Notes: generated by a model not told the origin, from the sequence alone. 43,496 bases of DNA from an uncultured archaeon (GCA_964342815.1 CAYFHS010000016.1:42515-86010), one strand, 5' to 3'; shown: positions 1 to 43,496, counted from the first letter of the stretch. A program made the numbers and translations.

Positions 1-220
1 AGTGACTTGTCAAATAAAGTCAGGAACATTTGGACTGACTTATTGGTAAAGACGTACCAGAAAGGGACGGCTTTACACGTAAAAGTGAACCATACTGGCT
101 CACCACACAGGACAAGTAGTGACTTGTCAAATAAAGTCAGGAACATTTGGACTGACTTATTGGTAAAGACGTGCCAGAATGGGACGGCTTTACACGTAAA
201 GGTGACCCATCCTGGCTCCC
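1..220. repeat. Direct repeat with 117-bp period (copy 1 at 1-103, copy 2 at 118-220), possibly truncated by the window edge
   Basis: AGTGACTTGTCAAATAAAGTCAGG... starts at 1 and at 118. The copies are identical for 55 nt, then differ at 56/173, 63/180, 84/201, 89/206, 94/211 and 102/219. Confidence 0.95.
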
Positions 221-520
221 GACGCAATATCGGAGATATTGCAAGGGGTGTGTAGCAATCACTATTGCGAGCTTCCCACTATGTTCCGTAACGTCACACG
301 TTACTGAACTCTCGGAACCTATTGGTTCCTGCGGGGTTAGCAGAACTCGTTCTCAAATATCGGAGAAACTTTTCTCCACCATCTGTATGTACGCTAGTAC
401 CGAAAGAGCAGGAGCATACCAATGCTCTGGAGCCCGTAGATTTCATCTTGAAATTGAGGGATATGGGCAATCTCTGATTGTCCAGTGTGAAATGCGCTCG
501 CCACTGTAGACGCATTTATC
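1..520. other. Non-coding tract dense in short perfect inverted repeats (candidate structured RNA or ssDNA element)
   Basis: Stems seen: 17-23/35-41, 111-117/122-128, 173-216 (long imperfect), 224-231/235-242, 255-259/264-268, 288-294/298-304, 314-319/324-329, 362-367/372-377, 412-417/422-427, 440-445/449-454, 468-472/476-480, 490-496/511-517. No convincing protein in any frame. Confidence 0.5.
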
Positions 521-528
521 GACGTGCC

Positions 529-3500
529 TTACTTGCCCTCGTTAGATGCAGATTTACCAGTGTTTTCTTTTGGAAGTGTGGCGGGCATATCACCCAGCAG
601 TCGAGAAAGTGCATCAAGGGTGTTCTCTTCTCCGGTTGATGACGTATCCACATCCTTTTTTCCAGATGACGGTACACTGGAGGGTATATCAACAACGGGT
701 GGAGGAGTATTAACCTTCTTCATCTCCGAAGACGGACTGCCAGAGGGAGTACCAACCACTGGAGGGGGGGTACCCACATTCTTCACACTGGAAATTGGGC
801 CACCTGGGGGTGTATCAACCGTAGGAACAGAGGTTTTCTCATCCTTTTTCCCTCCAGGCTTTGGGCCAGAAGGTGTTCCAACCAAAGGTGGGGCTCTTTT
901 TCCGGAACTTCGGGAAAATGAATATTTTTTGTTACTGGGTTTTGTCGATGGAGGTACTTCCGGAGCCGGTTCCTCCTTGGGAAGAGGTGGGGTTGGAGCT
1001 GCGGGTGGTGGAGCATAGATCCTCGGAACCTGAACCGCAGACGAGGGAGCAGGCGGTAATGCCTTCATTGGCGGCGGGGGTACGCGCTCCCCATCAAGGT
1101 TGGGTAGGACCACAGATGGAGCCGGGGCTGCACCATCAACAGCCGGAGGAGGTGGGATGTATTCAGCTGACGGAGATGGTCGGACCCCTGCGGTGGCAGA
1201 AAGTTGTTTAGGTTCAGCCTGATCAGGAGGTGCGTAAGATTGCCTCGCCAATTGAGGTTTCTCCTGTCGGTATCCGAAATTTCCTGCGTACTGAGGCAGG
1301 GCTTGAAAATTTTGCATCGGCGGCAGGGGAGGTGGGGGCGGCGGAATGATCTCTGCTTCGAGGAGGTCCAGTTCCAGTTGTCTCTTCCTATCCCTCTCCT
1401 CAACCCTCCTTTTCCTCACGATGAAAATTATAAATCCCAATACTACCAGACCCAGAGCTGCAACTGTAATCCACAACCATAACACCTGTGGCTGAGAGGT
1501 CAATTCTTCTGCCCCCAATTCGTTACTTGATAAAGAGCTTATCACCACCTCCGTGGTAATCTCCTTCATACCACCGGGATAGCTTATCCGAACTTTGATG
1601 TTATATTTGTTTGGGGCAAGTATCAGCGTACCGGATATAACTCCCTTGACAGTTAAATGAGTTCCTGCTGGCAAGAATGTTTCTTCAGGAAGGTTTACAT
1701 ATGAAGCAAGATAGCCCAAAGGTTTAAACTGAACCATAATGGGTAAGTTCCCAAGATTTGCCAGCGTAATATTGAAACTTGCGTTCTCTCCCTGAGTAAT
1801 ATTTATAAGACGGGTATCAATATCCACTTTAAGACCATAGATGGCCACAAAGGAAGTATTTATCCGAAACCACCAAATTCCGGAATTGCATAATCCCTCG
1901 AGAAGCCTGGTCACCGGAACTACTTTCCAATAGTAGGTAGTATTATCCTTTAGACCATCCATTAATATCCATGTTTTTTCCGTCATGTTGACTTTTGTAA
2001 GATTTCCCGGAGTTTCCCCAAAATAGACATCGTATAGAATATCATCCTTGGTTGGATTGATACCTTCCCATGTAAGATTGGCAGAGGTGACGTTCAGAAT
2101 AGAGCCGTTCAGGGGTGCCAGCATGTTTGTTTCAGGAAATAGAACGGTGGTATTGATGTTGAAACTCCAGGTGCCGTTAGAGCAGAGTCCAACCTCGCTT
2201 GCATCCTTGGGAACCACTTTCCAGAAGTATGTCGAATCGTCATCAAGGTCCTTTACATTAACCGATGTATTTGTCATGTCCGAGAGATATAAAAGCACTG
2301 GAAAGGTCTTGGAAAGATAAAAATCATAAAAGATATCTCCGGGTTCGCTGTCGACGTCGTAAACCTCCCATACGAACTCCACTTCGGTAGAAGTATGCAT
2401 GGAATGTTTATAGGGCGTGATAAGCTCTGTCAAGGGGGGGTCGTTAACAGGAGACACGGTAACCGGGATTGTGATACTTGATTTCAGGGAAGGCATGGAC
2501 TTCTCAAAAACGGTCGCTGTGATATTTCCTGAACCGTAATAATCCTTTCCACCTTCGATAAGAAGGGTATCAGGTTCCAGAAGCTCAACTGAAATGTTCT
2601 CATTATCGCTCGTTACTGAGTACAAGAGTAAATTCTCCTCTACGTCGAATACGTATTTTGAGAAAAAGGATTCATAGGTAGCGTTTTCATCTTCTGCGAT
2701 CTGAATGCTTGGGGGGGTGTTATACCAGATGGGTCCGTCATCGACATTGGCAACAATTATTTCGAATTGGTTACTTGATATGGATTGTCCGTATAGGTTC
2801 GTACAGTTCACAACAACGAGGAGCGTACCGGTCCAGTTTTCTTTAAGTGAGACAATCCCCAGCACTGAGCTGTTGAATGAGAAATTCACTTCCGCCTCAT
2901 CAGGGGTCGATGAAACCGAATAATTGGATTTCATTATTTGCGAATAAGCATCGTAAAAATAGGGTGATACATCTACTATGCTCGGTTCGGGAGTATCCTC
3001 GTTGAGGAAAAAGGATTCGGATATCGTATTTATTAACTTCGGAGATTCAACATCACTCCAGTTAATATTCCAGTCGTATATAATCGGTGAGGCGGTCCCC
3101 GGACCCGACAGGTGGGCCTCAAGATAGATACCGGGGTGTTTATGAACATTGATTCTCATAAGGTCCTGCATCACGGAACTGGAGTTGGGAGAGATGTTCA
3201 TAAGGAGCTCACCGGTCCGGTTATCGTGAATAGAGATGTTAAGAAAGCTATTATCGGGAACATTGCTATTGACCATCAAGCTGTTCCACACATAATCCGG
3301 TATTCCACCAGAACGACTGCTTTGACCGAAAATGGGAAGCGTTATATCTTTTGATCGGAATGCGGCCTCCGTGAGAAAAAGGGATGCGTGTTCCAGTAAA
3401 CTTTTCTGTGAGAGCGCTTTGTTTGATATCATTATCTCGTCCAGAAGCCCATTGAAACCATTCATTCCAGTCCCATTTCCTCCAAGAAAAAGTGCTTGGT

Positions 3501-6261
3501 TACAGTACGGGTTGAAACCTGAAATGGAGCCGCTTTTCTTCAAAGAGCCGTCCACATAGATGGAAGCGAGAGAACCCGAGCGGGTAAATGCGATATGAAC
3601 CCATTGATTCTCCGGGATACCTACGGCGGTCTCAATCTTGGAGGTTCCGTTATCGAAAACGTATCTTACGGTACCTGATGGATCTACGTATCCGGCCTCG
3701 TTGATCACTCCGGTCTCATCATACTCCAAAAATAGAATACCTGGAGTTCCCTGTTGGTGTCGTTTGACCCGGAACTCATAAGTGGCTTCAGTGAGGTGGA
3801 GTTGGTTCGAATCCCTTACCTCTATAGACGGCCCGGAACCATTGAACTCCATTGCAGTACCGAATAATCCCGAGGTTGATCGCCGATCCCCACGAAGCAA
3901 TCCGTAAATATTGTTCCGGCTCCTGTCCCGAATCACATGTCCCATTTGCTCATCCAAATTGTACAAGAGAACAGTTTCGGCAGAAGGCGAAGGACTGTTA
4001 GCCATTATACGGGCATTACCGCTTTTAAGAGAGAGACCCCCTCTCGCATCGAAGAATATATCATGGGGGTCCCTGGGGATCCTAGTAATACGGATCAGAT
4101 CGATGGCCCCGTGAAAGTATCGTGTAGGTGTATATGGAAAAAATGATGATCCCACTTCCGCACCCACGAACAGGGGGACATTGGAGTGCCTTATTGGAAA
4201 GTCCACAGTCAGCCTAGCTTCTTCTCGCCCGTCGAGGTACAAGACCATATTCGGTCTTTCAAAGAAAAGCACTACATGGTACCATTTATAGGGTATTAGC
4301 AGGGAGCTCGAATATAACGTGTTGTACTGGTTCGGTTCCAGGTTTATTGTGGATAATAGAACCCTAAGTGTTCTATTCTTCAAAATCTGTACCGCGTAAT
4401 CTCCGTTCTCTCTACCTCCGAAGAGGGCGGCATCCTTTTGCATGGAATCCACCTGGAACCACGCTTCTATACTGATAGAATCGTCAGGTTTCAGTGAATC
4501 GGTCTTCTCGACCCAAATATAGTCGTCCCTACCGTCGAAATGCAGGGCTTTTCCGAACTTTCCTGCCCGCCAGGAGGGATCGCTGGGTTCAGAGTTCCCT
4601 CCACCTCCCAGGAGCCCGTCATTCCCGTTTACGGAACTGTCAAGCAGGATTTGACCCTTCCCCTCATCGAAACCCCACAAGGCGCTGGTGTCGTTGTCGG
4701 CGTCTGGTGTTGTACGTATTTTGTGATCTCCTATGAAGGCATCGTTCCACTGCTTGTCCCTATTCCATTGAAGACCCCAGTAGTTCAATGACGGGGTGGT
4801 GGCACCAGTTCCCGTAAATGAAGCTCTCAGACGAATCCTCGAGATACCCATTTCGTTCAGGGCTGAGATGTTCATATGAAATATTGAGAGGTCCGCGAAA
4901 CCCGCTACAGGAGTAGAGCTCAGGGCGTTTATAATAGTTATGTTGACAAAGGTGTAAGGTACCTCGGTTTTCTCCACGGAAAGGCGGTCCCAGTAAGCAT
5001 TCTCGGGTAGGGTGATCAGAGGTGATGTGAGGGTCCCCGATGCGGCATATCGGTACTGGTCGTAAACCCAAGTATCATCTTTGTAGCCGGAATAGCCTCC
5101 GAACATTATCACTTTTCGATTATCCGCGTCATAAGCCATATCGAAAGCATATCTTTGGGGCGGACGTTCTACATAAGTTCTTCTTACCCAAGTGTTGGCT
5201 GAAATATCCAACAGCCAAACATGCAGATCGTAGGGGTAACCCCCGTATAAAACCGTGGTATGATCTTCATGATCATATACCATTCCAAGATAGTATCTCG
5301 CCGATGGGCGCACGGTAGGGAATATCTGAGTCCAAAGGTCGTTGGCTACATCGTAGAGCCAGGTATCCCGATAAGCGGCTCCGGCAATACCACCGAACAT
5401 TACAACCCGGTTATTGACTGGATCATATACCATATCATGGTGGTACCTGACCGCAGGGGATACTGGTGGAGACATTTTCGTCCAAGTATTCCCGGTAACG
5501 TCGTATACCCAAGTCTCGTTCTTAAGGATCCAGCCCCCCGAATATGTCCTGCCCCCGAACAATACTGTCTTTTCATTTGTACTGTCATAGACCATTGAAT
5601 GACCATACAAGCGGGGAGGTGACCTTTCGGGATACTGTCGGGTCCATAAATCATCCCGTGCATCATATAGCCATGTCTCGGGAGCGACCCAGTATCCCCC
5701 AAAAAGAACCGTTTTATTATTTTTTTCATCGTAAGTCATGGCATGAAAGTAACGAACGGGTGGGGAGGAAGGAGGTTGCGCCTTGGTCCAGAGGTTCGTT
5801 CTCCCATCGAAGAGCCAGGTCTCTGAACTGCTCTGCCCGTTGTTTGTGCGTCCTCCGAATAAAATGGTTTTCTTCTCCGCGGTATCGTATACCATCCTGT
5901 GCCCGTAACGGGCTCTGGGTTTGACCGGTGGAAGTATTTCGGTCCACCCGGAACTTTTGATTCCTGTAAGGTTCACCCTTGCATCGGTTCCATGTCCCAT
6001 CACTGTGACACTGCTAAGGGTGCTCTCCGCGAATTCTTCCTCGGTGCTCTGGAACCAACCTGCTTCCTCATTGCTGCGGACTGGTTCCGGGGTATCCGTC
6101 ATTGACGCCGCTCCGACCTCTTGACCTATTTCGATATTATGCGCGTTCAAGTTTCGATCAATAATAATCTCTGCTCGCTCCTCCGTTTCCATTACTCTAG
6201 GTACAATGATGCCGCTCATCAGCATCGATAAAACCAATAATAGAGTGAATGTACGTTTCAT
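529..6261 (-). CDS. Giant membrane-anchored surface protein: signal peptide, 6-bladed Kelch propeller, two LamG/ConA-like domains, cadherin/Ig- and FnIII-like domains, TM helix, Pro-rich cytoplasmic tail
   Basis: 1910-aa ORF with AGGTG RBS. Six Kelch repeats (R-x2-H-x-M-x-YD...FGG...TW-x-YD), LamG-like segments (GKFGKALHFDGRDDY, WYHVV, WVHIAF, FNGLLDEI), TM WLWITVAALGLVVLGFIIFIVRKRR. Confidence 0.9.
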   Translation of the reverse strand: MKRTFTLLLVLSMLMSGIIVPRVMETEERAEIIIDRNLNAHNIEIGQEVGAASMTDTPEPVRSNEEAGWFQSTEEEFAESTLSSVTVMGHGTDARVNLTGIKSSGWTEILPPVKPRARYGHRMVYDTAEKKTILFGGRTNNGQSSSETWLFDGRTNLWTKAQPPSSPPVRYFHAMTYDEKNNKTVLFGGYWVAPETWLYDARDDLWTRQYPERSPPRLYGHSMVYDSTNEKTVLFGGRTYSGGWILKNETWVYDVTGNTWTKMSPPVSPAVRYHHDMVYDPVNNRVVMFGGIAGAAYRDTWLYDVANDLWTQIFPTVRPSARYYLGMVYDHEDHTTVLYGGYPYDLHVWLLDISANTWVRRTYVERPPQRYAFDMAYDADNRKVIMFGGYSGYKDDTWVYDQYRYAASGTLTSPLITLPENAYWDRLSVEKTEVPYTFVNITIINALSSTPVAGFADLSIFHMNISALNEMGISRIRLRASFTGTGATTPSLNYWGLQWNRDKQWNDAFIGDHKIRTTPDADNDTSALWGFDEGKGQILLDSSVNGNDGLLGGGGNSEPSDPSWRAGKFGKALHFDGRDDYIWVEKTDSLKPDDSISIEAWFQVDSMQKDAALFGGRENGDYAVQILKNRTLRVLLSTINLEPNQYNTLYSSSLLIPYKWYHVVLFFERPNMVLYLDGREEARLTVDFPIRHSNVPLFVGAEVGSSFFPYTPTRYFHGAIDLIRITRIPRDPHDIFFDARGGLSLKSGNARIMANSPSPSAETVLLYNLDEQMGHVIRDRSRNNIYGLLRGDRRSTSGLFGTAMEFNGSGPSIEVRDSNQLHLTEATYEFRVKRHQQGTPGILFLEYDETGVINEAGYVDPSGTVRYVFDNGTSKIETAVGIPENQWVHIAFTRSGSLASIYVDGSLKKSGSISGFNPYCNQALFLGGNGTGMNGFNGLLDEIMISNKALSQKSLLEHASLFLTEAAFRSKDITLPIFGQSSRSGGIPDYVWNSLMVNSNVPDNSFLNISIHDNRTGELLMNISPNSSSVMQDLMRINVHKHPGIYLEAHLSGPGTASPIIYDWNINWSDVESPKLINTISESFFLNEDTPEPSIVDVSPYFYDAYSQIMKSNYSVSSTPDEAEVNFSFNSSVLGIVSLKENWTGTLLVVVNCTNLYGQSISSNQFEIIVANVDDGPIWYNTPPSIQIAEDENATYESFFSKYVFDVEENLLLYSVTSDNENISVELLEPDTLLIEGGKDYYGSGNITATVFEKSMPSLKSSITIPVTVSPVNDPPLTELITPYKHSMHTSTEVEFVWEVYDVDSEPGDIFYDFYLSKTFPVLLYLSDMTNTSVNVKDLDDDSTYFWKVVPKDASEVGLCSNGTWSFNINTTVLFPETNMLAPLNGSILNVTSANLTWEGINPTKDDILYDVYFGETPGNLTKVNMTEKTWILMDGLKDNTTYYWKVVPVTRLLEGLCNSGIWWFRINTSFVAIYGLKVDIDTRLINITQGENASFNITLANLGNLPIMVQFKPLGYLASYVNLPEETFLPAGTHLTVKGVISGTLILAPNKYNIKVRISYPGGMKEITTEVVISSLSSNELGAEELTSQPQVLWLWITVAALGLVVLGFIIFIVRKRRVEERDRKRQLELDLLEAEIIPPPPPPLPPMQNFQALPQYAGNFGYRQEKPQLARQSYAPPDQAEPKQLSATAGVRPSPSAEYIPPPPAVDGAAPAPSVVLPNLDGERVPPPPMKALPPAPSSAVQVPRIYAPPPAAPTPPLPKEEPAPEVPPSTKPSNKKYSFSRSSGKRAPPLVGTPSGPKPGGKKDEKTSVPTVDTPPGGPISSVKNVGTPPPVVGTPSGSPSSEMKKVNTPPPVVDIPSSVPSSGKKDVDTSSTGEENTLDALSRLLGDMPATLPKENTGKSASNEGK
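637..888 (-). repeat. Four tandem 21-aa (63-bp) Pro/Ser/Thr/Gly repeats in the cytoplasmic tail
   Basis: PLVGTPSGPKPGGKKDEKTSV / PTVDTPPGGPISSVKNVGTPP / PVVGTPSGSPSSEMKKVNTPP / PVVDIPSSVPSSGKKDVDTSS. Confidence 0.8.
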
Positions 6262-6282
6262 TCTTACACCTTTTCTTTGCTC

Positions 6283-9200
6283 CTATTTATCGATTCCCCT
6301 TATAAAGTCTTCCACGATATCTCTCAGATTTTCAGAGGAATCGTTATTATTCTCCCCCGATACCACTGTTATTTCATCATCCTGTTTTAAAAGGGGTTCT
6401 ATGTCGATGATATCTGTTTCTATATGGGTTCTCGGTTGGTACGGTAATCCTGCATTTGAAGATGGCCAAGCGGAAACAGGAGGTAAAATCTCCACGAAAG
6501 GTGTTTCACCACTCAAGGTCAAGGATTTCCTTTTTCGCTTAGATTTACCCGAGGTCCTTTTTCGCTTCAAGCCTTTCGAGCGATCTTTTAAGGTCCGCTT
6601 CCGTTTTCCCTCACTCCGTGTTTCTTTTCTTTCATCATTTAGGAAATACAGACCATCCAATCGATTTTTTTGGGCCGCTTTTTTTTCTAAAAAAAGTGGT
6701 TTTTCATAGCTATTCAGCTCATTTCGTCCTTTCTGTTTTCCATTGTCCATCTTGTCTTCGTTCACATTGGAGATGTGAAACCTCAATTCATCCTCAAGCA
6801 TCTTATTATGCCTTCGCCTTCTTATGTTTAAATAAAAAATGATCAGGAAAAAACCAAGGCAGACGACAATGATCCCCGCGCCGTATGCCCATTTTAGTGC
6901 TGCAGAACCGTATGTATTTCCTTGACTCGCCTCCCCGTCGTCATCATCATCATTTCTCACCTGAAGAATCCAGTAATCGGATATTTCGATACTTTCACCG
7001 GTCACCCGCACCTCCAGCTCATAACTGTTCTCAGTTGAAAGATTCGCGGCGTTGAGAATATATTGAGATGCATTGGGTCCGTTATGGAGCTCCTGGCCGT
7101 TCAAGTACCATGAATAATGAACTGGTAATTCAAGAATTTCCTTGCTCATTAGCTGGATACTGAACTTGGTTAAATCGTCAGATTCCAATAACAGCTTTCT
7201 CTGTGGGGGGAACATGGTATATCTGCCATCGACATTCTCTTTCGGCTGATATGGAATGGTTGTGAAACGTATTAATTTCTCTCCATCAATTCGATTACCG
7301 GCCTTGTCCATTATCTTGTCTGTGAGTATCAAAACGTAAGTACTATGATACGAGAGTACGTGATCTGGGACCAATATGGCTGTGGCATTCATCTCGAACC
7401 ACTCTACATGGAATGGAATTTCATTGAAATAAAGGTCTTCGATCCTCACGGCGATCTGCAGCCGATCCGAAATGATGGGTTCCGAAAATCTCAGAGTGAT
7501 CTTGGGGGAGATAGGTACATTTTCTGCAGAGTCCTCTGGGACTGTATCAAGAATTCTTGGCATATCCTGGTCAACAAGGGTGAAGGTGTGATCAGGCTCT
7601 TCAGGGGCTCCATCGGAATCCATGTTCCCAGAACTGTCCCATAACTTTGAATCGACATGAAATACTCCCACTTCCGCCCCATAGCTGTTCCATTCCGCAC
7701 CGTACGAACCCGGTTTTCCCGGAATTCCCTCAAGCGGCAGGACAGCAACAGTAGTTCGGTCATCCTCCCGTGAAATTATCAGTTCACCTGAGAGGCTTTC
7801 TTCATCACTGGATTCTCTCACTAGAAAATGAACAGATCCCCCCAATGGGTATTCAGCATCATCGTCAACAAGCTCATCCACCTCAACCAAGGATCCGACA
7901 GAGGCCACTACCGGAGGAAAATCATCGATCAAGTGGATTACAAGGTCCACTGACGGCCATAAACCATCGTCACGGTTCCCCCATTCATCTATAAGTAAAG
8001 TTTCAATCAGATATTTTCCGTACGGCAAACCGGCGGTATCCCACTTGAAATGATAATTACCATCACCCTCTTCATCAAGTGGGAATGTACCATTGAACAG
8101 CGATTGATTTTCTGATAGTGTAATAAAAACTTTTCCATCGAGACCCATTTCGTCATTGGCCTCCTCTACAATGATCCGGATTACGGACCCGATGGAATAC
8201 GTGTTATCATCATCACCATTCATTTTGGATCTTACTCGATTGATCTCCGGAGGGATCGTATCCACGATGGTAATGTTGTGGGCCGTATCGAATTCCGGGG
8301 TGCGGTCGAAGTTTCCTGCTCCATCCTCCAAGAAGGCTTCTAGCCAGTAGCTCTTATTGGCTGGAACATTCGTAGTATCCCAAAAGTAGGTGTATCTACC
8401 CCCCCCCGAATCCATTAACGGAGCGTTTTCTATCAGCGGGTGGTCTTCATCATTCCTGATGCTAATCGAACCCATGAGTCCGGTTTCCAGATTTCCTTCC
8501 TGTACAATGATCTCCACTTCGTTGCCCCTTTCGTAGACTCCCGAGATGTTATTACCAGATTTGGAATATACCTCTATAATATCAGGCGCTGTAATATCCA
8601 GTTGAAAAACTGAAAAGGTTTTCTGGGAAATTCCGGAAACCGACACCTGGATATGGACGTTTTGACCGTCTAAAGTATCAACGACATTGATCACTTCACC
8701 ATCATTAACACAATAGTTCATCCCTTCAGGAGGAGTTGCCATTTTTAATATTACCCTTCCGTCTTCGAGGTCCTCGTATTGGTCGTTCGTCACGGTAAAT
8801 TCAGATGAAACCCGGGTGCCGTCATTTGGTTTGCTTATCTCTACTTTGATACGGCCCATAGGTGTGGAAGCCACAGAGTTTCTCACTCCGTCCCCGTCAT
8901 GGTCGTACGTATAATAATCAAAAGTGTCGTTATCGACCTTGAAAACGCGATAGCTGCATTCTTCAACGGTGTCCTCGGACCCGCCGGAGGCAGTCTGGAT
9001 AACAAGTGGATAGTCCGGAGCCTGCCAGTCTCCTTCAAGCACATTATCGTTAACATCGATTATCTCGTCCCTATGGGTATGGCCTGCAATAAAAGCCTTG
9101 ACATCATTCTCTATCATCAGATTCTCCATGTCTTCAACGTGCCACATAGGTGTATCCCTGCCGTTATTGGTTTTCAATGGAGCATGCATGAAAATAAGTT

Positions 9201-10128
9201 TCATGCTATCGTTGGTGTGCTTCGTCAGGTCATTTGTTATCCATTCCATTTGTTGGTCTGTGAAACTTTCCACCTTGTTATCGGGATGAGGAATGGAAGG
9301 GATGGGAGACCTTTGCCAATGGCCGCAATTCAGACCAATGAAATGATGTTTCCCATAATTGAAAGTGTAATCCAGCAGGGGATTAATGGTGTTGCTGTAA
9401 ATATTTATACCTTCCGCATTTCGATAACTGTATTCGTGATTGCCGGTGATAACATATACCGGGACTCTGAAACCCTTGCAGATATTGATGAACATATCCG
9501 CCTGATCCTGATCCGGGGTGCCTGAACCGGTAGGGTCCGCATCATAACTGTCCCCGGTTATGAACACCAGTTCAGGATTGATAAGATTAATTTCACGAAC
9601 GGCTGCCTGAAAATTTGCCACTGAATTCTTATCATCTACGTGTATATCAGTTATATGCACGAATTTGAAAGGATTCTTGTATTCTTTGATCACATTGACA
9701 GCATTCTGCTGATACTGTTCCTGGGCGTCTACAATCACACTGATATCATAGAAATCGACAAGGGTATCATTTGCTAATCTCAGGGACAATATCCACCGGT
9801 CGTCTTCCTTTATTAATTTAGAAATCTTCAGAGAATACGTTTCCCCTTCCCCGATGATTGTAATGTTGAAGTAGGAACTGTTCTCGATGCCTTCACCCCT
9901 GATCCACACCTCGAAACTTTCACCGGGAGTTCTAATGGCAGGAAGGGCCAATCTTGGTCTTTCAAGCACCAGTGATGAAGCCCCTCTCGTGGCCTGAAAT
10001 GTTTCCTCATTCAATTCAACCGCATCCACTGGGACAGTGAAGAGCACCATAGGCATTAATAATATTAGAAGGATTAAAAATAACCTCAATTTCGATAATA
10101 TCCTCAAAATCTCACCTGCGTCGAACAA
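6283..10128 (-). CDS. Membrane-anchored extracellular calcineurin-like metallophosphoesterase with Ig-like stalk repeats and a basic cytoplasmic tail
   Basis: All five metallophosphoesterase motifs are present: TDIH, GDSYD, GNHE, MHAP, GHTH. Three roughly 110-aa D-x2-PP...W[DN]...GN-x-D repeats, a Big_5-like PRILDTVPEDSAENVP domain and a C-terminal TM. The true start may be the TTG at 10107, which follows an AGGTGA RBS. Confidence 0.88.
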   Translation of the reverse strand: MFDAGEILRILSKLRLFLILLILLMPMVLFTVPVDAVELNEETFQATRGASSLVLERPRLALPAIRTPGESFEVWIRGEGIENSSYFNITIIGEGETYSLKISKLIKEDDRWILSLRLANDTLVDFYDISVIVDAQEQYQQNAVNVIKEYKNPFKFVHITDIHVDDKNSVANFQAAVREINLINPELVFITGDSYDADPTGSGTPDQDQADMFINICKGFRVPVYVITGNHEYSYRNAEGINIYSNTINPLLDYTFNYGKHHFIGLNCGHWQRSPIPSIPHPDNKVESFTDQQMEWITNDLTKHTNDSMKLIFMHAPLKTNNGRDTPMWHVEDMENLMIENDVKAFIAGHTHRDEIIDVNDNVLEGDWQAPDYPLVIQTASGGSEDTVEECSYRVFKVDNDTFDYYTYDHDGDGVRNSVASTPMGRIKVEISKPNDGTRVSSEFTVTNDQYEDLEDGRVILKMATPPEGMNYCVNDGEVINVVDTLDGQNVHIQVSVSGISQKTFSVFQLDITAPDIIEVYSKSGNNISGVYERGNEVEIIVQEGNLETGLMGSISIRNDEDHPLIENAPLMDSGGGRYTYFWDTTNVPANKSYWLEAFLEDGAGNFDRTPEFDTAHNITIVDTIPPEINRVRSKMNGDDDNTYSIGSVIRIIVEEANDEMGLDGKVFITLSENQSLFNGTFPLDEEGDGNYHFKWDTAGLPYGKYLIETLLIDEWGNRDDGLWPSVDLVIHLIDDFPPVVASVGSLVEVDELVDDDAEYPLGGSVHFLVRESSDEESLSGELIISREDDRTTVAVLPLEGIPGKPGSYGAEWNSYGAEVGVFHVDSKLWDSSGNMDSDGAPEEPDHTFTLVDQDMPRILDTVPEDSAENVPISPKITLRFSEPIISDRLQIAVRIEDLYFNEIPFHVEWFEMNATAILVPDHVLSYHSTYVLILTDKIMDKAGNRIDGEKLIRFTTIPYQPKENVDGRYTMFPPQRKLLLESDDLTKFSIQLMSKEILELPVHYSWYLNGQELHNGPNASQYILNAANLSTENSYELEVRVTGESIEISDYWILQVRNDDDDDGEASQGNTYGSAALKWAYGAGIIVVCLGFFLIIFYLNIRRRRHNKMLEDELRFHISNVNEDKMDNGKQKGRNELNSYEKPLFLEKKAAQKNRLDGLYFLNDERKETRSEGKRKRTLKDRSKGLKRKRTSGKSKRKRKSLTLSGETPFVEILPPVSAWPSSNAGLPYQPRTHIETDIIDIEPLLKQDDEITVVSGENNNDSSENLRDIVEDFIRGIDK

Positions 10129-10131
10129 ATT

Positions 10132-10590
10132 CTAATCAGTATCCTTCACAGCCATTTCCTTACGTTCTTTCTTTGCAATTTCCCATATACTGGATACCGT
10201 TTTGTTATAATTCTTGAGAGAATCTTCAATGTGGAATTCCACAAAATGCCATGCACGCTCAAGGTTCCCTGAACGAAGCTGATATACTTTTTTCTTGTTT
10301 GCGAAACCCTCTATCTCGGTAACCTTGCTTTCAACGAAGTCCATAGACTTCAGTTTGTTCAAGTGATTATAGAGGGTGGGACGAGTTGTATTAAGATAAG
10401 TAATAAGTTCTTCAATTGTCCAGTGCCGGTCGGGCATTAGGATAAAACACTTGAAGAGATTTATGGGGGTTTCGGTATCCTTCTCCCTTTTCAGATAACC
10501 TATCTGTGTCAGGAACATCTTCAGAGCGTCACCCAGTTTTGCTTCTTTTGAAATAGGAGCATTTTCAACTATGTTTATGTTAAATGCCAT
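10132..10590 (-). CDS. Winged helix-turn-helix transcriptional regulator (ArsR/TrmB-like fold), first gene of a three-gene operon
   Basis: WTIEELITYLNTTRPTLYNHLNKLKSMDFVES is a typical wHTH recognition segment, followed by a wing ending VYQL. The gap to the next gene is 3 bp. Confidence 0.8.
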   Translation of the reverse strand: MAFNINIVENAPISKEAKLGDALKMFLTQIGYLKREKDTETPINLFKCFILMPDRHWTIEELITYLNTTRPTLYNHLNKLKSMDFVESKVTEIEGFANKKKVYQLRSGNLERAWHFVEFHIEDSLKNYNKTVSSIWEIAKKERKEMAVKDTD

Positions 10591-10613
10591 GTTAAGCAGA
10601 TATGAAGGACATA

Positions 10614-10632
10614 TTATATAGATATTTTTTTT
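10614..10632 (-). promoter_or_regulatory. Putative BRE/TATA box for a leaderless transcript of the wHTH operon
   Basis: The minus strand reads AAAAAAAATATCTATATAA, with TATATAA 24-30 nt upstream of the ATG at 10590. No RBS precedes that ATG. Confidence 0.5.
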
Positions 10633-10858
10633 GTAATAATGAGCATTCAGAATATTATAATAGTCATATTATCCATTAGAGGAATTGATATTTTCATCGG
10701 AGAGAATGATTAGTTCTATTTGTCGAAACTGGATCAATCGTCTTCTTTACCAGATATTTTCGTACCAAAAGAGGGAAGTTCATAATAACTTGAAATTGAT
10801 CACAATTACAGGATTTTAGGCCATAGAAGTCTGCTAATCGTGGGTAACGTAAATTAAT

Positions 10859-11380
10859 TTAATTAATTCTTATTGTGGCACCGAAGGCAAATGTGATTAT
10901 TATTCCAGCGGTTATCAACATTCCCAATTTTGTTCTCTTGGAAAGAGACTTATCTGTGAAAGCTCCGATAACCAGGCCAAATGTTAAAACTATAAAACCG
11001 CAGCTCATAAACAGGGTTTTTGTTGCTTTCAAATTGCGATCGGAATCCTCATAACTCTCTACATCATCTTTATATGCCTGTTCGCTGGCATCCTGCTCCT
11101 CTTGAGTATCGCCGGCCCACATATACTGATTGTCCTTATCCCTGTAATCCTCAATATCCGGTTCCTCAAGATAACCTACTGTTCCACTCAGGATACCCGA
11201 CAATAGTAAAAGCCCAAAAGCAATGAAAAAGAGAATGATATAGAATTTTCTCTTGGTGGGGGGATATTTGCCATCGATCTTGATCGGTGCGGACTGCTCT
11301 TTCTGCGCCTTCGTCCCCGGGGGTGGGGGGTAGGCAGGCCGTGGGTCATAATGGTCAGGTTGTCGCTCCCTTACGTTCAA
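10859..11380 (-). CDS. Hypothetical membrane protein (about 3 TM helices, acidic loop, Pro-rich N-terminus)
   Basis: 173 aa, TTG start preceded by GGAGATGAT, three hydrophobic stretches. Confidence 0.7.
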   Translation of the reverse strand: MNVRERQPDHYDPRPAYPPPPGTKAQKEQSAPIKIDGKYPPTKRKFYIILFFIAFGLLLLSGILSGTVGYLEEPDIEDYRDKDNQYMWAGDTQEEQDASEQAYKDDVESYEDSDRNLKATKTLFMSCGFIVLTFGLVIGAFTDKSLSKRTKLGMLITAGIIITFAFGATIRIN

Positions 11381-11445
11381 AACATCATCTCCGGTATATT
11401 ATACTGATACCCTTTTGTTATGCACTAATACTATAAAAGGATGTT

Positions 11446-12324
11446 CTATAATATTCCATGGAAATCAACATCTTTTCGAAGCAGCTTTAGTGGGTAAGGA
11501 GAACCTTCCACTGCTATCTCGTCATTCCTGTCGAACGGGACCTCGTTGAAACCATCGTGGGATACTATACCGCCCGCCATATCGGAAATCAGCTTTAGTC
11601 GAGTTGTGAAACCGATTCGGTACTCGATTCGGTGCATAGGCTCCCTAACGATATAAAAGAACTCGGAGTTCTCTTTTTTATTGTATTGGTTCATTAAACT
11701 ATCATACTCTTCTTCTATGAGTATGTTTTTGGACCATCCACTCATACCCTGGAGGGTGGAGCAGATAACTCCCGATGAACGCTGCCACTCATTGCGGGAA
11801 GGAATCGAGCCGTCGGAAAGTACAGAAAGTGCATATTTTGACGGGCGGCCGAATAGATTGTTGCCGAGAGCATATTCGTTGAAGGCCATGTCTATCGGAA
11901 CAGTTATCCCGGTGGCCTTTTTTATTTTAGCTTTCAGACGATGATATTGTGAGAACGATCTTTCGACGAAATCTTCATTGGAAGAGATATTCTCCAAAAT
12001 GGCTTCCATTTTTTGCTGTAGGCTGAACTTTCCGGAAAAACTCTCTGTTGCAAGAGAAAGTCCCATAAAATGACCTACACTCTTTTCTTGACCAGTATGT
12101 ATACCTACGATGAATCCCTTCTTTAGATAATGAGTTAGAGTAAATAATGTGCCGTCACCACCTAGGACGAAAAATATCCCTACTCCCTTCAACAGACGGT
12201 GGTGAAGGTTATTCCTTGCCAATATCTCAAGGCTGTGGTCCGGGTGACCGCGGAAATGCTCCATTATCTTTTCGATGGGAGGGGATTGAAGGAACTCCTC
12301 GTTGCTTATAACGGCAAATCGCAT
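11446..12324 (-). CDS. NAD(+)/NADH kinase family protein, divergent clade
   Basis: GGDGT motif (VLGGDGTLF), NE motif (AFNEYAL) and SSGVICSTLQGMSGW corresponding to the DG-x4-T-x2-GSTAY region. Confidence 0.75.
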   Translation of the reverse strand: MRFAVISNEEFLQSPPIEKIMEHFRGHPDHSLEILARNNLHHRLLKGVGIFFVLGGDGTLFTLTHYLKKGFIVGIHTGQEKSVGHFMGLSLATESFSGKFSLQQKMEAILENISSNEDFVERSFSQYHRLKAKIKKATGITVPIDMAFNEYALGNNLFGRPSKYALSVLSDGSIPSRNEWQRSSGVICSTLQGMSGWSKNILIEEEYDSLMNQYNKKENSEFFYIVREPMHRIEYRIGFTTRLKLISDMAGGIVSHDGFNEVPFDRNDEIAVEGSPYPLKLLRKDVDFHGIL

Positions 12325-12595
12325 TTATACCATTATCCTTCTATGATAAATTGGGGGAACAGCATAATCGTCTTCAATGATATTAAATTTACCCATTATC
12401 GGATTCTCCCAGAGTGGCTTATAGGATAGTTAACACGAAAAATCAGGTTAAACGACCAAAAAATATTCTGGATTTTTACATTTTCTTCAACTTAACATCA
12501 ATGAAGCAAAGGAAATTGATATTTATCTTTAAAAAGGAAAAAGTGAAGAAAATTATATATGTTCTGAAGTCCATATTGGTTTACGGGGGAAATTT

Positions 12596-12874
12596 ATGCC
12601 TACTAAAGATGAGATAGTAACTTCTACAGCTAAGATGCTAAGCAATAGATATAATTCGGACCATAACGTAACAATCCAGACCGTTGTGGAAAAGCACCTA
12701 AAAGAGACTTTTCAATTCAGACGGTATCTCTGTAGGAAGACTGCCAAGAGTTTATGCGATTTCCTTGAAGAAAAAGGTATTTTCTGTCCCTATATGATAA
12801 ATGACGGCCCCATAAAAAGAACTTGGTCCATCGATTTCACTGAATTGAACGAATTTCTAGATAAGAAGATCTGA
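12596..12874 (+). CDS. Small hypothetical protein (possible winged-helix-like fold)
   Basis: 92-aa ORF filling an otherwise empty gap, GGGGA upstream of the ATG, protein-like composition. No family recognised. Confidence 0.5.
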   Translation: MPTKDEIVTSTAKMLSNRYNSDHNVTIQTVVEKHLKETFQFRRYLCRKTAKSLCDFLEEKGIFCPYMINDGPIKRTWSIDFTELNEFLDKKI

Positions 12875-12959
12875 GTTTAATTTCACTCTTTTTGAATATT
12901 TCTGCAGCATTCATTAACGACTTCTACTCCTGTTGAGGGTCGCTTTCTCTTTCAGATAG

Positions 12960-13517
12960 GTGTTTGATATGTTTGACACCAGCGAGATGGACACATCGCA
13001 AGTTCTGGCAACAGCCTCCGATTATTCCATAAAGCACGACATCAATGATATTGTGCTGGCAACAACAAAGGGTAATACTGCGATTGCAGGAGGGGATATC
13101 TTCCGGAAAGGATCGAATATCATTGCTGTTACCCATTCTACGGGATTCGTTAGGGAAAATTACCAGGAGCTCGAGTCTTCAGTAGCGAAGAAGATCGAGG
13201 AAAAGGGGATCAGGATACTCACCTCGGTTATGCCCTTTCATTCCTGGAACGATCATTATCGAAAGAGATCGGGGGCGGTTATGCCTACCACTATCATTGC
13301 AGATACCCTTAGATTGTTCGGACAGGGGACAAAGGTATGCGTCGAGATCGTGATGATGGCCTGTGACGCGGGAATGATACCGCAGGGTAAACCGGTTCTG
13401 GCCATCGCCGGTACGGGAAAAGGTGCTGATACCGTTCTATATGTACTGGGACGCAACTCTCGGAAATTCTTCGATATGAAAATATTGGATGTGGTCGCTA
13501 AACCCAAAAGCTGGTGA
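12960..13517 (+). CDS. Stand-alone pyruvate kinase C-terminal (alpha/beta) domain protein, MTH1675/COG1751-like
   Basis: Characteristic AVTH-x2-GF, LRLFGQGTKVCVEIVMMACDAG and AIAGTGKGADT motifs. The probable start is the ATG at 12969, after an AGGTG RBS. Confidence 0.85.
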   Translation: MFDMFDTSEMDTSQVLATASDYSIKHDINDIVLATTKGNTAIAGGDIFRKGSNIIAVTHSTGFVRENYQELESSVAKKIEEKGIRILTSVMPFHSWNDHYRKRSGAVMPTTIIADTLRLFGQGTKVCVEIVMMACDAGMIPQGKPVLAIAGTGKGADTVLYVLGRNSRKFFDMKILDVVAKPKSW

Positions 13518-13521
13518 AATC

Positions 13522-13728
13522 ATGAACATTTTTAAGTTGTGGTTTAAACAGAAAAAAAAGAGAAAAGTCCTTCCGGATATACCGGACGAGTTCTTGCCAA
13601 AAGTAACGGAAGAGGCTTATTTCGACTATTACTGCCGTAAATGCGGTTACCAGACCAGTGATTTTAAGAAAAGATGTGTAAAGTGCGGCGGTACTTATGT
13701 GAAAACTCATCCTATCGAGGAGAAGTAA
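13522..13728 (+). CDS. Small zinc-ribbon protein (68 aa)
   Basis: CRKC-x10-CVKC. The ATG at 13522 follows a GGTGA that overlaps the upstream stop codon. Confidence 0.7.
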   Translation: MNIFKLWFKQKKKRKVLPDIPDEFLPKVTEEAYFDYYCRKCGYQTSDFKKRCVKCGGTYVKTHPIEEK

Positions 13729-13770
13729 ACATAAGTGAGTGTGCTCAGCCTCGACCTCTAAGAGATCGAG

Positions 13771-13844
13771 TGCCCGAACCGGGATTCGAACCCGAGTACA
13801 AGGCTCCGCAGGCCCTGAGGATATCCATGCTACCCCATTCGGGC
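13771..13844 (-). tRNA. trnR: tRNA-Arg (anticodon GCG), intronless, CCA not encoded
   Basis: Acceptor stem GCCCGAA/TTCGGGC, anticodon arm AGGGC-CTGCGGA-GCCTT, T arm TCGGG-TTCGAAT-CCCGG. A TTATAAAG TATA-like box lies about 30-37 nt upstream. Confidence 0.95.
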
Positions 13845-14036
13845 ATTGATCAAGCGGTGGGTAATCCGACCGGCTTTATAATAATTTTCCTCCGCGGAGA
13901 ATGTGTGTTGAGAATTTGTTTTTTGTATAATGATCTTCAATTCTCGGATCCTTAGGTCATTTGCTAGAATCTCATCATCGAAATTCTTCGATGTATAGTA
14001 AGTGTACCAAAATGAATAAATAAAAGATAAATAAGC

Positions 14037-14059
14037 GTACAAACGAGGTTAAGTATGCT
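14037..14059 (+). promoter_or_regulatory. Conserved 23-bp upstream motif, copy 1 (contains TATA-like TTAAGTA)
   Basis: GTACAAACGAGGTTAAGTATGCT begins 56 nt before the ATG at 14093 and is 21/23 identical to 15436-15458. Confidence 0.7.
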
Positions 14060-14092
14060 GCTCGCCAATGATATCTCCAGGAGGAATTCCAA

Positions 14093-15445
14093 ATGTGGAG
14101 AAAAAAAGAAACGAATAATGGCGATGCCTTAAGGACGGATACGAAAATCGATTTTAAAAAGAAAATTCGACATGATATTTATAATTCGATCATGGGTATT
14201 TTCCTGGTTCTGATGATAGTTATAATATTGCTACCTCCAGCAGAAGCGGGTTGGGGTGGAAATTCGGCTCAAAATCTCAATGTCCCATCCGGCCAAGGGC
14301 AGGGGCAAGGTCAAGGCCAAGGCCAGCAGGGCTACCAAGGCCAACAGGGCTACCAAGGCCAACAGGGCCAGCAGGGCGAACAAGGGGACCAATATTTGCG
14401 GAGGATCCAAGATTATTACCCAGCAAAAGCTCAGGAATTGTTTTATGGAATATATCCAAACGAAACCGTTATCAGCACAATAATCGACGTGACCTATTCC
14501 AAGGCGGAAATGGAATACCTGTACATTCTTGATTATTCCGCAGCCTTTGTCTTCAATAATACAAAGAACATCACCGTATATATCCCTCTACCTGCCGGTT
14601 CCATCGAAGATCTGGTTATTCTGGTCAATAATAAACCCATTGGACATCCAACCATTAAGTCCAATCAGGTTATTGTGCCTCTTTATGCCGTTGAAGCACC
14701 ACACACTCTGAATGTGGCATATGTTGCGCAGGGGACGGACTTCTACGCACATTATATTCCCAAGAACGTTTTCCTTGATAGATTCTACGTAGAGATCGAA
14801 TTGAAGAACGTAAGATATGATAAAAGGATCCCGGAAAACTGTCTAACCCCGGACGAATTCATATCTTCAAATCCAAGTTCGTATTTCAAATGGGACAAGA
14901 AAAATGCTATATTAAAAGAAGATATAACGCTTGAAATATCAACACCGGAAGTGGATCAAGTAAAGGAAGAAGAAAAGGAAGAACTCCCTTGGAACAAGAT
15001 TTCCATGATTGGGTCCACTCTTTTAGTCTTGTGTTTAATTATTGCCTTGTTCTATTTCCATGTCTTTAACCATACTTCTGGAAGATGGAAATTGAATATT
15101 TCATATCTATTCATGCCTTTTGTAATCATGTACGTTCTGCTTGGTATATTGGTCCAACAAGTAGATGTTTTGATTGCAGGGCTAAGCTCAATAGTATTAT
15201 GTGTAGGAATAATGTTATTGATTAATACTCGATTGTTAAGAATTATGAACAGAAAATGGTGTATCTTTCTAGTACCCTCGCTCTCGCTGATATGTGCCTC
15301 AGGATTAGTGTTCTTTTTTAATAATGAGGGTTTTTTATATGCAGCGATTCCCTTGATAGCTGCAACGTTGTTATATCTGCATTTTTTGACAGCTAAAAAG
15401 AACCATGTCATAATTCGTAAGATTGTTAAAAAACTGTACAAATGA
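14093..15445 (+). CDS. Integral membrane protein with CreD-like architecture (N-terminal TM, extracellular domain, about 5-6 C-terminal TMs) and a Gly/Gln repeat
   Basis: 450 aa with a GGAGGA RBS. The hydrophobicity pattern matches the CreD layout. The family assignment is by resemblance only. Confidence 0.65.
   Translation: MWRKKETNNGDALRTDTKIDFKKKIRHDIYNSIMGIFLVLMIVIILLPPAEAGWGGNSAQNLNVPSGQGQGQGQGQGQQGYQGQQGYQGQQGQQGEQGDQYLRRIQDYYPAKAQELFYGIYPNETVISTIIDVTYSKAEMEYLYILDYSAAFVFNNTKNITVYIPLPAGSIEDLVILVNNKPIGHPTIKSNQVIVPLYAVEAPHTLNVAYVAQGTDFYAHYIPKNVFLDRFYVEIELKNVRYDKRIPENCLTPDEFISSNPSSYFKWDKKNAILKEDITLEISTPEVDQVKEEEKEELPWNKISMIGSTLLVLCLIIALFYFHVFNHTSGRWKLNISYLFMPFVIMYVLLGILVQQVDVLIAGLSSIVLCVGIMLLINTRLLRIMNRKWCIFLVPSLSLICASGLVFFFNNEGFLYAAIPLIAATLLYLHFLTAKKNHVIIRKIVKKLYK
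14291..14392 (+). repeat. (GQ)5 followed by eight Gly-X-Gln triplets
   Basis: GQGQGQGQGQ then GQQ GYQ GQQ GYQ GQQ GQQ GEQ GDQ. The 18-bp unit CAGGGCTACCAAGGCCAA is duplicated exactly. Confidence 0.9.
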
Positions 15446-15458
15446 GTTTAAGTATGCT
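15436..15458 (+). promoter_or_regulatory. Conserved 23-bp upstream motif, copy 2, overlapping the stop codon of the CreD-like gene
   Basis: GTACAAATGAGTTTAAGTATGCT begins 55 nt before the probable ATG at 15491. Confidence 0.7.
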
Positions 15459-15469
15459 TATGTACATTA

Positions 15470-17230
15470 ATGTGCTTAGAGGATAGCTCTATGTCTCGAG
15501 AACATACGATACGGCGAATAATAAAGGTCTTATCGATCATGATGTTTTACTCCATCATCGTGGGTACTTTCTTTACATATGTTCTTGGGGGAGGCACCTC
15601 ATCTCAACAAGATAGCAAAGAGGCCGAACCACCTTGGAAGATAGATGTAACCCTCTCAGACTATACTCTCGCAAAAAACCAAGAAGTGGTAATTCAGGTT
15701 GAAGTGGTGGATGCTAAGGGTAATCCTGGAAAGTATATTCCGCTGGATATCGAATTATCTTCATCGTCACTACCCATGGATATGAAAGAGATTATTTTCC
15801 TTTACGGCTCAACTCCGGAAACGGATGAGAATGGGAATTACATGGCAATATTCAATGCTCCTTATTTTCACACCCACAAGAACGGTAACTACGCTATCCA
15901 AGTATCCATCGATACGGATGGGGGTTCAACAATAACTGCAAGAAAAGAATTTATCGTTCAGGAAAATATATTGGATTTAATAGGAATTCAAATTGCCGAA
16001 CAGGCAGCACCAGGGATTTGGTACGGTATCGCAATCTACGATTATGATCGCGCGCCTCTCACCTTCAGCATATTACAAAATGGGATCAAACGAACAAAGA
16101 CCTGGTCAGCGGAAAATTGGAATCTTGTAGACGTTAATTATGAGAACAGTAAGGGAAAAGAGGAGAGTGTCGCATCATATGAAATCTATGAGGCAGAGGA
16201 CGAACTCGGTAGACTATGGAGATGTGAGGGTAATTCGGAGATTCTTTTAGAGAAATACGGATACCAGACAAATACTACGTTGTATCATTTTTTGATAAGT
16301 GAGATCTACGGAAATAATATAAATGTGACCATATCCGGCTTTATTAATGGCGAATTGACAAACATGTCCTTTGAAATCCCAACAAACCCACTGAGCAGAC
16401 CATATGTTGGTATCACCTATCAATCCGGCCAATGGTCCCAGATACTAGAAGGGGCAAGAGTCCACTCAAAAAAAACGGATTTAAAATTCTATGCGAACGG
16501 TTTTCAAAATAAATCTACTCTCAGTGTTTCCAATGACCGTTTTGGTAGAGTCGAATATGAATTGAGTTCGGATAATTTTGTTGGATTTTATACCTGGAAG
16601 GTGCCGGAAAATGCTCCGGCAGGGCACTATCATGTAACTCTCGAGGGTCTCGATTCCAACGGTACCTTCATTCGCAGGGACTCAAGTTTCTACATTTCGG
16701 AGAAAATCCAGGGAAGACAGGAAAGAGAAGACCATGAACTATTATTGCTCTTGGGAGGCATTTCGATTTTTCTGGTTCTTTCAGTCTACTCCGTCAGCTT
16801 ATACACGCGAATTAAAAGAAGGAAGCTACTTGACCATCTGACGAGGAAACGGATATACGAACTCATCAAGTCAAGACCGGGGATTCATTTTCGGGCTTTG
16901 CTTAAGGACCTGGATCTGAAAACAGGTACTCTAGCCCATCATCTGAACGTTCTGGAGCGCGAAGAATATCTCCGATCCTATCAGGATGGAATGTACCGGC
17001 GTTTTCGTTTATTCGATAAAATGCAACCTTCGAAAATTATGCTGACCAATATTCAGGGACGGATTATTAACACAATAGAAAAAAATCCAGGAGTTTCCCA
17101 AACAAATATATCGAAACTTATCGGTAGCAGTCGAATTGTAGTAAATTACCATGTAAAGATTTTAAACGACGTTGGTATGATATTAATGGAAAAAGAAGGA
17201 CGAGAGAGTCACTGCTATTGTAATTATTAG
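15470..17230 (+). CDS. Membrane-anchored transcriptional regulator: N-terminal TM, extracellular beta-rich domains, TM, cytoplasmic tandem winged-HTH (COG3398-like)
   Basis: C-terminal RKRIYELIKSRPGIHFRALLKDLDLKTGTLAHHLNVLE and QGRIINTIEKNPGVSQTNISKLIGSSRIVVNYHVKIL. The probable start is the ATG at 15491. Confidence 0.85.
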   Translation: MCLEDSSMSREHTIRRIIKVLSIMMFYSIIVGTFFTYVLGGGTSSQQDSKEAEPPWKIDVTLSDYTLAKNQEVVIQVEVVDAKGNPGKYIPLDIELSSSSLPMDMKEIIFLYGSTPETDENGNYMAIFNAPYFHTHKNGNYAIQVSIDTDGGSTITARKEFIVQENILDLIGIQIAEQAAPGIWYGIAIYDYDRAPLTFSILQNGIKRTKTWSAENWNLVDVNYENSKGKEESVASYEIYEAEDELGRLWRCEGNSEILLEKYGYQTNTTLYHFLISEIYGNNINVTISGFINGELTNMSFEIPTNPLSRPYVGITYQSGQWSQILEGARVHSKKTDLKFYANGFQNKSTLSVSNDRFGRVEYELSSDNFVGFYTWKVPENAPAGHYHVTLEGLDSNGTFIRRDSSFYISEKIQGRQEREDHELLLLLGGISIFLVLSVYSVSLYTRIKRRKLLDHLTRKRIYELIKSRPGIHFRALLKDLDLKTGTLAHHLNVLEREEYLRSYQDGMYRRFRLFDKMQPSKIMLTNIQGRIINTIEKNPGVSQTNISKLIGSSRIVVNYHVKILNDVGMILMEKEGRESHCYCNY

Positions 17231-17456
17231 ATGTTTTTTACGATCCCTGTTCATACTTAGATGCACATAATTAGAAAATAATATTTTGTTGTAAAACAAG
17301 CAAATTCAAGGGCAATAAATATTTCTTACATAATATGAAAATCTTTTTTCCTTCAAAGTTACAGCCTTACTCCGACAAATCCCACATAGTAATAAATATT
17401 ATAAAGATAATAGCATCCTCTATTGTATATCGCAATCTTCTGATCGAGGTATATTT

Positions 17457-20400
17457 ATGGCCAGAAAGCTCTGTTTATTTATCGGTTTTATCATACTCAT
17501 CATACCCCTGATGACCATCATCCAAAATACCGACCTGGAACCAGTCACGATTCAAAATACGGATCATCCATCATCCTACCAAGCAGAAGGAACCCGTTCG
17601 AACTTTGCCGAACTTCCCGTCTGGGACGTCAATTTCAAATGGCGGTATCACCGGGTATCCTATGTCAAGCTTGATCCCGACGGTTACCTCAACCTTATAG
17701 ACGAGGCAGATTACCGCGTCAGCGCTATCGAGTACGTTACCTGTCATGACGGATACCAGGCTCTGGCTTACAACGTTACAATCGAGAACGGCATCGTCAA
17801 GGGTGACGGCCTGATGCAGATAGATACCGATGATCCTCCCGACGGGGAACCTGACCTGGATGTTTCCATCACAATAAATGAGGACGATTCATCAATCGCG
17901 GGTTTTCAGTGGTACAGGGTATCTGACCTCGCCATGCTTCAGGATTATCGTGACCTTCATATTGAGGTCGATGCGAGATACGGCATATTCAGTGGAACGG
18001 TGAAGATCGACGCAGAGAACTCCATGCAGGCATCTCCCGGGGAAGAAGATTACGACTTCCCGATATACACATATGACCAGTGGAGCTCGAATTTTTCTTA
18101 TTATAATTCGCTTTATTATAAAATGGACGTCCCGGATTGGCTGGGCAATTTCGGGGTGGAGGACGAGGAGAATTCATCTGAAAGCGACAGCGATGTAACA
18201 GCCGATTACTGGTGCAATTCCACCACTGCGCTGAATCACGATTACGGTTCTTTCAATGACTGTTATCTCGTGGACGCTTCATTTAAAGTGGATGACGGTA
18301 GTGGGCAGCAAATGTGGTATTATCATCCCGATTCCAAGAACTTTGCGAGGTGGAGAATGGAGAACATGAACCTCGGCGGTCTTGTGGTAAAGGAATCCAA
18401 TAACGACCTGATGAAGGACCATACTGAGGTCTGGGACGTATCAACAAGCGGTGTGACCGTAGGACCAGGGGACATGAGAATAATACACCCGGGAAGCCAA
18501 GTTCCGGTAAAATGCGATTTCTCCAGCGCTCAAATTCGGTTCGATGAAGATAATTCGGACCAGATATTTGCAACACAGGAAGTGGATGGAGAATTCATCG
18601 CCAACGTCACCGTACCAACCGTTAACGACAATACAATTGTAGACAGTTCGGTTGTGGAATCGCAGCAAGATGTGGGCTCGCACGGTCTTCTGGTGGAGAC
18701 GGATGGAACTTATATACCGAAGACCATCAGACTGCGGGAAGGGGACCTATCTGTAGAGGAATCGGACATCACCCTGTCGGTACCCGAAATAATGGCTGGA
18801 GAAACCGTCACCATTAGCGCAAAGGTGTTTAACCAAGTGGACACCTTTATGGGACTGGATATCAACGTTGGATTTTACATGGATTTCGGAACTCAGGACG
18901 AAATACTCCTTGGAACAACCACGCTGTTCGGAATGAATAACGGTCCTGGATTTTCACGTATTTTCAACATGGTATGGCGCGAGCCTATCCCCGGAGATCA
19001 TTCTATCACCGTAATTGTGGACAGCGACGACCAAATTGAGGAGAAGGACGAGGAGAACAACAACGTAACCCTCGGCCCATACTATATAAACACAAGACCC
19101 TCTGCGGAGCTAACAGTGAACAGTACAAAGGTACTGACCTATGAGGACATACTATTCGACGCAAGGGGCTCATCCGATCACGAAGGGGACCTCACCAGCT
19201 ACGCTTGGGATTTCGATGACGGTACTCTTAGTAGCGAGCGAACTGTCGTCCACAATTTCACCGATGACGGTATCTATAACGTAACACTCACGGTTGCAGA
19301 TTCGGATGATGTTGAGGACATGGTATGGACCGAGATCGTGGTTGAAAACCGAGATCCGGTCCTGATTTACTTGCTCGATTACGAAGGAAAGGAGGAAGGC
19401 GCCAATATCGGTGCCGGGGACGAGATCACCTTCTCGGCTTCGGGAAGTTACGATAAAGACGGTACCATAAAGACCTTTTACTGGGATTTCGGAGTGACGG
19501 GGGGTGATTCTTGGGACGAAGAGGCGGCGTATACTTACCAGAACAGGGATACATATACGGTCACGCTCACAATTACAGATAATGATAATGCAGAGACCAG
19601 TGCAAGTTTCGACGTTTCCGTAGCGAACAAGGTACCGGTAATAGATCTGAAAGTTGACAAAGTGACAGCCCTGACCCACACCGAGATAAATTTCGACGCC
19701 TCCGGGACCAAGGATCTCGATCCAACGGGACAAATAACATCTTTCGCCTGGGATTTCGGAGACGGAAGCAAGGGGACAGGACCAAAAGTTAGCCACCTGT
19801 TCATTGACGACGGCAGTTACAGTGTGAAGTTGACGGTTACGGATAACGAAGGAGGGACCGTCACCAATAGCATAATAATCGAAGTGACAAATCGACCCCC
19901 TGTTTTGAAATTATCACCTCCCTTTTCCGAGGATTCTAAAAATCAAATATCCCTTAAGAAGGGACTGAACATCGATCTGGCAAAATCCACCGATATTGAC
20001 GGGAGCGCACTAAGTTACTATTATGATCCCGGTGAAGGAGAGGGTACAGGGTGGGTCGGTGAATCTTCTTACAATTATCTATACTCGGCCAAGGGTACTT
20101 TCACCCTCACAGTCAAAGTAAAAGATGACGATGATGTTGTTGTGGAAAAGGATTATCTTATAGATGTAGTGGACAACAATCCCCCCTCATGCAGTATAAT
20201 ATTCTCCCCGATGAAACCGGAAGCAGGCCAGAAGGTCACCATCAAGGCAGTATATGAAGATCCGGAGGGGGACGAGATAATAAAATTCATGTGGAATTTC
20301 GGTGTAGACAGCCCCTTCAATGACCTTTGGCTTCCCAATTCTGAAAAGCAGATGACATACAAGGACCCCGGTACTTACACAGTAACGCTCTACGTTGAGG

Positions 20401-20711
20401 ATTCCACAGGACTAACCAGCCAGGAATATGCTGCAGAAATTACGATATTTGACGTGGGTAAGGGGGGTGGATCTGAGCAGGACAAAGAGGGTGAAAGCGG
20501 CGAACTACCGTGGCTATGGATAGCCGTGGGCGGAGGAGTATTTATCATTGTGGTGGTTTGTGTTCTGTTATTAAAAGGCGGGAAAGAATCGGAGGAAACG
20601 GACGAACCAGAGAAAACGCACGAATATGAGGATATGGACACATTAGTCACTCTGGATGAGGAGGAAGACGGATCCGCTGATGATGAAGATTCATTCGACG
20701 TTGAATGGTAA
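17457..20711 (+). CDS. Surface protein with a CARDB domain, five PKD repeats, C-terminal TM and acidic tail
   Basis: CARDB-like DLSV...VDSDDQIEEKDEENN. PKD signatures WDFDDG, WDFGVTG, WDFGDG, YDPGEG, WNFGVD. TM WLWIAVGGGVFIIVVVCVLLL. Confidence 0.88.
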   Translation: MARKLCLFIGFIILIIPLMTIIQNTDLEPVTIQNTDHPSSYQAEGTRSNFAELPVWDVNFKWRYHRVSYVKLDPDGYLNLIDEADYRVSAIEYVTCHDGYQALAYNVTIENGIVKGDGLMQIDTDDPPDGEPDLDVSITINEDDSSIAGFQWYRVSDLAMLQDYRDLHIEVDARYGIFSGTVKIDAENSMQASPGEEDYDFPIYTYDQWSSNFSYYNSLYYKMDVPDWLGNFGVEDEENSSESDSDVTADYWCNSTTALNHDYGSFNDCYLVDASFKVDDGSGQQMWYYHPDSKNFARWRMENMNLGGLVVKESNNDLMKDHTEVWDVSTSGVTVGPGDMRIIHPGSQVPVKCDFSSAQIRFDEDNSDQIFATQEVDGEFIANVTVPTVNDNTIVDSSVVESQQDVGSHGLLVETDGTYIPKTIRLREGDLSVEESDITLSVPEIMAGETVTISAKVFNQVDTFMGLDINVGFYMDFGTQDEILLGTTTLFGMNNGPGFSRIFNMVWREPIPGDHSITVIVDSDDQIEEKDEENNNVTLGPYYINTRPSAELTVNSTKVLTYEDILFDARGSSDHEGDLTSYAWDFDDGTLSSERTVVHNFTDDGIYNVTLTVADSDDVEDMVWTEIVVENRDPVLIYLLDYEGKEEGANIGAGDEITFSASGSYDKDGTIKTFYWDFGVTGGDSWDEEAAYTYQNRDTYTVTLTITDNDNAETSASFDVSVANKVPVIDLKVDKVTALTHTEINFDASGTKDLDPTGQITSFAWDFGDGSKGTGPKVSHLFIDDGSYSVKLTVTDNEGGTVTNSIIIEVTNRPPVLKLSPPFSEDSKNQISLKKGLNIDLAKSTDIDGSALSYYYDPGEGEGTGWVGESSYNYLYSAKGTFTLTVKVKDDDDVVVEKDYLIDVVDNNPPSCSIIFSPMKPEAGQKVTIKAVYEDPEGDEIIKFMWNFGVDSPFNDLWLPNSEKQMTYKDPGTYTVTLYVEDSTGLTSQEYAAEITIFDVGKGGGSEQDKEGESGELPWLWIAVGGGVFIIVVVCVLLLKGGKESEETDEPEKTHEYEDMDTLVTLDEEEDGSADDEDSFDVEW

Positions 20712-20721
20712 ATTGGAAAAT

Positions 20722-21519
20722 TCAATCCCTATCCGATATCTCCCTGAACCGCTCGGCCAGGCTTTTCCCTTTTCTATCGTCGGGCTTCCATGGAAAACTG
20801 GAAATCAATTTCTTTTGTTCTTCCTTGGATAACGAAATTGGAAAATATTTTTTCATAAATACATATAGAAGGACAAGTGAATACACTAATCCGATTCCCA
20901 CCGAGATCACATCCTGGTGAGATGTGAAATACCAGAAGAATATCAATGTGTTGAAGGGAAGGGAGATCAGGGTGACCCTCGATATGTGCGAGAAGGTCCA
21001 GAACCTACCTATTGACGAATAATAACCATTATATATCCCCATAGCGGCATGATACGCGATGGCCGCAAAAAGGAACAGAAAAAAACTAACCCAGAGATAG
21101 GGATTTTCGATATCAAAGTCAAACTTGTCGTAATATCTAAGGGTCGACATCATGGTATATGCTACCACCATTGAGCCGGTCAGTGAAAAACAGACCCCGT
21201 AAAATGTGGTTTCGGGTTTTGTTCTGAACCTTTCCAGGTTAAGCAGAACTATCTTTAGGAGATTTTCGAATAGGGAAAAGAGGACGGCTACGGCTATAAT
21301 TATAAAGAGTTCCCCGCTTCCTCTGACGTAATCGCCCATAAAAGCCTGGAAAACTCCCACCAGAACTCCCGCAAACAGAGCGAGTCCCAGCATGAAATAG
21401 AGTTTCTTATCCTCCAACTTATAGTATACCAGTTTCAATGATATGTAAATAAAGAACGCCGTTGGAATAATAGCGATCCCAGCCGATAACAAGAGACCAA
21501 ATTGACCCGTTAAATCCAT
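20722..21519 (-). CDS. PrsW-like multi-pass membrane protein with degenerate catalytic motifs
   Basis: About 7 TMs. FENLLK aligns with the EExxK motif, TFYG precedes motif 2, YHAAMG is motif 3, and PFN is a motif 4 remnant. Confidence 0.6.
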   Translation of the reverse strand: MDLTGQFGLLLSAGIAIIPTAFFIYISLKLVYYKLEDKKLYFMLGLALFAGVLVGVFQAFMGDYVRGSGELFIIIAVAVLFSLFENLLKIVLLNLERFRTKPETTFYGVCFSLTGSMVVAYTMMSTLRYYDKFDFDIENPYLWVSFFLFLFAAIAYHAAMGIYNGYYSSIGRFWTFSHISRVTLISLPFNTLIFFWYFTSHQDVISVGIGLVYSLVLLYVFMKKYFPISLSKEEQKKLISSFPWKPDDRKGKSLAERFREISDRD

Positions 21520-21687
21520 CGGTGGTCGTATACAGTTATATATATAACCGTTTATCCATGGAAATTATCTATCGAATCATATAGTTAGGTAAGTCACGGG
21601 TTTAAGGAAGACTGTTTTAACATGTATTAGCTGGAAATTATATAAACCAGCATTAGATTCATCCGTGTGGGTTACGATTGATCGGAG

Positions 21688-22173
21688 ATGATTGCAATGA
21701 AGGAAGTATTATTTGATGAACTGGACGAGATAAAACAGAAATTATTGAATGCGGCCGACGAAGTTAAAGAGAACGCTTACAATCCCTACTCGAAGTTCTT
21801 CGTGGGCGCGGCCATCCTTACCGACCATGGTGAGATAATTACCGGAACTAACGTGGAGAATGTGGCCTACGGTTCCACCATTTGCGCTGAAAGAATGGCC
21901 ATTGGGCGAGCAAATGCTATTGGTAAACGGATATTCCTGTCAATGGCAATAATCGCCAGGGGAGATAACACAGACCAGAAGAATGTGACCGGACCCTGTG
22001 GAGCCTGCAGACAGATGATATTCGAATTCTCTTGTTTATCCGGAAAAGATATCGAGATAATTATGTCCAATACACGAAAAGATAAAATTATAATAAGTAC
22101 TATACGGGAACTGCTTCCCATGGCATTCGGGCCGGAAGGGCTCGGAGTGGTTATAGAAGAATACGAGCAATGA
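21688..22173 (+). CDS. cdd: Cytidine deaminase (homotetrameric type)
   Basis: AYNPYSKFFVGAA, NVENVAYGSTICAER and PCGACRQ zinc motifs. Confidence 0.95.
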   Translation: MIAMKEVLFDELDEIKQKLLNAADEVKENAYNPYSKFFVGAAILTDHGEIITGTNVENVAYGSTICAERMAIGRANAIGKRIFLSMAIIARGDNTDQKNVTGPCGACRQMIFEFSCLSGKDIEIIMSNTRKDKIIISTIRELLPMAFGPEGLGVVIEEYEQ

Positions 22174-22211
22174 TTTTTACCGGAATCATTTAGAAATGAA
22201 GGTGCGGAAAT

Positions 22212-23273
22212 ATGAACATAGTAAAGAAATACACTTTTATTGTGATATGTATCTTGATCACCCAGGCAGTTTTTTTCACTGTTGGCGGGGCGAAAGGGGA
22301 TGGCGAAAGGACCCGCAAAGAGATAAACGTAACGTTTGTGACCAGTCACGGCACAATATCATTGGAACTCTACCCCGACGACGCACCCATTACGGTTGAG
22401 AATTTCATGAAATACTATAATGATAATTTTTATGAAGGACTCATATTCCACCGGGTCATCGAAGATTTCATGATCCAGGGAGGTGGCTTTTACCCGGATC
22501 TTAAACAGAAGACCGCTACTTATTCCGCAATCAAGAACGAGGCCGCCGTTTCCGGTCACAGGAACCTTCGGGGGACAATCGCCATGGCAAGGACAAGCGC
22601 TCCCGACTCCGCCACGTGTCAGTTTTTTATAAACCATGTTGACAATCCATCCCTAGATTGGGATAATCCAACAGGTGATGGATCCGGTTACTGTGTCTTT
22701 GGTAGGGTTACATTGGGACTGGATGTAGTTGACTCAATCGCGGTTGTTGATACCAACACCGAGAACGGGATGGGGGATGTACCGGTGGAAGACATATTAA
22801 TCACTGAGACAGGAGGGGATGGGAACAGCGGTGATGACGACGATGATGAAGATGACGATACGAATGGAGGTAATAGCGGCGGTTACAATCCGGATAAAAA
22901 ACCTTCAAACCCGAGAAATGTGCAAATTGAGGCTGGTGACGGCTACATTGAGATAAGCTGGAGCAAACCACTGGATAATGGGGCACCGCCCATCTACCAA
23001 TACAAAATATATCGTGCTACCAGTTCCGGAAACCTAAGACAATTGGCTATGGTGGACGCAAGCGAAAAATCATACAAGGACAACACTGTGGAGAACGACC
23101 AGATATATTATTATTACGTCATAGCGGTTAATGCTTACGCGGAAAGCGATCCCTCCTTCGAGGTATCCGAAACTCCGCAGAAAGGAGTTGAAAAATCACC
23201 TGGTTTCAAGGTTATCTCATTACTGGGGATCACAGTGATAGTGGCAGTCTGGTCGATTCGGAAGAAAAAGTGA
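22212..23273 (+). CDS. Secreted cyclophilin-type peptidyl-prolyl isomerase with a fibronectin type III domain and PGF-CTERM sorting signal
   Basis: FHRVIEDFMIQGGG, RGTIAMART, QFFINH and YCVFGRV motifs. An acidic/Gly linker, an FnIII domain (PSNPRNV...ISWSKP...YYYYVIAVN) and the C-terminus SPGF-hydrophobic-RKKK. Confidence 0.92.
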   Translation: MNIVKKYTFIVICILITQAVFFTVGGAKGDGERTRKEINVTFVTSHGTISLELYPDDAPITVENFMKYYNDNFYEGLIFHRVIEDFMIQGGGFYPDLKQKTATYSAIKNEAAVSGHRNLRGTIAMARTSAPDSATCQFFINHVDNPSLDWDNPTGDGSGYCVFGRVTLGLDVVDSIAVVDTNTENGMGDVPVEDILITETGGDGNSGDDDDDEDDDTNGGNSGGYNPDKKPSNPRNVQIEAGDGYIEISWSKPLDNGAPPIYQYKIYRATSSGNLRQLAMVDASEKSYKDNTVENDQIYYYYVIAVNAYAESDPSFEVSETPQKGVEKSPGFKVISLLGITVIVAVWSIRKKK

Positions 23274-23335
23274 GTCATTAATTTATCGGATCTCGATTAT
23301 TCAGGGGAGTTATCCCATTAAAAAAGCTATGGATT

Positions 23336-23363
23336 AAAAAAAATGGGGGGATTTTACCCCCCC
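23336..23363 (-). terminator. Hairpin plus oligo-T terminator-like element downstream of the 1988-aa gene
   Basis: G6 (23345-23350), a 6-nt loop and a C-run, followed on the minus strand by 8 T. Confidence 0.55.
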
Positions 23364-23381
23364 CTCACTTCCCGATCACCA

Positions 23382-26300
23382 TCACTCCTGGTAACGGTCC
23401 CAATCTACATCGTCCTCGTTTATTGGAAGGTCCTTTTCAGACACCGAAAGACCGTTATCATCCTTCCTTTTCCGAACGAACATTGCAATAATCGTAGCCA
23501 ATAGGAACACTGCTACGAGGAGAATTATTACAATTACAAGAATTGAAACACCGTCATTGGGTCCTTCGCCGCTTCCCACCTGTTTCTGCTCGGCCATGGG
23601 CGCAAAAATGGTGAAATGGCTTACATTGGCATAAACGATGTTATTGTCCGTATCCACCTGAGTTTTCTCGCATTTCTGCCACCCGTTGCTGTCCTCATCC
23701 CAGTAGTAGAGTAAAAGGTCTGCTTCGTTCACGTTCTCCGGTATTTCGTCATCATCGTAGTGTATTTCCACGTAGAACCAGTCCAGGTCCCCATCGATCT
23801 CGGCTATTATGAAATTGCCAATTATCATCCGACCATCCGGTACATCACTCTTCGCCTTCTCGGGAATGTCAGAATCGTCCACCCATTTCCAGATTACCTT
23901 TCCATCGCCCTTGAACTTGCATACCACTTTCTGACCTTGACGGTTCTTGAACTCGGCCTCAACAACCTCGTCCTTGTTCACTGGGATGTTTGCCTCCTGG
24001 TCCTCGTCGAAATCCTCGTACTTGATTTTGCCAGTTTCGTCGATCTCGTCTGGAACCGCCTGATCACTACCCGGTGGGTTGAAGTAATTGACCTCTCCAA
24101 CAAAATTTGGATCATGGAAAACACGATGGGCAGCGGGATATAGATATCCTCCTTTCATCATAAATCCGAAAAATATTCCTTTCGTCATATTGCGGTGGTG
24201 AACCCAATCAACAAGTTCCACGACCTTTTCAACGCCGTGAACCTGGAAGTATGCAGGGGCCGTATAGGATTCGTTGCTATCGGCATCAGACCATATCTCA
24301 ACATCGGATACCCAGGTCATCCGTCCAACTCTCTGCCAGTTGTCTGCGAAATCGATGGTGTTGCGTTCGATGGCCTTGGCCTCTATAATATCCCTAAGCT
24401 TTAATTTCCCGAACATCTCCTCTTTGTGAAGGCGGTCCAGCAGAGCGGCGACATCGTCTTTGGTGACGTTGAAGCCTTCGCCGTGCCTGTAAGCCCATTC
24501 CAGTATATATCGGACCTCTTCCTCACCAATGTGTCCCTGCTTAATGGCCCAAACAAGCATTTTTACGAATTTTTCCTTGCTCAGAAATCCCTCTCCAAGA
24601 GCCTTTATGAGGATATGCACCATCACCTTTTCGGAGAGTTCTCCATCCCGGCGAACCAATACCAGTATCAGAATAATATCCTCTCCCGAAAGAGAACCTT
24701 CCTGGTGCAATCTGCTTAGGAGGTGATGTATCATATCCGCGTCAAATAACCGGAACTTATGTCCTATTTTGAATATAAAGGCAATGTCCTCCAGCTTCAG
24801 CTCACCTCCGTCGAGAGCCATTTTAATTAGCTTCACAAGGTCTTCTTTCTGCAACTCTCCCGCCTTGATCGCATGTACTATTATTTCTGCTAGGTCCTCA
24901 CGACTAAGCTCACCTGCTGCATACGCCTTGAAGAGTATCCATTTGACGTCCTCCAATGTTAGATTACCCCATTTGTACGACATCATAAGAAGCCAGCGGA
25001 GATCTTCGCGGTTAAGCTCACCCGACTTGTAAGCTTCTATTATTAGTAATTTCAGATCGTCACGGCTAAGCTCACCTTTCTTGTATGCGTTGATCAAGAT
25101 CCACCGGAGATCTTCTCGTTTCAATTCACCTTTCATGTGGGCTTGTATAAGAAGCCAGCGGAGGTCCTCACGGCTAAGCTCGCCCACCTTGTAGGATATG
25201 AAAAGTATCCATCGGAGGTCCTCACGGCTAAGCTCACCCTCTTCATAAGCTCTTATTATGAGTCGCCTTAGATCCTCTCGGGTCAGGTTATTCCGAATGT
25301 ATGCCGTGATAATGATCCATTTCAGGTCCGTTCGATTGATCTCACCCTTCATGAAACCGTGGAAAAGGAGTTTTCTCAATTCCTCGAGACCAAATTCACC
25401 ATCTTCCCATGCTGAGACAAGAATCCAACGGAGGGTTACGCGGCTTATAAGACCTTTCCGGTATAAGCTGAAGAGAATCCAGTTCAGATGCTCATGACGA
25501 AGCTCGTGTCTTGTGTACATCCCCACAATAAGCCACTTCAGCTCTAACACAGATAATTTGGAAGCATTACCGAGCTCCATGATAAGATGAAGTATGTCCA
25601 CTTGGCTGAGTCGGCCGTTTCGATAGGCTTCCACCAGAAGGCCGCGGAGAACGCTTATGTTGATATCGTTTACGGAAAAGGAGCGGTTAATGTACCACAT
25701 TAGATCCTGTAGTTTCACGTCCTTTTCCAGAAGCATCCACACCAGATCGTCAAATTTCAGGTCATGGAGTTTGTAGCTGCGGAACAGGATCCAACGTAAC
25801 TCCTCACGGGTGGTTAGATCGTTCTCAAGACTGCTGAATAAAATCCAGCGGATCTCTTCACGGTTAAGTTGGTTCCGGTGATGAGAATCCACTAATATCC
25901 ATCTCAGATCATCGAGATTCATTTGACCGCCGGCATAGGCCAGCAATATAAGAAATTTAAGTTTCATAAGGTCGATTTCCTCGTTGGCATATGCGCTGAG
26001 AACGAACCACTTGAACTGTACCAGGGGCTCCAGTAGGGTTTCATTCCCAAGTAGTGCGGTGGTAAAGTTGTAAAGATCATCAAAGGTTAAATTTCCTCTT
26101 GCATGCGCCGTGAACACTGCTCGTCTAACATCATCTCTTGCCAGCACACGATTGATGTAGATGGTCATGATATTTTGGATCCAATTCTGGTTGTTATCCT
26201 GGCGGTTCGTTATGTTTTCCAATACCATATGGTACTCGGGCGGGGTTCTCGTAATGCTCTGCACATCCGTATCGAGTAGGGCCCCATGGTCCTTCAGCGA

Positions 26301-29300
26301 CGTTAGCAGAAGGTTCACGTCATTCACTTTAATAAAACCGTAACGGAAAGAATCTCTAAGCAATATTTCGATCTCTTGTTCAGTCATCCAATCATGTTCA
26401 TGGGCTGCCAGTAGAGCTTCCTTTACCACATCCAAAGAAAAGTTACCCCTGGAGTAGGGCAATATTAGCAAGAAACGGAGATCTCGAAGGTCCATGCTCA
26501 AGGAATCCTTTTCACCAGGCTTTCGCGTTCCCGAGAATACACGTATTATTATGATCGAGACGTCCTCTTGGCTGAATACATCCTTCTCATACAGGTGGAG
26601 GACGAAAGCGAGGATATCTCGCCTTGTGAGACCCTTCATCTGAAATCCAATTGCGAGAAGGTGGCCGATATCAGCGTTGTCAAAGATATCTTCCAGGTAA
26701 CCGGCGGCGATCATCCCCATCCAATCCTCCTTGGTGATCAAGTCCACCCAGAAAGCGAAGAGCAGGAAGCGCATCATCTCGTCTCTATTCACGATTCCAT
26801 TTTCATGACACCGAAACACGATACGGAACCAATCCTCCTTGGAGATTATCCCCTTATGATATGCCAGCGCCAGAATGAATAGCCATTCCTCGGAGCGCAG
26901 TTTCTGCTGCTTAAAGGTAAGCCATAGAATATCCAGAAGCTCGGTCCTGTTGATAATACCGCTTAAGTGGGCGAAATTCAGAACCGCTACGAGATCTTCA
27001 TGGGACAGAACCTCCATGTTGAAGGCCGTGATGATCAATTTTGTCCAGTGATCCTGTTCAATAATCTTCTCTTTGTAGAGGAAAGCAAAGAAGGATATCA
27101 GATCCTCTCTCTCAAGACCGCCTTTTTCGTAAACTTCGAAAAAGACGTTTATTAAAAATTTTTCATCGATCAGATCATTTTTATGAATCCGAAGAACAAT
27201 GTAGACCCATTCCTCTTTCGTCAGTATCCCGTGGAAATACAGCAATGATAGTACGTAGATCACATCCTCGGGAGGTGCCATCTCGGAATGGAAGACCTTC
27301 TCTATTATCCCGATAAGCATCTCCTTGTCCAGCCTTCCCTGTTGATAAGCCGTAAGAATAATTTTAACCCATTCTTCCTTCATGATCCAACCCTTTTTGG
27401 TAAGATCGATGAGGATGTCCCTCCACTGGTCTCTGGAGAATTTTTCCTCAGCTCCCAATTCCATGATTATGTAAACGAGGTCTTCCTGTGTGAGAAAACC
27501 CATCTCCCGGGAGAATATTAGAATGTCTACGAACTCCTCCCGGTGCATGAATCCTTCCTGATAAGCTATAACCAGAAGACCAACGAGTTTTTCCTTGCTG
27601 ATGACCTGACCTTCAACCATCTCAGTGAGTATCCACATAAGTTCCTCACCGGCTATTATCTTGTGTTCCTTCATTTTGAAGAGAAGCCCAATGATATCCT
27701 TGTCCCCAACCGTACCTGACTTGTATAGGGAGAGAAAAACGTCCCTAAGATCGTACTTGGTTATTTCATGGTGTTTATAGGCGTCCAGCAGCACCTCAAA
27801 AAACTCACGTTGGGATATCTTTCCATTTTCAAGAGCCGAACCAAGCTCCCTGATATCCTTTCTTTCACCGGAATTTATCACCACAGGATCATCCTTCCCC
27901 TCCTCACCCTCAATTCTATGTTTCTTTTCGTTATCATCTGCATATTCAGCATGACCCCCACCCCTGAGCATATCAAGAAGCTCCCCTTTCAACCAGCTTG
28001 CGACGTAGGCGGAAATATGATTGCCCATTAGCGTATGGGTCTCAAGCATGAGCTTGGATTCCACGGATTCAGCTTCGTTTAAGGGAGGGGCTGTATCCCA
28101 ACCTATAATATCGTGGTCGAACTTGAAATCTGCTGTTATTGAGTGACCCTGGTACTTTTCATTACCCTTAAGCGTCGTTTTGATCCCTTCTTTGGTAACG
28201 TTGATATCATAGTACGGAATGTCCTCGATTGTAATATTCTCCACAGACACCTTGACATGGAAGGTGAACTCTACCTTTTCAAGAGCAATTCGGTTATTGA
28301 TCGGGCCCTCGTTCTTTTCATCTCCAATATAATTGTAAGGTAGGTCTTTCCGGCTAAGTCGGAACTGCCAAACTCTGTGCTTCTCGTCGGATTCGATCAA
28401 TGTCGGTCTGGAAAGCTCCCAGCTTCCAATCAGGTCAACCGCTTTGATTATTGGCTCGTGGGTCTCTTTCAATTCGGGTCTTTCCCGCGGCTCTTCAGGT
28501 TTCTCATTGGGATCACCCGGTTTCTCATTGGGGTCACCCGGTTTTTCGCTGCTATCTTTCTCATCTTCTTCTTGTCTGGTTCTATCTTCCCCGGACTTCT
28601 CCTCATCCTTGGCATCTGTGCCATCACCATTCTCATTCTCATTATCTGGTTTCTCGTCCCCGGATTTCATCTCATCGATCTTGTAGAAATCGAATGCGCT
28701 GTTGTCATTAATATCCCGGAACTCGAAAATATAATCCAAACGCTGAGCAAAGACGGTCTGAACAGGTATCCCCGTCCCCTTTTCATTTCGTTCCTTGCCG
28801 TCATCATCCCGCTTGTTCACATCGGCTACACCGAGGTATCTCGTGTACATGGATACAAGGGTCACGGAATTGGGATTCTCCTCAGTACCATATACCACGG
28901 CAAACCAGGAATCCTTTCCCACGCGGATTGCAACAAAATCACCTCCACCAAAATCTTCTGTTGAACCCACTTCCAGATTGGCATCTCCGATCCCGGGAGC
29001 TTTGTCCTGCGGGGGGTGTTTTTCATAATCGGGTTTCTCATCACCAGCGGAGTCCTCCCCAGGTTTCCCGGAATCGTCTGATTCATCCTCATTCGAAATA
29101 TCTTCCCCATCCGGTTTTTCATCCTCATCCGGTTTTTCATCCTCACCGGGCTTTTCCTCGGATGAAACTTCTTCTTCCTTCCCCTCCGCAGTGGGAGTCT
29201 CGGAATTGTCCGATTCTTTCTCACCTTCTATATTATCATCGTTTCCATCTTCATTGAAAGCGGCTACGACACTAGCTCCGATACCGCTGATCAAAAGCAG

Positions 29301-29348
29301 CATCGCCATTGAAATAGCAAGCAATTGTCCCATTTTCACGGTTTTCAT
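23382..29348 (-). CDS. Giant surface protein with about 60 tandem 18-aa helical repeats, a juxtamembrane ZU5/PGF-pre-PGF-like domain with an HFT motif, TM and acidic tail
   Basis: 1988-aa ORF with GAGGTGA RBS and a signal peptide. The repeat array spans aa about 509-1643. TM VSILVIVIILLVAVFLLATIIAMFVRKRK. Confidence 0.9.
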   Translation of the reverse strand: MKTVKMGQLLAISMAMLLLISGIGASVVAAFNEDGNDDNIEGEKESDNSETPTAEGKEEEVSSEEKPGEDEKPDEDEKPDGEDISNEDESDDSGKPGEDSAGDEKPDYEKHPPQDKAPGIGDANLEVGSTEDFGGGDFVAIRVGKDSWFAVVYGTEENPNSVTLVSMYTRYLGVADVNKRDDDGKERNEKGTGIPVQTVFAQRLDYIFEFRDINDNSAFDFYKIDEMKSGDEKPDNENENGDGTDAKDEEKSGEDRTRQEEDEKDSSEKPGDPNEKPGDPNEKPEEPRERPELKETHEPIIKAVDLIGSWELSRPTLIESDEKHRVWQFRLSRKDLPYNYIGDEKNEGPINNRIALEKVEFTFHVKVSVENITIEDIPYYDINVTKEGIKTTLKGNEKYQGHSITADFKFDHDIIGWDTAPPLNEAESVESKLMLETHTLMGNHISAYVASWLKGELLDMLRGGGHAEYADDNEKKHRIEGEEGKDDPVVINSGERKDIRELGSALENGKISQREFFEVLLDAYKHHEITKYDLRDVFLSLYKSGTVGDKDIIGLLFKMKEHKIIAGEELMWILTEMVEGQVISKEKLVGLLVIAYQEGFMHREEFVDILIFSREMGFLTQEDLVYIIMELGAEEKFSRDQWRDILIDLTKKGWIMKEEWVKIILTAYQQGRLDKEMLIGIIEKVFHSEMAPPEDVIYVLSLLYFHGILTKEEWVYIVLRIHKNDLIDEKFLINVFFEVYEKGGLEREDLISFFAFLYKEKIIEQDHWTKLIITAFNMEVLSHEDLVAVLNFAHLSGIINRTELLDILWLTFKQQKLRSEEWLFILALAYHKGIISKEDWFRIVFRCHENGIVNRDEMMRFLLFAFWVDLITKEDWMGMIAAGYLEDIFDNADIGHLLAIGFQMKGLTRRDILAFVLHLYEKDVFSQEDVSIIIIRVFSGTRKPGEKDSLSMDLRDLRFLLILPYSRGNFSLDVVKEALLAAHEHDWMTEQEIEILLRDSFRYGFIKVNDVNLLLTSLKDHGALLDTDVQSITRTPPEYHMVLENITNRQDNNQNWIQNIMTIYINRVLARDDVRRAVFTAHARGNLTFDDLYNFTTALLGNETLLEPLVQFKWFVLSAYANEEIDLMKLKFLILLAYAGGQMNLDDLRWILVDSHHRNQLNREEIRWILFSSLENDLTTREELRWILFRSYKLHDLKFDDLVWMLLEKDVKLQDLMWYINRSFSVNDINISVLRGLLVEAYRNGRLSQVDILHLIMELGNASKLSVLELKWLIVGMYTRHELRHEHLNWILFSLYRKGLISRVTLRWILVSAWEDGEFGLEELRKLLFHGFMKGEINRTDLKWIIITAYIRNNLTREDLRRLIIRAYEEGELSREDLRWILFISYKVGELSREDLRWLLIQAHMKGELKREDLRWILINAYKKGELSRDDLKLLIIEAYKSGELNREDLRWLLMMSYKWGNLTLEDVKWILFKAYAAGELSREDLAEIIVHAIKAGELQKEDLVKLIKMALDGGELKLEDIAFIFKIGHKFRLFDADMIHHLLSRLHQEGSLSGEDIILILVLVRRDGELSEKVMVHILIKALGEGFLSKEKFVKMLVWAIKQGHIGEEEVRYILEWAYRHGEGFNVTKDDVAALLDRLHKEEMFGKLKLRDIIEAKAIERNTIDFADNWQRVGRMTWVSDVEIWSDADSNESYTAPAYFQVHGVEKVVELVDWVHHRNMTKGIFFGFMMKGGYLYPAAHRVFHDPNFVGEVNYFNPPGSDQAVPDEIDETGKIKYEDFDEDQEANIPVNKDEVVEAEFKNRQGQKVVCKFKGDGKVIWKWVDDSDIPEKAKSDVPDGRMIIGNFIIAEIDGDLDWFYVEIHYDDDEIPENVNEADLLLYYWDEDSNGWQKCEKTQVDTDNNIVYANVSHFTIFAPMAEQKQVGSGEGPNDGVSILVIVIILLVAVFLLATIIAMFVRKRKDDNGLSVSEKDLPINEDDVDWDRYQE
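24420..27824 (-). repeat. Array of about 60 18-aa (54-bp) repeats, consensus G-x-[LI]-[ST]-x-[ED]-[ED]-[LW]-x-x-[IL]-[LI]-x-x-[AS]-[YH]-x-x
   Basis: Examples: GELSREDLRWILFISYKV, GELSREDLRWLLIQAHMK, GELKREDLRWILINAYKK. The DNA motif GGAGGTCCTCACGGCTAAGCTC occurs at 25160 and 25214, 54 bp apart. Confidence 0.92.
28498..28545 (-). repeat. Short 21-bp tandem repeat encoding EKPGDPN
   Basis: EKPGDPNEKPGDPNEKP. Related EKP repeats with an 18-bp unit (DEDEKP) lie at about 29109-29150. Confidence 0.85.
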
Positions 29349-29494
29349 GGATTCACCTCTCGAGATTAAATGAAATATTTTATCCCTAAATCCATATATG
29401 ATTATATAAAGAATGGTAGAATATATGTATAAATTATATCAACTTTAAACGAGAATGTCAAATAATCGGATTCGGAAACAATGTTCAGCAAATT

Positions 29495-30379
29495 CTAATT
29501 TATTGCTGTACCATCATCCAGCTCTTTGCCGCATTTGGGACATTCTTTGACTCTGTTCACCGGTACTTTTTGTTTGCAAAAATCACATAAATACTCCTTC
29601 TTACATGATATGCACCTCGTTGCGCCCAGGGGCATTGGCTCGAGACACTTCTCACACCTGAACATTCTCCCGCAGAGTCGACAGCTCATGGAATAAGCGC
29701 TTATTACTTTCCCGCATTTTGGACAATTCAAATCGAAATCAGCAATACAAACAGGGCATCGGCCGCTACCACCGCATTCTTTGCATTTCCTTCTGAAAAG
29801 ACCCCTACGACCTTTTCCGGAACAATTCCTGCATCTGAGCGTATTACGGCAAGATATACAATATATCCCGTATTCCTTCCGATTGCGTTTGACTTCGTCG
29901 TTCTTTCCCCGCTCCATCTCGATAAATTCTTCCTCTGTTATCTCTTCGACCTTTTCTTTTTCAGGATCATATGATGCCGTCCCGTCGAAATCGATATTAT
30001 GCACTCCGTCTACCCCCACAACCCTTGCGTCGTCCATTGTAAAGAATCCGGTCTCCTTTCCACGATCCACCTCGGTTACGACCTTTGACATATCCCATTG
30101 GTCAATATCATCCTTCAACTGGAATCCAATGATCTCTGCATCCACAAGATCCTGAATGGTGGAATCGATTTCAGTTTCCACCACGAGGTGTAACCCGTCC
30201 GCCCAGTTTGTCTCCCTTTTATTCTCATTGTGCTCCCCGGGACTAAGTTCTGTGTTTTCATCCTTCACTTTTTTTTCGGATTTTTTCTTATGTGGAAGGA
30301 CACGTTTCGGTTCCCTCTTGTGACTTGAGCGGGTATTGGGATCATTATTCATTTTTCCTTTTACTTTCTTCTCAGGCAT
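29495..30379 (-). CDS. Multi-zinc-finger protein (ten CxxC pairs; DnaJ-like CxxCxGxG plus double zinc ribbons)
   Basis: CISC, CRNCSGKG, CKECGGSG, CPVC, CPKC, CRLC, CEKC, CISC, CDFC, CPKC, after a charged N-terminal half. Confidence 0.8.
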   Translation of the reverse strand: MPEKKVKGKMNNDPNTRSSHKREPKRVLPHKKKSEKKVKDENTELSPGEHNENKRETNWADGLHLVVETEIDSTIQDLVDAEIIGFQLKDDIDQWDMSKVVTEVDRGKETGFFTMDDARVVGVDGVHNIDFDGTASYDPEKEKVEEITEEEFIEMERGKNDEVKRNRKEYGIYCISCRNTLRCRNCSGKGRRGLFRRKCKECGGSGRCPVCIADFDLNCPKCGKVISAYSMSCRLCGRMFRCEKCLEPMPLGATRCISCKKEYLCDFCKQKVPVNRVKECPKCGKELDDGTAIN

Positions 30380-30553
30380 CCTTATCTCAATACCATCTTC
30401 TTTATATAAATTAAATCATATCAATCATCTCCGCGCAAGGATTAAGATAATTCAATACAATTTAAACCTAAACAGCTCATTCGAAAATACAAATCCATCA
30501 AGAAGCATAATAAACAAGCAGGGATATTCCGTTGTCCAGAAAATGAAACGAGT

Positions 30554-31126
30554 GTGGAAATGATGAAGGAAAGATACCTCATTGCATTGACCGGTGCCAG
30601 CGGTATCAGATATGGTACGGCTCTGCTCAGCATAATGAAGGAATTAAATCTTGAACATGATCTAATAATGTCCAAACATGCAATAGAGATACTGCAATTC
30701 GAAGAAGGTCGGAGAACGGAAGAACTGGATTTCTTTGCAAGGAAAATATATTCGAACCAGGATCTCTTCTCCCCCCCTGCCTCCGGAAGCGTCCACTATA
30801 AAGCCATGATCATCATTCCATGTTCAATATCAACCGCAGGCAAGATCAATAGCTGCATCGGCGATAACCTCATAACCAGGGCTGCCCAAGTCATGTTAAA
30901 AGAAAGACGGAAATTAATTATCGTACCCCGGGAAACGCCTCTTTCCACCCAGCATCTGAAAATGCTCTACGAACTCTCCCGCTCAGGGACAATCGTGGTA
31001 CCCGCCTCACCGGGTTTCTACCACCATCCGGAAGATATAAAGGATCTAGAAAAATTCATGGTCCAAAAGATTCTTGGTTTACTGGGTGTGGATGCAAATT
31101 TGTTCAAACCTTTTTCAGGAAAATGA
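30554..31126 (+). CDS. ubiX: Flavin prenyltransferase UbiX
   Basis: IALTGASG, ASGS, IIPCS, DNLITRAA, VPRETP and PGFYHHP motifs. Confidence 0.95.
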   Translation: MEMMKERYLIALTGASGIRYGTALLSIMKELNLEHDLIMSKHAIEILQFEEGRRTEELDFFARKIYSNQDLFSPPASGSVHYKAMIIIPCSISTAGKINSCIGDNLITRAAQVMLKERRKLIIVPRETPLSTQHLKMLYELSRSGTIVVPASPGFYHHPEDIKDLEKFMVQKILGLLGVDANLFKPFSGK

Positions 31127-31243
31127 CCTATAATGGTTTTTCCGGTAACTTAAACGATAAATAAGTTATATGAGTTATGGGATTCTCCACCGACATATTA
31201 TACCAAGAACAACCGGGATTATGAGAGATGGGGGTGTAAAAAT

Positions 31244-31510
31244 ATGAATTATAATGAAAAAATACAGCAAATTCTTACAGTTTTGGACGACCTGGCGGAG
31301 GATACTTCCGTACCAAGAAATATACGCAAAGGCGCTAAAGAGGCGAAAGCACTTATACTAAATGAGAAAGAAGCCCGAGATGTCAGAATAGCCAGTGCAA
31401 TTTTCATTCTCGACGAACTCGCTAATGATCCCAACATTCCATTACACGGTAGAACGCTCATCTGGAACATAATATCCCAGCTGGAAACAGTAGCTGAGCT
31501 TCCGGATTGA
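31244..31510 (+). CDS. UPF0147 family protein
   Basis: DTSVPRNIR and LDELANDPNIPLHGRTLIWNIISQLE match this archaeal family. Confidence 0.92.
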   Translation: MNYNEKIQQILTVLDDLAEDTSVPRNIRKGAKEAKALILNEKEARDVRIASAIFILDELANDPNIPLHGRTLIWNIISQLETVAELPD

Positions 31511-31524
31511 TATACCAAGATCCC

Positions 31525-32346
31525 CTATATTATAACTTGATTTTCTGAAAAATGATTTGCAATAGAGATATAGTCATCAACACTTAATTCTCCGGCTCGT
31601 TTTTCTAAAAATGGAGCTATGGAGGATTCCTTTTCCATGGTTTCCAATAATAATTTCCCTGAATATCCAAGAGAATTCTTCAGTTTCTTTCTCCTTTTGT
31701 TAAACGCCGAACGTACGATGTTCTTGAAAATTTCATAATTTATTACCACTTTTTCCCTTTCCCTTCTCACGAGACTTACCAGTGCCGAATCCACGTCTGG
31801 GGACGGATAGAATACGGTCCTTCCGATCTTCCTGATCAGGGTCGGAACAAAATGGTACTGACACATGACACTCAATCTTGAATATTCCTTGCAGTCGGGT
31901 GCGGAACAGAGTCTTCGGCCGAATTCGTACTGGTACATCAGAACTGCCCGACTGATCCCCATGTCAGATAAACGGAAAGTGATGGGCGAAGATATGTTGT
32001 AAGGGAGGTTGGCTATCACTTTATCGAAAACAGGTAAATCCTCCGATAAAAAATCACCGTGGATCAAAGTGAGATTATCATATTTTGTATCTAAAGTGGC
32101 CTTAAGGTAGTTGTGAAGAATAGGATCGATCTCAACAGCCGTTACCGTGGCACCAGTCTCTAATAATTTTTCGGTTAAAAAACCCAAACCAGGTCCGATC
32201 TCGAGAATGTTGTCATTGCTGTGGATATCCGCTTCTCTAATTTGTTTTTTTAAAATATTTTCATCAATTAGAAAGTGTTGCCCCCTTCGCTTTAAAGGAG
32301 GTATCCCGAGATCTTTCAGCGTCTCCTTGACGAAGCTCCTATGCAT
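31525..32346 (-). CDS. ksgA: 16S rRNA adenine dimethyltransferase KsgA/RsmA
   Basis: GQHFL, LEIGPGLG, ANLPYNISSP, RLSV and F-x-P-x-P-x-VDS motifs. Confidence 0.95.
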   Translation of the reverse strand: MHRSFVKETLKDLGIPPLKRRGQHFLIDENILKKQIREADIHSNDNILEIGPGLGFLTEKLLETGATVTAVEIDPILHNYLKATLDTKYDNLTLIHGDFLSEDLPVFDKVIANLPYNISSPITFRLSDMGISRAVLMYQYEFGRRLCSAPDCKEYSRLSVMCQYHFVPTLIRKIGRTVFYPSPDVDSALVSLVRREREKVVINYEIFKNIVRSAFNKRRKKLKNSLGYSGKLLLETMEKESSIAPFLEKRAGELSVDDYISIANHFSENQVII

Positions 32347-32367
32347 GTGAAGTACCCTATTATCTTC

Positions 32368-33618
32368 CTATATCAATTCGGCCATAATCGATTCGTCAAA
32401 ATATGATGAACTCATCTCTTCCTTAATTGCTTCTGCAAGCCGACGAACCCCTTCCGTTAACATATCATCATCGGAATAGGAGAAATTCAGCCGCATCGTA
32501 TTGTGACCGCTGCCATCGGGGAAAAAAGCATCACCCACAACATAGGCTACTTTTTTTCCAACAGCCCGTTTGAACATCGCACGCGTGTTGATCCTTTTTG
32601 GAAAAGTTACCCAAAGGAACATTCCACCTCTCGGTATGGTCCACCTGATGTTTTCCGGGAAATATTTTTCGATAGCTTCCAGCATTACATCCCGTTTTCG
32701 CCGGTATAACTTTCTGGTCTTTTCAAGCTGCCGATCCAGGTAACCGCCCTTTATATATTCATAAGCGACATACTGCCCGAAAGGATTCGTACACAGGTCT
32801 GCCGATTGTTTTATCAATGTTAATTTGTTCAAAATTTCCTCGGATGCTATGATCCATCCAAGCCGAAAACCGGGAGCCAAGATCTTCGAGAAAGTGCTCA
32901 TATAAATCACTCTTCCTTTCCGGTCCAGGGACTTTATCGGCGGTATGGCATCTCCCTCGAAAACAAGTTCACCATAGGGATCATCCTCCACAATTATCAG
33001 GTCATACTCCGAGGCAACTTCCAGAAGTTCGATCCGGTTTTCAAGCGACATTGTGACCCCAGAAGGATTCTGGAAGGAGGGAACGGTATAGATGAATTTT
33101 GGGAATATTTCGTTTCTTTGTAGCCTTTTTAAATTCCTTTTAACCGATTGAACGTCCAAACCGTTATCTGTTACGGGTATGGATTCGAAATTCCCTTCGA
33201 ACGCGTGAAAGGCTTGTGATGCTCCAAGATATGTAGGTGCTCCCGTGATTACAACATCTCCCGGTTCGATAAATGTAAAAGCGAGAAGATTGAGAGCCTG
33301 CTGAGCTCCATTTGTTATTATTATGTCATGAAGCTCGCAGTCGATATTCTTGCGCTCCCTCATTCTTGCAGCCAGCACTTTTCGAAGACTGGGTAGTCCC
33401 TCAGTGGTACCGTACTGGAGAGCGTTCACTATGTGATTATTAAATACTTTATCTATGCACTCGCGAATTACATCAATGGGAAAAGCATCAGGGCATGGCA
33501 ATCCACCTGCAAGTGAGATCATACCCGGAAGTTGGGTCAGTTTCAGCAGTTCTCGTATCTCGGATGCCTTTAGTTTTGCCGCTCGTCTTGTAAACAATCG
33601 ATCCAGATTTACTACCAT
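32368..33618 (-). CDS. PLP-dependent aminotransferase, class I (LysN/Aro8-like)
   Basis: ISLAGGLP, LQYG, FQNPSG, IVEDDPY and STFSKILAPGFRLGW (PLP lysine). Confidence 0.93.
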   Translation of the reverse strand: MVVNLDRLFTRRAAKLKASEIRELLKLTQLPGMISLAGGLPCPDAFPIDVIRECIDKVFNNHIVNALQYGTTEGLPSLRKVLAARMRERKNIDCELHDIIITNGAQQALNLLAFTFIEPGDVVITGAPTYLGASQAFHAFEGNFESIPVTDNGLDVQSVKRNLKRLQRNEIFPKFIYTVPSFQNPSGVTMSLENRIELLEVASEYDLIIVEDDPYGELVFEGDAIPPIKSLDRKGRVIYMSTFSKILAPGFRLGWIIASEEILNKLTLIKQSADLCTNPFGQYVAYEYIKGGYLDRQLEKTRKLYRRKRDVMLEAIEKYFPENIRWTIPRGGMFLWVTFPKRINTRAMFKRAVGKKVAYVVGDAFFPDGSGHNTMRLNFSYSDDDMLTEGVRRLAEAIKEEMSSSYFDESIMAELI

Positions 33619-33685
33619 TAGAACACCTATTTGCCAATCTACTTAGGATATATTATGCTTATGGTACAAATAATCGTCAAGGAAT

Positions 33686-34285
33686 TTACACAGCCCAAAT
33701 AAGAAGGGTTATTTTCGCTTTTTTACCGGAATTCCGCATGTGAATCCATACCTGGCTGGAATATCTTTCCTGTGGTGGAGTCCCTTTCAGAATCTTGAAT
33801 CCCTCTTTCCCATATTCACAATTCAAACTGTAATGGTAAGCACGAACCTGACTGCCGTTTGTCAGGGTAAGTGAGGTAATATTATCAAGAATAAATTTTA
33901 TCGGATCTTCGATCCCCAGCTTGACGCTTGAGAGATCGACATTCCCTGCATTTTGACGCAGCATAAGGTCTTCCACCATCAATTCCTGTACATTACGATG
34001 TACGAGTTCCACATCCACAGGGGAGCCGTTCACATACCGCGTGTAATTGGTTATATTCACACTGCATTTCAACAGGGTTTCGAGAGTATCACGGGCATAA
34101 CCCATGTCATCCTTTCTCAATACGACCTCTTCAATTCCGCGAATACCCGAAAGGTTAAGAAAAGTGGATGCAAGGATCAGGATGACAAAGAATAGCAGGG
34201 CATCTATCAATGTGCTCTGTGCCCGCATGTCCCTTTTAATTTTTTGGGGGGCCAACATAGACATCACTCGATATTTCATTTCCAC
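33686..34285 (-). CDS. Pilin-like protein with a class III signal peptide
   Basis: KIKRDMRAQSTLIDALLFFVILILAS: a basic leader, an AQ site and a hydrophobic helix. Confidence 0.6.
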   Translation of the reverse strand: MEMKYRVMSMLAPQKIKRDMRAQSTLIDALLFFVILILASTFLNLSGIRGIEEVVLRKDDMGYARDTLETLLKCSVNITNYTRYVNGSPVDVELVHRNVQELMVEDLMLRQNAGNVDLSSVKLGIEDPIKFILDNITSLTLTNGSQVRAYHYSLNCEYGKEGFKILKGTPPQERYSSQVWIHMRNSGKKAKITLLIWAV

Positions 34286-34764
34286 ATCTCTATCTTCAGC
34301 TGCCCGGGGTGAATCTGTTCATCGCTGACCCAGATGGCGACAGTAGTCACAATAACGTTATGATATTCCCGGACTGTGACTAGATCTAGAAAATTTACGG
34401 CGTTCGTTAGATTTAAATTATATTTTTCAAAATAATTCCCAAGATCCGTGATGCTGATCCTGAAAAAGGTTTTTTCAGGAATTTTCATTAGTTTGGTGAT
34501 ATTGTCAATATCCAATCGGAGAATCTTTCTGGATTCAAAAATCCCTGGCTGACCGTCATATGTCAGGGCAGGGGAGTTTCTGATACCTTCCAGAAATTCC
34601 TGTGTGTCTTCGACCGATAATATATCCTCTCTTTGCTCATTGTAATTATCGTAGGCATTCAATGCTGAAATGAAAAAAATTACAACCGCGGTTGTAATTA
34701 TGAAAAATGCAGGTATCTCATCATAAAAACCCACAGTCCCATTCCGATCCTTATGTAAGCCCAT
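34276..34764 (-). CDS. Pilin-like protein with a class III-like signal peptide
   Basis: MGLHKDRNGTVGFYDEIPAFFIITTAVVIFF. It overlaps the next gene by 10 bp. Confidence 0.55.
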   Translation of the reverse strand: MGLHKDRNGTVGFYDEIPAFFIITTAVVIFFISALNAYDNYNEQREDILSVEDTQEFLEGIRNSPALTYDGQPGIFESRKILRLDIDNITKLMKIPEKTFFRISITDLGNYFEKYNLNLTNAVNFLDLVTVREYHNVIVTTVAIWVSDEQIHPGQLKIEMWK

Positions 34765-34854
34765 CCGGGTAAATTAACGGATTGATGGAATAAATATTTT
34801 GTTGTAGAAAACCACTCGTCAGAATTCCTTTAATTCATATTCGTGCCTTTAATA

Positions 34855-34886
34855 AAACAAAAAAGGAACGGCCAAAACCGTTCCTT
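34855..34886 (-). terminator. Hairpin plus oligo-T terminator-like element downstream of the 1421-aa gene
   Basis: Perfect 9-bp stem AAGGAACGG (34863-34871) / CCGTTCCTT (34878-34886), a 6-nt loop and a following T-run on the minus strand. Confidence 0.65.
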
Positions 34887-34903
34887 ATTAATCCTTTGGA
34901 GCC

Positions 34904-37900
34904 CTAATCGTAAAACTCGTCCTCTTCCTCGTCATCATAGTCTTTGTCGTCATATCCCTCGTCATCATAGTCTTTGTCATCGTAATCTTCGTCATCATAA
35001 TCGTCGTAGCCTTCGTCGTCATATTCGTCGTTATAGTCGTCGTATTCATCATCATAACCAAGGTCATCATCCTTCTTGGGAGTTTCCTCTTCGTCCCATC
35101 CGTCATCATCCTCTTCCTCATCCCACCCCTCATCATCAGACTGTTTTTCCGCATCTTCATCCCAATCGTCATCATCCCCGTCCGACAGAGAGTCCCCACT
35201 CTCAGCTTCGTCCTGAATTGGCATCGGCTCTTCTTTCTTCTTCTGTCCCACTATCACGAAGATAATAACAACGATTACCACAACCGCCACCACAGCGATT
35301 ATTATCCATACCAATAATGAGCTTGACTCCTCCTCGGGTGCCGCACCCTTGGTGGCAGGTGCAGTCCATCCACCCAGATCGTCCGGTGAAACGGTCTCTT
35401 CCATCAGCAAGTCGATGGTACCTTCCGCATCATCGTAATCCGTGTGAGTGAATTTGACCGTGACAGGTTGTCCAGCCCATTCCTCGGGTATGGAAAAGAC
35501 CGCAATACCGTCCGCGCTTGTGGCCTTGGTGTCACTGTATGAGCCAACAGATATTGCTATGGAAGCATCCTTAATTATATTTCCATCATTATCCCTGAAC
35601 GGGCCCAATGTAAGCGTTAAAAACTTCGGCTGCACGATTATCTTGGTTGGTGCAATCCATCCAGTGAGATTGGCCGGGTTGATGACCATGGTCCTAAGGT
35701 TAGTAAGGGTTCCCGAAGCATCATTGTAATCCGCATGAGAGAAAAGAACCGTGACGTTCAATCCAGCCCATGTGGCAGGAATCGAGAAAGTCACGTTTCC
35801 TCCTGTATCGGTGGTCTCTGTGATATTATAAACATCGGCACCCACGATGATCTTTATTGTAGCCTCAGAAAGTATTGTACCATCGGTATCCTTGAATTGT
35901 CCCAGTGTAAGTTCGATTGCAGGTGGGGGCGGAATATTAACCGTGCTGGAAAATGTTATTATTTTTACCAACGTGTCTAGATTCTGTGAGGTCCCGGTTA
36001 TAGTAACGTTTTCAACAGCCCCATCCGTAGCATTGGCAGGTGCAGTCACGTTCACTATCACCGTATCGGTTCCACCTTGAGCCAAGGAAAGAGAGCCGCT
36101 TGAAAGTGCTACCGTCCAATACATAGGTTTTGAGGTGACCGCAAGGTCGATAATGTCCGGTCCATCAGCCAGATTATTCACAATCAGAGAGTAACTGACG
36201 GTTTTCCCCGGTTCGATCACATTGGTGTTATCAGGACTGCTCAGAGCAAAGTTGTAGGTGACCTTGGATATAACCAGATTCACAGGTATGTATTTTGTAC
36301 CCAATGAACTCTCGACTTTGATCCGGCCAGTGTAAAGGTGATGTGCCTGCGATGCGGAGATAGTCACGTTTACGGTGACAGTCTTTATTGCTCCGGCGGC
36401 AAGATCGAAGGAACTTGCGTCAATGGATAGGTTGCTCCCAGGAATAGTCGCCAAACCGTTTTGTGACACCAGCTCATTAGCGGTTATCACTATACCATCC
36501 ACCGGACCAATGCCCGAAGTTTCCGTAAATGTCAGCTCCGTGGTGATCACTTCTCCCGGTTCCGCATCTCCAACAACAGCCGCAGGAGATATACTTAATG
36601 TAGGAATTTCTTCCGGTTCCTGTGAGAATATGGTAAGGGGACCTTCCATGGCAGTTACCACAACATCCGAAGAATGTACCTCCCCGGGAGTGATCTCACC
36701 AGAATAAGCTGCGGAACTGGCTTCCTCCTCCCCAATATATCCTTCGATCTCAAGCTCGTAACTACCGGTTGAAATACCTACAAGCTCGATTGTATACTTA
36801 CCGACCTCTGCAAGAGGTAGAATTATCTGTTCGTCACCAATACCCTCCTCTACAATATCCTGCAAGGAAGACGAATATGAATATGTATGTCCCTTGTAGC
36901 TTAAGGTCGCTCCCGGTATACCTACTTCGATCTTATCGGTATCAAGGACGAGGCCTATATGTCGCCCCTTATCATCATATATGTGTAGAGTCGCATTCGA
37001 ATGTAGAGTGAAAACCGCGGATAGGTTCGCACCTTGCGGTAGGGTCTGTGTTTCCAGGCATAATATGGCATATGCCGTGGCCAGTACAGGCCCGTTGCTG
37101 GACTCCTCCCAGTAACTTTCGTTGAGTTTCTTCATAGCCGTCAGGTTCTCAGTCATATTGTTGGTCCAGTTGTGCGCTCCGTCATTAACATATGTACCAT
37201 TCACAACGTTGATATATTCCATGCCTACCATGGTGAGTGCCTTAGCAAGTGTGATATAATAGTACATCAACCACTGATCGCCCTGGTGCGCATTCTCTTT
37301 CCAGGTATAGTTTCTCTCGACCCACTGAATGGCCGCCTGAACTCTGGGATCGACATCATTCAACCCGCATAGCATCAATGACCAGAGACCCGCAGCGCTC
37401 ATACTGCCATACGAAGGGTCCATTGGACCAGGCCCACCGGGACCCCTTTTGGGTCCACCCATTTCCATCGGCATATAGGTAAATCCTCCGGAAATATTGC
37501 TCTGGCACTTTTCCAGGAAAACCAGGGCTCTCGCCCACATTCCGTCATTCTTGGAAAGGTTACCCCATGCATCGAGACCCATCAATGCCCACTGCGTGTT
37601 CGAAAGATCCGCCCAGTTGGAATCATTGTGACCGTAACCCCATCCTCCGTACATCGGATTCGAATCATTGGTCCCTCCCCAAAGGTTGTTCTCGTCCAAT
37701 TGTGTCTCGTTCAACCAATCACCCATGGCATTGATACCAACGTTGTAATCGGGATTCATTGTAGCCTTTAAGGCTAGAATAGCCATTGAAGCACTGTATG
37801 TGGCATCCTGGTCGATGGGTGGATTGTTCTCATCCCAGTTCAAATTGATTTCATCGATCAAATAGGAGATTGCAGCGTCCACAGTGGCGTTTCCCTCGAT

Positions 37901-39169
37901 TATATTATTGTTCAGGTATGCCAGCAAGCAGAGGGAAGTTATTCCCGGACTGCCATCCCATGAACCATCACCGTGCTGTTGATGTGTAAGCCATGCAAGC
38001 CCGTCGGTTATAAGATCACCCACCACAATAGCCGGATGTGATGCCGGATTGGTGGCATTTGTTCCAGCTTGTTCTTCATCATAGTTGCTGAATCCGTCGC
38101 CATCGATATCCTCATCAAAGAGATCCGGTATCAAATCGCCATCCATGTCGGGTGGGACATCCATCTCATCCAGTGGATTGGAACCAGCAGCGATCTCAAC
38201 GTCATTTGGATATCCATCATCGTCGGCATCGTCGTCATATGCATCGGGCATTCCGTCATTATCGTAATCGGGGGGATAGTCAGTAGCATTTGTCTTGTTG
38301 GTTCCCAGATCGTCCTCCCAGATATCGGCGAATCCGTCGCCATCCGTATCAAGGTAGGATAGGTCCACCCATAATTCCTGCATTCCATATCCCATATTAT
38401 CATTGATATCGAACAACATCATGGTAAAATTGAAACCATAACCCCATCCGTACTTTTCTTGGAGACTGAAGTCCTTCAAGTCTCCGCTGTTGAGTGGAAA
38501 TGACAACTCAATTATGTAATCACCTGTAGCGTTCTCTACCTTATTGCCCGTGAAGTTGAGATTCAAATTGCCGTTCTGCTGTACATCCCCGGACATATTG
38601 AAACCGGGACCGTCATCTTTTCGATCGCCATATAGATCCCCATCGAGAAAGGTGTCCATCCCGGTGAAGTTCAATGCACCCGACTCGTTCCAGTAAGCTA
38701 TGAAGTAGAGGGCCTGGTCGCCGGAACCAAAATGGCCGTCATCCGTATCGAAGGCAAAAATGAACATGTCCCACATGGGGCCATCCCCATCTCCATTTCT
38801 GGTGTTCCCAGGGGGAAGGGTCATGTTCTTTCCCCTCCAGGCGAAATAGAGTTCGGTCTGGTTGTTGTTCATGGCAAACTCGGTCTCAACCATATTGCCT
38901 CCGTGCAACTCATGCATCATAAAATGAGATTGGTTCCAATCCGACAGGTTACCATCGATAAGGGGGGAGGCCGCGGTATAATTCGATATTCGATGCTCCC
39001 ACCAATTACCTTCTTCTTTCATGGTACCTAAAGGTATATCATTATCGTTTATTGCCGCCAATGCAGCAGGAATATATGATAAGATCATTCCCAGGCAGAC
39101 AAATGCTGCTGTATACTGTAATCTTTTTTGTCGGTTCATATTTTTCACCTTTTTTGGTTTGTTCCACAT
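34904..39169 (-). CDS. Surface protein: sugar-binding/DOMON-like N-domain, TSP3-like Ca-binding repeats, prenyltransferase/squalene-cyclase-like alpha/alpha barrel, Ig-like domains, TM, Asp/Glu/Tyr tail
   Basis: PLIDGNLSDW; DTDGDG, DYDNDG and DIDGDG repeats; QW-like GLAWLTHQQHGDGSW; GGWGY; DLSNTQWAL; FLEKCQ...GGFTY; TM LLVWIIIAVVAVVVIVVIIFVIV. Confidence 0.85.
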   Translation of the reverse strand: MWNKPKKVKNMNRQKRLQYTAAFVCLGMILSYIPAALAAINDNDIPLGTMKEEGNWWEHRISNYTAASPLIDGNLSDWNQSHFMMHELHGGNMVETEFAMNNNQTELYFAWRGKNMTLPPGNTRNGDGDGPMWDMFIFAFDTDDGHFGSGDQALYFIAYWNESGALNFTGMDTFLDGDLYGDRKDDGPGFNMSGDVQQNGNLNLNFTGNKVENATGDYIIELSFPLNSGDLKDFSLQEKYGWGYGFNFTMMLFDINDNMGYGMQELWVDLSYLDTDGDGFADIWEDDLGTNKTNATDYPPDYDNDGMPDAYDDDADDDGYPNDVEIAAGSNPLDEMDVPPDMDGDLIPDLFDEDIDGDGFSNYDEEQAGTNATNPASHPAIVVGDLITDGLAWLTHQQHGDGSWDGSPGITSLCLLAYLNNNIIEGNATVDAAISYLIDEINLNWDENNPPIDQDATYSASMAILALKATMNPDYNVGINAMGDWLNETQLDENNLWGGTNDSNPMYGGWGYGHNDSNWADLSNTQWALMGLDAWGNLSKNDGMWARALVFLEKCQSNISGGFTYMPMEMGGPKRGPGGPGPMDPSYGSMSAAGLWSLMLCGLNDVDPRVQAAIQWVERNYTWKENAHQGDQWLMYYYITLAKALTMVGMEYINVVNGTYVNDGAHNWTNNMTENLTAMKKLNESYWEESSNGPVLATAYAILCLETQTLPQGANLSAVFTLHSNATLHIYDDKGRHIGLVLDTDKIEVGIPGATLSYKGHTYSYSSSLQDIVEEGIGDEQIILPLAEVGKYTIELVGISTGSYELEIEGYIGEEEASSAAYSGEITPGEVHSSDVVVTAMEGPLTIFSQEPEEIPTLSISPAAVVGDAEPGEVITTELTFTETSGIGPVDGIVITANELVSQNGLATIPGSNLSIDASSFDLAAGAIKTVTVNVTISASQAHHLYTGRIKVESSLGTKYIPVNLVISKVTYNFALSSPDNTNVIEPGKTVSYSLIVNNLADGPDIIDLAVTSKPMYWTVALSSGSLSLAQGGTDTVIVNVTAPANATDGAVENVTITGTSQNLDTLVKIITFSSTVNIPPPPAIELTLGQFKDTDGTILSEATIKIIVGADVYNITETTDTGGNVTFSIPATWAGLNVTVLFSHADYNDASGTLTNLRTMVINPANLTGWIAPTKIIVQPKFLTLTLGPFRDNDGNIIKDASIAISVGSYSDTKATSADGIAVFSIPEEWAGQPVTVKFTHTDYDDAEGTIDLLMEETVSPDDLGGWTAPATKGAAPEEESSSLLVWIIIAVVAVVVIVVIIFVIVGQKKKEEPMPIQDEAESGDSLSDGDDDDWDEDAEKQSDDEGWDEEEDDDGWDEEETPKKDDDLGYDDEYDDYNDEYDDEGYDDYDDEDYDDKDYDDEGYDDKDYDDEEEDEFYD
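34907..35060 (-). repeat. YDDxx pentapeptide-type acidic repeat at the C-terminus
   Basis: ...YDDEGYDDYDDEDYDDKDYDDEGYDDKDYDDEEEDEFYD. An exact 22-bp duplication lies at 34927-34948 and 34957-34978. Confidence 0.85.
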
Positions 39170-39301
39170 GTATGAAAATAACTATATAGGAATGAAACTT
39201 CTATTAATTAAATTTATCTATCAGATGCTAAATCAATATCCTGCGATGGAAGCACTGGCATCAGAGAAAGAACTTATAAAATAACAGAGCATTAATTTTT
39301 T

Positions 39302-40267
39302 ATGAATAATCTCTCAAAAACCTTTTATATTGTTTATTGTTTTCTTTTATTGATGGATTTTTTCGCGACCATAGCCGTTATTGCCGCTATAATATCAGGC
39401 ATATTCTTTATCGGGGCTTTGATCTGGGCGGTAAATAGCTTTCTTAAAAGTAGAAATGATGCAACACCGACCCATGTCAATCTTAATCAGTATCAGGAAG
39501 TAGGAAATTCTCAAATTGGAAACTACAATAATTACCTACAAAATAATCCTTCAACCATGACCGATATCGAAAATCCACCGTCACAATATTACAATCTCAA
39601 TACTGAAGAACAATATACAACAAGCTATGACACCTCGGACGATGATTTATTCGTCCCACCGAAAGGCAAGGGATTTGCTGCCGCCTCAGAGACATCCGAG
39701 ATCTCCGGGCAGGACTTCTACAAGGTAACCGGCTATGATTTTGACTCGGAGCTTAATGATACTGATGAAAAATTGAAGGAGATATCGGACGAAAAGATTC
39801 TCCCACAGGTAATCATAGCCGATGGAAAGATGCCCACCATAGAAAAACGGGAACGTCCCCAGAAACGAGTGCTGCCTGAATCCACAAGATGTAACATCTG
39901 TCTAGGGTATATCAAGACCGGCTTACCCCTTATAACCTGCGTCTGCTCTAAGAATTATCATATCTCGTGTGCCAGCCGGGTAGAGGAATGTCCAATGTGC
40001 CACCACGATATGTTGGATTACGATGATATTGAGCTGCGCAAAAAGGCTGAGGAAACGGAGGATACGGCAAATGATGATGGGGATGAAATAGAGAGGGAAA
40101 TTGAGGAAGAAATCATAGATGGAGCTGAAAAACAGGATGACGGGATCGACATTCTTGACAAGGAGCAGATGGCCCGATTGAAAAAATTACTTGAGAGATA
40201 TGATCTGAATACCGATGATTCTTTGAAAACATCATTAGGTATGATGAGGTATAATAAAGACGATTAA
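39302..40267 (+). CDS. Membrane-anchored protein with a cytoplasmic C4HC3 RING/PHD-like zinc finger
   Basis: N-terminal TM (probable start at ATG 39353, with TTTTATAT about 25 nt upstream). C-x2-C-x12-C-x-C-x4-H-x2-C-x6-C-x2-C at 39890-40000. Confidence 0.75.
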   Translation: MNNLSKTFYIVYCFLLLMDFFATIAVIAAIISGIFFIGALIWAVNSFLKSRNDATPTHVNLNQYQEVGNSQIGNYNNYLQNNPSTMTDIENPPSQYYNLNTEEQYTTSYDTSDDDLFVPPKGKGFAAASETSEISGQDFYKVTGYDFDSELNDTDEKLKEISDEKILPQVIIADGKMPTIEKRERPQKRVLPESTRCNICLGYIKTGLPLITCVCSKNYHISCASRVEECPMCHHDMLDYDDIELRKKAEETEDTANDDGDEIEREIEEEIIDGAEKQDDGIDILDKEQMARLKKLLERYDLNTDDSLKTSLGMMRYNKDD

Positions 40268-40281
40268 AAGAAATCTTCCTT

Positions 40282-42732
40282 TTACATGAAATCAAGGAGC
40301 GTGGCATCTTTTTTGGTGTGCTCATTTTCCTTTTTTGATTTATCCTGTTTACTGTAGTTAGATTGTTCGACAAAAGTACCTTCCGCTGACGCCTCTTCTC
40401 CTGTCCATTGATCAATGGATTGCTGGTATATTCCGTCCATTAAAAATTTTTTATCATAACCAAAAACCTCGGTTATTCGAGCAAGAGCCCTTGCCATTCT
40501 CTCAGCATAATAATCCCAATCGGGAGCCGCTGGCACATCCCCCTCCATCAGGACGGGCTCAACCACCTGTGGTGTCTTTTTTCCATTGGTGACGATATAG
40601 GAAACCTTCATTCCGGGGGTAAACTCATGGTTGCTGGACACCAACTTCTGCATTGCCTGGAAATGGGGAAGTCTTTCAGGATCCTTATAATGGCTTTTCT
40701 TTTGGACCGTTTTGGAGATTATCAGCTGATTAGGATCCACCAACCCGCGTTTCGTCTCAGCAATAACATTCTGAACTAGCTTCAGCGCCTTGTTTGGAGC
40801 TTCCTCATCGTCTAGGGAGAGAATAAGTGAAAATACCTCTTTTAGCGTATCGGTTAGAAGATCGAAGGAGTCGCTTCTCCTGATTTCATAACCCCTTACT
40901 AGCAATCCCTCTGCAGGCCATACAACCTTACCCACATACCGTTTCTTGGCACCGTGTGCAAAGAATGTTTCCAGCACCTTTTCGAATTCCAATACGGCTC
41001 CCTCTTTTGAAAACCTCGTGGCGAGATCGTTTCCGAAGGCCATTGATGTATCCAAGGCACTGAAGGGAGATTGAACGAAAATCGAATCGGTATCAGAATA
41101 AAGAACGGTAATACCTTCATTTTTTAGTTCTTCGATTATTCTCTTTATATTCTGTCTAGCGAATGAAGTAATGGCACCCCCAATGCTCTTGTCGGTAAAT
41201 CTGTAAAAATTGGACGCAAAAACCCCATAAAAAGCGTTCATCAGCACTTTTATTGCCTGCTGAAAACCCTCGTAATATCTTTGTTCATCCTCATCCTTCG
41301 CTTCCCTGCTCTTTTCCTTTGCCAACTCCCGATCATGCATCAGTTTCTTAAGTATATTCGGCAGTATCCCTTCCTTTCTCTCTTTTGAAAGGAATTGAGC
41401 CCCGTTGGGAGCTGACACGTCTCCCTCCTTGCTCTTTGTAGAAAAACAGATGTTATTTGCAATGATGATGGAAGGATACATTGATTTGAAATCCAGAACA
41501 CACACCCAATGATGAAGACCTGCCTGCAGTGTGTGAACGTACCCTCCTGTAATACTGTCTTTCTTGGATTGATGAATACTTAGAGGTATACCCACATTCT
41601 TCTTCTCTGCTTCCCTTATCAGAAGAGAGTCTATAAGGGTTGAGGTTCTTCCCTTGATCACGTCGCCAAATGGAAGGCGGCTGACCTGAGAGAGATCGAT
41701 ATGTTTCTGGATTATTCCAAGTTTTTCCATTAGTAGAATTGGAAGTTCCGCATCCCTCTTGCAATATTCTATTACTTTTTCGGAATCCCTCTCCCATTCC
41801 TCATCCATCCGACTGGAATCAACATCAAGCTTATGTACGTCAAGGAATTTCGTAGAAACATAGCTGAGAGATTCTCTCTTCGGACGCTTTTCCTTCTTTA
41901 CCTGCCACCAGGCATCCACGATGACCCTACCCTTGCAGTTCCACCCCATAAATTTGTCCTCGGTAACAGGTGACAAATTTCTACCCAGCTCCAGAGAATC
42001 ACCCATACCGTTTAAAGCCATTCGTTTTCGGATATACGGAATATCATAATTGTCGATATTGTAACCAGTTAGAATGTCGGGATCCTCTGCCTTTACAAGT
42101 CTAATAAATTCCATCAATATATCAGATTCCACTCCTCGAAGTACTTTGAAACTGATATCGTCAATACCTTCCCTAATAGCGCAGCAGATACAGAGAATTC
42201 GTCCGGTACTTATAGAATTCTCCAGATCGAAACTCAGTATTTTCAGATCTGTCTTGAATGAATGCCCGAACTTAATATCTTTTACGTCAACAACGAGATC
42301 GGTGGTATAATTTTGAGTTACTGCGGCTTCGGTGACAATTTCCCCTTTGACCTTTAACGAAGAGCCGAGGTTCAGATCATAAAAGAATCTTTGAATAAAC
42401 GGAATATCTGCTGCTAGTATTTTAAATCGATTTTGATACCTCTTCTTGTAATCAGGTACCTTGAAAGGGTATTTTATTTCAACCTTCATACAATCTTTTT
42501 TAACATTATTTACATACAGCATCCTCATAGAGTATCTAACTACTTCCGGATCATCCATCAAATCCTGAATAACATTTTGATCAGGTGATACGATATAAAA
42601 ATACGGATAGAATCCATTATATCTCATAGTGAGCGATCTACCATCCTTCGTCCTTCCGAAGAGATCTATTCTCACCCCCAATCCTTCCACATTGTATGTT
42701 CCGTTCAACACTCGTACTCGAAAATCCTCCAT
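40282..42732 (-). CDS. polB: Family B DNA polymerase
   Basis: Exo I FDLE, Exo II GYNIDNYD, Exo III YCKRD, motif A DFKSMYPS, motif B KVLMNAFYG, motif C YSDTDS. Confidence 0.97.
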   Translation of the reverse strand: MEDFRVRVLNGTYNVEGLGVRIDLFGRTKDGRSLTMRYNGFYPYFYIVSPDQNVIQDLMDDPEVVRYSMRMLYVNNVKKDCMKVEIKYPFKVPDYKKRYQNRFKILAADIPFIQRFFYDLNLGSSLKVKGEIVTEAAVTQNYTTDLVVDVKDIKFGHSFKTDLKILSFDLENSISTGRILCICCAIREGIDDISFKVLRGVESDILMEFIRLVKAEDPDILTGYNIDNYDIPYIRKRMALNGMGDSLELGRNLSPVTEDKFMGWNCKGRVIVDAWWQVKKEKRPKRESLSYVSTKFLDVHKLDVDSSRMDEEWERDSEKVIEYCKRDAELPILLMEKLGIIQKHIDLSQVSRLPFGDVIKGRTSTLIDSLLIREAEKKNVGIPLSIHQSKKDSITGGYVHTLQAGLHHWVCVLDFKSMYPSIIIANNICFSTKSKEGDVSAPNGAQFLSKERKEGILPNILKKLMHDRELAKEKSREAKDEDEQRYYEGFQQAIKVLMNAFYGVFASNFYRFTDKSIGGAITSFARQNIKRIIEELKNEGITVLYSDTDSIFVQSPFSALDTSMAFGNDLATRFSKEGAVLEFEKVLETFFAHGAKKRYVGKVVWPAEGLLVRGYEIRRSDSFDLLTDTLKEVFSLILSLDDEEAPNKALKLVQNVIAETKRGLVDPNQLIISKTVQKKSHYKDPERLPHFQAMQKLVSSNHEFTPGMKVSYIVTNGKKTPQVVEPVLMEGDVPAAPDWDYYAERMARALARITEVFGYDKKFLMDGIYQQSIDQWTGEEASAEGTFVEQSNYSKQDKSKKENEHTKKDATLLDFM

Positions 42733-42857
42733 TTTCTTCCCGATACTGTCAATATATACAAAACATAAATAATTTTGTTTTCAATACAATAGAAATCCTC
42801 TTGCGGCGAGAGAAACACCATAGATTTGTTTAGCTTACGCTAAGGAAAAAAAATGAG

Positions 42858-42895
42858 AAAAAAGAAAAAAAATCGGGCAAAAGTAAAGCCCGATT
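42858..42895 (-). terminator. Hairpin plus oligo-T terminator-like element
   Basis: 8-bp stem AATCGGGC (42871-42878) / GCCCGATT (42888-42895), starting 2 nt after a stop codon and followed by long T-runs on the minus strand. Confidence 0.65.
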
Positions 42896-42897
42896 AT

Positions 42898-43496
42898 TTA
42901 CATCACTACGTTCCAAGAGTTCTCGTAGGTCAGCGTGCCGGGTATTCCCAGTTTCGCATGGGCCGAAATGGATACTGCACCTGCGAATACTCTATCCGGT
43001 ACCGTAACCTGAATACTCTGCTGGAAGTATTTCATGGTTCCGTCAACTCGAACCTGATTGACGATGGATGTCCAGGCAGTGGTTGCAGCGGGTTCTCCAT
43101 CCTGGATCTCGTCGTCTCCGGTATTGGGTATGTTATCCGGTCCGTAGCTGGTCTGGTTGAAGTAGATGGTCACATTCAGTGGGCCCCAGCTGTCCGGCTG
43201 CTCCGAGTAGGTAAGCTCCGGGAACGTGCTGGGTGTAGCGGGGTTATCTTCGAAACCAAGTTCTATCTCGATGGTCAGTGTCTCGCCCTTCCGGAGAACG
43301 AGTCCACCCCAGCCACCCTGGCCGAGACCGTTTATCTTTTTTATGATGATATCGGTGTCGAATCTGTCGTTGTATACGAGAGGGTCCGGATCGATTCCAT
43401 CGGGTATACCATCATTATCGGTGTCTTCATTGGTGGGATCGGTTCCCATCTCTCCTTCCTCGGAGTCGGTTAGGCCGTCGCCGTCGGTATCCGCGT
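42898..43496 (-). CDS. 3' end of a larger secreted-type protein with TSP3-like Ca-binding repeats (partial, runs off the window)
   Basis: The frame stays open to the window edge: ADTDGDGLTDSEEGEMGTDPTNEDTDNDGIPDGIDPDP, followed by a beta-rich C-terminal domain. Confidence 0.8.
   Translation of the reverse strand, partial: ADTDGDGLTDSEEGEMGTDPTNEDTDNDGIPDGIDPDPLVYNDRFDTDIIIKKINGLGQGGWGGLVLRKGETLTIEIELGFEDNPATPSTFPELTYSEQPDSWGPLNVTIYFNQTSYGPDNIPNTGDDEIQDGEPAATTAWTSIVNQVRVDGTMKYFQQSIQVTVPDRVFAGAVSISAHAKLGIPGTLTYENSWNVVM

Follow-up and report, generated by a model that had tools for sequence, protein, structure and literature searches.

The window analysed here, a stretch of 43,496 nucleotides from an uncultured archaeon, contains a gene at 23382..29348 on the minus strand that, according to the ORF list and its translation, encodes a protein of 1988 amino acids (P0001). 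Judged from its sequence, P0001 is a type I membrane glycoprotein exposed on the surface of a marine Thermoplasmatota archaeon. The gene is real, since all four genomes of its own family have it (whereas none of the 37 others from the class and phylum does) and since metatranscriptome contigs with at least 99% identity cover parts of it, even if contigs from RNA libraries are no proof of transcription. Its neighbours are housekeeping genes, and no partner gene was found to be linked to the locus. Kelch, LamG, and PKD adhesin-like domains occur in other giant proteins of the window.

All features of P0001 lie on the minus strand. The protein begins with a signal peptide (residues 1-30; 29259..29348), whose hydrophobic segment at 10-28 has a Kyte-Doolittle value of 2.27 and whose sequence is kept in the orthologues, followed by an acidic low-complexity linker (31-119; 28992..29258) encoded by DNA that contains 18-nt and 21-nt repeats. 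Near the other end, a membrane-proximal beta domain (1750-1925; 23574..24101), common to many giant ORFs of the class, resembles PGF-pre-PGF, with a weak match to TIGR04213 that stays below the cut-off (E 0.098; 12.6 bits against 28). It is followed by a transmembrane anchor (1933-1958; 23475..23552), with a Kyte-Doolittle value of 3.61 over 1936-1954 and the sequence RKRKDD behind it, and by a short cytoplasmic tail (1959-1988; 23385..23474) in which D1982, W1983, R1985, and Y1986 are invariant among the orthologues. The PGF-CTERM motif was not found at the C-terminus, which consists of a plain transmembrane segment and a 30-residue tail.

Between these ends lie three segments of a host domain and a long array of 18-residue repeats. 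Parts 1 (120-224; 28677..28991) and 2 (297-473; 27930..28460) of the host domain are separated by an acidic disordered insert (225-296; 28461..28676), and part 3 (1657-1749; 24102..24380) comes only after the array. The array itself occupies residues 509-1643, which correspond exactly to nucleotides 24420..27824, as the earlier note stated. A linker of residues 474-508 (27825..27929) leads from the last host-homologous residue (473) to the first unit, and another (1644-1656; 24381..24419) leads from the last unit to the first host-homologous residue on the other side. Within the array, arm 1 (509-940; 26529..27824) comprises 24 in-phase units with zero indels, and arm 2 (1067-1643; 24420..26150) comprises around 32 units, including a consensus-like core at 1317-1514. 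The two are separated by a conserved break or hinge module (941-1066; 26151..26528) that combines an insert of 9 aa with four weaker units and a polar segment of 45 aa (1022-1066).

The periodicity of the array is clear. The BLOSUM62 autocorrelation over residues 509-1643 reaches +0.74 at lag 18, +0.65 at lag 36, +0.60 at lag 54, and +0.46 at lag 72, over a background of about -1.0 at all other lags, and the basic period is taken to be 18 because lag 36 scores no higher than lag 18. Profile tiling yielded 57 in-phase units and around 5 degenerate ones (at 689-706, 986-1003, 1022-1066, and 1195-1208), which would correspond to some 62-63 helices, and the remaining interruptions are small (941-949, 1103-1104, and 1623-1625); this agrees with the earlier estimate of about 60 tandem units with few insertions. 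At the DNA level, the array has diverged, and Tandem Repeats Finder recognised the 54-nt unit in just 3.4 copies (25054-25238).

The unit consensus, G1-E-[LI]3-[ST]4-[RK]-E6-[DE]7-L8-[RK]-W10-[IL]11-[LI]12-h13-x-A15-[YHF]16-K-x, displays the glycine cap, the hydrophobic residue, and the S/T-x-x-E box that had been described before, with G1 present in 29 of 50 units and E6 in 30 of 50. G1 serves as the C' cap, a hydrophobic staple is formed by L3 and L8 and a capping box by S/T4 and D/E7, while L8, I11, L12, A15, and Y16 build a heptad-like core. Sequence and model together show most of the consensus to be generic signals for stopping and starting helices. The helices had also been called rich in Trp, Tyr, and His, and this enrichment is real yet modest (2.8, 3.1, and 3.3%, versus 1.8, 2.9, and 2.0% in the remainder of P0001). 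The array holds 13 N-x-S/T sites, close to the dozen noted earlier, against 2.9 +/- 1.6 in shuffled sequences, of which none in 2000 reached 13.

Conservation among orthologues extends to the whole architecture. P0001 can be aligned over its whole length with full-length orthologues of 2011, 2003, and 1982 aa, and the arrays of the four proteins measure 1135, 1135, 1136, and 1151 aa, with no whole-unit indel down to 28% identity. When matched against another genus, 54 of the 57 units pair best with the unit that holds their own place in the array. Even the variable positions of the unit follow this pattern, as positional orthologues score 0.54 in another genus, against 0.11 for the between-unit background, and 0.19 against 0.09 at 28% identity. 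The core at 1317-1514 is the best conserved region (43% identity to P0002, versus 25-28% elsewhere in the array), and in the polar segment, all four orthologues share D1026, T1033, P1037, Y1039, N1045, N1059, and I1060 without change. Each orthologous array carries 13-14 sequons where 1.6-4.2 would be expected, and all 13 sites are kept among the three closer orthologues. Given the signal peptide, the C-terminal transmembrane segment followed by RKRKDD, and this conserved sequon enrichment, the evidence supports an extracellular array, as had been proposed, and the type I membrane topology of the array-less relatives described below points the same way. A membrane-embedded location of the repeats is not borne out, since hydropathy places transmembrane-like segments in P0001 at 10-28 (the signal peptide) and 1936-1954 only, and the top 19-residue window in the array has a Kyte-Doolittle value of 1.19.

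An AlphaFold2 model of 13 units (residues 1299-1532; 24753..25454) reached a pLDDT of 92 and a pTM of 0.84, and in it each unit is predicted to consist of a helix of 13 residues (H5-17, H23-35, and so on) and a turn of 5. Together with the consensus, the model shows the unit as a single amphipathic helix plus a turn, in keeping with the single-helix alpha-solenoid proposed in the earlier note. AlphaFold2 is often confident on idealised helical repeats. The earlier note had suggested a Foldseek comparison, and this returned only generic HEAT-like and designed alpha-solenoids, the top match being to designed helical repeats (E 2.4e-4; TM 0.44). With VIA, the best match was 8cwy (Z 8.9), followed by the W2 HEAT domain of eIF2B-epsilon (1paq; Z 8.4, with an rmsd of 3.4 across 113 residues) and by MIF4G-, TOG-, and CRM1-type structures (Z 6-8). 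About 63 helices are predicted to stack in antiparallel fashion into a HEAT-like two-layer alpha-solenoid, an arrangement that rests on matches of Z 6-9, which VIA rates as common for helical repeats.

As modelled, the array would share its short antiparallel helices and elongated superhelix with HEAT and ARM solenoids and with designed repeats such as 8cwy and DHR4 (5cwb), but its TM-scores against them do not exceed 0.44. HEAT and ARM repeats consist of two or three distinct helices over 34-47 residues, whereas the array has a period of 18 and a single-helix unit, so that both members of each helix pair are homologous. It also differs from them in being extracellular, glycosylated, and inserted in the loop of a beta domain. 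Sequence searches agree with the earlier view that the array belongs to no recognised repeat class, as Pfam, NCBIfam, and PDB sequence searches assigned it to no catalogued family, the Pfam models for HEAT, ARM, TPR, and PPR had zero matches on it, and the best PDB sequence for the array profile was a PPR protein (E 0.015). When 1.84 billion representatives were searched exhaustively, 12 relatives came out with E below 1e-10. A phmmer hit to a HEAT/NACHT protein from Parachlamydia (E 2e-7) holds only through many gaps in the alignment.

The likeness to SHOCT noticed earlier stands only at the level of the motif. SHOCT domains span around 30 residues, form two amphipathic helices, and conserve a Gly and a Glu; they usually occur once per protein, in 89% of cases no more than 50 residues from the C-terminus (Eberhardt et al. 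2013, PMC3581485). SHOCT (PF09851), the SHOCT-like DUF1707 (PF08044), and DUF7229 (PF23875) share with the array the pattern helix - G-x-[LI]-[ST]-x-[ED]-[ED]-[LF] - helix, and in the helix-turn-helix model the array resembles SHOCT in its Gly and Glu around the turn (G1 and E6). In contrast to the single C-terminal copy of SHOCT, the array has about 63 internal tandem copies. Membership in the family did not hold up, as no stretch matches on its own: Pfam searches of the whole of P0001 found neither SHOCT nor DUF1707 at E up to 1, and SHOCT was never among the matches of array segments. Of 16 array segments, 12 had summed scores for DUF1707 and DUF7229 above the cut-off of Pfam (29-41 bits for DUF1707, against 27.6), but no single stretch passed, and the top summed scores for the two (41 and 46 bits) were both found in a short archaeal family described below. 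Since EF-hand, Sigma70_r1_1, Glycos_trans_3N, and many other families match the same segments in the same way, the likeness to SHOCT reflects a generic capping motif.

The main new result concerns the place of the array, which is a loop insertion of 1,135 residues in a domain that related archaea possess without it. The same genome encodes an array-less paralogue of 530 residues (P0028), in which residues 78-378 align with P0001 136-473 (BLASTP, 31% identity, E 1e-28) and residues 397-476 align with P0001 1657-1749 (31% identity, E 6e-13). Just 18 residues separate the two blocks in P0028, which also lacks the acidic disordered insert. Across the class, searches with the N- and C-terminal flanks reach the same array-less ORFs of around 500-650 aa, for instance in G000:C7, with matches at 104218-104499, 103555-104112, and 103264-103500. 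The array-less ectodomain was found as a type I membrane protein of around 500 aa, the topology of P0001 itself, in most families searched in the class. In the family tree, the host parts of the giant proteins form one clade (SH-aLRT 99) beside array-less proteins (support 96); this tree is midpoint-rooted, and loss of an ancestral array is formally possible.

The host domain had no sequence match in the PDB or Pfam, and its fold was approached through a model of P0028 of medium confidence (pLDDT 76.8; pTM 0.75). Its top-ranked matches are dominated by galactose-mutarotase-like supersandwiches (Z 12-14.3 over 222-249 aligned residues), such as 3ty1 (Z 14.3), GLMP (8r8q_B; 14.1), and 3mwx (13.6), these three with 229-249 residues aligned, and the YidC P1 domain (3blc; 12.4); domain 5 of beta-galactosidase also belongs to this group of folds. 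Single target domains cover model residues of about 32-481, across the insertion point, which lies in the least confident stretch of the ectodomain (pLDDT 52-69). Taken together, alignment and model show that residues 474-1656 are inserted into a hairpin loop on the surface of a beta-supersandwich ectodomain of the galactose-mutarotase type. GLMP and YidC P1 are membrane-attached like the host of P0001, which may share their non-catalytic nature, but mutarotase-like structures have 3-10% identity to the host model, and the likeness of fold says nothing on function. None of these mutarotase-like domains is known to carry a helical insertion of 1,100 residues.

The joint reading that we favour, and that we consider probable though far from certain, is that of a glycosylated surface scaffold, formed by a solenoid of helix units that is inserted in a supersandwich loop and curves or folds back. 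Both ends of the array would return to one membrane-anchored host domain, the only clearly flexible linker has around 22 residues, and some 31 helix pairs would give a contour near 30 nm, so the solenoid would have to curve or fold back. From the linker lengths, an arch or a ring is likely, or else a pair of arms, of 24 and about 32 helices, that meet at the conserved break at 941-1066. The conserved length of the array and its positionally orthologous units point to a fixed geometry. The array is most likely an N-glycosylated structural scaffold or spacer of fixed geometry on the cell surface, which would present unit-specific surfaces; an adhesin stalk of variable length, an element embedded in the membrane, and a lipid binder are all unlikely readings.

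Among the alternatives, a solenoid that serves mainly as a surface for binding proteins or glycans, as in HEAT, ARM, or TPR proteins, with a lectin-like host and a role in adhesion to particles, polysaccharides, or cells, is the one we take most seriously, although we regard it as unlikely. The conservation of variable positions well above the between-unit background would fit such a platform, as would the Trp at unit position 10 in many units, the W8 sites conserved by position between distant orthologues, a host fold typical of carbohydrate-active proteins, and the adhesin-like domains in the window's other giants. However, that conservation is about the same as overall identity and therefore singles out no functional surface, capping and core positions alone explain the consensus with no binding residues conserved across units, and the locus offers no linked partner. 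A free extended rod or stalk, that is, a stiff spacer raising a distal head off the membrane, is improbable: the repeat is long, regular, helical, and conserved in length, as one would expect of a rod in a membrane-anchored ectoprotein, but the flanks on both sides belong to one beta-supersandwich, no distal head exists (N-terminal of the host lies an acidic disordered linker only), and linkers of at most about 22 residues would be too short for a straight solenoid of at least 30 nm. The free rod or sheath subunit suggested in the earlier note, like a stalk, gives way to an array held at both ends in the loop of a single domain.

Elasticity is a known property of alpha-solenoids, HEAT and ankyrin arrays among them, and the array could work as a spring or mechanosensor that stores force or passes it to the host domain and the anchor, which the invariant D-W-x-R-Y motif at the end of the tail would fit; the tail has only 30 residues and no signalling domain is present, and we think this very improbable. 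Least credible of all is an array that binds lipids or other hydrophobic molecules or lies within the membrane. Its composition might suggest this, with 49% ILVFMWYA and a GRAVY of -0.04, versus -0.97 and -0.58 in the flanks, but 29% of its residues are charged, its longest charge-free stretch has 15 residues, its helices are predicted to be 13 residues long, its best window falls far below the 3.61 of the true transmembrane segment, and the conserved sequons imply solvent-exposed loops. Hydrophobic residues occupy the positions that the core of a two-layer solenoid would require and lend no support to lipid binding, so the hydrophobe-binding surface proposed earlier finds no backing here.

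The suggestion of a new repeat family holds insofar as no catalogued family matches, but the unit is shared with a second, shorter archaeal family. P0003, P0005 (NOZ76257.1, "Euryarchaeota archaeon"), and P0006-P0011 are short secreted archaeal proteins with 7-14 copies of the 18-residue unit, at 42-54% identity to P0001 1299-1532, and their signal peptides place the unit outside the cell there too. They differ from P0001 in their size (600-930 aa), in carrying the array at the N-terminus, ahead of a linker and a long helical domain, and in having neither the supersandwich host nor a transmembrane anchor. Their units also alternate clearly between A and B types, which gives the super-period of 36 residues that one would expect of two-helix repeats, whereas P0001 shows none. 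From the context of their contigs (F420 genes, CetZ), these proteins belong to other archaea.

The giant gene (window 23382..29348, minus strand) is a single open reading frame encoding P0001, a protein of 1988 aa, and its translation places an array of 18-residue repeats at residues 509-1643 (nt 24420-27824, on the same strand). The BLOSUM62 autocorrelation of the array is +0.74 at a lag of 18, +0.65 at 36, +0.60 at 54, and +0.46 at 72, with all other lags near -1.0, and because of this profile the period of 18 is fundamental and unambiguous. Iterated profiles combined with dynamic-programming tiling placed 57 in-phase units, in addition to degenerate units at 689-706, 986-1003, 1022-1066, and 1195-1208 and three short inserts, which brings the number of helices to around 62 to 63. 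These counts bear out an earlier note, made from the sequence alone, that proposed about 60 tandem 18-aa units at 24420-27824. The Gly cap, the hydrophobic residue, and the S/T-x-x-E box that it described are also present, as G1, [LI]3, [ST]4, and [DE]7, in the consensus derived from the unit columns: G1 E2 [LI]3 [ST]4 [RK]5 E6 [DE]7 L8 [RK]9 W10 [IL]11 [LI]12 h13 x14 A15 [YHF]16 K17 x18. The sole tandem repeat of the array detectable as DNA lies at 25054-25238, in the most consensus-like part (54-nt period, 3.4 copies, 71% matches), and, given that just 3.4 copies of the 54-nt unit can still be recognised, the array must be old and diverged.

A break at residues 941-1066 splits the array in two, with 24 units in perfect phase on one side (509-940) and around 32 units on the other (1067-1643). 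This break is non-helical and contains a polar segment of 45 residues (1022-1066), and some of its residues are invariant in all four orthologues. In the first arm (window 26529-27824), Trp occupies unit position 8 in every third unit (starts at 653, 707, 761, 815, and 869), and the same units keep it in an orthologue that is only 28% identical. The similarity between units of this arm reaches a z of 2.0 at lag 3, with 0.6 at lag 6 and 1.1 at lag 9, and this weak lag-3 signal hints at a super-period of three units.

We modelled residues 1299-1532 with AlphaFold2, using an alignment (A2) of array segments from the orthologues, from a family of short secreted archaeal proteins, and from other parts of P0001. 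The resulting model (pLDDT 92, pTM 0.84) consists of thirteen helices of 13 residues each (H5-17, H23-35, and so on) separated by turns of 5 residues, and thus one helix per unit, as the earlier note had anticipated in describing an alpha-solenoid of this kind and suggesting its examination with AlphaFold and Foldseek. Helix-capping rules account for most of the unit consensus in the register of this model. S/T4 would be the N-cap residue and D/E7 the N3 residue, together forming a capping box, while L3 and L8 would form a hydrophobic staple, G1 would be the C' residue, and L8, I11, L12, A15, and Y16 would make up the core stripe. The best Foldseek match in the PDB corresponds to de novo designed helical repeats (E 2.4e-4, TM 0.44), and the same design was also found by VIA-align among 48,161 chains, with a Z of 8.9. 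VIA-align further retrieved the HEAT domain of eIF2B-epsilon (Z 8.4, rmsd 3.4 over 113 residues) and the MIF4G, TOG, CRM1, and huntingtin types (Z 6-8), values that the program itself describes as ordinary for helical repeats. A shape search of the ESM Atlas gave a TM of 0.37 at most, and a feature search was likewise without a usable match. Since structure searches yield nothing close, the array is, as modelled, HEAT-like in class and without a specific relative. The alpha-solenoid as a fold class is already known, and it is the self-repeating single 18-residue helix-plus-turn that is unusual.

A similar picture emerges from sequence comparisons, by which the 18-residue one-helix unit corresponds to no curated family in Pfam, NCBIfam, or the sequences of the PDB, in line with the proposal that it matches no recognised repeat class. 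Searches of Pfam and NCBIfam with the whole of P0001 and with sub-segments found no significant family, a sequence-profile search of the PDB found no significant match for either the array or the domain that hosts it, and in the literature on 18-residue repeats, SHOCT, and DUF7229 we found no description of this repeat. For 12 of 16 array segments in each case, the summed score against DUF7229 and the SHOCT-like DUF1707 exceeds the Pfam cut-off (at best 46 and 41 bits, respectively), but no individual stretch passes alone. Many sub-threshold hits of this summed kind also link the segments to EF-hand, Sigma70_r1_1, Glycos_trans_3N, and further families, which we consider to be unrelated, their common element being a helix-G-x-L-T-x-E-E-L motif. 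SHOCT is a two-helix domain of around 30 aa with conserved Gly and Glu that is usually single and C-terminal (PMC3581485). Thus, the resemblance to SHOCT that had been noticed is real at the level of the motif, but it does not extend to family membership, as only sums exceed the cut-off and the arrangement of SHOCT is different.

Searched exhaustively with phmmer, 1.84 billion cluster representatives yielded 18 matches at E <=0.001, 12 of them below 1e-10. They include a distant giant orthologue (P0002/P0020, 1982/1986 aa, 28-29% identity) that aligns in one piece across the whole array, a fragment with 83% identity (P0004), and a separate family of short proteins (P0003, P0005-P0011) of 600-930 aa in which a signal peptide is followed by 7-14 of the same 18-residue units and, beyond a linker, by a long helical domain. 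The 18-residue unit is not confined to the giant protein. One short-family member, NOZ76257.1, comes from a "Euryarchaeota archaeon" MAG; the locus given for the family is L011:8001-10337. P0007 has a MarR-type regulator as its neighbour, and F420 genes and CetZ are found on the same contig. When the units of these short proteins are compared with each other, similarity is highest at lags 2 and 4 (z up to 3.9) and lower at odd lags, a 36-residue A/B alternation that fits a two-layer solenoid; the same measure showed no such alternation in the giant. The weaker matches, P0013-P0019 (a fish protein, a Parachlamydia NACHT-HEAT protein, and Sel1-like and eukaryotic K/R-rich repeats), were judged to be spurious or motif-level.

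P0001 has only two membrane-like segments, one at residues 10-28 with a Kyte-Doolittle value of 2.27 and one at 1936-1954 with a value of 3.61, the latter followed by RKRKDD. The array contains 13 N-x-S/T sequons, while shuffled sequences contain 2.9 +/- 1.6 and none of 2000 shuffles reaches 13; most of these sequons are at unit positions 2 and 4, i.e., in the turn. The arrays of the four orthologues contain 13-14 sequons apiece, compared with an expectation of 1.6-4.2, and all 13 sites are kept among the three closer ones. Both the hydropathy segments and this conserved excess support the view that P0001 is a type I membrane glycoprotein whose array is extracellular, which is where the earlier note had placed it on the basis of about a dozen sequons, a signal peptide, and a C-terminal transmembrane segment.

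The array, with more than 1,100 residues, is inserted into a loop of one host domain. When the regions flanking it on the N-terminal (120-508) and C-terminal (1644-1925) sides were searched across the class, both matched the same array-less ORFs of around 500-650 aa, which are found in most families. For instance, at G000:C7 in this same genome, residues 123-220, 297-474, and 1658-1749 are matched by adjoining stretches. In the corresponding paralogue, P0028 (locus L024:2603-4192, minus strand, 530 aa), a signal peptide and an ectodomain precede a C-terminal transmembrane segment, after which comes RKRRRKKD. According to BLASTP, its residues 78-378 align with 136-473 of P0001 (31% identity, E 1e-28) and its residues 397-476 with 1657-1749 (31% identity, E 6e-13), so that the insertion point is spanned by 18 residues in P0028 versus 1,183 in P0001. 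P0028 has 63 homologues (P0029-P0091) of 299-558 aa, mostly 485-558, all of them unnamed and one from a Methanomassiliicoccales MAG; neither it nor they have a Pfam match. An AlphaFold2 model of P0028 obtained with 49 homologues (pLDDT 76.8, pTM 0.75) shows an all-beta ectodomain of long strands followed by a transmembrane helix. Galactose-mutarotase-like beta-supersandwiches dominate its top-ranked VIA-align matches, which include the aldose 1-epimerases 3ty1 (Z 14.3) and 3mwx (Z 13.6), the luminal domain of GLMP (Z 14.1), YidC P1 (Z 12.4), domain 5 of beta-galactosidase, and C-domains of polysaccharide lyases. In each match, one target domain is aligned from around residue 32-48 to 479-483 of the model, across the insertion point. 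The site itself (P0028 379-396) is the least confident part of the ectodomain (pLDDT 52-69), as would be expected for a surface hairpin. The array-less family is a group of type I membrane proteins of around 500 aa, conserved in this class of Thermoplasmatota, with a predicted supersandwich ectodomain. We know of no other supersandwich loop that carries over 1,100 residues of such a repeat.

In a maximum-likelihood tree of the host parts, which is rooted at the midpoint only and has the giant of genome G002 on a long branch, the four giants form one clade (SH-aLRT 99) adjoining an array-less clade of four families (support 96) within the wider array-less family. The simplest reading would be that a single duplication was followed by a single insertion, no later than the ancestor of this family. 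Two acidic disordered segments are further gains of the giant, as is a membrane-proximal beta domain (1750-1925), which many other giant ORFs of the class also contain. A juxtamembrane motif in this shared domain, N-V-x-H-F-T-I-F-A-P-M (window 23601-23650, at about residues 1900-1918), does not vary among the four orthologues. A word-based search, which constitutes weak evidence, found no other insertions in host-family proteins.

The giant gene occurs in all four genomes (three genera) of its family and in none of 37 other searched genomes of the same class and phylum. A locus scan with the single protein found only two close orthologues, one from a Thermoplasmatota MAG of the eastern tropical North Pacific and the other from an uncultured marine archaeon. 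The four giant orthologues align from end to end, and their arrays measure 1135, 1135, 1136, and 1151 residues, with no gain or loss of whole units even at 28% identity. In the orthologue from another genus, 54 of the 57 units find their best match in the unit that occupies their own position (identity of 0.60 for positional pairs versus 0.21 for other pairs), and in the most distant orthologue these identities are 0.28 and 0.18. Constant length and positional orthology together indicate, at the sequence level, that the array is ancient, fixed in length, and not homogenised as a whole, and its conserved length suggests that a defined dimension matters.

What shape the array adopts can be considered from its attachment. 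Both of its ends would be held by one host domain, the only clearly non-helical linker appears to be that of around 22 residues at 474-495, and some 31 helix pairs would give a contour of around 30 nm; with these dimensions, the solenoid would have to bend back, either as an arch or a closed ring or as two arms with a hinge at 941-1066. Because the consensus holds capping and core residues only, we favour a structural role at the cell surface, as a fixed-size scaffold or spacer that is glycosylated. It is also possible, if rather unlikely in our estimate, that the solenoid of around 63 helices is self-closed as a ring or a two-arm clamp shut by the host beta-supersandwich. If so, it would be a fixed-size glycosylated cage or arch, and thus a new envelope architecture. 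Its building block would be a minimal one-helix unit, and it would be among the largest cases known in which one fold is inserted into a loop of another.

The main rival to a structural role is that of a binding platform, perhaps for glycans, for which the lectin-like host domain and the many Trp residues speak; the present data do not separate the two. A free rod or stalk, as the earlier note had considered, is hard to reconcile with an array inserted in a loop, with both flanks in one host domain. We find no support for the lipid-binding or hydrophobe-binding surface that had also been raised, nor for a membrane-embedded array, as the top 19-residue hydropathy window within the array is 1.19, compared with 3.61 in the transmembrane segment, and 29% of its residues are charged.

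Given that the unit consensus is almost wholly helix-capping grammar, it is near to the proteins of designers and could offer a template of natural origin for scaffolds that can be extended, secreted, and glycosylated. The array-less paralogues in the same genomes provide a natural before-and-after pair for studying how insertions arise and fold. Both the 18-residue repeat and the host family (around 500 aa, 63 homologues, no Pfam entry) merit database families. Little is known of the envelopes of uncultured marine Thermoplasmatota, and P0001 adds one more to the giant proteins recorded for their surface.

In three metatranscriptome libraries (two samples of one study), parts of the giant gene, including the array, are matched by short contigs with at least 99% identity, which hints that it is transcribed. 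The gene order around it (aminotransferase, KsgA, flavoprotein, Cys-rich zinc-ribbon protein, giant gene, and membrane-anchored cyclophilin-fn3 protein) is kept in three genera, one of which has an additional ORF; most of these neighbours look like housekeeping genes, and none is a functional lead. The cyclophilin-fn3 gene (22212-23273, plus strand) is convergent with the giant gene, a position kept in three genera, and encodes a cyclophilin-type prolyl isomerase with fn3, an N-terminal hydrophobic segment, and a C-terminal transmembrane segment, which could be an extracellular folding helper. The zinc-ribbon gene (29495-30379, minus strand), directly upstream of the giant gene and syntenic in three genera, encodes a protein of 294 aa whose N-terminus is basic and whose C-terminal half is dense in CxxC pairs (a double zinc ribbon), with 57% identity in another genus. 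Residues 1750-1988 of P0001 (beta domain, transmembrane segment, and tail) have no match in the other giant proteins of the window. There are four of these secreted or surface proteins in the same 43 kb, containing Kelch and LamG (529-6261), metallophosphatase and Big_5 (6283-10128), five PKD domains and CARDB (17457-20711), and TSP3 and Ig-like domains (34904-39169).
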